From an uncultured virus (IMG/VR IMGVR_UViG_3300023116_006877) (taxonomy: Duplodnaviria > Heunggongvirae > Uroviricota > Caudoviricetes): a stretch of DNA of 64,000 nt. Numbering within the stretch: the stretch's first letter is position 1; each line of letters opens with the position of its first letter. The translations under genes were made by a program, and so were the position numbers. The notes beneath the pieces were generated by a model. That model made no database searches. It was given only the letters and a program-made list of their open reading frames with translations, and was not told where the DNA came from. Positions 1 through 64,000 of this stretch are shown in pieces. The DNA lies in IMG/VR virus record IMGVR_UViG_3300023116_006877; one strand, given 5' to 3'.

Positions 1-454
1 TGATATTACCTGATGTTGTAATAGCACCACCTGATCCAATTGTGACTACTGGAACACTATTGTAGGCTATTTTTACATCATTGGCGCCAACAGAACCAAT
101 CACCGAATTAGTGGCACCACCTTCAATGAAAGTAGAAGCACCGTCTGTTCTATCTAACACCAATAATGCGTTTGCACTGGTGTTTTCTATTTCTACTTGG
201 TATGCTGGAGAAGTGGTTCCAATTCCCACCCTGTTGTTCGCTGAATCAATGTGTAAGGTGTTTGTGTCAACGGTCAATCCCGTTGACGTTACCGTTCCGG
301 CTACCTGTAATGCTGTTGTGGGTTCTGAAGTACCAATACCTATACGACTGTTTGTGACGTCGAGATATAATAGGTTTGTTTCAAATGCAAGGTCGACGCC
401 ATTCCTGGTTAGGTTTGACTTTAGTACCGACCCCGATATACGACCAATGGCCAT
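1..454 (-). CDS. Virion fibre/structural protein, N-terminal part (runs off the left edge; absent from the ORF track)
   Basis: ATG at 454 after an AGGAG RBS; reads MAIGRISGSVLKSNLTRNGVDLAFETNLLYLDVTNSRIGIGTSEP..., paralogous to the N-termini of 2045..4159 and 6358..10029. Confidence 0.8.
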   Translation of the reverse strand, partial: MAIGRISGSVLKSNLTRNGVDLAFETNLLYLDVTNSRIGIGTSEPTTALQVAGTVTSTGLTVDTNTLHIDSANNRVGIGTTSPAYQVEIENTSANALLVLDRTDGASTFIEGGATNSVIGSVGANDVKIAYNSVPVVTIGSGGAITTSGNI

Positions 455-554
455 ACAAGGTACTCCTTTTATAATTTTATATCACGAAACATATGTTTCG
501 AGAGCCCTATTACATAGTGGGCCAAACTGTACGTGTATTTAGTTATTATAAATG

Positions 555-581
555 AAAAGGGCGACACAAAGGCCGCCCTTT
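555..581 (-). terminator. Intrinsic terminator
   Basis: AAAGGGCG...CGCCCTTT stem with a U-tract on the minus strand, downstream of 609..1934. Confidence 0.75.
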
Positions 582-608
582 AAACTACTTAGGAATTAGT
601 ATTACTTA

Positions 609-1934
609 TTAGTTGTTTGTTCTAACAACACAATTTACCAAACCAATTTCATTAGTGAACTTGTCTTCCAAAGCTCTACCAATCACGTGGAATGGGTTGA
701 TTGTTTCACCTTCTACTACTGCTCTAGCAGTACCTTTGATAGATGAACTTACTAATCTGTCACCTTTGCTGACTTGACCTGTAACTCTCACTGGAGTTCT
801 ACCTGTCATTGCCACAAATGGGTGAGTTGCGTTGCTACCTGCCGCATTGTTCATCATGTATGCTGGTTGAGTTGAAATAACACCAAAAACTCTGTCTGAT
901 AATTCTTGACTAGTTTCTGTGATTTCCGCTGTACCACCCAACATGACTACTGCGCCTGCTTCTATTTCTGTATCTGCTTCAAATCTTTCAGCGATGTCGG
1001 CGTATTGAGCCGTTGTTGCTGTCGCTTCAATGATGTTACATCTGATGTCAGCCAGTGTGAAGTCCGTGTTCGGAGTCTCACTACCCTCGTCGTGTACAGA
1101 AGCCATTGCTGTGAATGTTCCTCCAAGACCAGAACCACCTGTTACAGCATACTCTTCATCCCATACAAAGTAAGGATCTAATTCAGTTGCTGTAGAACCA
1201 GTACCTCTGTGTAAGTGTAATCCAGAGAATCTTGGCATGTTGGCCGCCGCTGATATATTTGAGTTTGTTGAAATGATCGCATCTTCCACTGTTAAGTTTT
1301 GTGAATTGATGATTGTTTCAGTTCCTTCTACAGTCAAGTTACCAGATATAGTAACTGAATCTGCGAATGAAGTCGCACCAGTTACGGCTAATGTACCTGC
1401 CACTGATGTGTTTCCGTTTGTTGCGTTCACAGTTAATTTGTTTGATGCAACATCAAAGTTACCGTCAACTCCTACTGCACCAGTAAAGTTACCATCCGCA
1501 CCGTTAATTGAACCTGTTGTTGTTAGGTTTTCATTATCGAACGAAATAGCACCTGATGAATCAGTGATTGATCCATTAGCAAGTGTCAAGTTACCGACAG
1601 TTGTGCCTGTTGCAAAACTACCTGTGCTTGTTGCTGTTAATGTACCAGTTACTGTCGCACCTGATGAGTTCACAACTACTACTGAGTTATTGTCAGCAGT
1701 TAATGTGATAGCGCCGTCTGATCCTGTGTCAGTTACTGCTACCGAACTGTCTAATTGTGAAATACTGTTTTGTGATAGACCCGCTAATGAGTCGTCCACA
1801 TATTTCTTGTTGGCCACATCACCGTCAGCACTTGGTGCCGCAGTGGCTAGACCTGTAATGGTATTTGCAGATGCATCAATAGTGATGTCACCCACTGTAA
1901 GACCATTGTTTACTCTAAAGTTTCTTGTTGTCAT
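609..1934 (-). CDS. Tail fibre-like protein with C-terminal peptidase G2-like intramolecular chaperone domain
   Basis: Thr/Gly/Ser-rich beta repeats, DVANKKYVD motif; C-terminal AQYADIAE...GVISTQPAYMMN...GRTPVRV...IGRALED. Confidence 0.65.
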   Translation of the reverse strand: MTTRNFRVNNGLTVGDITIDASANTITGLATAAPSADGDVANKKYVDDSLAGLSQNSISQLDSSVAVTDTGSDGAITLTADNNSVVVVNSSGATVTGTLTATSTGSFATGTTVGNLTLANGSITDSSGAISFDNENLTTTGSINGADGNFTGAVGVDGNFDVASNKLTVNATNGNTSVAGTLAVTGATSFADSVTISGNLTVEGTETIINSQNLTVEDAIISTNSNISAAANMPRFSGLHLHRGTGSTATELDPYFVWDEEYAVTGGSGLGGTFTAMASVHDEGSETPNTDFTLADIRCNIIEATATTAQYADIAERFEADTEIEAGAVVMLGGTAEITETSQELSDRVFGVISTQPAYMMNNAAGSNATHPFVAMTGRTPVRVTGQVSKGDRLVSSSIKGTARAVVEGETINPFHVIGRALEDKFTNEIGLVNCVVRTNN

Positions 1935-1981
1935 GGTTCCATATCTCCCGCATGATTGTTGTTATTATTAATGTAAGGAAT

Positions 1982-2019
1982 AAAAAAACCCCCTACAGTG
2001 TTATTTACCGCAGGGGGTT
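1982..2019 (-). terminator. Intrinsic terminator with a late promoter TAAATA in its loop
   Basis: Minus strand AACCCCCTGCGGT-AAATAAC-ACTGTAGGGGGTT followed by a T run. Confidence 0.75.
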
Positions 2020-2044
2020 ATTTTTTTAATGTTTAGTTATTATA

Positions 2045-4159
2045 TTATACGCCGATCAATGAATATTGAACTTTAGCACCAGTGCCGCCACCAGTACTAG
2101 TTGCTTGAATATTCACTGTGTTCGAACCATCGTGTGTTGCAGTAAATGTTGCCATGTCTGCACCACTAGTGTTCGTGATACCGTATACTGATATAAACGC
2201 AGTTGTGCCATTGTGTACAACGTGTGCTTTCTGTATGCTGTATTCACTGTTTCCAGCGTCAGTTAATTGGATAGTCAATTCAGCCGATCTGTAATCACCA
2301 GCGTTGAAGCTCATGATCGTAGTTGCTGTTGATTCAAAGTTAACCGTAGCCGTTTCAGATCTCTTAACACCACCTGAAGCCAATGCAGTATTGTCAGCAC
2401 CTGTGATAGCAAATATTCTTGCGCCTGAGTGAGGAGCAGAAGTAAATGTTATGTTTGTGCCTGATACTGTGTAGTTTTCAGTTGGTTCTTGGTATACGTT
2501 GTCAATGTAAACAAACACGTTGTTTGCGTTAGCCGGAGCCTCTGCAAAGAAACCTGTGAATGTTGTTGTTGACCCATCACCTGTAGTTGATGCTTTGCTG
2601 AATATTGGCGTGTCGCCTGCCACAGCAAATTGAACCCAAGTAGAACCATCGATAGAACCTTCATAAGCACCAAAATTTGTGTTAAATCTTAAAACACCAG
2701 TTGATGCTGATGGTCTTTCAGCAGTTGTACCTACTGGTAATGCAATCGCATCTGTGTTTTGACTCATATCCACAAAGTATTGAGGATTGCTTGTGCCAAG
2801 ACCTATTCTGTCGTTACCTGCGTCAGCATATATCAAGTGTGATACTGTGTCACCTTCAACTCTGAAGTCAACGTCAGCACCCAACTCGTTGAACACAACT
2901 CCTGAACTTGCCGCACCGTTAATTACTAAATCACCTGTGCTGTTGCCTATTGTTGTGTTTGTGCCATCGTGTGCAATTGTGAAGTCATCGCCTGCACCAA
3001 CTGAGAAGTTTGTGCTGTCTGCGTTTACTTTCAATGTGCTTGATGTTTCTGCTGTTGTGAACACTGCTGATGAAGCCGAAGCCGCACCAATTGTTGCACC
3101 ATCGATTGAACCACCATTGATGTCAGTAGTTGTTAACACTGAACTAGGTATTGTGATAATACCTGTTGAGTCAGCAATCGTTGCCGCTTCTGTGCCATCT
3201 GCCGCTGATATAGAACCTGTTTCTACATCTGTTCCAGTGATCACACCTGCTTTGAAAGCCGCATAACTGTCGATAGTTACGTTACCTGCTGTTGTTCCAT
3301 CTTCTCCTGATGTCACAGCAACAGCGAATTGGTCTGCTGATTCGTCCCATACGAATGAAACGTTGTCCAATGATCCCCTGTTGAATAATAGACCTTGGTC
3401 AAATGTGTTGGCAGATCCACCTGAATTGTTTTTCGCCAATGTCAAGAACGGATCTTCAATTACTAATGTTTCTGAATCTACAGTAGTAGTTGTTCCTGAT
3501 ACTGTCAAGTTACCGCCAACTGTGACGTTTCCTGATGTATCTATTGTTGTAAATGTACCAGCCGCCGCTGTTGTACCACCGATGATCACACCGTCCATAG
3601 TACCATCACCACCAGTGTCAGTGATTGAAACTGTTGCGCCGCTAACTGTTAAACCAGTCGCCGCCGAACTTGCTCCAATGTCTACACCGTCGATTGTTCC
3701 AGCATCGATGTCTACTTTTGAAATGTTTACTTCTCCAGTTCCATCCGGTGTGATGTTGATGTCTGCATTACTGCCTGAAGCAGAGATAATGCTTTGACTG
3801 TTGACATCCAAATCACCACCTAATTGAGGTGTTGTGTCTTCCACAACGTTGTCAAGTGATGATCCACCTGCTGTCATGTTCTGCCAAGTGCCGTTAGCAT
3901 AACCTTCCAATTGAGTGGTATCCGTGTTGTATCTGATATCACCGTTGGCTGGTGTGCCTCTCTCCGCTGTTGTTCCAGACGGTAGTCTTAATGCACCTGT
4001 GTCGTTAATGTGTAATTTTCTTGATGGACTTGCTGTTCCCACACCCACAAATGAGTTGGTAACGTCAAGTACTAATAGATTAGTTTCAAACGCTAAATCT
4101 GTGCCAGACCTTAAAAGGTTGGCTTTTAACATTTGTCCTGATATTCTTCCTATTGCCAT
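2045..4159 (-). CDS. Virion structural/fibre protein
   Basis: MAIGRISG N-terminus, LPSGTTAER...IRYNT modules, TTPQLGGDLDVN and TGDGSTTTF modules typical of marine T4-like virion proteins. Confidence 0.7.
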   Translation of the reverse strand: MAIGRISGQMLKANLLRSGTDLAFETNLLVLDVTNSFVGVGTASPSRKLHINDTGALRLPSGTTAERGTPANGDIRYNTDTTQLEGYANGTWQNMTAGGSSLDNVVEDTTPQLGGDLDVNSQSIISASGSNADINITPDGTGEVNISKVDIDAGTIDGVDIGASSAATGLTVSGATVSITDTGGDGTMDGVIIGGTTAAAGTFTTIDTSGNVTVGGNLTVSGTTTTVDSETLVIEDPFLTLAKNNSGGSANTFDQGLLFNRGSLDNVSFVWDESADQFAVAVTSGEDGTTAGNVTIDSYAAFKAGVITGTDVETGSISAADGTEAATIADSTGIITIPSSVLTTTDINGGSIDGATIGAASASSAVFTTAETSSTLKVNADSTNFSVGAGDDFTIAHDGTNTTIGNSTGDLVINGAASSGVVFNELGADVDFRVEGDTVSHLIYADAGNDRIGLGTSNPQYFVDMSQNTDAIALPVGTTAERPSASTGVLRFNTNFGAYEGSIDGSTWVQFAVAGDTPIFSKASTTGDGSTTTFTGFFAEAPANANNVFVYIDNVYQEPTENYTVSGTNITFTSAPHSGARIFAITGADNTALASGGVKRSETATVNFESTATTIMSFNAGDYRSAELTIQLTDAGNSEYSIQKAHVVHNGTTAFISVYGITNTSGADMATFTATHDGSNTVNIQATSTGGGTGAKVQYSLIGV

Positions 4160-4201
4160 TTTATTTCTCCAAACTTTGGTTTTTTTGTGTTATAACGCAG
4201 G

Positions 4202-4238
4202 TATTTATTAAAGATCTTGATTTTTAACCAGTTAAATA
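4202..4238. promoter_or_regulatory. Divergent pair of late promoters (TAAATA)
   Basis: tattta 4202-4207 (minus) and taaata 4233-4238 (plus) between divergent genes. Confidence 0.55.
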
Positions 4239-4253
4239 GTAAAATATACAAAT

Positions 4254-4802
4254 ATGAATTCCACCATTGTATCCGTTATAGGAAATAGAGCATTTGACTA
4301 TGAAAACGAGTCAATTTCGTCGTTAAGTGCTATTATTTCTAGCGGATCCACAAACAAATTAACAAAGTGTCAATACGCAGTCACGACCATGGACAGCAGG
4401 ATTCAGGACCTATTGAACACTAAAATTTTAAATGACACAAGAATACTGACCACAGCATCATTGCACAAAAAATATGTGTTTTTTGATCGTGTGGACGAGT
4501 TGCCAACTTTTCCATTCTTAAAGGGACAAAAGGATTCGGTTGGTTCGTATTCCGAGCAGTTGTTATCACTTTTGTTGGCTGTCTGGCTGGAATACAAAAA
4601 AATTTATCTTTTTGCCTATGACATAGAGGATCTAGAGGAGAGAGCAAATCTGATCAGTGTGTTGGCCAATAATCCGCACACGGAAATAGTGTATGTGAGG
4701 AAACCCAATCCCAATAAGATATTCCTGTTTGATTCGTATGAAAATATGTCTATTATAGATTACAAAGAGTTTGACGAGATAGCCTATGACGGAAAAAAAT
4801 AA
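4254..4802 (+). CDS. Hypothetical protein, distant paralogue of 17904..18533 (Maf/DUF115-like fold?)
   Basis: VSVIGN and LAVWLEYKKIYLFAYD parallel AFVLGNG and LACDHGHKQIYILGFD. Confidence 0.45.
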   Translation: MNSTIVSVIGNRAFDYENESISSLSAIISSGSTNKLTKCQYAVTTMDSRIQDLLNTKILNDTRILTTASLHKKYVFFDRVDELPTFPFLKGQKDSVGSYSEQLLSLLLAVWLEYKKIYLFAYDIEDLEERANLISVLANNPHTEIVYVRKPNPNKIFLFDSYENMSIIDYKEFDEIAYDGKK

Positions 4803-5160
4803 AGAACAAGTACATCTAAAATATCATCTCGTGGTCAAGTGGCCCGAAGTGTGCCGTAACAGAAATTTAGAAATAATGGCCGAAAGACCCGACCTCGTAC
4901 AACAGATGAACAATTTTAGGATAAAATTAAACAATGTGTGTAAGTTGATAGTGAAGAAACAATTCAGGATTGACTCTAATCATAATCTTCATGGTGTGAG
5001 CCTTTGGCTTGAATCAGGGCAGGACACCTATGACTTCATAATTAGACAACCGGAGTTCAATTGGGAGATCGTGCCCGAGTTGGGAGTCGTTAGTTATGTC
5101 ACAGGAGATTTTAAGAAATACAATATTGTTTATACACCCAGCGGAATAGTGATAGATTAG
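4786..5160 (+). CDS. Hypothetical protein
   Basis: 124-aa ORF overlapping the end of the previous gene. Confidence 0.55.
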   Translation: MTEKNKEQVHLKYHLVVKWPEVCRNRNLEIMAERPDLVQQMNNFRIKLNNVCKLIVKKQFRIDSNHNLHGVSLWLESGQDTYDFIIRQPEFNWEIVPELGVVSYVTGDFKKYNIVYTPSGIVID

Positions 5161-6206
5161 TCAGCAAACCCGTGCATGATCACAATCCTTGCATCATTGT
5201 GGGGTGCTTCGATTACTGAATCTCCACCTGTGAATGATAGAGTAGTTCCTGATATAGTGTAATTGGTGTTTGGTTCTTGCATCACTCCATCAACATAAAC
5301 TATAACATTTTTTTCATCAGTTGGTATGACACTCATAGTGAATTGAGTGGTGCTACCATCACCAGTGAAAACATCTTTGGTTATGTTTGCGGCTTCTGTG
5401 GATGTTCTAAGGTTGGTCCATGTGCTACCATCTTCCGAAACTTCGTACTTTCCGGTTTCGTTGTTGAATCTTATGATACCTTCTTGTGCTGTTGGTCTTT
5501 GGGCAGTGGTACCTGTGGGAACAACTATCGCACTTTCGGAATTGAAAACAAAGTTACCTGTGCCCGAAGTATCTAAAGTAAAATCGGCATTGGTTGTATC
5601 TTGATTTATAGTTGATCCTGTGAATGTGAAATTACCGGTATCTGCACTTCCTCCAACACTTAGGTTTTGCAAACCAATCTGTCCTGTGTACCTACCGCCG
5701 GAAATGTAGACTGATTTTCCTGTAAAATCTACACCGTTGGGTAGGTTGGATCCAATAAAGTGTATCACTCCTGACTGATAGTCAAAGAACCATTCGTCGT
5801 TGTTGCCTGATCCTGTGGCGAACACCTGTGTGCCCGATGCCGCGGCATTGCCCGCATCGCCGGATGTATGGATGTAAACTTTTACTTGATATGTGGATCC
5901 AAATTCCGGTGGGATCCAATCAGTCAAATTTGTTTTCCATGTCCTGTTGGCTTCTGCTGTGGTATTGTCCACTACACATTCTGTTGGTGCTGACGTTGTA
6001 TATACTGTGACAACTCCCGATGATGACACCGGCATAACTCCCGGTATCGATGACGCCTGATTCCATGTTTTATCACCTCTTAACAGTAAAGGAGAAGCAA
6101 TAGATTCGTTTGGTGCTTTTTTGTTGGCATTGGTATCTGTTTTGGTTACACCGTAACCAATCTTCTTCCAAAGATAATCAACTTTTTTTGCGTCGGTTAT
6201 TGCCAT
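5157..6206 (-). CDS. Virion structural protein
   Basis: PTGTTAQRP...IRFN module and C-terminal FTGDGSTTQF...VYVDGVMQEP module shared with neighbouring genes. Confidence 0.65.
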   Translation of the reverse strand: MAITDAKKVDYLWKKIGYGVTKTDTNANKKAPNESIASPLLLRGDKTWNQASSIPGVMPVSSSGVVTVYTTSAPTECVVDNTTAEANRTWKTNLTDWIPPEFGSTYQVKVYIHTSGDAGNAAASGTQVFATGSGNNDEWFFDYQSGVIHFIGSNLPNGVDFTGKSVYISGGRYTGQIGLQNLSVGGSADTGNFTFTGSTINQDTTNADFTLDTSGTGNFVFNSESAIVVPTGTTAQRPTAQEGIIRFNNETGKYEVSEDGSTWTNLRTSTEAANITKDVFTGDGSTTQFTMSVIPTDEKNVIVYVDGVMQEPNTNYTISGTTLSFTGGDSVIEAPHNDARIVIMHGFAD

Positions 6207-6211
6207 TTTTA

Positions 6212-6358
6212 TTATTTTCCTTGTCCGTTATACATTTTCCAATTACGTTTTTTGTGCTTGTTCATTGAACCGAACTTAACACTTCTTTTTCTTTTTGACT
6301 GAGAAGTTTTTTTATAACTTGCCGTTCTCATCTCAAAATTTTTGTGCATCTTTGCCAT
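6212..6358 (-). CDS. Small highly basic protein, 48 aa (absent from the ORF track)
   Basis: MAKMHKNFEMRTASYKKTSQSKRKRSVKFGSMNKHKKRNWKMYNGQGK; TAATG coupling to the upstream gene; fills the intergenic gap. Confidence 0.7.
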   Translation of the reverse strand: MAKMHKNFEMRTASYKKTSQSKRKRSVKFGSMNKHKKRNWKMYNGQGK

Positions 6359-9300
6359 TAACTTATGCTCAGTGCTGTCACACTGTCTCCTGATTCTAAT
6401 TTTATTCTTACTAATATATTATTTCCTGTTGCATTTGATCCATTTTCTGCACCCAATGTCAAAGTAAATGATTGTGAAGAATAACTCACACCATCTAAAA
6501 TTCTATCTCCAGATGTGAATGCACATCCGTTGGATCCGTTACCACCTGCACCTGTGTTCGCTCCCGGAACTCCCGAACCACCATACGCCACCGATGCGTC
6601 CAACCAACCATTCAGTGTTGATGCCGAATCGATCGCTGTGCCCGGAGCCGCTATGTAGAAACCCGAAACAGTGCCTGTCAGTGTCACATTGAAGTTGGCC
6701 ATTGATGCTCGTCTGAAAGCAAACGTGTAGTATTGTGCACCTGTGTCTGATGACTTGTCAGGTCCCGCAGGTAGGTATCCAGAACTGTAATTTGTGGTAT
6801 CGTGCTGTATTGTACCAGTACTGGTACTTGTTGGTCGAACTATCGCTTCTTGGGTTCCTGCCACGGTCACTGCACCGGTCCATGCATTATTTGTGTAGTA
6901 GTCGGCATTTGAGAAGGACGGTGTGTCCGAAGCGGAACCCAATCCGCTTATTCGCACAGCATCGTCGTCGTGTGTTGCTCCTAAAGAGTCACTGACGAGG
7001 ATACCACCCTGATCTTTGTTTAGACCTCCCGGTGTTGCTGTGAAAACTTGTATCATTGTTGAGTCCTCTGAGTAAGCGCCATCGCCGTTACAGTTGGCGG
7101 ATCTTGCTTTGATAGTAGAAACAGAGAACATTGATGAACTTGTTAATGGTGCTGTTAATGTGCCCAATGTGTAAGGAGATGATACTCCTGTGTCCACATT
7201 CGGTATGCCTCCTGTCAACATAGTACTTGATCCATCTACATTGGCATATGTGAAATTTAAATTAGAAATAATGGAACCAGAACCCTCGGACACAGTGCCC
7301 GGATCAATTTCGTGTGGATCGGAAATGTCTGCGTATGCCTGTCCTGTGAAGTTTGATACTGTGGTACCGGTCACCGTTAAAGTTGGTGAACCCGAATCAT
7401 AATAAGGAATTCCAGAAATATACTCGTACGTACCGGCTGTACCTTCTGCCACTGTACCGATTGTTGTTGTAGGGGTTGCTGTGATGTCATCTCGAACCAC
7501 ATAAACTAGGTTGGTATTTCCTGTTGCTGTGTGTTCCAATCTCTGAGCATTTGAACCCACTGTGTAACCTGATAAATTTTTTGTGATTTTTGCTGAAGCA
7601 ACCAGAAACAATCTCTGAGGATATGTGCTATCCACAGTGTCATAGTCCACATTAGATGTCACAACTAAACTTGTGAATGTGCCGGTCTCACCTTCTGCCG
7701 TTGTGAATGCTTTGCTTCCATCTGCTGAAGCATTGATTGCCGCTGACAGTGTGCCCGATGCCCCGTTGTAGAAATTGCTCGCCACTGATGTGTCAATTGT
7801 GGTCGTGGTTGTGTATCTTCTCGCAGTAGTTGTGTTCAACGAATCACCCGCCGATTGTGAAGTGAATGATGATGTGTTGTCATCAAACCCAGCACACAGT
7901 TTTGGTGAAGTTCCCTGTACGGAATCAACCAACGTGATTGATTTTGTGGTTAGGTCCGCCGGAGCCGCCGGTGTTGATTTCATTGTCCAATTTATAGTTT
8001 CTTCGTCGTCCTGTTCTATGGTATCGGGGGTGCCGTGTGCTCGGAATCTTGTTGTGAACGCTCCAGCACCGGTTCCTGTGAAATCTTTATCTATTGTGGC
8101 CGCGATGGTTCCTGCCGACGATCCGTCCTCTGTTATATTAACTATGTCTGTTGAGTCATCAAAATAATCATAATCATAATCATCAGCATTCTGTGATGTA
8201 TTTGTAAATCTTGTTAACGATCTCACATTGCCGTCTAGATCTGTTGTGTCGTACAATGTGTATTGATTGTCTCCGGATCCAGTTGAAACAGTCACCGCGG
8301 TAGCGGCTATGTTTGCTCTAACATCTGGTTCCACAACGATCTGTGTGATTGCTGATTGGAAAGGTGTTGTTGAATGTCCTGTGGCCAAACTTAATTGTAC
8401 ATCATAAGTTTGTGTTGTTCCTGCTGATTGCTCTCCGGAGCTCAAATTAAATGTGTTAGCGATGGTCTGTCCTGTGTCACCCGTACCACCAGAACCAACA
8501 TTGACATTGGTTGCTGATGCACCTTCACCAAAATCCCACGAGTATATGTTCGAAGTAAACACAGATTGTGATCCCGGATCGGTGTCTGTGCCATTGATGA
8601 ACGTGACCGGAAAACCACTAGTGGATTCTTCGTTGATACCTCTCAGTGTGGAATCGGCTATGTCAATTTTTGGTGTGTGTGTTGAGTAAACATCAAAATT
8701 CTTGTCTGTTGACTTTGGTATCTCGGCCGGATCGGCTGTTGAGTGTGTCAATAGAGTTAATCTTATTCTGTAACGAGTATCACCTGCTCCTGTACCTGCC
8801 ACTGTGCTTCCGTCATCCGCCGCAGAGTTTGTATAAGTGTGTGATAGTCTTGATCCCGAAACACCGCCCGCCGCGGAGTCTGAAGCGATAGTTTCTGAAT
8901 TTCCATCTCCCCAATCGACTTCATAAGTGACTGTGGCACTGGTTGTATTTGTTGTTGTGTTTTCTAGGTACACAGTTGATCCACTATCTGATTTAGTGAT
9001 TGCTGAACCACCGGACGATGCCGCATATATGAAAAAGTTTGTTGCCGGAGCCGCGGTATAGATAACAATGTATCCTGATCTTGTTTTTGTGGCAAACGAT
9101 CCCGCGGAGTTTGTCACAGCACCGCTGGCATATGCTCTCACAGTCACATCAAAAGGTGATCCCACGTTTGATGAATAGGTATGACTTGGTGTAGAATCAG
9201 TTGTTGCTGTGGTCACGTTGCCGTCTCCCCAATCAATGTTGTATCTATCTGCACCACCTCCCACATGAGTGATTGTGAGTGTGACCACTAGACCTGCTGA

Positions 9301-10029
9301 TCCTGTGGTAACATCTGCTGTAAAGTCTACTGTTTGTACATAGGTGCCTTCACGAATATTTTCCATTGTTTCATTGAGAGCCGCGATCGCTTCAGTGACG
9401 CTGTCGGCAGAGCCAATCTGTGTGTATGCTCCATCAGTGAATGATGTTTCTACTGTGTTGGAATTAGTATCGTTGAAATCGCCGGGTGTTCCCAGAGACA
9501 GTGACTGACCATCTGCTATCGATGATGCATTTGCGGTAAAATATCTTTTGGTGACTAGGTCGTCATCTCCCACAGGATCGGCCGCCTGTATTTTTGCTAG
9601 AGTTACTCCAGTTAAATCTTGTCTGGTAGATCCATCCGATGTGGTTGTTCCCACTCGGAAAACATCCAATGATTCATCCCAGTACAGAACTGCCGGATCA
9701 CTTGCTCCACCTCTGTTGATCATTATACCAGCATCGGTTGCCGCGGAATTGTTGGAATTTATAACCAGTAGATTATCTTCAACAACTAAATTTTGTGAAT
9801 CTACTGTGGTCGTGGTACCTACAACTGTTAAATCACCGTTTATGGAAACATTATTTCTAAAATTTGCTAGTCCATTAACGTCAAGCGTGTATCCCGGTGA
9901 GTCTGTGCCAACACCTAATCGATTGTTGTTGACATCTAAATATAGTAAATTGGTTTGAAATGCTAAATCTACCCCTTCTCTAACGAGGTTAGATTCTAAC
10001 ATATTGCCAGGTATTCGTTGTATTGCCAT
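6358..10029 (-). CDS. Large virion protein with PKD/Ig-like domains
   Basis: MAIQRIPG N-terminus; YNIDWGDGN..SHTY, YEVDWGDGN and YSWDFGEG PKD-type motifs. Confidence 0.7.
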   Translation of the reverse strand: MAIQRIPGNMLESNLVREGVDLAFQTNLLYLDVNNNRLGVGTDSPGYTLDVNGLANFRNNVSINGDLTVVGTTTTVDSQNLVVEDNLLVINSNNSAATDAGIMINRGGASDPAVLYWDESLDVFRVGTTTSDGSTRQDLTGVTLAKIQAADPVGDDDLVTKRYFTANASSIADGQSLSLGTPGDFNDTNSNTVETSFTDGAYTQIGSADSVTEAIAALNETMENIREGTYVQTVDFTADVTTGSAGLVVTLTITHVGGGADRYNIDWGDGNVTTATTDSTPSHTYSSNVGSPFDVTVRAYASGAVTNSAGSFATKTRSGYIVIYTAAPATNFFIYAASSGGSAITKSDSGSTVYLENTTTNTTSATVTYEVDWGDGNSETIASDSAAGGVSGSRLSHTYTNSAADDGSTVAGTGAGDTRYRIRLTLLTHSTADPAEIPKSTDKNFDVYSTHTPKIDIADSTLRGINEESTSGFPVTFINGTDTDPGSQSVFTSNIYSWDFGEGASATNVNVGSGGTGDTGQTIANTFNLSSGEQSAGTTQTYDVQLSLATGHSTTPFQSAITQIVVEPDVRANIAATAVTVSTGSGDNQYTLYDTTDLDGNVRSLTRFTNTSQNADDYDYDYFDDSTDIVNITEDGSSAGTIAATIDKDFTGTGAGAFTTRFRAHGTPDTIEQDDEETINWTMKSTPAAPADLTTKSITLVDSVQGTSPKLCAGFDDNTSSFTSQSAGDSLNTTTARRYTTTTTIDTSVASNFYNGASGTLSAAINASADGSKAFTTAEGETGTFTSLVVTSNVDYDTVDSTYPQRLFLVASAKITKNLSGYTVGSNAQRLEHTATGNTNLVYVVRDDITATPTTTIGTVAEGTAGTYEYISGIPYYDSGSPTLTVTGTTVSNFTGQAYADISDPHEIDPGTVSEGSGSIISNLNFTYANVDGSSTMLTGGIPNVDTGVSSPYTLGTLTAPLTSSSMFSVSTIKARSANCNGDGAYSEDSTMIQVFTATPGGLNKDQGGILVSDSLGATHDDDAVRISGLGSASDTPSFSNADYYTNNAWTGAVTVAGTQEAIVRPTSTSTGTIQHDTTNYSSGYLPAGPDKSSDTGAQYYTFAFRRASMANFNVTLTGTVSGFYIAAPGTAIDSASTLNGWLDASVAYGGSGVPGANTGAGGNGSNGCAFTSGDRILDGVSYSSQSFTLTLGAENGSNATGNNILVRIKLESGDSVTALSIS

Positions 10030-10117
10030 TTTTTATCCTACTACGAGTATATTTATTCTAAATATAGTTTTTAAATCAATAGTTAATTTAATTCATGTAC
10101 ACTACGTTATATGCTAC

Positions 10118-10125
10118 TATAAATA
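10118..10125 (+). promoter_or_regulatory. T4-type late promoter TATAAATA
   Basis: Exact T4 gp55 consensus, 9 nt before the ATG at 10135. Confidence 0.7.
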
Positions 10126-10134
10126 ACTCTATAT

Positions 10135-11049
10135 ATGAGCATTGAAGACAGCATAAAACAGTTGGTTGAAGAAAAAGTTCAAAAAGCCACAAAATCGTAT
10201 TACACTAGATTGGCAAGTGAGAATTATAGTATTTCTGAAAAATTGAAATGGGCAGAAAAAAAACTAAATGAACTGGTGGAAAAATTGTCGTCACGAAACA
10301 ACAATTTTGAAAACGGGGAAATATCAGGAGATAAAATATCTGGAGGAAAGATTTCCAAGTTTTCATCAACTGGAATCAAGGACACCGCACCCAACACCAT
10401 GTTGACTGTTGAAAAAGACAAAGTGGTGGTCGAGAAAAATCTTCATGTCAACGGCACCATACAAGTAAAACAGTTGTTGTATAATAAAGCCAAGTGCAAT
10501 GATCTTGAAGTTGATAACAGCGTCAGGATAAATGGCACAGAAGTTTTGTGGGCAGACAGATTAGGAAATGCTGTAAAAAAATCCAAACTGACCGAACTGG
10601 GTGTATTAAATGAATTAAATGTTGCCAACACATTGACCATCTTTAAAAACAAAGTTGGCGTCAACGTAATTGAACCCATCGGACCTTTTGGGGTTGCAAG
10701 TAATGGCATAGAGGTGTCGATCGATACAAAGGGTGACACAGGTTATGTGGGCACTGTCAATAGTGACCCTTTTGCGATAGGCTCCAGTGGAGATCCGACA
10801 TTGTACATCAGTCCTGATAACAAGGTAGGGATAAAAATTAAAAAACCAAAAGCAGATTTAGATGTTGCAGGCTATATAAGATATCAAGGACAAACTCAAC
10901 AATATCTAAATTCTATACCAAATGCCGGCACATGGGCACAGGGAGATATTGTGTGGAACAGTCAGCCGGGACGTGGTTCGGTATTGGGTTGGGTATGTAT
11001 CAAACAAGGTTCACCAGGTACGTGGCGACCTTTTGTGTCTATTGATTAA
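10135..11049 (+). CDS. Hypothetical, probable fibre-associated protein
   Basis: N-terminal coiled coil; NKVGI..P...LDVAG repeats; C-terminal GTWAQGDIVWNSQP...GWVC...GSPGTW motif seen in phage fibres and spikes. Confidence 0.55.
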   Translation: MSIEDSIKQLVEEKVQKATKSYYTRLASENYSISEKLKWAEKKLNELVEKLSSRNNNFENGEISGDKISGGKISKFSSTGIKDTAPNTMLTVEKDKVVVEKNLHVNGTIQVKQLLYNKAKCNDLEVDNSVRINGTEVLWADRLGNAVKKSKLTELGVLNELNVANTLTIFKNKVGVNVIEPIGPFGVASNGIEVSIDTKGDTGYVGTVNSDPFAIGSSGDPTLYISPDNKVGIKIKKPKADLDVAGYIRYQGQTQQYLNSIPNAGTWAQGDIVWNSQPGRGSVLGWVCIKQGSPGTWRPFVSID

Positions 11050-11459
11050 ACTGTATCAAATCCGTGTATAACAGAAAGTGTTTTTCCACCGTCTCCCGGT
11101 AATGTAGAACTTAAAGTGATTGTTGTTCCCGATATGGAATAGGTGTCGTCTTTTTGGAAAACACCCTCTATGAAAACAAGAATATTTTGATCTGCTTTGG
11201 GTTCGAATGTCAACGGTCCATATGATAATGTAGATCCATCCATTGTAAAAGCATCTCGTGTGATGGTAGACGCTCCGCCCGATCCTCCTTGCAGTTGAAC
11301 AAATGTCACACCGTTGTAAAATTCTAACATATTCAAAGTGGTGTTGTAACGAATCATTCCTTCTTCTGGATTTACTGGTTGTTCGGCCGTTGTTCCTGTT
11401 GGAATTTGAATAGATTGTGCCGCTCCGTCGAGTTCAGGATATTTAATATGTCTACCCAT
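11046..11459 (-). CDS. Small virion structural protein
   Basis: IPTGTTAEQP...IRYNT plus DGST/VFIEGVFQ modules. Confidence 0.6.
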   Translation of the reverse strand: MGRHIKYPELDGAAQSIQIPTGTTAEQPVNPEEGMIRYNTTLNMLEFYNGVTFVQLQGGSGGASTITRDAFTMDGSTLSYGPLTFEPKADQNILVFIEGVFQKDDTYSISGTTITLSSTLPGDGGKTLSVIHGFDTV

Positions 11460-11463
11460 GAGA

Positions 11464-11778
11464 TTATAAACCTATTGTTGAGATTGTTGCGTTGAATTGT
11501 GCCGCGGAATCTGGTGCTTCAATATAAATTCTGTCTCCGGATTCTAAAATTAATTTTTCAGTATCTATGATATAGGTATCCTCGGCATGAATAGTGAGGT
11601 TGTTATATAATTTATAATTTTCTGAAACTGACTGGCCCGATGGAACCACGTATATGTTTACTGTTCCTTGAGAAGATGTTTTGTTAGTGATATAAATTAC
11701 TGTCACAGCAGTGTCGGCCGCGGCCGTGAAAGCGGCACTTGAAGTGTTTGCTGTAACTTGAAAATTTGTAATCGCCAT
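11464..11778 (-). CDS. Hypothetical virion protein
   Basis: 104-aa beta-rich ORF within a late operon. Confidence 0.55.
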   Translation of the reverse strand: MAITNFQVTANTSSAAFTAAADTAVTVIYITNKTSSQGTVNIYVVPSGQSVSENYKLYNNLTIHAEDTYIIDTEKLILESGDRIYIEAPDSAAQFNATISTIGL

Positions 11779-11781
11779 ATT

Positions 11782-12630
11782 TTATCCTAACGCAATGGCC
11801 AAAGCCGTTGCTTTCTTTTTACTTATCAATTCTCCTTCTGTTCCAGAACTGATGTTTGAGTTAATAAAGTATAATCCTGTGCCTCCACCTGCCGCTGTCT
11901 TGTTGTACAGTTTGGTGATCGTGGTTGCTGTTGGAGTGGATGCCGCATTTGAAAACGTTAGTACATCGTTGATTACAATTTCTCCTGTTCCATTGGCAAT
12001 CAAAGTCAAGTTACCATTGGATGAATCCGATGTGATAGATGTGATATTTGTTAGATCGTTGTGTAAAGTCACGTTCACTGTGTCTTCTTCAGTGGCCGCT
12101 GTTGATATGTTGGCATCACCTGCTATCAATACACTATTTCCCGATAATACACTTACCACAGAAGAATCGTCACCCCTAAATCCTATTGAAAATCCTCCAC
12201 CGACTAACTGACTGTCCACATAATTTCTTGTTGCCGCATCCGAACTATTCAATGGTTCTGCAACTCTGATGTTCGCTAATCCTGTGTCTGTGATTGATGT
12301 TCCTGTGCCATCAGAGGTAGTTGTCACTGCTTTGAACACACCATCACCTTCATTCCAATAGAATGCCGCATTATTATCAACGCCTCTCTCGATCAATATA
12401 CCCGAATCGACGTCTGTTGTGTTGGTATTATTCTTGGCCAATCTAATGATAGGATCTTCTATGTTTAATGTGGTTGTGTCTAGAGTGGTACTTGTTCCTT
12501 CGACTGTGAGGTCACCTGTGATTGTAACATATCTAGAATCTAAACTTATTGTGTGTGTGCCGGATCCTGCATTATATCCTGCACCTGCCTTGATTGTGTA
12601 ATTCTCTGATGTTTTTAAAGTCTTTGCCAT
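11782..12630 (-). CDS. Virion fibre-like protein
   Basis: GDLTVEGTSTT...IEDPII...DSGILIERG and DAATRNYVD motifs; late promoter at 12638-12645. Confidence 0.6.
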   Translation of the reverse strand: MAKTLKTSENYTIKAGAGYNAGSGTHTISLDSRYVTITGDLTVEGTSTTLDTTTLNIEDPIIRLAKNNTNTTDVDSGILIERGVDNNAAFYWNEGDGVFKAVTTTSDGTGTSITDTGLANIRVAEPLNSSDAATRNYVDSQLVGGGFSIGFRGDDSSVVSVLSGNSVLIAGDANISTAATEEDTVNVTLHNDLTNITSITSDSSNGNLTLIANGTGEIVINDVLTFSNAASTPTATTITKLYNKTAAGGGTGLYFINSNISSGTEGELISKKKATALAIALG

Positions 12631-12637
12631 TTGCTAT

Positions 12638-12645
12638 TATTTATA
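12638..12645 (-). promoter_or_regulatory. T4-type late promoter TATAAATA
   Basis: Exact consensus on the minus strand, 7 nt before the ATG. Confidence 0.7.
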
Positions 12646-12650
12646 TGAAA

Positions 12651-12677
12651 TTTGGGGGAGCGTGTAACTCCCCCAAA
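12651..12677 (-). terminator. Terminator hairpin
   Basis: TTTGGGGGAG/CTCCCCCAAA 10-bp inverted repeat after 12698..13126. Confidence 0.65.
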
Positions 12678-12697
12678 CAAGCACGTGTTCTAAGTTA

Positions 12698-13126
12698 TTA
12701 CTCAGATACGATATCGATGTTACCTTTACCAGCCGCGATAGAACCTTGAATGTCAGTTCCTAACGAGTAAGGTACAGATCCTGTAGCACCTGCAGAAGTC
12801 ACATAGTGAACAGTGTTGTTGTAGAATTTTTCTACGTAAGCAACTGTTGAGTCATCTAATGTGATCTGAACACAGAATTCACCGTATCCTGTAGCATTGT
12901 CGTTGGCCAATGTACCTGGAGCAACTGCTTTCAAAAGCATGATTGCTTCTGAAGAGTCTTCCATGTGGATCTTGAATTTTTTAGATCCTCTTTGGTTCAC
13001 GATGTATGCTGTTGTGGAGTCAACTTTTGCTCCACCAAAAGTTCTGTAGGCCGTCACGGCGATTTTAGCAGATGTGTCTCCACCAAAACTTGCTACAAAC
13101 TTGTCTTTTCTTATAGGTCTTCCCAT
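12698..13126 (-). CDS. Hypothetical late (virion?) protein
   Basis: Strong AAGGAG RBS, own late promoter (13227-13232) and terminator. Confidence 0.6.
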   Translation of the reverse strand: MGRPIRKDKFVASFGGDTSAKIAVTAYRTFGGAKVDSTTAYIVNQRGSKKFKIHMEDSSEAIMLLKAVAPGTLANDNATGYGEFCVQITLDDSTVAYVEKFYNNTVHYVTSAGATGSVPYSLGTDIQGSIAAGKGNIDIVSE

Positions 13127-13262
13127 TTTTTTTCTCCTTATAGGAGTCCAATGCCAGTTCTCCTGGCTACGCGGTTGTCATCCGCATAAGTCTTCTACTT
13201 GAGTAAAAGCACGTTTGAACTAACTGTATTTATGGAATTTATAAATTTAAAAATATGCTTAT

Positions 13263-13297
13263 AAAAAAGGGCGATGTCTCCACCGCCCTTGTTTTTT
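13263..13297 (-). terminator. Intrinsic terminator
   Basis: AAAAAAGGGCG...CGCCCTTGTTTTTT. Confidence 0.75.
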
Positions 13298-13299
13298 GA

Positions 13300-13407
13300 T
13301 TATTGTGTAACTTCCGGTGTTGGTTGTCCAGACCAAACCGACCATGCGATGACAACAATGATCGCTATTGCTATCCATGTTTTTTTGTCTTTTAACAGTT
13401 CTTTCAT
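13300..13407 (-). CDS. 35-aa single-pass membrane microprotein (absent from the ORF track)
   Basis: MKELLKDKKTWIAIAIIVVIAWSVWSGQPTPEVTQ; AGGAG RBS upstream; ends right before a terminator. Confidence 0.65.
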   Translation of the reverse strand: MKELLKDKKTWIAIAIIVVIAWSVWSGQPTPEVTQ

Positions 13408-13501
13408 TTTTCCACTCCTGTATTTGTTGTGTGGTGTAGTTGTATAGTCACACCACACAATGAGGTTTCGTATTACTAGATTGTTATATGATTTCTATAG
13501 T

Positions 13502-13735
13502 TTACTTTCTATTATAGATGTGATATAAAATCCAAACTGCCACCAATCCAATCAATCCTTGATCAGAGAAGCCTTGCAGTACGCCCTGGACGTTTCCTAT
13601 TACAGAAACATTCGGCCAGAACGGAATACCTTGACCGTTGAAAAGGATTTCTAAAACAATTCCCAACGCGATCAAACTCACTCCCACGTCGGCAATTCCT
13701 TTTGCCCAATCCTTTATAGTCTTTAGATAATCCAT
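13502..13735 (-). CDS. Small membrane protein (two hydrophobic segments)
   Basis: AGGAGG RBS, late promoter 13782-13787, hydrophobic helices, basic C-terminus. Confidence 0.7.
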   Translation of the reverse strand: MDYLKTIKDWAKGIADVGVSLIALGIVLEILFNGQGIPFWPNVSVIGNVQGVLQGFSDQGLIGLVAVWILYHIYNRK

Positions 13736-13886
13736 GTTGGACCTCCTTTGATTATAGATTCACCTAGGTGAACCTTGCAATTATTTAGAACACAAAATTA
13801 TGAATAAAACTACCAGATTTGGTTTTGCGTTTGTATGGAGTGTATTTTTTTTCCGTTAAACACACAGAAAATGAAAATTAAGTCAT

Positions 13887-13915
13887 AAAAAAAGGGCGAC
13901 CGAAGCCGCCCTTTT
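13887..13915 (-). terminator. Terminator after the major capsid gene
   Basis: Minus strand AAAAGGGCGG-CUUCGG-UCGCCC followed by U7; cUUCGg tetraloop as in T4 terminators. Confidence 0.85.
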
Positions 13916-13936
13916 CAAAATAGATAATCTTAAAGA

Positions 13937-15109
13937 TTATGCAAATTTTAAGTTGCCTGAAGTAACAGCAATTTTACCTAGGTAGTCAGCCGCATTACCA
14001 AGAGATGATGCAGTGTTGTTTAATTCAACATAGCCATATCTTGTTAAGAAACCTACTACTGGTTCAAAAGTTGCTGGATCAAGTACAACGCCTGATGACA
14101 TTAATGGAATGTATGGACAGTAGAACGCCGCCGCATCTGCCTCAGATGCACCTTTGTAACCTACTAATACATCAGCACTGTCGCCAGCGTATGCATTTGC
14201 ATATACTCTCATCGCACCGTTTAAAGTTCCAACGAATTTAGTGTTTGTTGGTGCTTCGAACGTACCTTCAGTTGATCTTGCGAACGCTGAAGTTGTTGCA
14301 GATTGAAGAACAGTTAACGCAGTTGGTGATACCACCGCCCAGTTACCTGCACCTCTTCTTGTTCTTTGTGCAATGATGTTTGCTACTCTGTTGATTTGAA
14401 CAGCCAAAGCCGCGTGTTCATCACCAACGAAAGTTGCAGTTCCAGAAACAGCCGCTTGGTCATAAGTTGCTAAAGCAGTACCTGCCAAAGTGTTTAATGA
14501 TCCAATGATTTCTTGGTCGATCTCAGCAGTGATCTCTTGAGCTAACGCCGCCATGATTTCTGCTTCTACATCGATACCTTGCTGTGCCTGAGCGTCTTGA
14601 GCCGCTTCAAAAGTCCATCTTGCAGATAGTTTTCTTGATTTAGCCTCAACCGCTTGTTTTAAGATTTGGATAGATAATCTTTTACCAGCAGATCCTTCTA
14701 ACGCCGCTGTTGAAGCCGCTTTAGTTGAACTGTTGTCTCCAGAATATGCTTCCGCAATCTTGAATGGAGATAATGCCTCTTCACCTGGAGTAGTTGTAGT
14801 TGTTCCAGAAGAACTGTCAGCATATCTGATTCTTAGTGTGTGGATCTGTCCAACCGGACCAGTCATCGGCTGTACACCAACGATTTCGTTAGCGATAACA
14901 GTCGGCATAACCCGTCTGATTACTGGAAGGATCACTCTGTTTAGAGTAGCAACGTTACCAGCCGATGTAGCACCTGCTGTTGCAGACTCAGACAAATATC
15001 TTTTTGTGTTTTCTAACACGATGTCCATAGTCTTTTTCTTGTTGCCTTCTAAACCTTCAGTTAGAGCTGATTTAGTTTCGCTCCATTTTGATTCAAATAA
15101 TTCACTCAT
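13937..15109 (-). CDS. gp23: Major capsid protein (T4 gp23-like)
   Basis: IVGVQPMTGP, KSRKLSARWTFEAAQD, EITAEIDQE, FYCPYIPL, FEPVVGFLTRYG motifs. Confidence 0.97.
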   Translation of the reverse strand: MSELFESKWSETKSALTEGLEGNKKKTMDIVLENTKRYLSESATAGATSAGNVATLNRVILPVIRRVMPTVIANEIVGVQPMTGPVGQIHTLRIRYADSSSGTTTTTPGEEALSPFKIAEAYSGDNSSTKAASTAALEGSAGKRLSIQILKQAVEAKSRKLSARWTFEAAQDAQAQQGIDVEAEIMAALAQEITAEIDQEIIGSLNTLAGTALATYDQAAVSGTATFVGDEHAALAVQINRVANIIAQRTRRGAGNWAVVSPTALTVLQSATTSAFARSTEGTFEAPTNTKFVGTLNGAMRVYANAYAGDSADVLVGYKGASEADAAAFYCPYIPLMSSGVVLDPATFEPVVGFLTRYGYVELNNTASSLGNAADYLGKIAVTSGNLKFA

Positions 15110-15129
15110 TTGTCTCGTTCCTTTTTAGT

Positions 15130-16224
15130 TTAGTTGTTAATTTTCGACAGACCCGCTAATACACGAATACTGCCTAGTTCTGCATCTTCTCGCTCTGATC
15201 TTGGAGCACCTGCTTTATCGCCAGAAGCCTCAGAAAGCATTTTCTTTGCTTTTGACACAGGAGCGTCTTCCATCACTGCTTGAAGATACTTGTCATAAGC
15301 GGCCTTTAATTTGCCAGTCTCAGTTGATTCCAATAACTGACTCATTACTTCCGCTTTGTCTTTGCTCAAAGGTTTGAGCAACTCAGCCATCGTTGCCTTA
15401 CGTTCCATCAAATCCTTAACTTGAGAAATTTCTCTCTCTTTGGATTCAATCACCGTTTTTGCCTCTTCGATGGATTTCTCAGCATCTTTTAGTTTCAAAG
15501 TAGTTTCATCTACAACTTTTAACAGTTTTGATGTTTCAGACTTCTCATTTAAGTAAGATGCCTGATACTCTGAAGCAAATGCTTCGAAAATTTGTTTACC
15601 AAAGTTAACCTGTCTTGCAGATGAGATGTCTTCTTTAAGTTGGCTAATTTCTTCACCTAACTTTTTAGTTACAGCATCTTCTACAACCTTAGCAGATTTC
15701 TTAATGAAAGATTCTTTTAACTTGGCTAGTTGAGCCTTTGCTTCTTTCACTAATTTCACTTTAGTTTCAACTACAGATTTCTTGTCTTCTGCAAATTCTT
15801 TGATCTCCTTAGCAAGTGCGTTTACAACGAACTCCTCTAATTTTGCAAAGTTTTCGCCAACAGATTTTCTGTCGTCGTGTAGTTCTTTAACTTCATTAGT
15901 AAGTTTGCTTAATACAAACTCTTCTAATTTTTTAGAATGAGCACCTACTGATTCTTTGTAAGTGATCTTTTCTTGAGCTAGTGCTTTTCTGTCTTCGACA
16001 AATTTGCTGATCTCTTCAGACAACTTTTCAGTCATCATCGTATCAATAGCCTCGACCATGTTATTTTTGTCGTGCTCGTATCTTTTAGCAAATTCTTCTC
16101 TCAGTTCAGCGGTTACTAGTTCTCTGTTTTCTTTTATTTTTGAATCCCACGCTTCTTCGATAGATTTTTTTGTATCTTCTCCAATAACGCCTGATTCAAC
16201 TAGTTTTGATATTGCGTCGAACAT
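15130..16224 (-). CDS. gp22: Prohead core scaffolding protein (gp22-like)
   Basis: Long charged coiled coil between the protease and capsid genes; IFEAFASE motif. Confidence 0.8.
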   Translation of the reverse strand: MFDAISKLVESGVIGEDTKKSIEEAWDSKIKENRELVTAELREEFAKRYEHDKNNMVEAIDTMMTEKLSEEISKFVEDRKALAQEKITYKESVGAHSKKLEEFVLSKLTNEVKELHDDRKSVGENFAKLEEFVVNALAKEIKEFAEDKKSVVETKVKLVKEAKAQLAKLKESFIKKSAKVVEDAVTKKLGEEISQLKEDISSARQVNFGKQIFEAFASEYQASYLNEKSETSKLLKVVDETTLKLKDAEKSIEEAKTVIESKEREISQVKDLMERKATMAELLKPLSKDKAEVMSQLLESTETGKLKAAYDKYLQAVMEDAPVSKAKKMLSEASGDKAGAPRSEREDAELGSIRVLAGLSKINN

Positions 16225-16856
16225 TATTTTAGTCCTCTTATTATGTTGGTTAATGCCTCTGTAAGGGCTTTTTGTGCTTTTTTGTCGTTTCTAACTTCAG
16301 CCGCCAAACCCATTGCCATGTTTCCACCTTTTGTGTTCATAAGGTGTTCGTATATGGCAGTTGGATAAGCACCTGGTGCCGAAGGTTGAGCCACAACATC
16401 CACAGTGATGATCTCAAAGTCTGAAACTTCTCCACCGCCGTACTCAGAAATGTTACCACTTCCTCTCGACGATACTCCTAATTTCACACCCGATTCTAAC
16501 ATTGTTCGGACAAGTTGGCCCATTGGTGTTGGTAAAATTTTCATTTTACCGTATCCATTTGGTCCGTCCATCCACATCTCAGTAATCATGTGAGACACAC
16601 GGTCCAAATTAATTTTTAAATCATCTGGATGATCCACTTCACCTAATACAGAGTATCCAGACGTGATTTGATCATTGAGTGTTTTCACTGCTTTTTGTAT
16701 TTCATTCACAGGATAAACTCTTTGATTGGCATTTTTAATACCGCCTTGTATGCAGATTCCTTTCATGAAAAGGTCTTTTCCGTCCTTACCTTCATGAAGT
16801 ACCTGAACTCTGGCTTGATCAAACGTTAGATTTTCTCTAAGGTATAATGATGACAT
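16224..16856 (-). CDS. gp21: Prohead protease (gp21-like)
   Basis: NANQRVYP, LGEVDHP, LGVSSRGSG, DVVAQPSAPGA motifs. Confidence 0.95.
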   Translation of the reverse strand: MSSLYLRENLTFDQARVQVLHEGKDGKDLFMKGICIQGGIKNANQRVYPVNEIQKAVKTLNDQITSGYSVLGEVDHPDDLKINLDRVSHMITEMWMDGPNGYGKMKILPTPMGQLVRTMLESGVKLGVSSRGSGNISEYGGGEVSDFEIITVDVVAQPSAPGAYPTAIYEHLMNTKGGNMAMGLAAEVRNDKKAQKALTEALTNIIRGLK

Positions 16857-16882
16857 CAGATCTTCTCCAAATTAATCAACAA

Positions 16883-17770
16883 TTACTTAGAAGCAACTGG
16901 TGATTTCTTGTTATCAGCCTTGTCAGCAGTTTCCGCCTTAGGTGCCGCTTTCATTGCCGCTTTTTCTTTACCTGGCGTGTTTGCAACATCACCGATGATT
17001 TTTTCTGCAGTCGGAGCCGCTCTGCCTTTTTCTTCAGCAGAACCCTGTGCTATATTTTTAGCACCGTGTCCCATTTTTGTTCCTGCATCATTTACTGGTG
17101 ATTTTTTGCCATCTGCTTTGTCAGTGTTATCAGCAGATTTTGGAATTTTGTATTCTTTTACAGTTTCCTTGTCCGCTTCTTTTGATTCAAAAGGAGTTTT
17201 TTCAGCCTCTACTGGAGCGTCTATTGACTCTTCTTCAGTTTCTTCTGACTCTTCACCTTTATCGCCTGACATCATTTTTTCAAATTCTGCTTTTAATTCG
17301 TCTAAAGCATCTTCTAAGTCTGCAACTCTTTCTTCAGTGTCACCTTCTGCTTCAGCGTCATCGCCTGGCATTTCTTCATCACCTGGCATTTCTTCTTCGG
17401 CTTCCGGAGCAGATACATCTTTGATTAACTCGTCAGTTGCATCTCCGCCTACTTCTTCGATTGACTCATCTTCAGTTTCTTCAGATTCGTCAGCAAGTTC
17501 AACTTCTTCGCCTTCTTCTACTGCTTCTTCTTTAGACTCTTCGGTTGCTTCTTCTACTGCTTCTTCTTTAGATTCTTCAGTTGCTTCTTCTACTGCTTCT
17601 TCTTTAGACTCTTCTTTGTTTTCTTCTACTGTTTCTTCTTCAGTAGTTTCTGCTAATCCTTCGTAGATATCTCTAGATTTTTCTACAACGATTTCATGAA
17701 ATAACGCTTCCGCTTTTTCATTTTCTTCGTTAATCAGCAATTCTAATAATTGTTCAAATTTATTTGACAT
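16883..17770 (-). CDS. Highly acidic prohead core/internal protein
   Basis: Glu-rich low-complexity protein upstream of the protease; late promoter 17819-17824. Confidence 0.6.
   Translation of the reverse strand: MSNKFEQLLELLINEENEKAEALFHEIVVEKSRDIYEGLAETTEEETVEENKEESKEEAVEEATEESKEEAVEEATEESKEEAVEEGEEVELADESEETEDESIEEVGGDATDELIKDVSAPEAEEEMPGDEEMPGDDAEAEGDTEERVADLEDALDELKAEFEKMMSGDKGEESEETEEESIDAPVEAEKTPFESKEADKETVKEYKIPKSADNTDKADGKKSPVNDAGTKMGHGAKNIAQGSAEEKGRAAPTAEKIIGDVANTPGKEKAAMKAAPKAETADKADNKKSPVASK
17513..17614 (-). repeat. 36-bp tandem repeat, about 3 copies (EESKEEAVEEAT)
   Basis: Unit ttcttctactgcttcttctttaga(c/t)tcttc(g/a)gttgc at 17513, 17549 and 17585. Confidence 0.9.
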
Positions 17771-17903
17771 TACACGTGCTCCTTTAAATGTATACGTTCG
17801 TTTAACTTATAAGTGTTGTATTTACATAAAAGAACCTAAAACGGCTATAGAATAGGCTCAAAAAGGCCCATATTTGTCTCAAAATAAGACTTTTTTGTGA
17901 TTT

Positions 17904-18533
17904 TTATAATTTTATCTGCAGATCATACATTTTCAGGAAGTCCAACACATCAACTGTACTGAAATTGGGATTGAATTCTAAGTCGTTTGGACGAAACCAG
18001 TTTGCCGGCACCACACGGTTGAACTTGATGTCTGGATAATCTATGAAAATTTTTTTAGTTTGATTCATCCAGTTGCCATAAAATGTTGCTTCGTCCTTGC
18101 TTTGTTTGTAATTACGGGTGTCTTTGAAAACATTGTTGAACTTAAAACTGGTTTTTCTTTGATCCCTCGAGTGACCTTGATAGTCAAACCCTAATATGTA
18201 TATTTGTTTGTGTCCATGATCGCAGGCTAATTTCAATGCTGTGGGGCCGGATGACCATCCTAGGCTGGGTTTGAACCATTGTACATGATTAATTGCTGTT
18301 GGAACCTTGTCATACTGATGATTGTAGTTGCTCCAAACCGAATTGTTTTTGGGATAATCAGTTTCGCAAATCTCTAAAATCATTTTGGGATCTACAGCAA
18401 CGAGATAATCTGGAGTTTCGGTCCTATAAACGGCATTACAGGCATAAACCTTTCCGTGTTTTTGTAAATCAGCAATTTTTATACCTTTACGGGATTCGCC
18501 GTTGCCTAATACAAATGCTGTTGTATTGCTCAT
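17904..18533 (-). CDS. Maf/DUF115 or sialyltransferase-like fold protein
   Basis: AFVLGNGES, YACNAVY...PDYLVAVD, SSGPTALKLA...IYILGFD. Confidence 0.55.
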   Translation of the reverse strand: MSNTTAFVLGNGESRKGIKIADLQKHGKVYACNAVYRTETPDYLVAVDPKMILEICETDYPKNNSVWSNYNHQYDKVPTAINHVQWFKPSLGWSSGPTALKLACDHGHKQIYILGFDYQGHSRDQRKTSFKFNNVFKDTRNYKQSKDEATFYGNWMNQTKKIFIDYPDIKFNRVVPANWFRPNDLEFNPNFSTVDVLDFLKMYDLQIKL

Positions 18534-18555
18534 ATGTTACACACTTTATATATTA

Positions 18556-18798
18556 TTACAAAGATATATTATCGTCGGCAAGTGGTTGACCATACATTTT
18601 TTGAACGAAAACTGCTTCTTCCTTCTGTTCTGCATCGTGTTGTTCAGAAGCAAGTCGCATTTTGTTAATTTGTCCTAGAGTTAATCTAGTCTTTCGTGTA
18701 TCGTCGGTGTCCAAAATAGAAATATCGTCTTCGGCATTATAATTTTTTTGTTGCTCGAAGCCATTTTCTGTATGTTGAAAAAATTCATTCAATTTCAT
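18556..18798 (-). CDS. Small head-module protein (likely start ATG 18798)
   Basis: MKLNEFFQ...DTRKTRLTLGQINKMR; TAAATA at 18804-18809 just upstream. Confidence 0.6.
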   Translation of the reverse strand: MKLNEFFQHTENGFEQQKNYNAEDDISILDTDDTRKTRLTLGQINKMRLASEQHDAEQKEEAVFVQKMYGQPLADDNISL

Positions 18799-18811
18799 AA
18801 CGATATTTATT

Positions 18812-20521
18812 TTAAACCTGTGTTCCTCCACCCGGAGTTTGTCCTGGTGGTGTTGGTGCTCCCGGTGTGGTTGTTTGTTGTCCTGGTTGTTCAGTGCCTG
18901 GTTCTGCTGTTGGTTCTTCTAGATTATCTAGATCCGCACTAACGTCGGCTTGTGAAACTCCTGCTGTTCTCATCTGTGTTGTCTTGGATTGTTTTTTCTG
19001 TGCCACATTATTTTCTTCTGCCCACAATGTTGCATTTTGCGCCATTTCTTCTTCGGTTAATCCTAGATATCTTTTGAGAGCAAATCTTTTTGACATATAA
19101 GGTAATTCTGCTACCTGAGTAAATGTTCCTACCCTGCTTTGATCCATCTCGGTTTGTCTGTATTGAGCAAAGTTTTGTGGTGGATTGAATTTGATTTCAA
19201 ATGTGCTACCGTCTAATGTATAACCTTTGTTGTTGATCCAAATTTTAAACTCTTCATCCAACACCGGTGAGATTAAATTTTGTAATCTTTCACAGTATTT
19301 GTTGAATCTCAATTCTTGAATGTATGCTGTGCCCACTCTGCCGTCATTGTACTGTTGTGCACCGTCATCCGCTCCGGTTGGCAAATATGAACTTGGTATT
19401 CTTAATCCTCTATACAATTTATTTGTAAAGAATCTCAAATCGTCAATCTCGCCCAGGTTAGTACCGCCCGGTAATGTGTCTACTTTAGATCCTCGACCTT
19501 CCGCTGTTTGAGGGAAGAAGTAATCTTCGTTGATACTCATTGGGTTGTAAGTGGCATCTATAAAGTTAGCACCACCCGATGTTGATGGAATTCTTCTTTG
19601 GTTGATTTCGTTTTTGACTCTCTCAACGAACTGCATGGCCAAGTGTGTTGGCATATTGCCCACGTCGATGTAGAACACTCTTCGTTCTGGTGCTCTCTGT
19701 ACCCTGTAGATGATGATTGCGTCTTCCAATAACTCTTTCTGTTTGTAAACTTTGAATACCTGTTCTAGAACCGATTGTCCGAATGGGAATAGATTATCCA
19801 TTCCATCACTCAATGTCAAGTGTACCACGTGTTCGGCATTGATGGCATATTGATTCATTGTTCTGTAGAATCTTCCTCCCGAAGCACCGCCTGTGCCTGA
19901 TGCCATGTTACCCGCGGCTTGTCCGGCAGTAGTAAAATTCTGATTGAATGCTCCTTGGTTGGTACCACCGTACAATTGATTTGGTGTGATCTGCGTGGCA
20001 GATAATTTTTGTAAATTTGGATTTATGTCTCTGATGATATATTGTTCTGGCAGTTTGCCTTCCGACTCGTTGACAATGATCCTGTCTACTTTTGCTGGAT
20101 CGATATATAACAATTTGTTGGTTTCTGGATCTCTGATAAAGAAACAATCTCCGTATTTTAAAACGTTCCTAAATAATTTGAAAATTCTTTTTCTGAATTG
20201 ATTTGTTTTGACCCATTGTTGTAGTGCTTTTTTTAAAAGTTTAATTTCAGACTGTGTTATTTCATCTTTGAAAACTAAATCAAACGGTGTTTCGTTTTCG
20301 GTGTTGTCCTGTGTACAAAATTCTGCCAATATATCTAGTGCCGCATTGATCTCAGAGTCGGTATCCATCTGATCGTATTGAAAGTATCTTTGAATTCTGT
20401 TAGGATGTCCAGTGTAAACATCGGGCAGATAAGATGAATAATTTCTTTTTGCGAATTGTGGACTTCTGTCACCTGCTATTGGTGAAAGGTTTGCGTCTTT
20501 AAAATATTTTTTCCAAGCCAT
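18812..20521 (-). CDS. gp20: Portal vertex protein (gp20-like)
   Basis: LLEDAIIIYRVQRAPERRVFYIDVGNMP, EDYFFP..EGRGSKVDTLPGGTNLGEIDD, LYRGLRIPSS motifs. Confidence 0.96.
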   Translation of the reverse strand: MAWKKYFKDANLSPIAGDRSPQFAKRNYSSYLPDVYTGHPNRIQRYFQYDQMDTDSEINAALDILAEFCTQDNTENETPFDLVFKDEITQSEIKLLKKALQQWVKTNQFRKRIFKLFRNVLKYGDCFFIRDPETNKLLYIDPAKVDRIIVNESEGKLPEQYIIRDINPNLQKLSATQITPNQLYGGTNQGAFNQNFTTAGQAAGNMASGTGGASGGRFYRTMNQYAINAEHVVHLTLSDGMDNLFPFGQSVLEQVFKVYKQKELLEDAIIIYRVQRAPERRVFYIDVGNMPTHLAMQFVERVKNEINQRRIPSTSGGANFIDATYNPMSINEDYFFPQTAEGRGSKVDTLPGGTNLGEIDDLRFFTNKLYRGLRIPSSYLPTGADDGAQQYNDGRVGTAYIQELRFNKYCERLQNLISPVLDEEFKIWINNKGYTLDGSTFEIKFNPPQNFAQYRQTEMDQSRVGTFTQVAELPYMSKRFALKRYLGLTEEEMAQNATLWAEENNVAQKKQSKTTQMRTAGVSQADVSADLDNLEEPTAEPGTEQPGQQTTTPGAPTPPGQTPGGGTQV

Positions 20522-20528
20522 ATCAATA

Positions 20529-22745
20529 TTATACTAGAGAACTGCCCAATTGATCAAGTTTTTTATTCGACTTCTCTGTATTTTTTTCTGTGTTTGCATT
20601 AATGCTTACTAGTCTACTTATTTGTTTTTCCACGTTTTTTTGTACTTCTAGAGTTGCCTGTGCAGTGGTATTAAACTTCATCAATTCGGCTCTCATTATA
20701 TTATTACCATCGGTCTCTGTGGCATATTGTTTTGCTTCCTGTGGATTTAACACAGTTTCTCCCTTGTGTACAGTTAATTTTGTTGTTTTTGGTTCGAATC
20801 TATAACCAGTTTCTCCCAATGTTCCAGTTAATCTTCCTTCACCGGTTTTGTTACCAGAAGCCGCGACAGCACCCAATCCAGCACCTGCCAATCCTCCCAA
20901 CAATCCACCAATTGCCGCACCCGCCGGACCAAACAGCATACCAATTTGTGCTCCAGTTACAGCACCACCCAGTGCCGCTGTTCCTATGCCCAATGCCTTG
21001 CCTCCAGGAGTTTCGGCTGATCCTGCCAATCCAGCACCACCTATTGCCGTGGCCGCTCCCAACCCGGCAACGCCTGCACGTCCGGCCACTCTGCCTACAG
21101 TGCCCATGCCAATTCCCATAGGACCTGCCAACCTAATACCAGCGGCAACTCCCAATGAAGTTGTTACAATTTGAGCGGCTTTGTCCATGAGCCATGAGCC
21201 AAATTGATGTGACACATATAAAAGTGCTTTGGTTCCGTTACTCAACTCACTTATGCCTGTGGCGAGCGATTTCATTCCCATATTCAATCCTGTTCCGGCC
21301 GGTCCTAATACATCGCCAATTGTGGCAAAGAAACCGGTTTCGATTGATTGGAATGATGATGATAATCTTTTCGAAGCATCTTGAAATTGTGATAATGATT
21401 TTGTTGTGGCATCGGCTTGAGCTCTCTGTTCATCGGTCACTGCTGATAAATCAAAAACCTTTGTTGCCAATGCGTTAATGCCTGGAAATAAATTATCAAT
21501 GAATGAAACTTGTCCTGTTTCAGCAACACCTCTAAACATTTCTTGAGATTGTTTCGCTGACGATTGCATCAATGTCATTGCAGTTCCCATATCAATGCTA
21601 CCGGAAATCAATTGTTTTACTATGCTGTCAATACCCGGCATAGACATTGCTAAATCTCTTGCCGCATCTGTTACAGGTACACCGGCGTTCGCGATCAAAT
21701 CTTCTAATCCTGTTTTAAATGAAGGACTAATTTCTGAAATTCCGGCGGCGAATACTTGTAATCTTTGTCGAGTGTCTTCTGTTTGTCTTCCCAGGAAGGC
21801 GTTAAACCTTGCATTTGACAACTGTGCTTCTAGTTGTCTCGCCATGGCCGAACGTTGTTGTCCAGTTAACTTGGCCAGTTTGTCCATTTCCAAAGTTAAA
21901 TTTGTTGCCGCTCTAACATTTTCTTCTGTGGCATTTTGATCAAAAATTCCTAATCTTCGTTGTAGAGTTATTGAGGTTAATAAATTTTCATTTAACTCGT
22001 CCACAGTGAGACCCAACGGCATCAATTGTTCCACTGACGTCTGTCTGAATGCTTCACTTAATCTAGCAAATCCTCTGGCTCCCAGAGTTGTGCTTCCGTA
22101 GAGTGATGCTAAATTTTCTGAATTTGATTTGATCAAATTAACAAAGTCGCTGATCGGTAATCCAGCCGATGCGGCAGTTTCTCTTAACTCGATTAAACTT
22201 TTGTTAAAAGTTGCTCCAGTATTTGCAAGAGTTCTGTAATTGTCAATGTTTGATTCGAGTCGAGCACCGATGTCTGCGATAAATCCGCCAATCGGTCCTA
22301 ATCCTTTAAAACTTTCTGTAAAGTCTGAAATTTTACCGGATCCGGTTGAAGCGGCATCACCGAGTTTTCCTAAAACACCTCTGGTAGTTTTTGCTCGATC
22401 GGCAAATCGTTGTGCTTGTACTGTACTTGCACCTGTGGCTTTTGCCAATTGAAAGAATCTCTCGTCAAGGTCTTGTGATGCCTTGATGGTTTTTTCTTGT
22501 GCATCTGTTAATTCATTTAAGATCTTTATTGAATCTGATTCTGCTTTTGCAGAAAGTTTTGCCGATTTAATTAGATTGGTATACTCTTGGTTTAATCTTC
22601 TTAATTCTGTGCTCGAGGACGCTTTGGCCAGTGCTTTAGCCAATGCTGTAACAGATGAAGCAGTGACACCGGTATTTTTACCAGATTTGTCTTGTTTTAC
22701 CTTGTTAATAAGGTCTTGTATCTCGTTTAAAATGTCATCAGCCAT
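20529..22745 (-). CDS. Tape measure protein-like
   Basis: Long Ala-rich helical protein with a Gly/Ala hydrophobic C-terminal segment and VHKGETVLN motif; adjacent to the tail chaperone. Confidence 0.7.
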   Translation of the reverse strand: MADDILNEIQDLINKVKQDKSGKNTGVTASSVTALAKALAKASSSTELRRLNQEYTNLIKSAKLSAKAESDSIKILNELTDAQEKTIKASQDLDERFFQLAKATGASTVQAQRFADRAKTTRGVLGKLGDAASTGSGKISDFTESFKGLGPIGGFIADIGARLESNIDNYRTLANTGATFNKSLIELRETAASAGLPISDFVNLIKSNSENLASLYGSTTLGARGFARLSEAFRQTSVEQLMPLGLTVDELNENLLTSITLQRRLGIFDQNATEENVRAATNLTLEMDKLAKLTGQQRSAMARQLEAQLSNARFNAFLGRQTEDTRQRLQVFAAGISEISPSFKTGLEDLIANAGVPVTDAARDLAMSMPGIDSIVKQLISGSIDMGTAMTLMQSSAKQSQEMFRGVAETGQVSFIDNLFPGINALATKVFDLSAVTDEQRAQADATTKSLSQFQDASKRLSSSFQSIETGFFATIGDVLGPAGTGLNMGMKSLATGISELSNGTKALLYVSHQFGSWLMDKAAQIVTTSLGVAAGIRLAGPMGIGMGTVGRVAGRAGVAGLGAATAIGGAGLAGSAETPGGKALGIGTAALGGAVTGAQIGMLFGPAGAAIGGLLGGLAGAGLGAVAASGNKTGEGRLTGTLGETGYRFEPKTTKLTVHKGETVLNPQEAKQYATETDGNNIMRAELMKFNTTAQATLEVQKNVEKQISRLVSINANTEKNTEKSNKKLDQLGSSLV

Positions 22746-22774
22746 GCTTTAAAAACCGCCATAATGTGCCCAGA

Positions 22775-22813
22775 TAAATATAGACACACTTGTTGTTATA
22801 GTGTATATTTATA
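22775..22813. promoter_or_regulatory. Crossing divergent late promoters
   Basis: TAAATA 22775-22780 (plus) and TATAAATA 22806-22813 (minus). Confidence 0.6.
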
Positions 22814-22822
22814 GAATAAAAA

Positions 22823-23680
22823 ATGACAGAAAAATCGAACCCATTACAAAAGTACTACAGGCAACCGGCTATCAGTATCAAGTTGCCCAGTGGTGAAAAA
22901 TACTACAAAAGCGATGTGGTTGCTAAAACCACAACAGGAGAACACCCTGTATTGCCAATGACAGCCATGGACGAATTGGCATTTAGAACACCTGATGCCA
23001 TGATGAACGGACAAGCAACGGTTGATGTTATCAAAAGTTGTATACCAACAATACTTGATCCATGGAGACTTGTGAATTACGACATTGACACAGTGTTGGT
23101 CGGAATCAGGATTGCAAGTTTTGGGGAAACAATGGAAGTCACGAGTGTTGCTCCGGTAACAAATGACTCCATCAAGCACGAGATCAGATTACCGGATGTG
23201 TTGGACAGGATTCAGCAACAAAAGATCGACGACACTTTCACAACATCGGATGGACTTGTGATCGAAATCAAACCTTTGACATACAAGGAAATGACCGATG
23301 CACAATTAAAAACATTCGAACAACAAAGATTATACACGCAGATCAATGCCAGTGAATTGCCTGCAGAAGAAAAAACAAAAAGGTTCACAGAAAGTTTTAA
23401 AAAATTAAATGAACTAAATTCAACACTATTAATCAATAACATAAACTCTATAAAGTTACCAGATGGCCAATCGGTGTCAGATCCCATACAAATAAAAAGT
23501 TTTGTAGAAAATGCAGGTGCGAAAAAAATCAAGGAAATTGAAAATGCACTGATTGAGATGAGATCACAAGGTGCGGTGAAACCGTTCACAGTGAAATCCG
23601 ATGAAGAGCAAATCAAAAAAGGTGCACCTATATCTTACGAAGTACCATTGACATTTGATAACTCAAATTTTTTCGTATAA
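22823..23680 (+). CDS. Baseplate hub/tail assembly chaperone (gp26-like)
   Basis: IKLPSG, PMTAMDE, IKSCIP, DIDTVLVGIRIASFGE, C-terminal FDNSNFFV. Confidence 0.7.
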   Translation: MTEKSNPLQKYYRQPAISIKLPSGEKYYKSDVVAKTTTGEHPVLPMTAMDELAFRTPDAMMNGQATVDVIKSCIPTILDPWRLVNYDIDTVLVGIRIASFGETMEVTSVAPVTNDSIKHEIRLPDVLDRIQQQKIDDTFTTSDGLVIEIKPLTYKEMTDAQLKTFEQQRLYTQINASELPAEEKTKRFTESFKKLNELNSTLLINNINSIKLPDGQSVSDPIQIKSFVENAGAKKIKEIENALIEMRSQGAVKPFTVKSDEEQIKKGAPISYEVPLTFDNSNFFV

Positions 23681-23904
23681 AGTTACTGTCACTCGAGGAA
23701 TCTGATATTATAAAATATCTCAAAGATTTGGAAAATGAAGGTAAAACTGTAAAACAGGAATTGTTCAAGATCTGTTGGTTCATGCGAGGAGGAGTAACTT
23801 ACCAAGAAGCACTGCACATGAGCAACGAAGAGCGAGGAATAATCAGTGATATCATCAAAGATAATTTGGAAACTACCAAAAAAACCGGACAACCGTTCTT
23901 TTAA
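23674..23904 (+). CDS. -1 frame extension of the chaperone (gp51-like / GT-type product)
   Basis: Open -1 frame from slippery T TTT TTC (23668-23674): RIKLLSLEESDIIKYLKDLENEGKTVKQELFKICWFMRGGVTYQEALHMSNEERGIISDIIKDNLETTKKTGQPFF. Confidence 0.7.
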   Translation, partial: RIKLLSLEESDIIKYLKDLENEGKTVKQELFKICWFMRGGVTYQEALHMSNEERGIISDIIKDNLETTKKTGQPFF

Positions 23905-23934
23905 AATTGAAAAAAATATAGTATAATATAATGG

Positions 23935-24309
23935 ATGCAAGGGAACAGTATAATTAAACATATGTCGGAACGCGAACTAGTTCGAGAACTTAAAGAGACA
24001 ATAAAAGATCTAAGTAAAGACCGCGATATCGCAGAGTCTTCTCTCAAACAAAAAGAATCACGAATCAAGCAGGTGTTGATTAAACTGGAACACGCAACCA
24101 GCGACGTGCAAAGTCTAGGACACAAAATTGGTGAACAGAACAAGGAGATATCCAATCTCCAAATCAAACTGGAAACCAAAGAACGTTTACTAAACGAAGC
24201 ACTGGAAAAAATAAGAGAGCTCAAAAATGAATCAACCGAGGACGACACCCAAGATCAACCCGACGTCGAACAAGAACAACAAGATCAGGAACAACAAGAA
24301 CAAGAGTGA
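23935..24309 (+). CDS. Coiled-coil hypothetical protein
   Basis: Heptad pattern with an acidic/Gln tail. Confidence 0.6.
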   Translation: MQGNSIIKHMSERELVRELKETIKDLSKDRDIAESSLKQKESRIKQVLIKLEHATSDVQSLGHKIGEQNKEISNLQIKLETKERLLNEALEKIRELKNESTEDDTQDQPDVEQEQQDQEQQEQE

Positions 24310-24814
24310 TCCACGCAAAGACGTGCTACATTGGATCAAGGAGTTCGTGGAGGTGCCACACCCGGTGTTCGCAGACCTGCCTCCTTGTCCATATGCCAGA
24401 CAGGCCCGCCTCAGAGGCAAGGTCGAGTTTGTTGAATTGCTGTCAGACCAATCCGATTCACACATACACGATCTGATCGACAAGTTTGACACAGATAAAA
24501 AAGATGTGCTGATAATCATAGCCGACCCCGAACGTTGGACCGGAAGACAAACCAAACAACTGGGAGTCAAGTTGAACAGCATTTATAAAAAACGAGATTT
24601 GGTCATAATGGAAGATCATCCCGACATTGTTGAAAAAGTAAAAAATATCAAACTCAACAACGGAAAATATATCTTACTGTTGGTTCAGAGCAGGACCAAG
24701 TTAAAAAAGTTTGAGGACAAGTTGCGTCAGACCGAGTACTACAAAAATTGGTCTAAGAGTCATCTCGAATCAGTGACGGGAGCATGGCGACATCCTTTAA
24801 AGCCTCGATCCTAG
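24227..24814 (+). CDS. DUF1415-like protein (start uncertain)
   Basis: WIKEFVE...PPCPYARQA, MEDHP, LLLVQ motifs. Confidence 0.55.
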   Translation: MNQPRTTPKINPTSNKNNKIRNNKNKSDPRKDVLHWIKEFVEVPHPVFADLPPCPYARQARLRGKVEFVELLSDQSDSHIHDLIDKFDTDKKDVLIIIADPERWTGRQTKQLGVKLNSIYKKRDLVIMEDHPDIVEKVKNIKLNNGKYILLLVQSRTKLKKFEDKLRQTEYYKNWSKSHLESVTGAWRHPLKPRS

Positions 24815-25526
24815 AATCTCTCTTGCATAGACTCCTGTATAGTTTTTTGTCCTTGCTCCATTCGGTGCCCGTCCACCATTCAAATCCACGATAGTTCGAT
24901 TTATACACGGAACTGACTTCGTACCCGGATCCCATGTAAAAATAAGAAACATTGTGTTCACTGGCCCAGAGTATTTCCATGTCCAGGGTGATCAATGATA
25001 TGGGCACAGTGTTGGCGTGTATCACGGATTCCAACCCAGCGAGATCCAACAGATCGTCACCCAATTGGGCAACGTAGTTGTCCTCTTGATATCGATATCT
25101 TTTCTGTTTGGTGAATCCCACGATGTTGTCCGCTGTACCGATGTAGAACAACATGAATTGATCCCGTTTGTTATAGTGTAGGAAAGGATCGTAATCCTGC
25201 GTAAATTTTTTTCTGGTCATGTATTGTTTATAGATGTGTGGCAGACCCAACAGTTTCACCATCTCGCTGGCATCGATTATTTTGATCTCTATGGGTTGTC
25301 CTTGCCATTCGTGCTTTTTGTACCTAGGTTTGTATTCATCCAGGTTTATGCGTGTGCTACGTGATTGATAAAAAACTTCCTGTTTTTTGATCGGGTGATC
25401 CAATGCCAGCCAACCCTCGCACAGTGCTTCAACTTCTTCAGTGTCATCCACAATTGCCATGGGACGACACAGCACTAGGTCGGTGTGTTCTTGTTTTCCC
25501 AGGGTGTGATCGAACAATAGTTGCAT
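24753..25526 (-). CDS. ATE1/Bpt-like aminoacyl-tRNA-protein transferase (likely start ATG 25526)
   Basis: EALCEGW...FYQSRSTRINL and MEILWASEHNVSYFYMGSGYE..SVYKSNYRGFEWW resemble ATE N- and C-terminal motifs. Confidence 0.6.
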   Translation of the reverse strand: MQLLFDHTLGKQEHTDLVLCRPMAIVDDTEEVEALCEGWLALDHPIKKQEVFYQSRSTRINLDEYKPRYKKHEWQGQPIEIKIIDASEMVKLLGLPHIYKQYMTRKKFTQDYDPFLHYNKRDQFMLFYIGTADNIVGFTKQKRYRYQEDNYVAQLGDDLLDLAGLESVIHANTVPISLITLDMEILWASEHNVSYFYMGSGYEVSSVYKSNYRGFEWWTGTEWSKDKKLYRSLCKRDSRIEALKDVAMLPSLIRDDS

Positions 25527-25547
25527 ATTGTTACTTAACTTCATTAC

Positions 25548-25990
25548 AAAGATGGCTTACAGCCATCTGAAACTTCGCTTACGCTCGTTTCTTTTTTTTA
25601 ATTTACGCTTTACGCAGTAGTTACATTTGCGGAATGACGCATTTATGCGTCGCCTGTGGTAGATGAGCAGTCACAATTCGGCTATTTCTAGCCGAACCGA
25701 CTTGAACCCTGTGGTGAGTTCGCAGTCACTATACATCGCTACCGTAGTTGGGCGGTTGTGCTGTACCCATTTGCTCATTCATTACAACGCGAGCCTACCA
25801 AACCCTTGCATAATAGTTTTTGGTAAACCTGGGGTTTAACTTTTTCTAAGAGCCCCATCATTTTTTGCCGTTTGCATCAAAGGATTCACCTGTCGCTTGT
25901 TAGCCGCATTTCCTTGCTCACTGGTTGCGATGCTATGTTTGCCTAAATATTTTTTTGATTTTGCCTGTCGGATAGATACTGTTGCCTATC
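25548..25990 (-). ncRNA. Putative large structured non-coding RNA
   Basis: No credible ORF, higher GC than other intergenic regions, many hairpins with GAAA/GUAA loops on the minus strand, duplicated 22-nt module. Confidence 0.6.
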
Positions 25991-26047
25991 ACTACTATAT
26001 AACAATCAAATAAAATTCGGTGAACAGTATTGAGTTTAAATACCATC

Positions 26048-26455
26048 ATGCAGTGGATGTTTGAAGGAAAACCGGTCGATGAATTACCAAACGATTGTGT
26101 TGGATTTGTGTACGAGATAACAAATACAACCAATGGTAAGAAATATATTGGCAAAAAATTAGCAAAATTTAAAAGATCTAGACCTCCGTTAAAAGGCAGA
26201 AAAAATAAAAGAAGATTCAAGGTAGATTCCGATTGGAGAGATTATTACGGTTCCAGTGATGCATTGCTGGAAGACATACAAAAAATAGGAAACGATAAAT
26301 TCACCAGGGAGATATTATTTTATTGCAAGAACAAAGGTGAACTATCTTACGTGGAAGCCAGAGAACAGTTTGCTCGAAAGGTGTTGGAGTCTGATGATTA
26401 TTATAACGGACACATCAGAGTGAGAGTACACGGAAGCATGATAAGAAAAAAATAG
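26048..26455 (+). CDS. GIY-YIG family nuclease (likely start ATG 26048)
   Basis: GFVYEITN...KKYIGKK, DWRDYYGSS, FTREIL, YVEAREQF, YYN; TAAATA at 26037-26042. Confidence 0.8.
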   Translation: MQWMFEGKPVDELPNDCVGFVYEITNTTNGKKYIGKKLAKFKRSRPPLKGRKNKRRFKVDSDWRDYYGSSDALLEDIQKIGNDKFTREILFYCKNKGELSYVEAREQFARKVLESDDYYNGHIRVRVHGSMIRKK

Positions 26456-26457
26456 AA

Positions 26458-27894
26458 ATGGAACTGATATTTTTATTTGCCGGAATATTTTTTGGATTGA
26501 TAATTGGCATAATACCGGCCGCGGGAGCCACCACAGGGTTGATAGCACTGTTTGGTGTGATGCCTTATTTTGTATCCGATCCCTACCTGGGCGTGATATT
26601 CTGTGTGGCAGTTGTGGCATCCTCAACAACAGGTGATTCTTTCAGCGGTGTGCTGTTGGGCATACCCGGTGCCAATTCGGCGGCCGCAACCATGGTGGAT
26701 GGATTCCCCATGGCAAGAAACGGCGAAGCATCACGAGCCCTGAGTGCCGCAATCACATCCAGCACCCTAAACGGATTGATATTTGGTTCTCTCACATTTT
26801 TATTTTTGCCTTACTATACCAACATTGTGATGTACATGGGAATACCGGAATTATGGGCGTTGGTGGTTTTGGCTTTTGTCACGGTGGGTTTTTTATCAAC
26901 CAAGAATTACATCAGAAGCATACTAGCCATAATATTAGGTGTCGTGATAGGCCTGGCGGGAGTGGATGCCAACAATGTGCCACGTTTCACAATGGGCTGG
27001 AGATACCTTGAGGATGGAGTACAGATATTGCCGTTCGTGGCAGGACTTTTTGCCATACCAGAATTATGGGAAGGTTGGCGTAAAAGAAAACAGACAGTAG
27101 ATGCCGCGGCATTGAAAGGCAGTTGGTCAGGAATTTTACAAGGGATAAAAGACACTTTACATTGCTGGAAAGATAGCATACGCGGAGGAGCCATAGGTTC
27201 GTTCATAGGACTACTGCCCGGACTGGGTGGAGCAATGGCAGATTGGTTGAGTTATGGTGCCACGGTTGCTTCAAATCCAAACGAAAAATTTGGAAATGGA
27301 AATGTGAGAGGAGTGATAGGAGCAGAGGGAGCCAACAATGCACAGAAGGCCTCGTCCTTTATTCCCACTGTGTTGTTTGGCATACCGGGAGCACCTTTTG
27401 CCGCCATCCTGATGGGATTATTTCTGTACATAGGAATAGATCTGGGATCACCAGACACGTTCTATGATACTCAACTATTTGATAGTATGACATTTGGCTT
27501 CCTGGCAGGAACGATCATCACTGCTTTTATCTGTTATGGATTGGCTTATTTCGCAGGATATATAACAAAATTACCATACATCTATTATTTTCCTTTCATA
27601 ATAGCAATCATTATTTGGGCAACCATGCAGTACACCGGCGGTTGGGAAGATCTTGCCACTTTGGTAATTTTTTCTGCCTTGGGATTAGGATGTAAGTATA
27701 TGAAAATAAGCAGACCGGCGTTGTTGATTGGTTATCTTTTAAGTGATAGAATTTATAACTTGTCCTATCAATTGATATCATTACATTCGGTCGACGAAAT
27801 TTTTCAAAGACCGGTCTTTATTTTTATAATAATCTGTGTTATAATGATAACATGGGTCGGAATAACAAGAAAAAACAGGATAGATTATGCTTAA
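26458..27894 (+). CDS. tctA: Tripartite tricarboxylate transporter large membrane subunit
   Basis: LLGIPGANSAAATMVDGFPMARNGEA and GVIGAEGANNA...IPTVLFGIPG TctA-type signatures; multiple TM helices. Confidence 0.85.
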   Translation: MELIFLFAGIFFGLIIGIIPAAGATTGLIALFGVMPYFVSDPYLGVIFCVAVVASSTTGDSFSGVLLGIPGANSAAATMVDGFPMARNGEASRALSAAITSSTLNGLIFGSLTFLFLPYYTNIVMYMGIPELWALVVLAFVTVGFLSTKNYIRSILAIILGVVIGLAGVDANNVPRFTMGWRYLEDGVQILPFVAGLFAIPELWEGWRKRKQTVDAAALKGSWSGILQGIKDTLHCWKDSIRGGAIGSFIGLLPGLGGAMADWLSYGATVASNPNEKFGNGNVRGVIGAEGANNAQKASSFIPTVLFGIPGAPFAAILMGLFLYIGIDLGSPDTFYDTQLFDSMTFGFLAGTIITAFICYGLAYFAGYITKLPYIYYFPFIIAIIIWATMQYTGGWEDLATLVIFSALGLGCKYMKISRPALLIGYLLSDRIYNLSYQLISLHSVDEIFQRPVFIFIIICVIMITWVGITRKNRIDYA

Positions 27895-28963
27895 AAAAAG
27901 AATGATAAAAAGTGCTATACTAGTTGGCATACTTGTGGTGGGAGTGATGTTTGGAAAAATTGCAAAAGCAGATTACAATTTAATCGTGCCACAAAAACCA
28001 TCTGGTGGAACTTCTGTGTGGGCACAGATAGTTGTGGCCGAATGGGAGAAACACCTAGGTGAGAAGATCAATCTCATCTACAAGCCAGGTGCCAGAGACC
28101 AACTGGGTCCAAACGAATTTCAAAACACATTAAGATTTGATGATAAAACAATATTGGTATCTCATGGAGGTAACGGTATATCATATCTAATGGAACCGGT
28201 CGATTACAATTATTTTGATTGGGAATCGATTGGACAAATGAACTTGAACATTATTGTGGGTGCTCGTGATAATGCAGACTTATCAAATGGTCCTATCAAA
28301 TTTCCTTCGGGTTCAGGAATGACACCGGAAATAATGGCCATTGTGATGTTATTGGCAGGACCAAACGGTGACGTAATACAAACGTGGAATGAAAAAATTG
28401 TATGGGTAAAAGGCATGAGCGGATCTGAGAGGAGACTTGCGTTTCGTAGAGGAGATCTAAACGCAACGAGAGAAAATCCAGCCGCATATAAAAAACACGT
28501 GACACCTGTGATAGAGTCTGGAGATGCTATCACTTGGTTCCATCATGGGTTATTAAATGTTGATACCGGCAAACACGACAAAGATCCTAATTTTTCTGAA
28601 CCAACATTCGAAGAGTTGTTTCAGTCAATGCACGGTGTTGAACCAAGCGGTGACTTTTATGATGCATACAAACTTGTGAAAAGTTGGAGAGATGCCTTAC
28701 AAAAAGCATTTTGGGTAAACAGAGGTAATCCCAACAAAGATAAATTGGTTGATGCACTGAATAGGATGATCAACGATCCAGAATCTATAAAGGCAATCGA
28801 AAAGAATGTTGGAAAATACGAATGGAGAACAGGCACAGACGGTGATACCGCTGTGAAAACACTGAAATCATTTATAACACCAACAGCATTGAAAACATTG
28901 ACCGATTTTGGAAAAAATCAGTTGGGATATAACACAGTCTATAAGGAACAACTAACCAAATAA
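27887..28963 (+). CDS. tctC: Tripartite tricarboxylate transporter solute-binding protein (Bug/TctC)
   Basis: Signal peptide, then LIVPQKPSGGTSVWAQ...LGEKINLIYKPGA. Confidence 0.75.
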   Translation: MLKKRMIKSAILVGILVVGVMFGKIAKADYNLIVPQKPSGGTSVWAQIVVAEWEKHLGEKINLIYKPGARDQLGPNEFQNTLRFDDKTILVSHGGNGISYLMEPVDYNYFDWESIGQMNLNIIVGARDNADLSNGPIKFPSGSGMTPEIMAIVMLLAGPNGDVIQTWNEKIVWVKGMSGSERRLAFRRGDLNATRENPAAYKKHVTPVIESGDAITWFHHGLLNVDTGKHDKDPNFSEPTFEELFQSMHGVEPSGDFYDAYKLVKSWRDALQKAFWVNRGNPNKDKLVDALNRMINDPESIKAIEKNVGKYEWRTGTDGDTAVKTLKSFITPTALKTLTDFGKNQLGYNTVYKEQLTK

Positions 28964-28965
28964 CA

Positions 28966-29562
28966 ATGTACATATTGTTCACAGGGGCGCCGGGATCAAA
29001 GTGGAGCAGTGTGGTCAAGAACATCTACTGGAGTGATGACATAGATCACACGGACTATTCTGATCAGAGAACCTACTGGCACGATGCCGACACCCCCGGA
29101 CACAGACAACTCATGCACACAGGAGCATACTGGGATCCAGGCATGGAGTTTGAAAATTCAAAAGAAAATTGGGACAAGCCATTCTCAGGCACAGGCAAGA
29201 GGATCATAAAATCGCACACGTTTGCACACCAACTTAATGAATTGAAGGTGTTGGGATATCCTATAGTGATTGTTCGAAGGAACAACCTAGAGTGTTATGA
29301 CTGGTGGAAATTGTGTGGAGAATTCACGATCACATATCCCAACTATCAATACTTTGAGAACTTAGACCGGATGTGGACGCACATACAGGATCAAAACACA
29401 GATATTGCACAGTTCATACAGCAAAACCTAGACAGGATAACCTGTCCCGTGGACAACTTCGACCTGTGCCGGGTGCTGGGAATAAAAGAACCAGGCCCTA
29501 GGGACAGCATACATACACATAACTACGCGAACAAGGATATCAAAGTATATGTCTACAAGTAA
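28966..29562 (+). CDS. P-loop/sulfotransferase-like protein
   Basis: ILFTGAPGSKWS, RIIKSH, IVIVRRN motifs. Confidence 0.5.
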   Translation: MYILFTGAPGSKWSSVVKNIYWSDDIDHTDYSDQRTYWHDADTPGHRQLMHTGAYWDPGMEFENSKENWDKPFSGTGKRIIKSHTFAHQLNELKVLGYPIVIVRRNNLECYDWWKLCGEFTITYPNYQYFENLDRMWTHIQDQNTDIAQFIQQNLDRITCPVDNFDLCRVLGIKEPGPRDSIHTHNYANKDIKVYVYK

Positions 29563-30199
29563 TTGGGAAGATGCGAAAGCAAGAAGTAACTACCACTTCA
29601 ACAAATGGCACCGGGATACCGACTGCGTCCAACATCTAGGTAAATTCACTGGTGGTTGGCAAACAGAAATACAATCGGTTATCGATGATGCCAAACCATT
29701 GAATTGGGCCAATCGTAGGGAAGGCACAGGTAGACCAGATGGTGATGTACAAGCAGAAGAAAATGATTTAATAAAAGCAGGTGCAGATCCCAAAATGACC
29801 ATATACAGAGGTTTAAAAGATTTTTCAAAATGCCCCACGCTACAAAGAATGACCGATTTCTTTTGTTTGGAACCGGTAAAATCTAAGTTACACATACAAT
29901 TTACTGGTGAGGTATTGAATATGCACATAGACAAATTATATGATTTAGATGCTGATCCAAATAATGTTATACGTGTAATGGTGATGTTGCAGGATTGGGA
30001 ACCCGGTCAGTTCCTGATGTATGGTAACCAGCAGTTTGACAGATGGAGATCCGGTGATATACACACGTTCGATTGGCAAAACTTACCACACGCCACAGCA
30101 AACGCCAGCAACAAGCCAAGACCCATGTTGGTCATCACGGGTGTAAAAAGTGACAAAACAAATAATCTTTTACAGAAGGAAATTAAAAAAAGGATATGA
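29549..30199 (+). CDS. 2OG-Fe(II) oxygenase (Asp/Asn beta-hydroxylase-like)
   Basis: HID...PHATAN...RPMLVITG: HxD...H facial triad and a putative 2OG-binding Arg. Confidence 0.7.
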   Translation: MSTSNWEDAKARSNYHFNKWHRDTDCVQHLGKFTGGWQTEIQSVIDDAKPLNWANRREGTGRPDGDVQAEENDLIKAGADPKMTIYRGLKDFSKCPTLQRMTDFFCLEPVKSKLHIQFTGEVLNMHIDKLYDLDADPNNVIRVMVMLQDWEPGQFLMYGNQQFDRWRSGDIHTFDWQNLPHATANASNKPRPMLVITGVKSDKTNNLLQKEIKKRI

Positions 30200-30714
30200 A
30201 CGAAATGGAAACAAGTTATTTTCGTGATAATTGGAAACCCAATTATTCAAAATTTAAATATTCAGGATGGGCGTTATTGGATAAAATTAATAAAACTGAT
30301 CAGATATTAGATATAGGTTGTGGTTATAATTTATTCAAAGAAAAATTAGGTGATAGATTATATGGTATAGATCCTGCCAACGACAATGCAGATGAGGTTA
30401 TAAGTTGGGAAGATTATGAGCCACATAAAAAGTTTAACGTATATTTTGCTCTCGGAAGTTTAAATTTTGGAACAGAACAAGAAGTGGAATTTCAAATAGC
30501 CAAGTTATCAAGAATAACCAATACCGGTGATAGAATATACTGGAGACAGAATCCAGGCACGGGAGATCACCCATGGAAAGGGGTTGAATCTGTGAGATTT
30601 TATCCGTGGTCGATTGATAAAAATGTAGAATGGTGCGACAAGTATAACTTTACACTGAAAGAAATTTTGGAAGACAGTGGTAATAGATTATACGCCGAGT
30701 GGATCAAAAAATAA
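30196..30714 (+). CDS. Class I SAM-dependent methyltransferase-like
   Basis: ILDIGCG, YGIDP, ALGSLNF motifs. Confidence 0.7.
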   Translation: MNEMETSYFRDNWKPNYSKFKYSGWALLDKINKTDQILDIGCGYNLFKEKLGDRLYGIDPANDNADEVISWEDYEPHKKFNVYFALGSLNFGTEQEVEFQIAKLSRITNTGDRIYWRQNPGTGDHPWKGVESVRFYPWSIDKNVEWCDKYNFTLKEILEDSGNRLYAEWIKK

Positions 30715-30730
30715 TCAAAAATACAGAAAT

Positions 30731-30770
30731 AAAAAAAGCCCATGTACTTTTAAAATACATGGGCTCTTTG
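30731..30770. terminator. Terminator between convergent operons
   Basis: A7-GCCCATGTA...TACATGGGC-TCTTT. Confidence 0.75.
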
Positions 30771-30798
30771 TTGTTATAACAAAAAAGAAGAAGTAATA

Positions 30799-31005
30799 TT
30801 ATTCAGCGGCAGGAGCCGATGCGGCTTTTTCTGCGTTCTTAGTTTCTTGAATTTCTTTTCTTCTTGCTTTAATTAATTTGCCAAGTTCAGCAAGTGCTTT
30901 TCTGGCTCTTGTTGCTGATGCCTTAACACCTTTTTCCGTGAATTTTGAATTCTCTTCGGAATAAGTTTGAATTGCTGTCATTATTGACTCGTGTGTTGCT
31001 GACAT
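30799..31005 (-). CDS. Histone H1-like Hc1-family nucleoid protein
   Basis: KFTEKGVKASATRARKALAELGKLIKARRKEIQ; AGGAG RBS. Confidence 0.7.
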   Translation of the reverse strand: MSATHESIMTAIQTYSEENSKFTEKGVKASATRARKALAELGKLIKARRKEIQETKNAEKAASAPAAE

Positions 31006-31047
31006 TTGTTCTCCTTTGTATTGTGTTAATTAATTAACTATATTCGT

Positions 31048-31077
31048 ATTGTACGACGCTATTTGTGGTTTAGTCAA
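31048..31077 (-). promoter_or_regulatory. Sigma70-like promoter
   Basis: TTGACT-N18-TACAAT upstream of the Hc1-like gene. Confidence 0.55.
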
Positions 31078-31078
31078 C

Positions 31079-32848
31079 CTAAATAATAACTTCAACATCG
31101 TTGGCATAATTGGTAAAACCGTTTTCTTTTACCACTTTTAACACAGAGTTTACTCTGCTCACCAACTCGTCCTTGTGTGATATCAAGAATATATTTTTTT
31201 GTTGTTTACGAGCCATGTCCTTCAAAACTGCCATGGCAGATTCCACACCCGATGTGTCCATTCCTGCATCAACAAGTTCGTCAATGAACAGTAAGTTGAT
31301 CTGTTGATAAAGACTTTCCCACACATCTCTGAATGCCCAACTCAACGAAAGTATCAATCTGTTACGTTCACCTCGACTCAAATTATCAAAATCCAGTTCT
31401 CTGCCCAGTTCTTCAATTTGCACAGTTAAATCTGATTGGAAGGTCACTGTGTGAGGTAATTTAACTTGTGACAAGTACCATGCCAGACGTTGATTTAAAT
31501 ATGTTAAGTTTTGTTCGATAATTCGTGTTCGAATGAACGAATCTTTTGCAGTAAGTAGTTTGTATAAAAAATCTTGATGTTTTAACAAATCTTCTAGTTC
31601 GTTGACTTTGGTATAATCAACTTTTTGTAATGCGGATTTAGTCAGTTCTTCGATTTGTTCTTGATATGGATTTTCTTTGTTTTCTGTTTGTTCTAGTTGT
31701 CTTTTCAAGTCTGCCAGCGATCCTTTATGATTATAGGCGTCATCGATGGTATCATAATAAGTGTCAGGTAAAATACCAATATCTCCAATTGCTGAAATGT
31801 TTTTATTAATTGCATCTAAATCACTAGTTAATTTTGTTTCGTCTTTTTGTAACTCGTCAAGATCATTTTCCAGTTTTGATAACAACTGTTGATGTTTTTC
31901 ATCATGCAAAGTTTGTTCACAAGTAGGACACTTGGCTTCTTTGGCATATTCAATATCTTTTTGTTTCAACCCGATTTGTCTGACTGTTTTAGTCAAACTG
32001 TCTTCGTGGTATGCTTTCTCTTTTTCCAAACTTCTTAGTGCTTTTGAATTTTCTTCGTGTTTTTGTATTTGTTTGTGTAAATCTAGTTCTTTTTCAATAT
32101 CTACCTTTTCTAGATCGCTAATGGCAAATCTAAATTTTTTAATATCGTCTTTTTGTTGAGTTTCCCACGCAGAGTTTCTTAATTTTAAATTTTTAATTGA
32201 TTCGTTAATTTTTTCATTCGAACTGACAATCGAATCTAATTTAAATTTTTCTGTTGTTGCGTCATCTTTAGTTGCCTTTATTTGTGCTTTAAGCAAGTCT
32301 GCTTTCTCTGAAAGTATTGTTATACCCAAAAGTTGTTCAATAATTTCTCTTTGTTCTGCTTGTTTTGTTGCCAAGAAGGGTTGTGAATATGTGTTTAATG
32401 CCATGATATTTTTAAACATAGCATGAGTCATGCCGATCAATTTGTTTATTTCGTGTTGCGTTTCTCTGTTTTCACCTTGTGCTTCGTTTGACTCTTGTTC
32501 TATGTCGTTGGCGTAGAACCTAAGCACTTGAGGTTTTCTTCCCCTCTCAATTTTATATTTGATACCATTCTTTTCAAATTCAACACCGACCACCATGTCT
32601 TTGTTGTTGGTCTTATTAACTAGATTATCTTTTCTTATGTTTGTCAGTGCTTCACCAAAAAATGCGTAACTTATGGCATTGATTATAGTTGTTTTACCTG
32701 TTCCGTTTCTTGCACCAGCATCGTCGCCCCCAAGATCCATGTTTTCACCAATCACTAAAACAAGATTTTTACCTTGGAAGTTAATGGCCTGTGCTTGATT
32801 ACCAACAGAAAGAAAATTCTTTACAGTTAATGTTTTAATAGTCAACAT
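31079..32848 (-). CDS. gp46: Recombination nuclease ATPase subunit (gp46/SbcC/Rad50-like)
   Basis: KNFLSVGN, NGTGKTT Walker A, CPTC zinc hook, LSRGE signature, LLFIDE Walker B, ISH. Confidence 0.95.
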   Translation of the reverse strand: MLTIKTLTVKNFLSVGNQAQAINFQGKNLVLVIGENMDLGGDDAGARNGTGKTTIINAISYAFFGEALTNIRKDNLVNKTNNKDMVVGVEFEKNGIKYKIERGRKPQVLRFYANDIEQESNEAQGENRETQHEINKLIGMTHAMFKNIMALNTYSQPFLATKQAEQREIIEQLLGITILSEKADLLKAQIKATKDDATTEKFKLDSIVSSNEKINESIKNLKLRNSAWETQQKDDIKKFRFAISDLEKVDIEKELDLHKQIQKHEENSKALRSLEKEKAYHEDSLTKTVRQIGLKQKDIEYAKEAKCPTCEQTLHDEKHQQLLSKLENDLDELQKDETKLTSDLDAINKNISAIGDIGILPDTYYDTIDDAYNHKGSLADLKRQLEQTENKENPYQEQIEELTKSALQKVDYTKVNELEDLLKHQDFLYKLLTAKDSFIRTRIIEQNLTYLNQRLAWYLSQVKLPHTVTFQSDLTVQIEELGRELDFDNLSRGERNRLILSLSWAFRDVWESLYQQINLLFIDELVDAGMDTSGVESAMAVLKDMARKQQKNIFLISHKDELVSRVNSVLKVVKENGFTNYANDVEVII

Positions 32849-33010
32849 CTATTTTTTTTCCTGTTCTTTCCTCCAACGCCAATAACCAGCAATCCATTCC
32901 TTTTGCGTGGGTTTACGATACAAGAAATCGTTGATTAAATTAATTTCTTCAGGTTCGGATTTTAAAATCTGCATAAGTTTTTTCTTTGTTATTTTTTTAG
33001 TTGTTGACAT
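32849..33010 (-). CDS. 53-aa hypothetical protein (absent from the ORF track)
   Basis: MSTTKKITKKKLMQILKSEPEEINLINDFLYRKPTQKEWIAGYWRWRKEQEKK; overlaps the gp47 end and abuts the gp46 ATG (TAGATG). Confidence 0.6.
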   Translation of the reverse strand: MSTTKKITKKKLMQILKSEPEEINLINDFLYRKPTQKEWIAGYWRWRKEQEKK

Positions 33011-34019
33011 CTAAATTATTGTATATGGCCATCAGTATTTGTTTATCGTACGTTTTTGAATCTACACTTTCCAGTTGTTTGATCACGATTTGATCAACAG
33101 AATCAAACTTTTCAATGTGTACTGTTGGTTGATCAACAGTGTCTAGTTGTTCCGGTATTAATTGTAATTCTCTCAATTTATATTTCTCTAAAAATGTTTC
33201 TCTAATGAAATTTGCTTCTTCGTAAGAAATTTTTATATCCAAACCAACACGCACATACATTTTTTCCTTCAATAATGCATCTGCGTTCTCTAATAGTTGT
33301 GAAATTTTATAATGACGATAAACAGGCATATTTGGCCAGTTTATGTATTGTGGTTTTCCGCCGTGTTCCAATATCATCATTCCTCTTTCGTCATCGCCGG
33401 CATCTGCGTAGTTGTGAGGAAAAGCATTACCGATATAATGTATATTGTTTCTAACCTGTCTTTTATGAAAATGACCTGAAAAAACAAATTGCTGATGAAC
33501 AAAGTGTTCTGCTTTAATTCCTCCAACATCGGGCATATCGACCATGGCATTCATTTTAAAATAAGGAATTTCAAAATGACCAAATATATATTTTTGTTTC
33601 ATATTTGGAATTTTTAGATACTCTTCCGGTTCTAACCATGGAATGATTGCTACATCATCGTTTTCGATCCAACTGTTTACTAGATGTACGTTGGGAATAT
33701 TTCTTGCGAACTCCATGGAGTTGATTTCTCTTTTTTCTCTATAGAATAAATCGTGGTTGCCCATGATCACATACACTTTTTCAAATGCCTTACCCAATCG
33801 CTCGATGTTAGAAACAGTATAATTCATGGTACTGACATTGGTAGAACTTCTATGATGATGCCAATCACCTAAGAAGATACAAGTTTCACAGTTGTTTTCT
33901 TTTGCTGTTTCTATAAACCAATAGATGAATTCTTCACAATCGTCGTTGTGTATTCTGGAATTTCCTTTAAGGCCAAAGTGTATGTCCGTAAAACAGGCCA
34001 CTTTTTTAAATGTTGTCAT
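32997..34019 (-). CDS. gp47: Recombination nuclease subunit (gp47/SbcD/Mre11-like)
   Basis: TDIHFG, LGDWHH, GNHD, GHFE, SGHFH metallophosphoesterase motifs. Confidence 0.95.
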   Translation of the reverse strand: MTTFKKVACFTDIHFGLKGNSRIHNDDCEEFIYWFIETAKENNCETCIFLGDWHHHRSSTNVSTMNYTVSNIERLGKAFEKVYVIMGNHDLFYREKREINSMEFARNIPNVHLVNSWIENDDVAIIPWLEPEEYLKIPNMKQKYIFGHFEIPYFKMNAMVDMPDVGGIKAEHFVHQQFVFSGHFHKRQVRNNIHYIGNAFPHNYADAGDDERGMMILEHGGKPQYINWPNMPVYRHYKISQLLENADALLKEKMYVRVGLDIKISYEEANFIRETFLEKYKLRELQLIPEQLDTVDQPTVHIEKFDSVDQIVIKQLESVDSKTYDKQILMAIYNNLDVNN

Positions 34020-34022
34020 GTG

Positions 34023-35030
34023 TTACTTTCTTACTTTTTCAAAATCTTTCGCAGTCAGTGTACCCGACTTTTTCATTTTCTTGTTTAGTTCAGCAATTGC
34101 TTTTTTAGTATACACTGTTACCGGAGAAGGTTCAACTGTTCTTTCTATCTTATCTCCGTTGCTGGTAATGTAATAACTTTTCTTTATTTTCTTTTTCTTT
34201 AAAGCATTTTCTCTGTCTTCTCTCTCGGATTTTGCAATTTCTTCGTTTTTTGATTGTCTAGTATAACTAGGCATCAAGTTATTCAGTTCCATTATGTCAT
34301 CTCGAATATTTTGATTTTTTTTCTCGATGTTTAATATACGAGTGAATGAGTTTGTTATGGCCGCGGTGTAATAAGCAAAAGGATTGTCTGATTTGGACTC
34401 GTCGAATTGTAATCCTATCTGTGATAGTTGCATCAATGCCTGTGACTGCATCTCATCATTGTAAGTGTAACCTCTCCAGTTGCTTCTTGTACCATATCTT
34501 TCACACAGTTTCATGTACATCAAAGCCAACTTGTTGGTCATTTTTCCATGATCTATTGAAAACTGTCCGTTAACCATTCCGCCAGTCCAGTGACTTTTTC
34601 CAACACATTTTGGTTTGCCTTTTTCGTCGATCCTGTAGTGTTGAAAAGGTGGAAAATTAATTTTCGTATGACTGTCTGCCTCGGTCTTCGGTCTCTTTTT
34701 TCTTTGCAAGTCTTCGGGTATGTGTTCAAAGGTCATCACACGAAAAACAATATCTGTCTTGGAAATTTTTCTAGGAGAAACTTCAAAGTCGCTCATCTTA
34801 ATTCTCTTGTTTCCACCAGACTTGGCCTGTTCCCAGGCTTCCTGTGTCAGTCTTTTTGCTTTGGCCTTACGGGCCTTTGCGATGTTGGCACCGTTGATTT
34901 TTTTGATGTCAGGCACGATTATATCGTAGTTGCTATCATCGGGGGACACATACGAACAGTAACTATTTTTGCTCTTGTGTATCTCTGCCAATAAATCTTT
35001 ATTGTTCAGGTAGTTTACTCTTTTAACCAC
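34023..35030 (-). CDS. gp55: Late-transcription sigma factor (gp55-like) with a large insertion
   Basis: NYLNNKDLLAEI; NWRGYTYNDEMQSQA...FDESKSDNPFAYYTAAITNSFTRILNIEKK; position upstream of gp47-gp46. Confidence 0.85.
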   Translation of the reverse strand: MVKRVNYLNNKDLLAEIHKSKNSYCSYVSPDDSNYDIIVPDIKKINGANIAKARKAKAKRLTQEAWEQAKSGGNKRIKMSDFEVSPRKISKTDIVFRVMTFEHIPEDLQRKKRPKTEADSHTKINFPPFQHYRIDEKGKPKCVGKSHWTGGMVNGQFSIDHGKMTNKLALMYMKLCERYGTRSNWRGYTYNDEMQSQALMQLSQIGLQFDESKSDNPFAYYTAAITNSFTRILNIEKKNQNIRDDIMELNNLMPSYTRQSKNEEIAKSEREDRENALKKKKIKKSYYITSNGDKIERTVEPSPVTVYTKKAIAELNKKMKKSGTLTAKDFEKVRK

Positions 35031-35111
35031 TAAATTCTCCTAACTAATTAATTAACGTAAATTGATGTAAAACCTTGCCGTATGTGAATAATATGCGCCT
35101 ATTAAAATGCC

Positions 35112-35154
35112 TATAAATATTGTTTAGTATACAAGAAATTTAAAGGAAGAGCAA
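35112..35154. promoter_or_regulatory. Late promoter TATAAATA (+) facing a sigma70-like promoter (-)
   Basis: TATAAATA 35112-35119 plus; TTGCTC-N17-TATACT 35154-35126 minus. Confidence 0.55.
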
Positions 35155-35163
35155 CCAAATAAA

Positions 35164-36066
35164 ATGGCCGGAATTATAGAAACAGGTAAAAAAATAGGCA
35201 CCACTATTTTCAATAAAACTCTGGGTAGACTGACCGGTGCAGGATTACCTGCAGGAGCAGAAGCCAACAACAAACTTAGATCCAATGCTTCGTGGTCTGT
35301 GAGGGACAAAGCGGCAGATCAGCGTATTAAGGTAATTTTACCTCCCGGCAGTATCATATATGAAAAATTTTTCGGAGTACCGCAACAAAATGCAATTCAG
35401 GTAGATCCGGGCGACCCGGCCGGAGCCTTTAATGCATCGACAAATAATATTTTGGCACCCTTGGCAAATGAAGGGGGAGTTATTTTTCCTTTAACACCCT
35501 CTGTGATTATCAGCCATACAGCAAATTACAATCCAATGACAGCCACTCATAGCAATTATCCTTTTTACGCATATCAAAACAGTGAGTTACCAAGTTTTAC
35601 CTTGGTTGGCGAATTTCCTGTACAGAACCAAACAGATGCTCAGTATTGGATAGCCATGCTACATTTCTTCAGATCAGCGACAAAAATGTTTTTTGGAGAC
35701 AGTGTTGATGACACGGGAAAAACAGACGGAATGAGAGGAAATCCTCCGCCGATATTACAATTGAATGGATATGGAAATTATGTCTTCAACAAAGTACCTG
35801 TTGTAGTCACAAACTTTACTGTCGATCTAAGAAACGATGTTGATTATATTTGTACCGAACAACAAACGGATAGAAGAGGACTGTTGCCAACATCATCAAC
35901 GGTAGTAGATCCAAGTTCTAATAAATCGTGGGCACCTACGCTGTCACAGGTAACACTACAATTACAACCTGTTTATTCTAGAGAGTCTGTGAAGAAATTT
36001 AATATGAAAGACTTTGTGAACGGTAACCTAAACGGAAACAATGGTTCAGGAATAGGATATATTTAA
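35164..36066 (+). CDS. Baseplate/tail-tube initiator-like protein (gp48/gp54-type)
   Basis: First gene of the baseplate operon; VIFPLTP...GNPPPILQLNGYG...PVVVTNFTV. Confidence 0.5.
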   Translation: MAGIIETGKKIGTTIFNKTLGRLTGAGLPAGAEANNKLRSNASWSVRDKAADQRIKVILPPGSIIYEKFFGVPQQNAIQVDPGDPAGAFNASTNNILAPLANEGGVIFPLTPSVIISHTANYNPMTATHSNYPFYAYQNSELPSFTLVGEFPVQNQTDAQYWIAMLHFFRSATKMFFGDSVDDTGKTDGMRGNPPPILQLNGYGNYVFNKVPVVVTNFTVDLRNDVDYICTEQQTDRRGLLPTSSTVVDPSSNKSWAPTLSQVTLQLQPVYSRESVKKFNMKDFVNGNLNGNNGSGIGYI

Positions 36067-36067
36067 T

Positions 36068-36367
36068 ATGGCAAAATATAGTACAACATCACCTTATTTC
36101 GCAACACCTGAAAATAATATAAGTTTAGATTTTCTTGTTGCGAGAGCAATCACAGCCGAACAAGACGATATAGAATATACAATTGATAGAATATATGCAT
36201 ATCGTCCAGACTTGTTGGCATATGACTTATACGGTACTCCTCGACTATGGTGGGTGTTTGCTCAAAGAAATCCAGATTACATCGAAGACCCAATTTATGA
36301 TTTTGCTCCAGGAGTTACGATTCGATTGCCGAAGTTAAGCAATCTTAAAACTGACCTAGGGTTATAA
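36068..36367 (+). CDS. gp53: Baseplate wedge LysM-like protein (gp53-like)
   Basis: YRPDLLAYDLYGTPRLWWVFAQRN...DPIYDF..G.TIRLP. Confidence 0.8.
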   Translation: MAKYSTTSPYFATPENNISLDFLVARAITAEQDDIEYTIDRIYAYRPDLLAYDLYGTPRLWWVFAQRNPDYIEDPIYDFAPGVTIRLPKLSNLKTDLGL

Positions 36368-36368
36368 C

Positions 36369-38588
36369 ATGGCTAAGATAACCAAAGGAAAACCTATCAC
36401 TATAAGGGCGTCTAGGAATTACAATGCCAGAGGGAACGATGGAGAATATTTAGACGTGGAAAGTTTTTTAAAAAATTCCGCAATGGACGGGGTAACACAA
36501 AAAATTACATCACTAAACTACAACAAACAATCAGGGCAAGGCACAGAATACGAATTGCCTTCTCCTAACACGTTAAACAAATTTGCAACATACAATTACC
36601 TTTTCACTTTGTCTGCTTTATCTTCAAGTGATTTAGAAAATCCCGAAGATATTTTAACAAATTCTCCACATGATGTTATTGCTAGATCGGGTGGAATAGG
36701 GGACAAAGAATCTTTCACAGCATTTAAAACGAGCACACCCGATTCGATTAGAAACATAGATGGAAAAATTACAACAAGAAAATTTAGCGAAAGTGAAACA
36801 GAAGGGTTACTAGATAGACTCAGACAGTCGGATAATGTATTAAGAAGGGGACACGATATATTTTTTGAAAGGGTGATCATAGACAGCACAAATAGACCAA
36901 ACGAGCAAAGAAAATTAATGAACTACAATAAAATTGAAATAGAGTTAGTTGAACCCCACGGCATAACACTTTTTGAAAAATTAAAAGCGGCTTCTTGGAA
37001 TAACGGGTTTCAGGATCATATAGATGCTCCGTACCTGTTGACATTAGAATTCAAAGGCACAGATGAGTTAGGTAGAGAAATATCTATACCTGATAGCAAA
37101 AGAGTAATGCCAATAAAGATCACAAATGCACCCATGACTTTTAATAACGGAGTCACTAGTTACAATTTAACGGCTGTGCCGTGGACAGAGTTCGCCATGA
37201 CCGATAGGTTTTTATATACTAGAAGCACATACACAATAGTGGACAAAATTAAAAACTTTTTTTCGGCCGCACATCCGACGTTACAGTCAGCACTGGATCA
37301 CCTTGCAAATCAATTGACAGTGGCACAAGATGACGAAATAGAAAAACAACTTAGAGCAACAAGAGATGCATATGTTATTAAAATCGATCCACGTGTGGCC
37401 AATCCGGAAGATGGTACACCTTTAAAGAACCAAGGAAGTTCTAATTATAATATAAATCAAACAGGTGGATTCAAAGCAACAGTAAGGCCTGGTATGAGTA
37501 TAGCAAAAATTATTACCGATTTAGTAAAACAGGCCGACTACTATAAAAACATAACAGATCTTGTTTTGAGAAAATGGAAAACCACAACAAATGTTGATAC
37601 AGGAGATACCGCAGATACAGATTTCATGGTTCCTTGGTTCAAGGTCATCACAAATGTGAGAACATTAAACAATCAATTAGATTCAATAACCAAGATGCAT
37701 CCAAAAATTATAGAGTTCCACGTGGTGCCTTTCAAAGTTCATGTTATGAATTTTGTTATACCTGGAATGAGTTTGCCATTGGCAAAATTTGCGAGAGTAA
37801 AAAAAGTTTACGACTATGTATTCACAGGCAACAACACAGAAGTTTTAGATTTATCGATAGATTACAAATACGGATATTTTCAAGCAAGACTATCAAATAA
37901 TTTGCCGGGTGTGGCACAAGATAAAATGAATCTCAGCATAGGTGATAAATTTGCAAGACTGGTAGCTCAGTCTAACACACCGTATCCGGATGGCCTTTTA
38001 CCCTTGAGAAGTTATCCGTCAATACAATCTTCAGCGAAAGGTTATCAGCGTGACCTCGATGGTTCTCCGGTATTGGACGAATACTTTGAATATCTAACAA
38101 ATCCCAGAGGAGATATGGTAAACGTAAATTTAAAGATAATGGGAGATCCAGCATGGTGTGGACAAGATCATTTTTTACCAGTCAAAAGATCCGGTCTTGA
38201 TTCTTACGAAATGGTAGGTAATCTAGGCAATTATGCATGGGACGAAAAAAGACAATGTTTTAATTTTGATCAGGCAGAGGCATTAATGAATCTCAATTTT
38301 AGATTTCCAACAGATATCAATGAAATAAAAGGAGTAATGGATTTTTCCAATTTAGAAAATATACAGTTCACCGGATTATATAAAGTGCCTCGTGTTGTCA
38401 GTACTTTTGAAAAAGGCCAGTTTACTCAAGAGCTCACTTGCGTTCGTTTAAATAATCAAGGAACGGAGATCAAAGTGCCAACGAAAGCAGAATTAACGGA
38501 AGATAAAAAAACCAATAAAAATACAATTGATTACGCCCCGATAGACTTACCAAAAGACGGTGGCAACTACGGAGAGGGAGGCGCATAA
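36369..38588 (+). CDS. Baseplate hub protein (gp27-like)
   Basis: Lies between gp53 and gp5; LKIMGDP and TGLYKV..VVSTFEKGQFTQEL C-terminal hub-type motifs. Confidence 0.6.
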   Translation: MAKITKGKPITIRASRNYNARGNDGEYLDVESFLKNSAMDGVTQKITSLNYNKQSGQGTEYELPSPNTLNKFATYNYLFTLSALSSSDLENPEDILTNSPHDVIARSGGIGDKESFTAFKTSTPDSIRNIDGKITTRKFSESETEGLLDRLRQSDNVLRRGHDIFFERVIIDSTNRPNEQRKLMNYNKIEIELVEPHGITLFEKLKAASWNNGFQDHIDAPYLLTLEFKGTDELGREISIPDSKRVMPIKITNAPMTFNNGVTSYNLTAVPWTEFAMTDRFLYTRSTYTIVDKIKNFFSAAHPTLQSALDHLANQLTVAQDDEIEKQLRATRDAYVIKIDPRVANPEDGTPLKNQGSSNYNINQTGGFKATVRPGMSIAKIITDLVKQADYYKNITDLVLRKWKTTTNVDTGDTADTDFMVPWFKVITNVRTLNNQLDSITKMHPKIIEFHVVPFKVHVMNFVIPGMSLPLAKFARVKKVYDYVFTGNNTEVLDLSIDYKYGYFQARLSNNLPGVAQDKMNLSIGDKFARLVAQSNTPYPDGLLPLRSYPSIQSSAKGYQRDLDGSPVLDEYFEYLTNPRGDMVNVNLKIMGDPAWCGQDHFLPVKRSGLDSYEMVGNLGNYAWDEKRQCFNFDQAEALMNLNFRFPTDINEIKGVMDFSNLENIQFTGLYKVPRVVSTFEKGQFTQELTCVRLNNQGTEIKVPTKAELTEDKKTNKNTIDYAPIDLPKDGGNYGEGGA

Positions 38589-40725
38589 AATTATGGCATT
38601 CAATCAAGGTGATACTTCTACTCCTAATTTACACATCAACAGTACATCTTATACACAAATAAATCCAGGACCTTACATAGGTATAATAAAATCAAACGAT
38701 GATCCTTCTCGAATGGGAACTTTAAAAGTGGCTATCCCTTCATTGTCGAACACAAACAACCCTTCAACGGATCAATTATACATTGTAAAATATCTACCTC
38801 ATTTCTATGGTATAAAAAGTACAAACGGTGTTGATGCTACCGATATAACAAAATATGATTCTTCTCAACATTCTTATGGAATGTGGATGAATCCACCAGA
38901 CATCGACACAAGGGTAATGGTCATATTTGTTGAAGGAAATGTTTCTGAAGGATATTGGATAGGATGTGTTCCGGAACCTTATATGAACAATATGATTCCG
39001 GGTATTGCCGCGGACAAAACTTATGATGAAGTACAAGCAAATGAGTTATCAGGAACTCCTAGCCAAACAGGAGGATTTAATCGTATACGAGATTACGGAA
39101 CAGATGTGCTTCCTACAGGAGAAGCCAACAGGGGAGACTTTGCATCTGCATCGGCGTTGGGTATAGATAAATTAAAAAAACCAATGCATCCTTTTGCAGA
39201 TATTTTAAGGAAACAAGGACTAACACAGGATACTGTCAGGGGAACAACCACATCAACCGTCAGAAGAGAATCACCCAGCAGTGTGTTTGGTATCAGCACT
39301 CCGGGTAGAGTCAATCAGCGATCTAAAGGTAAAAAAACTCCAGTAGGTCCTTCGGACAAAAAAGAAATTAAGCAATTGGCAAGAGGACCCGGACACACTT
39401 TTGTCTTAGATGACGGAGATGTAGACGGAAACAATCAATTAGTACGATTAAGATCGGCATCAGGTCATCAATTATTAATGAACGACACGGCAGGCGTGGT
39501 ATATCTGGCCAATGCCGACGGAAGTGTATGGATGGAATTTTCTAAATCTGGTATGGTCGACATTTATGCTCAATTAGGATATAACATAAGGTCAGGCGGA
39601 AACATAAATTTTCACGCAGAGGGCGATATCAATATGTATGCCAACAACAACATCAAGATAAAAGCCAACGAAAAAACAGGTAGGTTATCGCTGGACGCTG
39701 ATGTGTTAAGGGGGATAGGTAGAAGTGCAGTGCAACTGGATTCAGACGAGGGTATTTTAACCTTGAGAGCCAAACATAGTTTATTGACACAATCAGTACA
39801 AGGAAATCAAATACATCAAGCCGCAGGAAGGGTGGATCTAGTGGGAGATCAAATACATTTTAACAGTATTGGAAAAACTGATCTAGTCCCAGGATTAACC
39901 AGAACAAGTTTTGCACAACCCACAGGCACAGGAACACAAACAGTAGGACATCAAGATGTCACTCCTAGATTTATAGGAGAGATGCACAAGATTGACAGAG
40001 AACTTACAGGACTGACTGGAATGAGAGTTCCAACTCACGAGCCATATTGGGGACATCTAGACAGGACCCCGATCTTTAGTTCTGTTGGCGGAGCATCAAC
40101 AGCCACAGGAACAGTGGGAGCATTAGAAAACGCCAATAGAAATTCTAATTTATTTTCGATAAGATTTGCACAAGCGGAAGCAGATCTAAATGCCGAAATA
40201 GAAAAAAATATAACAACACCGATCAATTCAATAGCAAATATTTTTAAAGCAGATTATTCTAAAAAAATTGGATTGCCGGATTCCATAACTGGAGTTTTCA
40301 ATGATTACAAATCTTTGGGAAAGGGTGAGATGGAATTGTTTAACAGATTAGTAGAATCAACAGGAGTCACAAACACAGGCAATATAAGACAGGTGCTCGC
40401 AACTTCTTCCGGTATAATATATGCCAAAGGAACCGAAGCCGCGGTTTCTGTTATTGACAAAGCAACAAAAGGTGCATTGGGTAAAGCACAAACAGTGATC
40501 AAATCAGCAGGTTCTGTATTGAACACAGTCAACAGTGCAATAGATTCGGTCAACCAAGTGGATACAGCAATCAAGTCAGTGAGTAAAATAACTGAAACTT
40601 ACACAAATGTTATCGGTAGCCAAGTCACCCAAGTCACACAGGTTTCTGATGTAATAAGTAATATTGGAAACAAAATTGCTTCCGTGGCGAGAAGCATAGG
40701 AGATAAATTTAAATTTAAATTTTAA
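38560..40725 (+). CDS. gp5: Baseplate central spike (gp5/VgrG-like; start may be 38593)
   Basis: DDPSRMGTLKV...PPDIDTRVMVIF..G...GYWIG OB-fold; GHTFVLDD...RLRSASGHQ beta-helix. Confidence 0.8.
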   Translation: MATTEREAHKIMAFNQGDTSTPNLHINSTSYTQINPGPYIGIIKSNDDPSRMGTLKVAIPSLSNTNNPSTDQLYIVKYLPHFYGIKSTNGVDATDITKYDSSQHSYGMWMNPPDIDTRVMVIFVEGNVSEGYWIGCVPEPYMNNMIPGIAADKTYDEVQANELSGTPSQTGGFNRIRDYGTDVLPTGEANRGDFASASALGIDKLKKPMHPFADILRKQGLTQDTVRGTTTSTVRRESPSSVFGISTPGRVNQRSKGKKTPVGPSDKKEIKQLARGPGHTFVLDDGDVDGNNQLVRLRSASGHQLLMNDTAGVVYLANADGSVWMEFSKSGMVDIYAQLGYNIRSGGNINFHAEGDINMYANNNIKIKANEKTGRLSLDADVLRGIGRSAVQLDSDEGILTLRAKHSLLTQSVQGNQIHQAAGRVDLVGDQIHFNSIGKTDLVPGLTRTSFAQPTGTGTQTVGHQDVTPRFIGEMHKIDRELTGLTGMRVPTHEPYWGHLDRTPIFSSVGGASTATGTVGALENANRNSNLFSIRFAQAEADLNAEIEKNITTPINSIANIFKADYSKKIGLPDSITGVFNDYKSLGKGEMELFNRLVESTGVTNTGNIRQVLATSSGIIYAKGTEAAVSVIDKATKGALGKAQTVIKSAGSVLNTVNSAIDSVNQVDTAIKSVSKITETYTNVIGSQVTQVTQVSDVISNIGNKIASVARSIGDKFKFKF

Positions 40726-40727
40726 AT

Positions 40728-41138
40728 ATGGCATACTCAAATAACCCATCAAACAAACAACAAAATCAAACTCTATTCAAGGGTTTTAGTTCTAAAGCAG
40801 AGCAGAGCAATTATAAATTATATGATTTTGCTTTGATCAAACAAAATCTTATGAATAGATTGTCGATCAGAAAAGGCGAGCGTGTGGAAAATCCAGAATT
40901 TGGCACAATTATATACGATATGTTGTTTGAACCTCTAACAAATGCCACAAAAGAATTGATTGCCAACGATATATCCGAAAATTTAAACGCAGATCCTAGA
41001 GTGAGCACATCCGACATAGTTGTAAGCGAAAACGGGCAAGGAATAAGTGTACAAGCAACACTAACATACATACCATATAATATTACCGAGAAATTGTCTT
41101 TTAATTTTGATCAAAATTCAACATTTAATCTTTCTTAA
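40728..41138 (+). CDS. gp25: Baseplate wedge subunit (gp25-like)
   Basis: IKQNLMN...RKGERVENPEFGTIIYDMLFEPL...DPRV. Confidence 0.9.
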   Translation: MAYSNNPSNKQQNQTLFKGFSSKAEQSNYKLYDFALIKQNLMNRLSIRKGERVENPEFGTIIYDMLFEPLTNATKELIANDISENLNADPRVSTSDIVVSENGQGISVQATLTYIPYNITEKLSFNFDQNSTFNLS

Positions 41139-41182
41139 TATACGTACATAATTAAAACAATAAATACTCGTAATATAAATGT

Positions 41183-44100
41183 ATGGCCACTACAGATAGA
41201 CAAAACAGATTACTCGTTGCGGAAGATTGGACAAAGATCTATACGGCTTTTCAACAGGCAGATTTTAAATCGTATGATTTTGAGACATTGCGTAGAACAA
41301 TGGTTTCTTATCTCAAAGAAAATTATCCAGATGATTTTAATGATTTTGTTGAATCATCGGAATATATCGCACTAATTGATTTAATTGCCTATATCGCACA
41401 GAGTTTAAGTTTTAGAGTTGACTTAAATGCTCGAGAAAACTTTCTTGAAACGGCCAGCAGAAGAAATTCAGTTTTAAGATTAGCGAGATTAATCAACTAC
41501 AATGCCAAACGAAACAAATCTGCGATTGGATTATTAAAATATACATCAGTGTCAACGACACAAGATATCAGAGACAGTGCAGGAAACAGTTTGTCTAATG
41601 TCACAGTTGGATGGAACGATGCTACCAATCCTAATTTCAAAGAACAGTTCACCGCAATATTAAGTGCAGTCAATCAGTCTTCACAAAAGTTTGGCAAACC
41701 GTTGGAATCAGATAATGTGGGAGGAATCAAAACTGAAGTTTATGTAGTTAATTCATCAAATAATGACTTACCAATTTTTACGTTTAACAGAGCAGTGAGT
41801 GGAGTAGCAAGAAATTTTGAGATTGTTCCAGCAACGATTTCAGGACAGGAAGCCATTTATGAATTTCCACCAACACCGGGAACAGGATTTAGATATGTTT
41901 ATAGAAACGATGGTGCTGGCGACAACAGTCCCAACACTGGATTTTTTTGTTTATTCAAACAGGGCTCATTGGCCAGCGAACAGTTTACAATTTCACAACC
42001 AACAACTAATTTTGTAAAAACGATTGCAACAAACAACATAAACAACGATGACGTGTGGTTATATAAATTAGATGACTTCAATCAATTGGAATCATTGTGG
42101 ACACAGATACCTTCGTTGACAGGAAACAATGTAATCTACAACAGTTTATCAAAAGATATTAGAAATATCTACAATGTCATTACAAAAAATAATGATCAGA
42201 TTGATTTAGTATTTGGTGACGGAAACTTTTCTAATATTCCATCGGGAGCATTTAGATGTTATTATAGAACATCGGACAATGCGAGATACAACATACAACC
42301 AAATGATATGGCAGACATATCTTTTTCAATTCCATATGTTGATCAGTTTGGTGCTAATCAGTTATTAACTGTGACGGCTTCGTTACAACAAAGCATTTAC
42401 AATGCATCAGCAACAGAATCGAATGATTCTATCAAACAAAAAGCATCGCAAGTTTATTATTCTCAAAACAGAATGATAACAGCAGAAGATTACAATGTTG
42501 TACCTTTATCAGTATCACAGGAAATTATAAAAGTAAAATCAGTCAACAGATCTGCATCTGGTATATCTAGAACAAAGGAAGTGATTGATCCAACGGGTGC
42601 GTACTCCAATGTGTCAACTTTTGCTGATGACGGAATAATTTATAGAGAAGAGTCCATACCACAATTTACTTTTACATTTACCAACAGGAACGAAATTTTA
42701 GATGTGATCAATAGCAAAATTGAAAGCAAATTATCTGATGCATATTCTCGACAGTTTTATTATCAAAAATATGGAACACAAGATTTATCAACATTATCGG
42801 CAAGTTGGGTATCAACAACAACCAGCACTAATACAAATACTGGATATTTTGTAGCAGGCGGTCCATTGACTGTGGGATCATTTTCAACCAGTAACTTAAA
42901 ACACGCAAAACCGGGAGCATTGATAAAATTTGTTTCACCCGACACAAGAAAATTTTTAAATGGTGTATTGGTATCGTCGACGACCGATGTAGCAGAAGAT
43001 AGGGCATGGGCAAAGATTTCGAATGTGGTGGGAGATGGTGCAAATTCCGGTCTAGGAAATTTAGAATCAGGAGTTGGACCTATAACGTTAAATGATATCA
43101 TTCCTTCGAATGCAGTTTTATCAGCAGTGATTCCTCCTTTCACAACCCTGTTACCTACAGAGTTGAAAGAAGACATACAGAATAGAATTGAAACCTACGA
43201 AGAGTTTGGATTAAGGTTCGACGAACAAGACGGAGAATGGAAAGTAATTACTTCGTCAAATTTAGGTTCATCCAACACATTCTCTTTAAACAATGCGGGC
43301 ACAAACACATTGACCAATTCAGATGATAGTTGGTGGTTTAAACTTACTAACGATGGTAACACTTATACCGTGCAGTATAGATCATTGGATTATGTTTTTG
43401 AATCGGTATCGGAAAATAAATTTCATTATGATAAAACAGATAAAATCTACGATTATGTTTCAGGACAAACAGTAAAAGATACAGTAAAAATTCTTAAAAG
43501 TAATACTGTTCCAAGTTCCGGTACAGTGATAGGTTATCCAATCAATTGGCAAGTGGTTGACACAATCACCGAATCGGATGGTTATCAAGATAATAGAAAA
43601 GTTAAGGTTGGTTTTTTTGATCAAGACGACGATGGGGTAGTTGATAATCCGGAAATTTTTGATATTATTGTGGAACCATCACAAAATGTTGCTTCCAAGT
43701 ATGTATTTTTTGAAAAATATATCAGTTATGATAATATTGAAAGATACAGACCCAAAGATGCAACCAGTTTTATTGTGACGGAAAACGAATCAAGCATAAT
43801 ATTACCTGGAAATTACGCAGACAAACAGTTATTTTATTTTTATTCCAATGACTCGATTAAACATTTCGATTCAGCAACGACATCTTTGGTAACGAACACA
43901 AATTATATTGCGAGAATTGGAAGAAGTTCTATAGAATTCCAATACAAACATTTTGTTGGACAGTCAACTAGAGTAGATCCTGCACAAACAAATATTATGG
44001 ATATCTATTTGTTGGAGAGATCGTATGATCAATTATTTAGAACATGGTTAAGAGAAGGTGGAACACAACCAAAACCTTCAACATCGGACCAATTACGAAT

Positions 44101-44656
44101 TTCTTATTCGAATTCACTTAATTCGTTGAAAGGATTATCTGATCAAATAATTTATCACCCGGTCAAATATAAAATTTTATTTGGATCACAAGCAGATGAG
44201 GCCTTCCAAGCAACATTTAAAGTGGTCAAGAATGCAAGTTCAAACATTACAAATGCCATAATCAAAACCAAAGTTATACAAGCAATCAATGAATTTTTTG
44301 CTTTAAATAATTTTGATTTTGGCGACACTTTTTATTTTACAGAATTAGCGGCTTACATACACAATCAACTCGCTCCAGATTTATTAACAGTTATCATAGT
44401 TCCAAATCAAGCAGGACAATCGTTTGGATCTTTATTTCAAATTAGCGGAGCGTCCGACGAAATTTTTATAAGCGGAGCAACAGTGGATGATGTGGTTATA
44501 ATTGATGCCATCGGAGCAAATCAAATATCAGCATCTGGAACAGTTGTCACTAGCACTACCGGAACAACCACCAGCGGTAATTCAACATCGGCAGTAACCT
44601 CAGTTACTACTTCGACCTCAGGTACTGGCAGTTCGGGTAGTGGCACAGGGTACTAA
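41183..44656 (+). CDS. gp6: Baseplate wedge subunit (gp6-like)
   Basis: YDFETLR, ENFLETASRRNSVLRLARLINY, FGDGNF, QNRMITAEDY; TAAATA at 41161. Confidence 0.85.
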   Translation: MATTDRQNRLLVAEDWTKIYTAFQQADFKSYDFETLRRTMVSYLKENYPDDFNDFVESSEYIALIDLIAYIAQSLSFRVDLNARENFLETASRRNSVLRLARLINYNAKRNKSAIGLLKYTSVSTTQDIRDSAGNSLSNVTVGWNDATNPNFKEQFTAILSAVNQSSQKFGKPLESDNVGGIKTEVYVVNSSNNDLPIFTFNRAVSGVARNFEIVPATISGQEAIYEFPPTPGTGFRYVYRNDGAGDNSPNTGFFCLFKQGSLASEQFTISQPTTNFVKTIATNNINNDDVWLYKLDDFNQLESLWTQIPSLTGNNVIYNSLSKDIRNIYNVITKNNDQIDLVFGDGNFSNIPSGAFRCYYRTSDNARYNIQPNDMADISFSIPYVDQFGANQLLTVTASLQQSIYNASATESNDSIKQKASQVYYSQNRMITAEDYNVVPLSVSQEIIKVKSVNRSASGISRTKEVIDPTGAYSNVSTFADDGIIYREESIPQFTFTFTNRNEILDVINSKIESKLSDAYSRQFYYQKYGTQDLSTLSASWVSTTTSTNTNTGYFVAGGPLTVGSFSTSNLKHAKPGALIKFVSPDTRKFLNGVLVSSTTDVAEDRAWAKISNVVGDGANSGLGNLESGVGPITLNDIIPSNAVLSAVIPPFTTLLPTELKEDIQNRIETYEEFGLRFDEQDGEWKVITSSNLGSSNTFSLNNAGTNTLTNSDDSWWFKLTNDGNTYTVQYRSLDYVFESVSENKFHYDKTDKIYDYVSGQTVKDTVKILKSNTVPSSGTVIGYPINWQVVDTITESDGYQDNRKVKVGFFDQDDDGVVDNPEIFDIIVEPSQNVASKYVFFEKYISYDNIERYRPKDATSFIVTENESSIILPGNYADKQLFYFYSNDSIKHFDSATTSLVTNTNYIARIGRSSIEFQYKHFVGQSTRVDPAQTNIMDIYLLERSYDQLFRTWLREGGTQPKPSTSDQLRISYSNSLNSLKGLSDQIIYHPVKYKILFGSQADEAFQATFKVVKNASSNITNAIIKTKVIQAINEFFALNNFDFGDTFYFTELAAYIHNQLAPDLLTVIIVPNQAGQSFGSLFQISGASDEIFISGATVDDVVIIDAIGANQISASGTVVTSTTGTTTSGNSTSAVTSVTTSTSGTGSSGSGTGY

Positions 44657-44658
44657 AG

Positions 44659-47600
44659 ATGGCAGATTCTCCAATTAATAGTGTAAAAAATTCTGAAGTT
44701 GTTGTTGACAAACAAGGCATCAGTTATAGAAGATCTATTGCTCATCTTCCAGCATTTTATAGAACAGACACAAACCATAGATTTTTATCTAGCACAGTTG
44801 ATCAATTAATACAGCCGGGAAAACTTGAAAGGCTCGACGGTTTTATCGGAAGAGATTATTCATATACCAGAGAAGCAACGGACAGTTATATAGAAGCATC
44901 AAGCAACGATAGACAAAATTATCAACTTGAACCAACAGTAACATACACAGATAAAGATACATCATCTATCAATCCAGAGGATCAAGTAAAATTTACTGGA
45001 ACATATGACGATTATATTAATCAAATAAAATATCTAGGTGGAAATACTTCAGATCATAGCAGACTAAACAGTGAGGATGTGTATGCATGGAATCCAGCAA
45101 TTGACTATGATAAACTTATCAATTACAGAGAGTATTATTGGTTGCCCGAAGGACCAAATCCAATCACAATATCAACCACCGGACCAAACGCAGTTATAGA
45201 TCTAATAGTATCTCGAAATGGAAAATCGGGTTTTGTATTTCAAAATCTTTCAAATACAGAACTAAATCCAACAATAACATTGTATAAGGGTAATACCTAT
45301 AAGTTTCATGTGGATAATCCGGGTCATCCTTTTTACATAATGACCGAACCTTTCAAGGGAGGAATCTCAGTAGACGGTAGCACTTCTCTACTTTATAACA
45401 ATGGAGTTGGAAATAACGGCATAGATGCCGGAACATTGACATTTACTATTCCTTCTAATGCACCAGATATCTTACATTATCAGTGTGGAAATCACAGTGC
45501 CATGCATGGCATTATAAAAATTCAGGCAGTAGAGGAAACAACTAAAATAGATCCGGAAAAAGAGATCATAGGTACAAAAAATTATACAACACATTCGAAT
45601 GTAAAATTATCAAATGGAATGAAAATTAAGTTTGGTAGCAATGTGATTGACACTACTTTAAAACCGTATGCCAATAGAGAATTTTATGTTGAAGGAGTAG
45701 GACAGTCTATCACACTAACAGACACCACAGACTTATTGCCAACAGGTTCTTATTCTTCTGAAGTGACAGAGTTGTATGATGAAGTTGCATATGCAGATAG
45801 ACCGTATGCGGTAAGTTTTTTTAGAGCAGAAACTCCAGATTATATAACAATCAAAAGAAGTTCCATTGACGGCAACTCGTGGTCCAGATACAACAGATGG
45901 TTCCATAAATCTGTCATAGAAGAGACGGCCACTGCATTGGGTTATACAGCATCTCTAGATCAAGATAGCAGAGCAAAAAGACCAATCATAGAGTTCGACT
46001 CGGGATTGATTTTATATAACCATGGAACCAAAGCAAAAAAATCGGTTTCGTTGGTCGACACAGTGACAACTGACGTGTTTTCAGAGATAGTTAACAAATT
46101 AGGATATGTCATCGACGGTGTAGAGATACAGGAAGGAATGAGAATACTGATAGCCAATGATAAAGATCCCTTAATTAATAACAAGATTTATAAAGTTTCA
46201 TTCGTGAAAGTACAAGGTCAAGACGTGACCAGTTTAAATTTAACCGAAGATTCAGACACAAATCCTATCGACGGTGAAGCAGTAACAGCCGAGTATGGCA
46301 GAAACCATCAAGGAAAAACATTTTTTTATAGCAGTTCAACGAAAAAATGGCAAACTGGACAAAACAAAACCAAATTAAATCAATCTCCTTTGTTTGACCT
46401 CTATGATAGTAATCATGTTTCTTTTTCGAACACAACAACATATCCCAATTCAACATTTTCTGGTGCAACATTATTTTCTTATAAAACAAGTGATTCTGCG
46501 GTGTTGGATTCTGTGCTGGGATTAAAAGTAAAATACAAAACAATTAACAATGTCGGAGACATACTTTTCACATCAGATCTAGCGACTAATAGTTTTGATT
46601 ACAATATAAACAACACAATTTACACTAAATCTTTTAAGACAGGACACACACACGTACAGAACGAATATAACAAACATCGTAGTCAAACCAATTGGAAGAA
46701 ATTAAAAGCAAAAAGTAAACAGCGTGTGGTGAGAACTTTTGTAGTGACACCGGAAGAAAAAGTTTTCTTTCCTATAGATTTTTACAAGAATAGTAATTCG
46801 TTAGTCGACCTTGAAGTCACAGTCTCAGTGAATAACAATGTTAAAAAAATAACATCTGATTTCACTTTGGTAAATGGTACAACAAACAAATATATTAAAT
46901 TCAACAATGCTTTGAATGTGAACGATATCGTGTTGGTTCATGCGTCGAGCTCAGCAAAAAAAATTGATGGAAAAGGTTTATATGAGATTCCCGAAAATAT
47001 TTCGATAAATCCACTCAACGAGCAGATATCTGATTTTACATACGGACAGATATTATATCATTTAAATGATATAAATGAAAAAAATAATGAGATCATTGGA
47101 CAAACTCCGGGATCGAGCAATCTTAGAGATCTTCCAGGTTTTAGAGCGTTGGGAGGATCGATTATCCAACACCAATCGCCTTTGCCGCAGGCTGTCTTTT
47201 CTCTCATAGACGAAAACTCAAACGCTATCAGAGCCATAGAATATTGTTCTCGAGAATATCAAAGTTTCAAAGAAAATTTTCTTACATTCAATGTTGGAAC
47301 AACATATAATCAAAATGCCGCAGATAGAGTAGATGAAATTTTAAAAGGGATGGCCGGCGAAAAAAACAATTCGTTTCCTTTCTTTTATGAGGACATGGTG
47401 GGTTATGGAGCAAATGTTTCAACAAGAACTTATACAGTCAACGATCCCACAATTGTGGATTACGCCATTGATTCTCTTTTTGATATTTCAAAAACTAGTA
47501 ATAGGGCAGTGTATCTGTATAAAAATGATACACAATTATTAGTGGGAACAGACTACACTTTCAGCACAACCGACGATAGTGTTAAAATTTTAACAACACT

Positions 47601-50600
47601 TTCAACAGGTGATGTTATCAAAATAAAAGATTACACTGATACAACAGGAAGTTTTATACCTCCAACACCGACAAAACTTGGAATGTATCCAAAATACAAA
47701 CCAGAGATCATACAAGATAACACATATATTGAAACAAAAAATGTGATAGTGGGACATGATGGTTCAAAAACTATTGCTTATAATGATTACAGAGATGATA
47801 TTTTGCTAGAACTAGAAAAAAGAATATACAATAATTGCAAAATAAATCACAATAATAATTTACTTAAAGAAACAGATGTAAGGCCTTCAGCCTTTATGTC
47901 AACTAGTGAATATACCACAAAAGAAATTGATGATATCATGAGCAGAGATTTTTTTGCTTGGGCAGGTAAAAATTCAGTTGATTATCAAAAAAATAATTTT
48001 TACGACAATTCAAATCAATTTACATGGAATTACAGTCAGTCGAAAGATACAATCAATGAACAATTCCTTCCAGGACACTGGAGAGGTATTTTCAAACTAT
48101 TTTATGACACAGATAGACCACATATTGCTCCATGGGAAATGTTGGGTTACAGTGAAAAACCTACGTGGTGGGAAGAAACATATGGACCAGCACCATATAC
48201 ATCAGGAAATACATTGCTGTGGACCGACCTAGCAAACGGGTTTGACAATTCGAACAATTCCGCGAATGCTCGATTTATTAGATCTAACTTGTTAAATTAT
48301 CTACCGGTCGATGATACTGGAGCATTAAAATCTCCAGTCGCTATAGGATTAGTTTCTGAGTATACCTACAACGGAACAACTTCCAAATGGAAATTTGGTG
48401 ACCAGGCACCTGGAGAAACAGCATGGAGAAGAAGTTCTCAGTATCCTTTCTCTATTATAAAAATGTTGGCATTGACAAAACCTGCTAAATTTTTTGGAAA
48501 TTATTTAGACAACAGTAGATTAATCGCCACAGTGGAAGGTAATTTATATAATTCCGAAACAGAAACAATCCAAACTCTTAAAAATGTAAAATATCATTTA
48601 GAAACAATTACAGATACGATAACTGGAACCACGACAAGATATAGCACGGCTGGTTATCAACCTCTTGTCGTAAACTATTTGATTAGTCAAAATTTAGACC
48701 CTGCAAAGTTCTTTTATGATAAAATGAAAAACTTAAATGTTCAGTTAGGATACAAACTAGGAGGATTCACTGACAAAGATAATTTAAAAATATTGACAGA
48801 CAGTATAAGTCCAGGATCAACTGCGGGGTCTCAGTTTATACCTGAGGAAAACTATAAACTCTTGTTTAGATCCAGTAATCCGGTAGAGTCCTATGATTAT
48901 TCAGGCGTTCTTGTGGAACTCAATAGTGCAACAGGCATTGACGGAAGCACACTTGAAGGGGGGTATAAAGTTATAGGTTACAATACTGCCAAACCGTACT
49001 TCGATGTTTTTCTTCCGGTAAAAAATGGCAAAAAATATTTATTATCGTCTGAAAATGAACAAGTGGTTGCCTATCAGATATTCGATAATAAGAAAACTAT
49101 TATACCTTATGGAACAGTGTTCAAAAACAAACAAGAAGTTGTTGATTTTTTATTAGGATATGGAAAATATTTAGAGTCTCGAGGATTTATTTTTGATAAG
49201 TTTTCAAATGAATTAAAAGAGATATCCAATTGGGAATTATCGGCAAAAGAATTTTTATATTGGACCACGCAAGGATGGGCACCCGGTTCTGCCATCACAT
49301 TAAGTCCGGGAGCAGACGGTTTCAGCCTCGAAACCAACAACAGCGTAATCAACAAATTAAACGACACCACTGGAGAATACAGTGTATTGAATTCTGCTGG
49401 TAAGAAAATACCAAAATCATTTATCAGTACAAAACGTATAGGTAACACATTTGAAATGTCAACAAAAGGAACGTTAGATGGAATATACAATGTGTCTATG
49501 AATGCTGTTCAGAAAGAACACATACTGTTATTTGATAACATTACAGTATTTTCTGATATAATTTTTCAACTACAAACAGGTTTCCGACAACAGCGTTTAA
49601 AATTAATTGGTTGGAAAACAGCCAATTGGAATGGAGATTATTACGCACCGGGGTTTGTTTTTGATGAGGCCTATGTAAGTATGTGGACAGCAAATACCGA
49701 TTATCAAATCGGAGACACTGTCGAGTACAATGCAGGCTTCTATGTTGCCAAGAGCAATCATAATGCAGGTAATGAATTCACAGCAGAGTATTGGATCAAA
49801 AAAGATGAAAAACCTGCTCCACAATTAATTCCCAACTTTGATTATAAAATTTCTCAATTTAATGACTTCTATAATTTGGAAACAAACAATTTTGATGAGT
49901 CACAACAGGGATTGGCACAACACTTAATAGGATATCAATCAAGAACGTATCTAGACAATCTATTCACAAACGATATCTCACAATATAAATTTTATCAAGG
50001 GTTCATCAAAGAAAAAGGTACACAAAACGCAATCAATAAATTAACAAAGGCGAAGTTTTATGATGAAAATATTGATCTAAATGTGTATCCGGAATGGATG
50101 ATCAAGTCTGGAGAATTTGGTAATCTTAATGCGACACAAAGTTTGCAGATCTCAATGCCACAAAATACATTTAAAAATAACATACAAAGTATAGAGTTCA
50201 CAAATAACAGTTTAGAAAACCTGAACTGGACTAAATCTGCCAGAGTAAATAGAAATGAGTTTTATTCTACTCCTATAGAGTACGAGGTAGCAAACACATT
50301 TGATTATTTCGATTACAATCAAGAAGGTTACGACAGAAAAACAGTACAAAAATTTCCAGTTGCAGGATTTCCTAGATTGTCCGATGTGCAACATACTGCT
50401 TTTAGCATAAACGATCTTTTTAATCTGGATATAACACAAATCAACAACAATGATTTGGTTTGGATAGCGAAAAAACAAAACAACGATTGGGACGTACAAC
50501 GAATTACTTTCGCAAATCTAAAAATAGTGGCAGTCAGAGCAGTCAATGATAATACAGAATTAGAAATAACGTTTGATAAAACTCATACATTTAGCGTGAA

Positions 50601-53600
50601 TGACATACTGGCCATCAAAAACAGTTCACGTGACACAATGAATGGTATCTATGCTGTGTCCACAATTCCAGCAAATAATAAACTAACTTTTGCATTCGAT
50701 ACTCCTGAACAATTTATATCTACAGATATATTGGCAGACGAATCAACGTTGTCAATTTTTGGACTTGTTTATAAATTTATCAGTGTCAGAATATCAAGCA
50801 TGGATAATGTTAACTCGTTGATCTCTTATGATGAATACAGAGACGATGATGTGACAAACGAACGACCAGGCGACATTGTATTCGTAGACAACGAAAATTC
50901 AAAATGGAAAATATATGAAAAAACTGATCCTTACAGTTCGAATGTTTTATCATCACCGACAGTGTCAGCAAATCAGGAGTTCGGCCACAGAATAGTTTCA
51001 CGTGAAGATGGAAGATATATTGCCGTGTCTGCTCCTCAATCCGGACAAGGTACTGTGAATTTCTTTGTGAGAAGAGAATCAAATTCTACGTCGACATTTA
51101 ATTTAACAAGTAGTTTTACAACGACACAAGGTGCAGATAATACCACAAGGCTGGGTGATAGTTTAACTATGAGTTCTGATGAGAACTTTGTTGTCGCAGG
51201 TGCACCACAAGCCAATATTAGACACATAAGTGACAGTAGCATTTATAATGATGCTGGATTAATATCAATTTATAATTGGAACACAACAACAAAAGTATAC
51301 GAAGAACAATTAACGATAACACCGGAGCAAGAAGGTAGTACCAGCATTGCCAATTGGAATTTTGGTTGGGCAACAGCATTGGCAGAACCGATAGAAAATT
51401 CTACGTTATCAACAACTCCTAAATATCTTTTTGTAACTGTTCCAGGGCATGACCTTGACACAGGATCAGTATTTTTATATAAATGGCAAAACACAGATGA
51501 CAGCACCTCATGGACATTAACAACAACATTGACCAGTACAGATGCCGATGCAGGCCAAAGATTTGGACACAGTATTGCGGTAAACGACAATGCCGACATA
51601 ATTGCTATAGGATCTAAAAATCCAGAAACTGCAGGTAAAGTTGAAATATTCAAAAGAACTTCAGAAAATACATTTATTCATAGACAAACATTGACAGGAG
51701 TCAGTGCTGACGGTAGCAGTAATGATACTCAATTTGGAGATTCGTTGGAGATGAGCAGTGACGGGACTACTTTGATTGTGTCGGCTCCCGGCATAGACGA
51801 TGGTGTTGTGGCAAACACAGGCGCAGTTTATTATTATAAATGGAACGATCAGTCGTCATCAGAAACTTATACTTTAAAACAAACCATTAAATTGCCTAAC
51901 ACAGGTATAAACAATGTGAGTTTTGGATCAACTGTTAAAATCAATAAAACAGGTGACCGATTATTGATTGGTGCTGAAAGTTTTAGTACACCTACTGAAA
52001 TGAAATTTGATTTTGGTGCAACTACATTTGATTTACAGGACACGGCCATCGTTGAAAAGAATAGATCATCCGGAGCAACATTTACGGCAACAAAATATGA
52101 TTCGGAATTTGTTATTGATGATAAATTAACGACCACAACATTGAGCAGTGATGATCGTTTTGGCAGTGGATTGGTCATAAACGACAATGTAATTTTGGTT
52201 GGATCTTCTCATGATGATGCATTATCGACAGATGGTTCAACGGTACAAGTTGATAGAGGTACAGTAACAGTTTACGATTATAAAACCAAGGGATCTTACG
52301 CTTGGAAAGTTTTAGAAACAGAAAGCACACTCATAGATAATAGAAAAATACAATCGTCTTTTATTTTTGATAGTTCCACAAACAAAATAATTGATTATTT
52401 GAATTACTATGATCCGGTAAAAGGCAGAATTCTAGGTGTCGCCGACAGAGAAATAAATTTCAAATCTGAATGGGATCCAGCAACATATAATATTGAATCA
52501 ACAGAACAATTGATTAGTGTTGATAGGAAACAAGCATGGGGAGAAGAACACATAGGCGAAGTATGGTGGGATTTATCTAAAGTAAGATGGATATGGTACG
52601 AGCAAGGTAGCCAGGAATATAAATCTAAAAACTGGGGAAGAATGTTTCCGAACAGCAGTATTGATATTTACGAATGGGTAGAGTCAACATTGTTACCATC
52701 GGAATGGTCTGTAAGAGCAGACACACCAGCAGGCTTGGCATTGGGCATATCAGGACAGCCTTTAGATAACAATGACCAGCGTGTGACTTTGAAACAAAAA
52801 TACAATCCTCAGTCAGAAACTTTTGTGAACTATTATTATTATTGGGTAAGGAATTCGGTATTTTTACCAGAGTTAAACAAACAGGTCACGGAAAGAAAAA
52901 ATTCAACAGCATATATTTCGAGAGTCATAGCAGATCCTTTATCATCTGGAATAAAATATTTTGGAATAACTTCTTCCAACTCGTTGGTTACTTTGAACGT
53001 AAAAAACAGTCTGGTACTTAATAACACAGTCTTGAACATTAATTATAAAAATAATTTAAATGATGGAGACAATCACACGGTATGGAAATTATTTAAAGAG
53101 GGAGATAAATTAGATAGACCAACAGAGGAAATTGAAAGAAAATGGTGGGATAGTTTAACAGGATCTGATATCTATGGAAACCAAATTCCTGATCTATCGT
53201 TACCTTTGAGTCAGAGATACGGAAATTCTATAAGACCTAGACAAAGTTGGTATGTCAACAGATTAAATGCTGTGCAGGAAATAATACAATATACAAATTC
53301 AATATTAACACAATATCAAATTGCCAACAGTATCAATTATAAAAATCTAGATTCGCAAGATCCGGAACCTACTAGTACTTCGGGAGAATGGGATACGGCA
53401 GTCGATACATATGCAGATTTAACTTACATCAATACCAATGACATCAGCGGAGTATTGAATGTGTTGGTAAGAAGCGATGAAGTCAACAGTAAAAATCTTT
53501 GGGCGGTTTATCAATGGTCGGGAACTGAGTGGAACAGAAACAAAGTTCAAACTTATAAAACAAGCAACTATTACAGTTATGTAGATTGGTATGCTTCTGG

Positions 53601-56600
53601 TTATTCGGTTGATAGCATTATTGATCAAACTGTCACGTATCAATATCAATTAGACACTCTATCGGTAGATGTGGGAAAAATTATTAAAGTCACTCTAGCA
53701 GATACCGGAGGATGGAAACTTTTTGTAAAAACAAATACAGGATGGGATAATATCGCCACCCAAAACGGAACAATACAATTTTCTAGAGCTCTGTATGACT
53801 ACACAGTTGAAGCATCGGGATTTGCTGGTTTGGACACATATGATGGAAACTTCTTTGACGATGAACCAACAATAGAATTAAGAAAAATATTACAGGCATT
53901 GAGAGATGATATTTTCATAGGTGATTTATTAGTTGAGTACAATAACATATTTTTTATAGGTTTAAGAAAAGTTTTAGAAGAACAAATATATGTTGATTGG
54001 TTGGCAAAAACATCATTTATAAATGTAACTAACTTTTTAAGACCGTTAGATCAAAGAAAAACTTACAAAATTGGAACAGAGAATTATGTGGAATCATACA
54101 TCAATGAAGTCAAACCTTTCCACACAAAAATTCGAGAATATAAATTGGGTTACACAAAGTTAGACACACAACAAGGAACAAATACCGACTTTGATTTACC
54201 AGCAATTTATGATGGTTCTGTCATAAGAAACTTATCATTGACAAATGAAGCAGATCTGACATTGTTAAATTCTTATCCATACAACGAATGGAAAAACAAT
54301 TATAAAAAATATGTCAGTTCTATAAGAGTTATCAATGGCGGTTCGGGTTATATAACTGCCCCAACAATCACATTGGTGGGCGGCGCGACAACAACCACAG
54401 GACCTTTCCAAGTGAACGGATTGAGCCTGTCAGGACCAACATCAGGAACATCAGGATATTTCTATCCGGCCTATACCGCGGTGGCAGATGCCAATCTAGC
54501 AGACTCACAATCGGGTGGCACAGGATTAAGTGATGAATTTACATTCCAGGAATACCCAGGTATAAAATTTTACATTCCTCAAACTGGTCGATCGGTTTCA
54601 CAGGCATCAGCGAGTTCTTTATACAACACATATGCGACAGCGGACACACTACAAGCGACTGCTAGGGCAGTCATATCCGGAGGAAAAGTGACAAGGATCG
54701 ATGTTTTAACACCGGGATCAAATTACACAGCAACACCAACAGTGGTGATCACCGGCGGCGGCACGAACAACAACACTCCGTCATCATCAGCAAAAGCATA
54801 TGCAGTATTAAAAAATGATGCAGTGAGAGATATAGAAACAACAATTAAATTTGACAGGGTACAAAGAACAGGAAATGTTTTGATTTGGACCAAGGATACA
54901 AGTTATTCTGTTGGTGATCTATTAAGGTATGAGAATGATTTTTACAAAGTTGAAACAGCCTTTACAAGTTCTATAAAATTTAGCGAAGGATTAAACAACT
55001 TAATAAAACTCAGAGGAGATGAATCATACATCACAGCGGCAGAAAGAACATTAGGTCTATACGCACCACAATCAGGAATGCCAGGAAACGAGTTATCTCA
55101 GGTCATGACAGGAGTGGATTATGGTGGAGTGATGGTCACAGGTTTAGCATTTGACAAATCACAAGGATGGGACGTTGACGACTGGTATAATCAAACCTGG
55201 GACACTTACGGATTGGCACAGAGTGTTAGATTCTACGGTGATGGCAGTACAATCGTATTCAATTTTGAAATGGCACCACAACCAACTGATGTCTACACAG
55301 TGTATTTCACTGACATCAGTGATTCCACAGTGGGAACTGGTTCTATTATTGCTCAAGCAAATAAAAAACGTGTGAGACAATTCAAGACAGTGATCAGAGG
55401 TGATGGTTCAACAACATCATTTACAATTAGAGGCGATGACGGCTTGCCAGCAAGTGCAGATACTTTGATCGAGTTGATTCCTTTTGATTCGGATGGAGTG
55501 TTAACTCCCACAGACGATGACACATTAGACAGCATAGTGTCAGGCGGAAATTTAAAATCGGTATTGGGCCAATCGCCTAGTGACATAATCCTAGAAGGCG
55601 ATGCTTTCATAACTCCGGAAACCAGTTACGCACCAGAAGAAAATTTACCAGGTAGTATTTTTGATACAGTAGACATCAAAGTTTACACAGCACCAGAATC
55701 AGGTGTGCCTTTTGTGATGCAAAAAAATTACATCGCGAACGGAACAACAGACACATTCGATATAGGACAATATCCGGGTACACAAGATTCGGTTATAGTA
55801 TCTATAAACGGTGTGGTAAAAAGACTTGGAACGGATTACACAGTTGACGTGGGAAACAAAACAATAACTTTAAATTCAACACCCAACAATGGTGAAACGA
55901 TCAGTATCAGAAGTTTTGCTATTTCTGGAGTGAACTACATGGTGCTGGACACTTTCACTGGTGACGGATCAACATCTAGTTTTTCAACATCAACAAGAAA
56001 TGATTTCGAATCCAAAGAAATACAATATAATACGTCACACACAGGTGACGGTAGCACAAAAGTTTTCGCAACAAGTCCAGACGTCAGTGCACCACAATAT
56101 GCCAGTGATTTGACAATTTTCATAGATGGTGTGATATTAGATAGAGTCAACGGAGCCACAATAAATTACACAGTTGATGGAACAACATCGTTTGTTACAC
56201 TAAAAGACGCACCGTCTGATGGTGCCAGCATCATCATACGACAATCAGTCAGTGCAACGACCAGCCAGTTATATGTTACGATAGACGGAACACCAACAAC
56301 AAATTTCACTACAACTGTTAATAATAAATTGATAACAGTTGATTTACATAGTGGTGATGGATCAACAGCAAATCCACCTGCATCTGGAAAATTGGTACAG
56401 ATAGCGTCATTCAACAAACCATCAACATCGGGTAGAGCATATTACGAATTACGAACACAGTCATTGACATATGACGGAAGCACAGTGAGACTTGGATTGA
56501 CTTATCCACCAGGGGCAGTAGGACCTTATGACAGTTTGACAATGGTGGAGTTAGACGGAAAAATATTGAGAGGTCCGGATAACAGATATTACATAGGAGA

Positions 56601-58854
56601 TGGGTCGACATCGAATTTTTCTTACAGAGGATTTTCTACAAGTGGATTGTCAGTAAGTTCTTCTGGTTATGAAACAGTTTCAACAGGATCAAAAGAAAAT
56701 ATCAGTACTTTACAAACAGTAGTGGATTCCATACCAACATCAACTTACGATGGTGCTTGGTATCTGACAGTGAATAAAAATATAGTTTCCGGTGATTACG
56801 AAACATCAGTGATGTCCGTCACACACAACGGCACAATCGCAGTAATATCAGATGCGTTCAGAGTCAACACTGGATCCAGCAGTCATACAACATACAGCAC
56901 TGGCATCAATGGATCGAATTTAGAAGTCTACGGAACAGGTAGTAGTGATTCGAACACTTCGTCGTTCATTCGTATAGGATTAGGTACCAGCACATCATCA
57001 TCGGCGTTGGGTACAGAATCCACGATCACTGGATCAACCACTGATAGTTCTACAATAACATTTGACAGTTGGAATAAAAGCACATACAGAGGAGCAAAAT
57101 ATTTCATATCAGTTAAAAATTCTAGTAAATCTGAATATTCTAACTTGGAAGTATTAGCAGTTCATAATGACGTTGATGCTTTTGTTAGTGAGTTTAATAA
57201 CGTGAATACAGGTAGTAATGATCTTGTCAGCGTTGATGCAGACATTTCAGGAACCGACGTGAGATTGCGAGTTACAGGACACGAACCTGGTTTAGAGATT
57301 CGTGCTTATAGAATATTATTGAAACATGATGAAATATCAGATGGTACCAACAATCGTGGATCTGTTGTTATTGGATCTGCAGAACAAACTATTGATAGTT
57401 TCTTGATTACTAATTACTATGCTGGATTTTATGTGATTGTTAGTAAAAATACCGACACAGGAGAATCATCGATTCATCAAGTCAATTTGATACACAACGG
57501 AAGTACTAATGTTTATTTGAATGCTGATCCTTCAATAACAACAAGTGGCGGAACAAATCAGTTAAACTTTTCATCCAGCATTACCGGAAACACATTATCT
57601 TTGAAAGCATCATCAAATGCGGGTTCGAACACTTCTGTAAGTGTTTATAGATTTGGAGTATTAATATCTCCTTCAACGTCATCGATTAATGATTTAACAA
57701 AAATCAAAGTTTACGTAAATGGCAGACAAAAAGTACTATATTCGGATTATAGAATAAACACTGCCACACAGAGTGTAGAAATGTTATCAGTTCCGTTATC
57801 GACAGATAGTATAGCCATCACAACCTTGATAGGTAATCATTATTACAACGAAGGATCTGACATAATACTAGATCCTACACAAATCGCAACCGACGGGTTA
57901 TCATTAACACAAAATAGTACTCTGACAGTCACGACATTTAACAATGCCTTGGGAGCAACTCAACAGAGAGAAGTTTTTGAAGGAGTATACTCCGGCGAGT
58001 TTTATTTAGAAAATACTCCCACAAAGAGTGATTATGTTTTTGTTTGGTTAAATGGCGAGACCTTGGTAGCAGGACATGATTATCTAGTGGAAGGAAATAG
58101 GATTAAGATTTATTCAAGAAACATACTACTCACAGACAGGATAGATGTGATGTACTTCAAGGCAGTTTCGGCGATCAATGCTGTTGGCTATAGAATTTTT
58201 AAAGATATGTTGAATAGAACGTTCTACAAAAGAATAAGTCAAACACACACGACAAAACTGTCGTTACCATTAGATATTGGTGATGAAACCATAACAGTTG
58301 AGGAAGGTAGCAGGTTGAATCCGGTCGATGGTAGTACATTGAAACCGGGAGTGGTGTTCATAGACAAAGAAAGAATTGAATATTTTTACAAGAATGGAAA
58401 TGTATTAGGAAATTTACGTAGAGGAACACTCGGAACAGGAATTAAGGCACATGCCTCCGGCGCAAAAGTGGTAGACGCAGGAGCCCAACAAACGGTGCCT
58501 TATGCTGATGCTATACACATCAAAACATACACAGGTGACGGTAGCACAGTTACATTTACCACAACATATGCACCATCTTCTGCCAGCGAATTAGACATAT
58601 TCATTGGTGGTCAACGATTGTTAATCACTGGCGAAGATGGTAGCACAACTAATTACACTGTGGACGGATCAACAGCATCAGTGACTTTATCGTCAGCACC
58701 TGCATCTGGAACACAGGTAAAAATATTACAAAAACGTGGTCAAGTATGGTATGCACAGGGCGAAAACTCTGCTTCTGATGGAACAGGTTTACAAAATGCT
58801 ACAACAATACAGGCTAAATTCATAGACGGAGAACCAACAAATGCACCTGAATAA
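44659..58854 (+). CDS. Giant multidomain baseplate/virion protein (4731 aa; gp7 position)
   Basis: Follows gp6; KGTQNAI and EVKPFHTK motifs, FG-GAP-like repeats, cupredoxin-like and CBM-like segments, GDGST modules. Confidence 0.7.
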   Translation: MADSPINSVKNSEVVVDKQGISYRRSIAHLPAFYRTDTNHRFLSSTVDQLIQPGKLERLDGFIGRDYSYTREATDSYIEASSNDRQNYQLEPTVTYTDKDTSSINPEDQVKFTGTYDDYINQIKYLGGNTSDHSRLNSEDVYAWNPAIDYDKLINYREYYWLPEGPNPITISTTGPNAVIDLIVSRNGKSGFVFQNLSNTELNPTITLYKGNTYKFHVDNPGHPFYIMTEPFKGGISVDGSTSLLYNNGVGNNGIDAGTLTFTIPSNAPDILHYQCGNHSAMHGIIKIQAVEETTKIDPEKEIIGTKNYTTHSNVKLSNGMKIKFGSNVIDTTLKPYANREFYVEGVGQSITLTDTTDLLPTGSYSSEVTELYDEVAYADRPYAVSFFRAETPDYITIKRSSIDGNSWSRYNRWFHKSVIEETATALGYTASLDQDSRAKRPIIEFDSGLILYNHGTKAKKSVSLVDTVTTDVFSEIVNKLGYVIDGVEIQEGMRILIANDKDPLINNKIYKVSFVKVQGQDVTSLNLTEDSDTNPIDGEAVTAEYGRNHQGKTFFYSSSTKKWQTGQNKTKLNQSPLFDLYDSNHVSFSNTTTYPNSTFSGATLFSYKTSDSAVLDSVLGLKVKYKTINNVGDILFTSDLATNSFDYNINNTIYTKSFKTGHTHVQNEYNKHRSQTNWKKLKAKSKQRVVRTFVVTPEEKVFFPIDFYKNSNSLVDLEVTVSVNNNVKKITSDFTLVNGTTNKYIKFNNALNVNDIVLVHASSSAKKIDGKGLYEIPENISINPLNEQISDFTYGQILYHLNDINEKNNEIIGQTPGSSNLRDLPGFRALGGSIIQHQSPLPQAVFSLIDENSNAIRAIEYCSREYQSFKENFLTFNVGTTYNQNAADRVDEILKGMAGEKNNSFPFFYEDMVGYGANVSTRTYTVNDPTIVDYAIDSLFDISKTSNRAVYLYKNDTQLLVGTDYTFSTTDDSVKILTTLSTGDVIKIKDYTDTTGSFIPPTPTKLGMYPKYKPEIIQDNTYIETKNVIVGHDGSKTIAYNDYRDDILLELEKRIYNNCKINHNNNLLKETDVRPSAFMSTSEYTTKEIDDIMSRDFFAWAGKNSVDYQKNNFYDNSNQFTWNYSQSKDTINEQFLPGHWRGIFKLFYDTDRPHIAPWEMLGYSEKPTWWEETYGPAPYTSGNTLLWTDLANGFDNSNNSANARFIRSNLLNYLPVDDTGALKSPVAIGLVSEYTYNGTTSKWKFGDQAPGETAWRRSSQYPFSIIKMLALTKPAKFFGNYLDNSRLIATVEGNLYNSETETIQTLKNVKYHLETITDTITGTTTRYSTAGYQPLVVNYLISQNLDPAKFFYDKMKNLNVQLGYKLGGFTDKDNLKILTDSISPGSTAGSQFIPEENYKLLFRSSNPVESYDYSGVLVELNSATGIDGSTLEGGYKVIGYNTAKPYFDVFLPVKNGKKYLLSSENEQVVAYQIFDNKKTIIPYGTVFKNKQEVVDFLLGYGKYLESRGFIFDKFSNELKEISNWELSAKEFLYWTTQGWAPGSAITLSPGADGFSLETNNSVINKLNDTTGEYSVLNSAGKKIPKSFISTKRIGNTFEMSTKGTLDGIYNVSMNAVQKEHILLFDNITVFSDIIFQLQTGFRQQRLKLIGWKTANWNGDYYAPGFVFDEAYVSMWTANTDYQIGDTVEYNAGFYVAKSNHNAGNEFTAEYWIKKDEKPAPQLIPNFDYKISQFNDFYNLETNNFDESQQGLAQHLIGYQSRTYLDNLFTNDISQYKFYQGFIKEKGTQNAINKLTKAKFYDENIDLNVYPEWMIKSGEFGNLNATQSLQISMPQNTFKNNIQSIEFTNNSLENLNWTKSARVNRNEFYSTPIEYEVANTFDYFDYNQEGYDRKTVQKFPVAGFPRLSDVQHTAFSINDLFNLDITQINNNDLVWIAKKQNNDWDVQRITFANLKIVAVRAVNDNTELEITFDKTHTFSVNDILAIKNSSRDTMNGIYAVSTIPANNKLTFAFDTPEQFISTDILADESTLSIFGLVYKFISVRISSMDNVNSLISYDEYRDDDVTNERPGDIVFVDNENSKWKIYEKTDPYSSNVLSSPTVSANQEFGHRIVSREDGRYIAVSAPQSGQGTVNFFVRRESNSTSTFNLTSSFTTTQGADNTTRLGDSLTMSSDENFVVAGAPQANIRHISDSSIYNDAGLISIYNWNTTTKVYEEQLTITPEQEGSTSIANWNFGWATALAEPIENSTLSTTPKYLFVTVPGHDLDTGSVFLYKWQNTDDSTSWTLTTTLTSTDADAGQRFGHSIAVNDNADIIAIGSKNPETAGKVEIFKRTSENTFIHRQTLTGVSADGSSNDTQFGDSLEMSSDGTTLIVSAPGIDDGVVANTGAVYYYKWNDQSSSETYTLKQTIKLPNTGINNVSFGSTVKINKTGDRLLIGAESFSTPTEMKFDFGATTFDLQDTAIVEKNRSSGATFTATKYDSEFVIDDKLTTTTLSSDDRFGSGLVINDNVILVGSSHDDALSTDGSTVQVDRGTVTVYDYKTKGSYAWKVLETESTLIDNRKIQSSFIFDSSTNKIIDYLNYYDPVKGRILGVADREINFKSEWDPATYNIESTEQLISVDRKQAWGEEHIGEVWWDLSKVRWIWYEQGSQEYKSKNWGRMFPNSSIDIYEWVESTLLPSEWSVRADTPAGLALGISGQPLDNNDQRVTLKQKYNPQSETFVNYYYYWVRNSVFLPELNKQVTERKNSTAYISRVIADPLSSGIKYFGITSSNSLVTLNVKNSLVLNNTVLNINYKNNLNDGDNHTVWKLFKEGDKLDRPTEEIERKWWDSLTGSDIYGNQIPDLSLPLSQRYGNSIRPRQSWYVNRLNAVQEIIQYTNSILTQYQIANSINYKNLDSQDPEPTSTSGEWDTAVDTYADLTYINTNDISGVLNVLVRSDEVNSKNLWAVYQWSGTEWNRNKVQTYKTSNYYSYVDWYASGYSVDSIIDQTVTYQYQLDTLSVDVGKIIKVTLADTGGWKLFVKTNTGWDNIATQNGTIQFSRALYDYTVEASGFAGLDTYDGNFFDDEPTIELRKILQALRDDIFIGDLLVEYNNIFFIGLRKVLEEQIYVDWLAKTSFINVTNFLRPLDQRKTYKIGTENYVESYINEVKPFHTKIREYKLGYTKLDTQQGTNTDFDLPAIYDGSVIRNLSLTNEADLTLLNSYPYNEWKNNYKKYVSSIRVINGGSGYITAPTITLVGGATTTTGPFQVNGLSLSGPTSGTSGYFYPAYTAVADANLADSQSGGTGLSDEFTFQEYPGIKFYIPQTGRSVSQASASSLYNTYATADTLQATARAVISGGKVTRIDVLTPGSNYTATPTVVITGGGTNNNTPSSSAKAYAVLKNDAVRDIETTIKFDRVQRTGNVLIWTKDTSYSVGDLLRYENDFYKVETAFTSSIKFSEGLNNLIKLRGDESYITAAERTLGLYAPQSGMPGNELSQVMTGVDYGGVMVTGLAFDKSQGWDVDDWYNQTWDTYGLAQSVRFYGDGSTIVFNFEMAPQPTDVYTVYFTDISDSTVGTGSIIAQANKKRVRQFKTVIRGDGSTTSFTIRGDDGLPASADTLIELIPFDSDGVLTPTDDDTLDSIVSGGNLKSVLGQSPSDIILEGDAFITPETSYAPEENLPGSIFDTVDIKVYTAPESGVPFVMQKNYIANGTTDTFDIGQYPGTQDSVIVSINGVVKRLGTDYTVDVGNKTITLNSTPNNGETISIRSFAISGVNYMVLDTFTGDGSTSSFSTSTRNDFESKEIQYNTSHTGDGSTKVFATSPDVSAPQYASDLTIFIDGVILDRVNGATINYTVDGTTSFVTLKDAPSDGASIIIRQSVSATTSQLYVTIDGTPTTNFTTTVNNKLITVDLHSGDGSTANPPASGKLVQIASFNKPSTSGRAYYELRTQSLTYDGSTVRLGLTYPPGAVGPYDSLTMVELDGKILRGPDNRYYIGDGSTSNFSYRGFSTSGLSVSSSGYETVSTGSKENISTLQTVVDSIPTSTYDGAWYLTVNKNIVSGDYETSVMSVTHNGTIAVISDAFRVNTGSSSHTTYSTGINGSNLEVYGTGSSDSNTSSFIRIGLGTSTSSSALGTESTITGSTTDSSTITFDSWNKSTYRGAKYFISVKNSSKSEYSNLEVLAVHNDVDAFVSEFNNVNTGSNDLVSVDADISGTDVRLRVTGHEPGLEIRAYRILLKHDEISDGTNNRGSVVIGSAEQTIDSFLITNYYAGFYVIVSKNTDTGESSIHQVNLIHNGSTNVYLNADPSITTSGGTNQLNFSSSITGNTLSLKASSNAGSNTSVSVYRFGVLISPSTSSINDLTKIKVYVNGRQKVLYSDYRINTATQSVEMLSVPLSTDSIAITTLIGNHYYNEGSDIILDPTQIATDGLSLTQNSTLTVTTFNNALGATQQREVFEGVYSGEFYLENTPTKSDYVFVWLNGETLVAGHDYLVEGNRIKIYSRNILLTDRIDVMYFKAVSAINAVGYRIFKDMLNRTFYKRISQTHTTKLSLPLDIGDETITVEEGSRLNPVDGSTLKPGVVFIDKERIEYFYKNGNVLGNLRRGTLGTGIKAHASGAKVVDAGAQQTVPYADAIHIKTYTGDGSTVTFTTTYAPSSASELDIFIGGQRLLITGEDGSTTNYTVDGSTASVTLSSAPASGTQVKILQKRGQVWYAQGENSASDGTGLQNATTIQAKFIDGEPTNAPE

Positions 58855-58864
58855 ATACAATAAG

Positions 58865-59521
58865 ATGACTGATCAAGAAAATACTAAAAACATAAAAATA
58901 GAAGAAAAAAAGCCTCAAGACAAGAGTGGTATCAAAATGGAAGGGCATATTAAAATTTGGGATCCAACATCCGGCGAAGTGATTGTGGATAAAAGAAATG
59001 CAATCCATTATGAAAATATGAGTATATCTCTTGCAAAAAGTTTGGCCAACAAAAGCACAGGATTCATACACGAGATGGCATTTGGTAATGGAGGAACATC
59101 AGTGGACGAAACAGGAATAATCACGTATCTAACACCAAATACCACAGGAACAAATGCATCATTGTATAACAAAACTTATTATAAAGTAATCGATGATAAT
59201 TCAACATCGAATAAAGACACAACGAGAAATAAAATTGAAACAAGACATACAGCAGGAAACAAGTACACAGACATAGTGGTGACTTGTACACTGGATTATG
59301 GAGAACCAACAGGTCAAGCCGCATTTGATAACACAACAAATTTTAATGGTGATTATGTGTTTGATGAGTTAGGATTAGTAAGTTGGGAAGGTACAGAAAA
59401 TGGAACAACAAACAAATTATTGACTCATGTCATATTCCACCCTGTACAAAAATCTTTGAATAGGCTAATACAAATTGACTACACATTGAGAATTCAGTCA
59501 TTAACAACATTTACGGAATAA
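58865..59521 (+). CDS. Baseplate/tail-fibre attachment protein (likely start ATG 58865)
   Basis: MAFGNGG, FDELGL, LLTHVIFHPVQKSLNRLIQIDYTLRI; TAAATA at 58852-58857. Confidence 0.55.
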   Translation: MTDQENTKNIKIEEKKPQDKSGIKMEGHIKIWDPTSGEVIVDKRNAIHYENMSISLAKSLANKSTGFIHEMAFGNGGTSVDETGIITYLTPNTTGTNASLYNKTYYKVIDDNSTSNKDTTRNKIETRHTAGNKYTDIVVTCTLDYGEPTGQAAFDNTTNFNGDYVFDELGLVSWEGTENGTTNKLLTHVIFHPVQKSLNRLIQIDYTLRIQSLTTFTE

Positions 59522-59526
59522 GATAA

Positions 59527-61053
59527 ATGGCTTACATAGTAAACAAAACAAATAGTTCTGCTTCACCAAATCAGTTCGTGGTGTCAGACGGAACAGTAAA
59601 CAATCAGACAGATTTAAGGTTAGTAGGAAAAGGTTATTCCGGTTACGGAGAGGTCATTGCTGAAAATTTTTTACACTTGCTAGAAAATTTTTCAAACACA
59701 ACAGCACCCACAAAACCAGTAAAAGGACAACTTTGGTTCGATGAAACCTCAGGTAAATTAAAAGTATATGCAGGAACATCTTTTCAACCTGCGGGCGGTG
59801 CCACATATCAAAACACAGAACCATCTCAGGCAACAGCAGGAGACCTTTGGGTAAAAGAATCAACACAACAATTATATTTTAACAACGGGGTCGAACACGT
59901 TTTGGTAGGCCCGGCTTCTACAACAGCATCGGGTTTGTTTTTCAATGATATAAAAAAAGCATCAGATGATTCGGATGTTCAATTGCAACAACTCAAAGAC
60001 AATGCCACAACTATTGCAGTATTCAGCAAAGAGGACAACTACCAACCAAAAACTTCGATAGCAGGATTTCATACAATCTATAAAGGTATCACAATAAACA
60101 GACCAGGAACAGAATATGTGCCTGGCACATCTTTACCTAAATCGTCCACATATAAATTTTATGGCACGGCAACAAATGCTGATTCAGTGGGTGATTATCA
60201 AGCGTCTGATTTTGTTTTAAAACCTGCCGGGGTAACTTTGGATACAACAGGATTGACAGTTGGAGGTCAGAACAATTTCAAATTTACATCACAGGCAACA
60301 TACGAAGGTGTTATCAGTAACATCGAAAACAACAAAGATATAATTTTTAAAATCACAGATGGTGGTATCATAAAACCAATATTGACTTTAAATGCGGCAG
60401 AAAATATAGTTGAAGTAGGAACAACGACATATCCTAGTTCCATTGATGTCAAAGGTACAATAACATCAACAGGTACAATAACAGGTAACGTCACAGGAAA
60501 TTTAACAGGAACAGCATCAACGGCAAATGCGGTCACCGTCACGGCAAAGAACACAGAAAATACAACAGTATATCCGACCTTTGTCACAGGAACAGGATCG
60601 CAAAGTCTATATACAGATAGTGGTCTAAGTTATAATCCATCAACAAATATTCTCACAACAACAGCGGCGGCGGCGCAGTACGCTGACTTGGCAGAGATAT
60701 ACGAATCAGATGCCGAGTACGAGCCAGGAACTGTTGTAATATTTGGTGGAGACAAAGAAATTACTCAATGTAATGGAGGAAATGATACTAGAGTGGCAGG
60801 GGTAATCAGTGAAAATCCTGCTTATCTAATGAATTCAAATGCTACAGGCCAAGCAGTGGCATTGTTAGGAAAAGTCAAATGTAAAGTACAGGGATTCATT
60901 AGAAAAGGTGATATGTTAGGAACACACAACACATTACCTGGTGTGGCTAAAAAAATATCTTCGCCCGATCCTGGAACAATCATAGGAAAAGCATTAGAAG
61001 ATTACGATTCCGCAGAAATAGGCGCAATTAATATTGTAGTAGGAAGGTGCTAA
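59527..61053 (+). CDS. Tail fibre protein with C-terminal peptidase G2-like chaperone domain
   Basis: MAYIVNKT N-terminus; AQYADLAEIYESD...AGVISENPAYLMN...IIGKALED. Confidence 0.65.
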   Translation: MAYIVNKTNSSASPNQFVVSDGTVNNQTDLRLVGKGYSGYGEVIAENFLHLLENFSNTTAPTKPVKGQLWFDETSGKLKVYAGTSFQPAGGATYQNTEPSQATAGDLWVKESTQQLYFNNGVEHVLVGPASTTASGLFFNDIKKASDDSDVQLQQLKDNATTIAVFSKEDNYQPKTSIAGFHTIYKGITINRPGTEYVPGTSLPKSSTYKFYGTATNADSVGDYQASDFVLKPAGVTLDTTGLTVGGQNNFKFTSQATYEGVISNIENNKDIIFKITDGGIIKPILTLNAAENIVEVGTTTYPSSIDVKGTITSTGTITGNVTGNLTGTASTANAVTVTAKNTENTTVYPTFVTGTGSQSLYTDSGLSYNPSTNILTTTAAAAQYADLAEIYESDAEYEPGTVVIFGGDKEITQCNGGNDTRVAGVISENPAYLMNSNATGQAVALLGKVKCKVQGFIRKGDMLGTHNTLPGVAKKISSPDPGTIIGKALEDYDSAEIGAINIVVGRC

Positions 61054-61063
61054 ATATAAACAA

Positions 61064-62566
61064 ATGGCATACATAGTTAACAAAACAGATGGTACAGTAG
61101 TAACTACAATCGTAGACAGCACGATTGATAACACAACATCACTAACACTATTTGGAAAAAGTTATTCGGGTTTTGGTGAATTATTAAACGAAAACCTTGT
61201 AAAATTATTAGAAAATTCAGCATCTACATCGGCTCCAACTGCTCCTCTAAAAGGAGAGTTATGGTTTGACACTGTCAGTAATTCATTAAAAGTTTACGAC
61301 GGAACATCATTTAAACCATCAGGGGGTGCCAGAACCACGACAACAGAACCATCGTCACCATCAGCAGGTGACCTATGGCACAATTCAACAACAGATCAAG
61401 TTTATGTCTACTCAGGCAGTGCTTGGGTGTTGGTAGGACCAGTTTATTCATCAGGTCAAGGACAATCAGGATTTAAAATTGAAACGATCAACGACAACGG
61501 CGGAGTTGCAAGAGTTATATCTTCTCTTTACAACGGAGCAATCAGAGTTGCAATATTATCAAATGTGACATTTACACCTCAAGTGGCCATAACAGGATTT
61601 GCCTCAATAACAGCAGGATTAACGTTAAACAGTACACTGGGAGCATCATTTGCCGGATCAACAACATCAGCATCGGCAGTGGATATATCAGATACAACCA
61701 ATGCTTCAGCGACAATCATTGCTGGTGGTAACATGATGAGAAAAGACACCGATCAAACACTAGATGGTAGACTAACAGCAGAAACATCAATTACACTGGT
61801 GTCGGATGTATCTAGTCCTGCAGGCGGATTAGAGATGTCTATAACAGGTATCAATAACACAATTGCCAACAAGTCACAAGGTGGATTTTTAAATTTAGGT
61901 GTAAAACATTCAAGTGGTGATAAAACACCAATCACACTGGACGGAACAAACAACAGAGTGGGAATTCATACATCGGCGCCAACAGCGGATCTTGATATAA
62001 CAGGTAATGTTAAAATCACAGGAAATTTAAGTATCACAGGTGAGTACGAGCAGTTATCATCACAAATCAATTTGGTAGAAAATGCTTTCATTAAATTGAA
62101 TTCAGGAAATGCAGAAGCAGATGCTGGAATCATCGTAGAAACATCAGACACCGACGATGCCAGATTATTTTACAGAGTGTCAGATAACAATTGGGTAGCA
62201 GGTGAAGGAGGAACATATTCACAACTCATCACATTGACTGACGCAGTCACAGATGGACATTCTAACCCAGAGAGAGTTTTAAAGACCACATCAGCAGGAC
62301 TTGTGAAAGTCACAACTTTACAGTTGGGTGCTGTTGGTTCTAATATCTCCACAACAGATACATCAAATTTAAACGTTCCTACCACAGGACAAGTTGCTGA
62401 ATCAATTGGCAGATGGGGCGGATCTGTCACTACAGGCGGTGGAGCAGATACAGATGCAAGTAATAACATTGCTGGAAAACGATACATTGGTTTAGTGGCA
62501 CCGTCAGCCGGCGTAAACGATGCCGGAACTTCAGACGGAGACATTTGGTTTGTAAGGGAGGCATAA
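61064..62566 (+). CDS. Tail fibre protein (paralogue of 59527..61053)
   Basis: Shared MAYIVNKT...GKSYSGFGE..ENLVKLLEN...GELWFD N-terminal domain. Confidence 0.65.
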   Translation: MAYIVNKTDGTVVTTIVDSTIDNTTSLTLFGKSYSGFGELLNENLVKLLENSASTSAPTAPLKGELWFDTVSNSLKVYDGTSFKPSGGARTTTTEPSSPSAGDLWHNSTTDQVYVYSGSAWVLVGPVYSSGQGQSGFKIETINDNGGVARVISSLYNGAIRVAILSNVTFTPQVAITGFASITAGLTLNSTLGASFAGSTTSASAVDISDTTNASATIIAGGNMMRKDTDQTLDGRLTAETSITLVSDVSSPAGGLEMSITGINNTIANKSQGGFLNLGVKHSSGDKTPITLDGTNNRVGIHTSAPTADLDITGNVKITGNLSITGEYEQLSSQINLVENAFIKLNSGNAEADAGIIVETSDTDDARLFYRVSDNNWVAGEGGTYSQLITLTDAVTDGHSNPERVLKTTSAGLVKVTTLQLGAVGSNISTTDTSNLNVPTTGQVAESIGRWGGSVTTGGGADTDASNNIAGKRYIGLVAPSAGVNDAGTSDGDIWFVREA

Positions 62567-62570
62567 TACA

Positions 62571-63986
62571 ATGCCAACTATAACCAAAACATTTTCATAC
62601 ACAGGTACTACACAACAGGCAACAGTGTTGCCAGGCACATCCACGATAGACATAGAATTATGGGGCGGCGGCGGAGGTGGCGGCGGTGCCGACAGGAATC
62701 CAGGAGGTACGGGTGCTGGTGGATCTTATGTTGTGGCAACAGGTATAGATGTAAGTGCATTGGTTGGACAGACGATAAAAATTGGTGTTGGTGGCGGAGG
62801 CGCTGGAGGATCTGGTGGCGGTAACGCGGCAGGTGGTACCAACGGAAAAAGTTTAACAGGATATTCAGGCGGAGTCGGTGGTAATTCTGGACCGGCAGGT
62901 TCGTCAGGTGCTGGTGGTGGAGGAGGCGGAGCCTCTGTGATCACTATCGGTGGAACACAAATAGCAGTAGCAGGCGGTGGTGGTGCTGGTGGCGGTGGTG
63001 GAAACCATGGCATAGGAGCGTCAGCAACAGGATCAACATCGGCCACAGCAGGAACACCCGGAACATTGGGAGAAAACGGTGCCGGACACTCTGGAGACGG
63101 AGGTGGTGGCGGAGCCGGAGGCGGCGGAGCCAATGGAGGCCGAGGTGGAGCAGGAGCAAGTGGTGACACAGGTGGTCAAGGTGGTTACACAGGAACCAGT
63201 GCGGGAGGAACAGTAACATTGGCTTCTGGAACAACTCCAGGTGGCACAGGATCACCATACTATCCTTCGTCTATAGCATACGGTGGAGGTCGTGGAGGAT
63301 CAGGAGGAAACGGTCTAGTAAGAATAACTTTTAATATCAATGTTGACGCACACACAAAAGTTGGCGGAGACTGGAAAAAAATTAACGAAATGTACACAAA
63401 GGTTGACGGTGCCTGGAAGACCATAACTGCCGCTTACACAAAAGTTGGTGGAATATGGAAAGCAATGTTCAATTCGGGAGTTACATTTTCTCCCACTTCG
63501 GCAGATTTTGGAGATTCAACAGGTAATTCTACATCGGCTTCATCAGGATCTGGTGGCGGTGGTTGTTTCTTGGCAGGCACAATGATCACAATGGCAGATG
63601 GATCATTCAAACCAGTCGAACAGGTAGATATCAAAGACGAGGTAGCAGTGGGAGGATTTGTTTTTGCCACTGGTAAATTCTTGGTTGATAATTTATACGA
63701 TTACAAAGGAATCAAGGTTGCAGGCACACACATGGTCAAAGAAGACGGTAAATGGACAAGGGTTGAAAACAGTAAACACGGAGTATCGCTAGGTGATGAC
63801 GAGCATATAGTTTATGTGTTTGGATCAGAAAATAGAAGAATAATTATTAATGGTATAGAATTTACCGACTATTTCGAATTAAGCGAACAGCAAGAATTAA
63901 TAAATCACGGCGAAGGAATATTCAGTAATTGGCAAAATCATGATAGACAAATACATGATAAAAATGTTAATATACTAAATGCTTGA
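62571..63986 (+). CDS. Glycine-rich (adhesin-like) protein with C-terminal Hint domain
   Basis: FSYTG...LWGGGGGGG poly-Gly repeats; KVGGDWK repeats; GGGG-CFLAGTMITMADG...AGTH Hint motifs. Confidence 0.75.
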   Translation: MPTITKTFSYTGTTQQATVLPGTSTIDIELWGGGGGGGGADRNPGGTGAGGSYVVATGIDVSALVGQTIKIGVGGGGAGGSGGGNAAGGTNGKSLTGYSGGVGGNSGPAGSSGAGGGGGGASVITIGGTQIAVAGGGGAGGGGGNHGIGASATGSTSATAGTPGTLGENGAGHSGDGGGGGAGGGGANGGRGGAGASGDTGGQGGYTGTSAGGTVTLASGTTPGGTGSPYYPSSIAYGGGRGGSGGNGLVRITFNINVDAHTKVGGDWKKINEMYTKVDGAWKTITAAYTKVGGIWKAMFNSGVTFSPTSADFGDSTGNSTSASSGSGGGGCFLAGTMITMADGSFKPVEQVDIKDEVAVGGFVFATGKFLVDNLYDYKGIKVAGTHMVKEDGKWTRVENSKHGVSLGDDEHIVYVFGSENRRIIINGIEFTDYFELSEQQELINHGEGIFSNWQNHDRQIHDKNVNILNA

Positions 63987-64000
63987 TAAAAGTTTTTACC

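What the first reader, a model, noticed from the sequence alone, without database searches (positions are those of the whole stretch)
25548..25990. Candidate ~440-nt highly structured phage ncRNA
Seen: the only long ORF-free gap in a densely coding genome, richer in GC than other intergenic regions and packed with stems. On the minus strand: UUCGGCUA-GAAA-UAGCCGAA (25696-25677), GACGCA-UAAA-UGCGUC (25651-25636), GAAAC-GA-GC-GUAA-GC-GAA-GUUUC (~25591-25569), AGAUGGC-UGUAA-GCCAUCU (25568-25550), UACCAAA...UUUGGUA, GGGG...CCCC and GCUC...GAGC. GNRA loops occur on the minus strand, which argues for an RNA transcribed in that direction. A weak sigma70-like -10 sits near 25994-26001. I cannot match it to tRNA, tmRNA, RNase P or group I/II intron consensus. 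Inference: an unrecognised large phage RNA, comparable in size to known large bacterial/phage RNA classes; a structured ssDNA replication signal is the alternative.
Basis: partly seen in the sequence, partly recalled or inferred. Interest (0 to 1): 0.85.

Follow-up and report, generated by a model that had tools for sequence, protein, structure and literature searches.

The report
New large structured RNA of giant phages
The gap holds a gene for a roughly 395-base, intricately folded RNA that hundreds of uncultured giant aquatic phages keep more faithfully than their neighbouring proteins, that matches no catalogued RNA family, and that carries two always-identical short "address" sequences whose partner is unknown.

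Summary
Window 25550-25944 (minus strand) encodes a ~395-nt structured RNA.

- **Conservation:** homologues in >=120 IMG/VR and >=118 metagenome contigs (both scans capped) are 64-100% identical, while the adjacent protein is only 48-76% identical.
- **Structure:** on 79 distinct sequences my 85-pair model, including an 8-bp pseudoknot, is 97.1% paired. 45 pairs show compensatory changes, and 0 of 500 shuffles reach this. G-U pairs and GNRA loops fix the strand.
- **Known families:** no Rfam 15 family matches, ARAGORN finds nothing, and no GenBank phage matches.
- **Not a leader:** the RNA usually sits between a divergent SegE-like GIY-YIG gene and a co-oriented ATE/Bpt-like transferase gene. 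In some phages it stands alone between opposite-strand genes.
- **Twin boxes:** two 7-nt boxes 55 nt apart are identical at their first six positions in 151 of 155 sequences. They switched in concert at least 9 times and have no internal partner.

Best reading: a new trans-acting phage RNA class whose twin boxes recognise an external partner. Function is unproven and transcript ends are unmapped.

The parts
25550..25944 (-). The whole conserved structured RNA (about 395 nt; 5' AGGCAAACAUAGCAUC ... AGAUGGCUGUAAGCCAUCU 3'). Numbering used in the report: ref position = 25968 minus window coordinate.
   Evidence: blastn and nhmmer homologues; alignments A1 and A3; 85-pair structure 97.1% paired
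25874..25933 (-). 5' domain. P1 (GCAUC/GAUGC) encloses P2 (AAGGA/UCCUU) and the small P2a hairpin.
   Evidence: Helices 1-3. P2 pair at columns 65-101: AU 36, GC 27, CG 8
25830..25857 (-). P3/P3a hairpin (UGGGG..CCCCA with inner CUU-AGAAA-AAG)
   Evidence: Helices 4-5 (columns 127-154: AU 41, GC 34). The same hairpin with other letters occurs in distant classes
25792..25829 (-). P4 long hairpin. Its 8-nt loop (25807-25814) is the 5' strand of the pseudoknot.
   Evidence: Helix 6: 13 pairs, 11 with changes on both sides
25728..25735 (-). 3' strand of the pseudoknot (UGUAUAGU), pairing with the P4 loop AUUAUGCA
   Evidence: Mutual information. Helix 7: 8 pairs, 5 with double changes, 98.6% paired. 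In 168 sequences, 156-238 is CG 79 / UA 78. Class B keeps it as UUUGAA x UUCAAA
25749..25769 (-). P7 hairpin with invariant 11-nt loop ACAGCACAACC (19-mer GGGUACAGCACAACCGCCC at 25750-25768). The loop may pair with the invariant GUUGU at 25784-25788.
   Evidence: Invariant in 79 of 79 and in all distant classes. Stem pair at columns 218-238 is CG 56 / UA 22. The loop-GUUGU pairing never varies, so it is untested
25709..25715 (-). Twin box 1 (ACCACAG), within repeat unit R1 (25704-25728, GUGACUG..CUC-box)
   Evidence: Direct repeat D1
25674..25699 (-). P10 hairpin with GAAA loop, between the two repeat units
   Evidence: Helix 14: 11 pairs, 99.5% paired, 4 with double changes
25654..25660 (-). 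Twin box 2 (ACCACAG), within repeat unit R2 (25651-25673, GUGACUG..UCU-box)
   Evidence: the first six letters equal box 1 in 151 of 155 distinct sequences
25592..25651 (-). Variable region: optional hairpin GACGC-AUAAAU-GCGUC (25636-25651), GCGUAA repeats and an A-run. Shortened or missing in some homologues.
25550..25591 (-). 3' domain. P12 (GAAAC-GA-GC-GUAA-GC-GAA-GUUUC) is followed directly by P13 (AGAUGGC-UGUAA-GCCAUCU). P13 ends 5 nt before the AUG at 25544.
   Evidence: Helices 15-17. Both helices are kept with other letters in classes A' and B
24753..25544 (-). Neighbour, not part of the RNA: 263-aa relative of arginyl/leucyl-tRNA-protein transferases (ATE_C-like)
   Evidence: 8 of 16 homologues hit Pfam ATE_C, best E 6.3e-9; profile against PDB arginyltransferases, E 5e-4
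26048..26455 (+). Neighbour, not part of the RNA: 135-aa SegE-like GIY-YIG nuclease gene, divergent from the RNA's 5' end
   Evidence: Pfam PF19835 E 2e-38. Same arrangement in 108 of 125 informative rows

Best explanation
Window 25550-25944, read from the minus strand, is a gene for a stand-alone, roughly 395-nt, highly structured non-coding RNA. It belongs to a family that is not in Rfam and is carried by uncultured giant T4-like aquatic phages.

SHOWN. The RNA folds into a 5' domain (P1-P2), two hairpins (P3, P4) and a pseudoknot between the P4 loop and a strand about 80 nt downstream. It also has a hairpin with an invariant 11-nt loop, two repeat units (R1, R2) flanking a GAAA-capped hairpin, a variable region and a 3' two-hairpin domain.

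INFERRED. It acts in trans as a folded RNA (scaffold, guide or ribozyme), not as a leader of the next gene. The two 7-nt boxes in R1 and R2 are kept identical to each other while changing between lineages. I read them as specificity elements that base-pair with two copies of one external sequence. The neighbouring nuclease genes are best read as homing endonucleases parked beside a very conserved target. The ATE-like gene is a frequent but dispensable neighbour.
For: - **Conservation above the neighbours.** All 56 loci that have a close relative of the 263-aa gene and upstream DNA carry the element, at 75-100% nucleotide identity. The protein is 48-76% identical apart from three near-identical loci. 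Example: L055, protein 48%, RNA 82%.
- **Structure.** RNAalifold finds 73 pairs, 23 of them compensatory, on 33 sequences. My 85-pair model on 79 distinct sequences gives 97.1% paired cells and 45 pairs with double changes. Its covariation score is 0.323 against 0.154 for shuffles (0 of 500 reach it) and 0.04-0.075 for slid partners.
- **Pseudoknot.** It was found by mutual information and holds in 168 distinct sequences. It also holds, with different letters, in class B.
- **Not a leader.** 20 rows have the RNA, at least 400 nt of downstream DNA and no ATE-like gene. In L106, L088 and L110 both neighbours lie on the opposite strand. A 196-kb contig with the RNA has no ATE-like gene, while 4 of 4 control contigs do. 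In L081 and L144 the ATE-like gene is divergent, on the 5' side.
- **Twin boxes.** Box triplets are identical in 78 of 79 sequences. They take six states and change at least 9 times on a tree built without the box columns. The first six letters are identical in 151 of 155. Classes A' and B have other twin sequences, again identical within a molecule. No covarying Watson-Crick partner exists inside the RNA.
- **Not a known family.**
- **Not coding.**
- **Phage-specific.** In one genome per species of 185,579 prokaryotes the invariant 19-mer occurs 7 times. Four are homologues on short MAG contigs. Three show no other similarity, which fits the roughly 4 chance hits I calculate for that database size.
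Against: - No transcript has been shown. Only assembled contigs of RNA libraries were available, and these cannot give ends, strand or level and may hold DNA.
- In 107 rows the ATE-like start codon follows the last hairpin by about 2-33 nt on the same strand. The two are therefore probably co-transcribed there, and a leader role in those phages is not excluded.
- The partner of the twin boxes is unknown. A sequence-specific protein dimer would explain their identity equally well.
- Helices P5 and P9 and the loop-GUUGU pairing have no covariation support.
- The pattern scans found no promoter or terminator.
Confidence: 0.62

Rival explanations
1. Cis-acting 5' leader: the structure is a long regulatory untranslated region (riboswitch-like or T-box-like) that controls translation or read-through into the ATE-like transferase gene starting 5 nt after the last hairpin.
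For: The ATE-like gene lies on the same strand within about 2-33 nt of hairpin P13 in 107 of the 178 rows. These include repeat fetches of some contigs, and 41 of the other rows lack downstream DNA. There is no room for a separate promoter. The 8-nt tail after P13 is less U-rich where the gene follows (mean 2.4 T) than where it does not (3.5 T). Codon-like twin triplets sit beside a tRNA-dependent enzyme.
Against: 20 rows have room but no ATE-like gene. In L106, L088 and L110 the flanking genes are on the other strand. Four loci have 700-2100 nt inserted between RNA and gene. The gene is divergent in L081 and L144. A 196-kb contig has the RNA but no ATE-like gene. Distant ATE-like genes (26-32% identity, L059-L070) lack the RNA. 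Rfam T-box and riboswitch models do not match. An earlier agent's note on another genome also found the gene not tied to the RNA.
Confidence: 0.12
2. tRNA-docking scaffold: the two identical boxes act like T-box specifier sequences and hold two host tRNAs of one kind, for use by the neighbouring aminoacyl-tRNA-dependent transferase or against tRNA-directed host defence.
For: The neighbour is ATE_C-like or Fem-like. Box triplets ACC/ACU, AGU/AGC and GCC read as Thr, Ser and Ala codons followed by an invariant A. The box is 7 nt long, the length of an anticodon loop. Five contigs of these phages, 564 kb in total, encode no tRNA.
Against: This is pattern reading only. Full complementarity to an anticodon loop would need C at position 37 for the AG-type boxes, which by my recall tRNAs do not have. 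Classes A' and B carry boxes (ACAUGAU, AGAUGAU) that fit no single register. The RNA occurs without the transferase. No T-box match.
Confidence: 0.1
3. DNA-level element: the conservation reflects a homing-endonuclease target, a divergent promoter/operator region or a replication origin, and the stems are incidental.
For: A SegE-like GIY-YIG gene abuts the 5' end in 108 of 125 informative rows, and a PD-(D/E)XK nuclease gene takes that place in L091. By my recall of the T4 map, the locus is broadly syntenic with the T4 region that holds segE, ori(uvsY) and the baseplate hub genes. AGGCAA repeats lie upstream.
Against: DNA sites do not produce 45 compensatory pairs, strand-specific G-U pairs, GNRA/UNCG loops or a covarying pseudoknot. 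The nuclease association is better explained as endonuclease genes parked beside a conserved RNA gene.
Confidence: 0.05
4. Hidden protein-coding gene or a chance structure.
For: Stop-free stretches of 43-119 codons exist on the opposite strand. The single-sequence fold z-score is only -2.
Against: Homologues read the same invariant nucleotides in different frames. 1542 of 1761 gap runs are not multiples of three, and variability shows no three-base period. Covariation is far beyond shuffles.
Confidence: 0.01

Closest known systems
GOLLD and ROOL RNAs (large ornate RNAs, often phage- or prophage-borne, function unknown)
   Same: A large, pseudoknotted, phage-carried RNA. It is conserved beyond its neighbouring genes, stands alone and was found by comparative genomics in environmental sequence.
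   Different: No Rfam match to either family. It is smaller (about 395 nt, against the roughly 580-800 nt I recall for them). It has twin identical boxes and occurs in giant T4-like aquatic phages. Whether it multimerises is untested. What I know of GOLLD/ROOL cages comes from the abstract seen in the search listing (10.1101/2024.12.08.627333) and from recall.
T-box leader RNAs
   Same: A short single-stranded sequence that varies between members while the scaffold stays fixed, as a specifier does. It sits beside a gene of tRNA-dependent chemistry.
   Different: No RF00230 match. There are two identical boxes, not a specifier plus a UGGN bulge. It is not always upstream of a gene. I saw no antiterminator/terminator alternative.
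Two-piece tmRNA of Melnitz-like and pelagimyophage relatives
   Same: An RNA of about 350-400 nt with pseudoknots, encoded by marine myophages (PMC9004378, passages read).
   Different: ARAGORN and the Rfam tmRNA models find nothing. There is no tRNA-like end pairing and no conserved tag frame. The genomic place also differs: Melnitz ssrA lies upstream of the transcription coactivator.
T4 tRNA gene cluster with the SegB homing endonuclease
   Same: A free-standing GIY-YIG endonuclease gene sits next to highly conserved RNA genes. This comparison is recalled, not tested here.
   Different: Here the RNA is not a tRNA, and the nuclease gene is nearly fixed beside it (108 of 125 rows). Cleavage of the RNA gene by the nuclease is untested.

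Membership tests
Any Rfam 15 family (4227 models, including GOLLD, ROOL, OLE, HEARO, raiA, tmRNA, RNase P, group I/II introns, T-box and riboswitches) | Covariance-model match at or near the family's gathering score | tested here: not met
   Whole window at gathering: only freshwater-2, at 13124-13208. Region 25300-26250 at E<=10: only CRISPR-DR24 at 16.8 bits against a 35-bit gathering score. 20 diverse homologues at E<=10: two noise hits. L072-L078: none.
tmRNA (one-piece or permuted) | tRNA-like domain (acceptor stem, T-arm, CCA end) plus a tag reading frame | tested here: not met
   ARAGORN finds no tRNA or tmRNA in the 64-kb window. The 5' and 3' ends do not pair in the supported fold. 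The sequence after box 2 is variable, with no conserved frame.
Group I intron (often carrying GIY-YIG genes in T4-like phages) | Insertion within a host gene with flanking exons, and a P3-P9 catalytic core | tested here: not met
   The element lies between two start codons (25544 minus, 26048 plus). No RF00028 match. The nuclease gene is outside the RNA and on the other strand.
Cis-regulatory leader (riboswitch or T-box type) | Always directly upstream of, and co-oriented with, the regulated gene | tested here: not met
   20 rows have room and no downstream ATE-like gene. Opposite-strand neighbours occur in L106, L088 and L110. The gene is divergent in L081 and L144.
Structured non-coding RNA (generic) | Base pairs maintained by compensatory substitutions beyond what phylogeny and composition give | tested here: met
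   45 of 85 pairs have double changes. 97.1% of cells are paired against 88.3% in shuffles and 32-37% when slid. 0 of 500 shuffles reach the observed values.
Box C/D-type kink-turn RNA | RUGAUGA and CUGA boxes forming a kink-turn | tested here: not met
   AUGAUGA-like boxes occur only in the distant classes A' and B. The window's boxes are ACCACAG.
Expressed stable RNA | A discrete transcript with defined ends on the minus strand | not testable with these tools
   Only Logan contigs of RNA libraries were available. They give no ends, strand or usable depth.

The most novel reading that the evidence does not exclude
The RNA is a programmable twin-guide RNA. Its fixed scaffold presents two identical 7-9-nt guides that dock two copies of one nucleic-acid target. 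The target could be two host tRNAs, or two sites on a host or phage RNA or DNA. The RNA would do this for a protein partner encoded beside it (the domain-only GIY-YIG nuclease or the aminoacyl-tRNA transferase) or for its own catalysis. The guides are re-set in concert as phage lineages change target or host.
Probability: 0.12. Interest if true: 0.95.

Novelty: categorically new. Interest (0 to 1): 0.82.

Why it matters
Large, highly conserved RNAs of unknown function are rare. In the past each such class has opened new biochemistry: ribozymes, riboswitches, guide RNAs and RNA cages.

This one has three features that make it worth pursuing:
- It is abundant in marine and freshwater sequence, with hundreds of distinct copies.
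- It belongs to giant phages that nobody has cultured.
- It is better conserved than the phage's own proteins.

Its paired 'address' boxes changed together at least nine times. That gives a concrete, testable handle on what it binds. The alignment and structure reported here are enough to build a covariance model, to annotate these phages, and to design probing, crosslinking and cryo-EM experiments.

A caution: a 2023 catalogue of about 10,000 candidate viral RNAs may already list part of it. I could not search two of its large supplementary files.

Tried and rejected
1. **Partner of the twin boxes inside the RNA.** Mutual information finds only the other box. Hand-checked candidates (GUGAG at ref 47-51, GGUAG at ref 225-229) do not covary.
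2. **Partner near the RNA.** The reverse complement of each locus's own box occurs at scattered, non-homologous places in different genes.
3. **Box sequence elsewhere in the window.** CTGTGGT occurs 14 times against 7.8 expected, and 4 of 100 shuffles reach that. Two of the 14 are the boxes themselves. By my reading of strands, nearly all the rest place ACCACAG, not its complement, in the mRNA.
4. **Upstream motifs.** AGGCAAAC and AAAWTTYC are not enriched in the window.
5. **Local stems around the boxes.** GAACU/GGUUC and CUG/CAG are poorly or not supported.
6. **Terminator role of P13.** There is only a weak trend in tail U-content, and the scan found none.
7. **Metatranscriptomes.**
   - 18 RNA-labelled runs hold part of the stretch.
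   - Contigs of 3 of the 4 runs laid touch 25550-25944 (X6 only at 25646-25689), and X8 covers only the ATE-like gene.
   - In X13 the contigs over 25615-25980 carry word depths of 84-418, against 4-26 on the flanks. The tool warns that contig depth cannot rank regions, and relatives pile up on the conserved part.
   - No run covered 25432-25614 or 25981-26041.
   - I draw no conclusion on expression level or ends.
8. **GenBank phages.** There is no similarity to the RNA at E<=1. The 1.8-kb query matched only four Melnitz records, over the GIY-YIG gene.
9. **Literature.** Four full-text searches and passages of PMC9004378, PMC7029224 and PMC10690425 gave no description of this RNA. Two searches of the PMC10690425 supplements for ATE_C, SegE and six contig ids found nothing, but files 1 and 2 were too large to be searched.
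10. **The 263-aa protein alone.** It hits nothing in Pfam at E<=10 or in the PDB. Only its relatives and their profile do.
Full report
**1. What is in the window**

The finding lies between two divergent genes.
- On the minus strand a 263-aa ORF starts at 25544.
- On the plus strand a 135-aa SegE-like GIY-YIG gene starts at 26048 (Pfam PF19835, E 2e-38). A TctA transporter gene follows it.
- The surroundings are those of a T4-like myovirus: baseplate hub, tape-measure-like and SbcC-like genes, and a 4731-aa ORF.
- The only GenBank phages with any similarity to a 1.8-kb query are four Methylophilales phage Melnitz records. They are 69% identical over the GIY-YIG part only.

On its own the gap is unimpressive.
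- The fold is only about 2 sd better than shuffles on either strand.
- The consensus scan finds no promoter or terminator.
- Rfam finds nothing at the gathering score or at E<=10, apart from a 16.8-bit CRISPR-repeat noise hit.
- ARAGORN finds no tRNA or tmRNA in the whole window.

**2. Relatives change the picture**

I used the 263-aa protein as an anchor and fetched 71 IMG/VR loci.
- Of these, 56 carry the gap sequence at 75-100% nucleotide identity. That is every locus that has a close relative of the gene (>=48% amino-acid identity) and any upstream DNA.
- The protein itself is only 48-76% identical outside three near-identical contigs. In L055, for example, the protein is 48% identical and the RNA 82%.
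- Conservation starts sharply at AGGCAAACAUAGCAUC (window 25944). It ends with the hairpin at 25550.

An invariant 19-mer from the element was used to scan the collections.
- It occurs in at least 120 IMG/VR contigs and at least 118 metagenome contigs.
- It occurs only 7 times in one genome per species of 185,579 prokaryotes. Four of these are true homologues on short MAG contigs, probably binned phage DNA. Three show no other similarity, which fits the roughly 4 chance hits I calculate for that database size.
- A profile search found 178 matching rows in the window plus the 198 loci then held. Some contigs had been fetched twice.
- There are 79 distinct full-length sequences, 64-100% identical to the window's near-identical reference copy L003, and 168 distinct cores in the enlarged set.
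- No GenBank phage record matches the RNA at E<=1.
- CheckV completeness values for the carrying contigs (196,581 nt = 55%; 138,715 nt = 39%) imply genomes of about 350 kb.

**3. It is a folded RNA on the minus strand**

- RNAalifold on 33 sequences gave 73 pairs, 23 with compensatory double changes.
- Mutual information on 79 sequences added long-range pairs.
- I wrote an 85-pair model with 17 helices and counted it on alignment A3.

| Measure | Observed | Shuffled 3' letters | Partners slid 1-3 columns |
|---|---|---|---|
| Cells forming a standard pair | 97.1% | 88.3% | 32-37% |
| Pairs with changes on both sides | 45 | 30.4 | 11-19 |
| Cells with changes on both sides | 600 | 143.8 | 33-75 |
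| Covariation score | 0.323 | 0.154 | 0.04-0.075 |

None of the 500 shuffles reached any observed value.

The pseudoknot is the strongest single feature.
- The 8-nt loop of the long P4 hairpin (AUUAUGCA, 25807-25814) pairs with UGUAUAGU (25728-25735) about 80 nt downstream.
- Five of its 8 pairs change on both sides.
- In 168 sequences, pair 156-238 is CG 79 / UA 78, and pair 159-235 is AU 124 / GC 23 / GU 20.

The strand is fixed by the many conserved G-U pairs, which would be A-C on the plus strand, and by GAAA, GUAA and UACG loops.

Support varies by helix.
- A hairpin with an invariant 11-nt loop (ACAGCACAACC) is identical in every homologue of every class.
- That loop could pair with the equally invariant GUUGU upstream. 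Pairs that never vary cannot be tested.
- Helices P5 and P9 likewise lack covariation support.
- The hairpin GACGC..GCGUC lies in a variable region and is optional, present in 55 of 79.

**4. It is not a protein gene**

- Stop-free stretches exist on the opposite strand. Homologues read the same invariant nucleotides in different frames.
- 1542 of 1761 alignment gap runs are not multiples of three.
- Variability shows no three-base period.

**5. More distant classes keep the architecture with other letters**

Loci that share the 19-mer but little else fall into further classes: A', B and C.
- Class B keeps the P3/P3a hairpin and a P4 hairpin.
- The loop of that class B P4 hairpin (UUUGAA) is complementary to UUCAAA just before repeat R1. 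That is the same pseudoknot in the same place.
- Class B also keeps the R1-hairpin-R2 arrangement and both 3' hairpins (UUGCU..AGCAA, AGAUGUC..GACAUCU).
- I read this from the alignments by eye, not from a statistical test.

**6. The twin boxes**

The window has a direct repeat. It consists of GUGACUG, 6-7 nt, then ACCACAG, at 25704-25728 (R1) and 25651-25673 (R2), either side of the GAAA hairpin.

| Observation | Result |
|---|---|
| Box triplet, both boxes, 79 sequences | ACC/ACC 52, GCC/GCC 14, AGU/AGU 6, AGC/AGC 5, ACU/ACU 1; one exception is a misaligned class A' row |
| Changes of the twin state on a tree built without the box columns | at least 9 |
| First six box letters identical, enlarged set | 151 of 155 |
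| All seven letters identical, enlarged set | 138 of 155 |
| Class A' twin sequences | ACAUGAU or ACGUGAU |
| Class B twin sequences | AGAUGAU or AGAUGAG |

- The spacers between GACUG and the box stay different in R1 and R2. Gene conversion is therefore an unlikely cause (my inference).
- The best covarying partner of each box column is the same column of the other box. No Watson-Crick partner appears inside the RNA, in the flanks or enriched in the window.
- Two sequences forced to stay equal while free to change are what one expects of specificity elements that meet two copies of one outside partner. That partner could be a nucleic acid, or less easily a sequence-reading protein dimer. This is my main inference and it is untested.

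**7. Neighbours**

The 263-aa protein has no Pfam hit itself.
- Eight of 16 relatives hit ATE_C, with a best E of 6.3e-9.
- Their profile finds solved arginyltransferases at E 5e-4.
- Language-model look-alikes carry ATE_C or Fem-type GNAT domains.
- It is therefore a relative of the aminoacyl-tRNA-protein transferases.

Its position relative to the RNA varies.
- It follows the RNA on the same strand within about 2-33 nt in 107 rows.
- It lies 700-2100 nt away in 4 rows.
- It is absent despite at least 400 nt of room in 20 rows. In L106, L088 and L110 the RNA then sits between genes of the opposite strand.
- It lies divergent on the 5' side in L081 and L144.
- A 196-kb contig with the RNA has no such gene, while four control contigs do.
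- An earlier agent's note on another genome (e1-5374584) also says this gene travels with a small Cys-Pro protein and not with the RNA. I did not test the Cys-Pro part.

So the RNA is not simply that gene's leader, although the two are probably co-transcribed where adjacent.

A SegE-like GIY-YIG gene lies divergently within 150 nt of the RNA's 5' end in 108 of 125 informative rows.
- In class B it can be co-oriented (L116) or replaced by a PD-(D/E)XK nuclease gene (L091).
- I read these as homing endonuclease genes parked next to an exceptionally conserved sequence. This resembles SegB in the T4 tRNA cluster, a comparison I recall and did not test.
- Five contigs of these phages, 564 kb in total, have no tRNA gene.

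**8. Expression**

- Eighteen runs recorded as RNA hold part of the stretch.
- Only assembled contigs could be laid, and contigs of 3 of the 4 runs touch the RNA.
- This shows the sequence is present in metatranscriptome libraries. It does not show that it is transcribed, from which strand, or with what ends. Contig depths are not usable for ranking.
- This is the main gap in the case.

**9. Comparison with what is known**

- No Rfam 15 family matches the window's copy or 20 diverse homologues.
- It is not the two-piece tmRNA reported in Melnitz-like phages, which ARAGORN detects there and which lies elsewhere (PMC9004378, passages read).
- It works most like the large phage-associated RNAs of unknown function (GOLLD, ROOL). 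It shares with T-box leaders the idea of a variable recognition sequence in a fixed scaffold. It fails the membership tests of both.
- Four full-text searches and three papers gave no description of it.
- A catalogue of 10,006 candidate viral RNAs (PMC10690425) may include part of it. Its searchable supplements hold neither ATE_C/SegE nor six of these contig ids, but two large files could not be searched.

**10. Verdict**

| Claim | My probability |
|---|---|
| A real, widespread, strongly structured RNA family new to the catalogues | about 0.95 |
| It acts in trans as a stand-alone RNA | about 0.7 |
| The twin boxes pair with an external nucleic acid | about 0.4 |

The function is unknown. 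The twin boxes give a direct experimental handle on it.

Noticed in passing
window 13124-13208 (minus), within the gap 13127-13936: A full-length freshwater-2 RNA match (73.4 bits, gathering score 49.9) sits at the edge of a second, longer stretch without an ORF of 90 aa or more. That stretch holds only short ORFs of up to 77 aa. It could hold further non-coding elements.
   Followed up: partly
window 24753-25544 (minus): A phage-encoded, very divergent relative of arginyl/leucyl-tRNA-protein transferases (ATE_C-like). It has no Pfam hit itself, but 8 of 16 relatives hit ATE_C. Its 3' end overlaps a convergent 195-aa ORF (24227-24814, phrog_28122) by about 60 nt.
   Followed up: partly
window 26458-27894 (plus): A complete TctA-family tricarboxylate transporter gene (Pfam E 2e-91) in a phage genome, directly after the GIY-YIG gene. 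It is a possible auxiliary metabolic gene.
   Followed up: no
window 44659-58854 (plus): A single ORF of 4731 aa among structural-looking genes. It was not examined.
   Followed up: no
window 25937-25985 (minus) and the same place in many loci: Two or three copies of AGGCA(A/C)A, spaced about 20 nt apart, lie just upstream of and at the RNA's 5' end (for example ACCAGGCAAAC..N13..AGGCAAAC in many relatives). They could be promoter or operator elements of the divergent region. The motif is not enriched elsewhere in the window.
   Followed up: partly
L116, L185, L102, L148, L091, L086, L197 (class B); L081, L144, L082, L115 (class A'): In these distant classes the twin boxes contain (A/G)UGAUG(A), which resembles the C box of box C/D RNAs, each preceded by (A/G)UGA. 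This hints at kink-turn-like motifs that the window's own copy lacks.
   Followed up: partly
handles G002, G007, G008 (contigs of L135, L018, L046): CheckV completeness of 55%, 39% and 27% for 197, 139 and 96 kb implies genomes near 350 kb. Five such contigs, 564 kb in total, hold no tRNA gene by Rfam RF00005.
   Followed up: partly
L091:1733-2239 (minus): A phage PD-(D/E)XK endonuclease gene (PF24608, E 1e-23) occupies the place beside the RNA that a GIY-YIG gene holds elsewhere. This is as expected if different homing endonucleases use the same conserved target.
   Followed up: no
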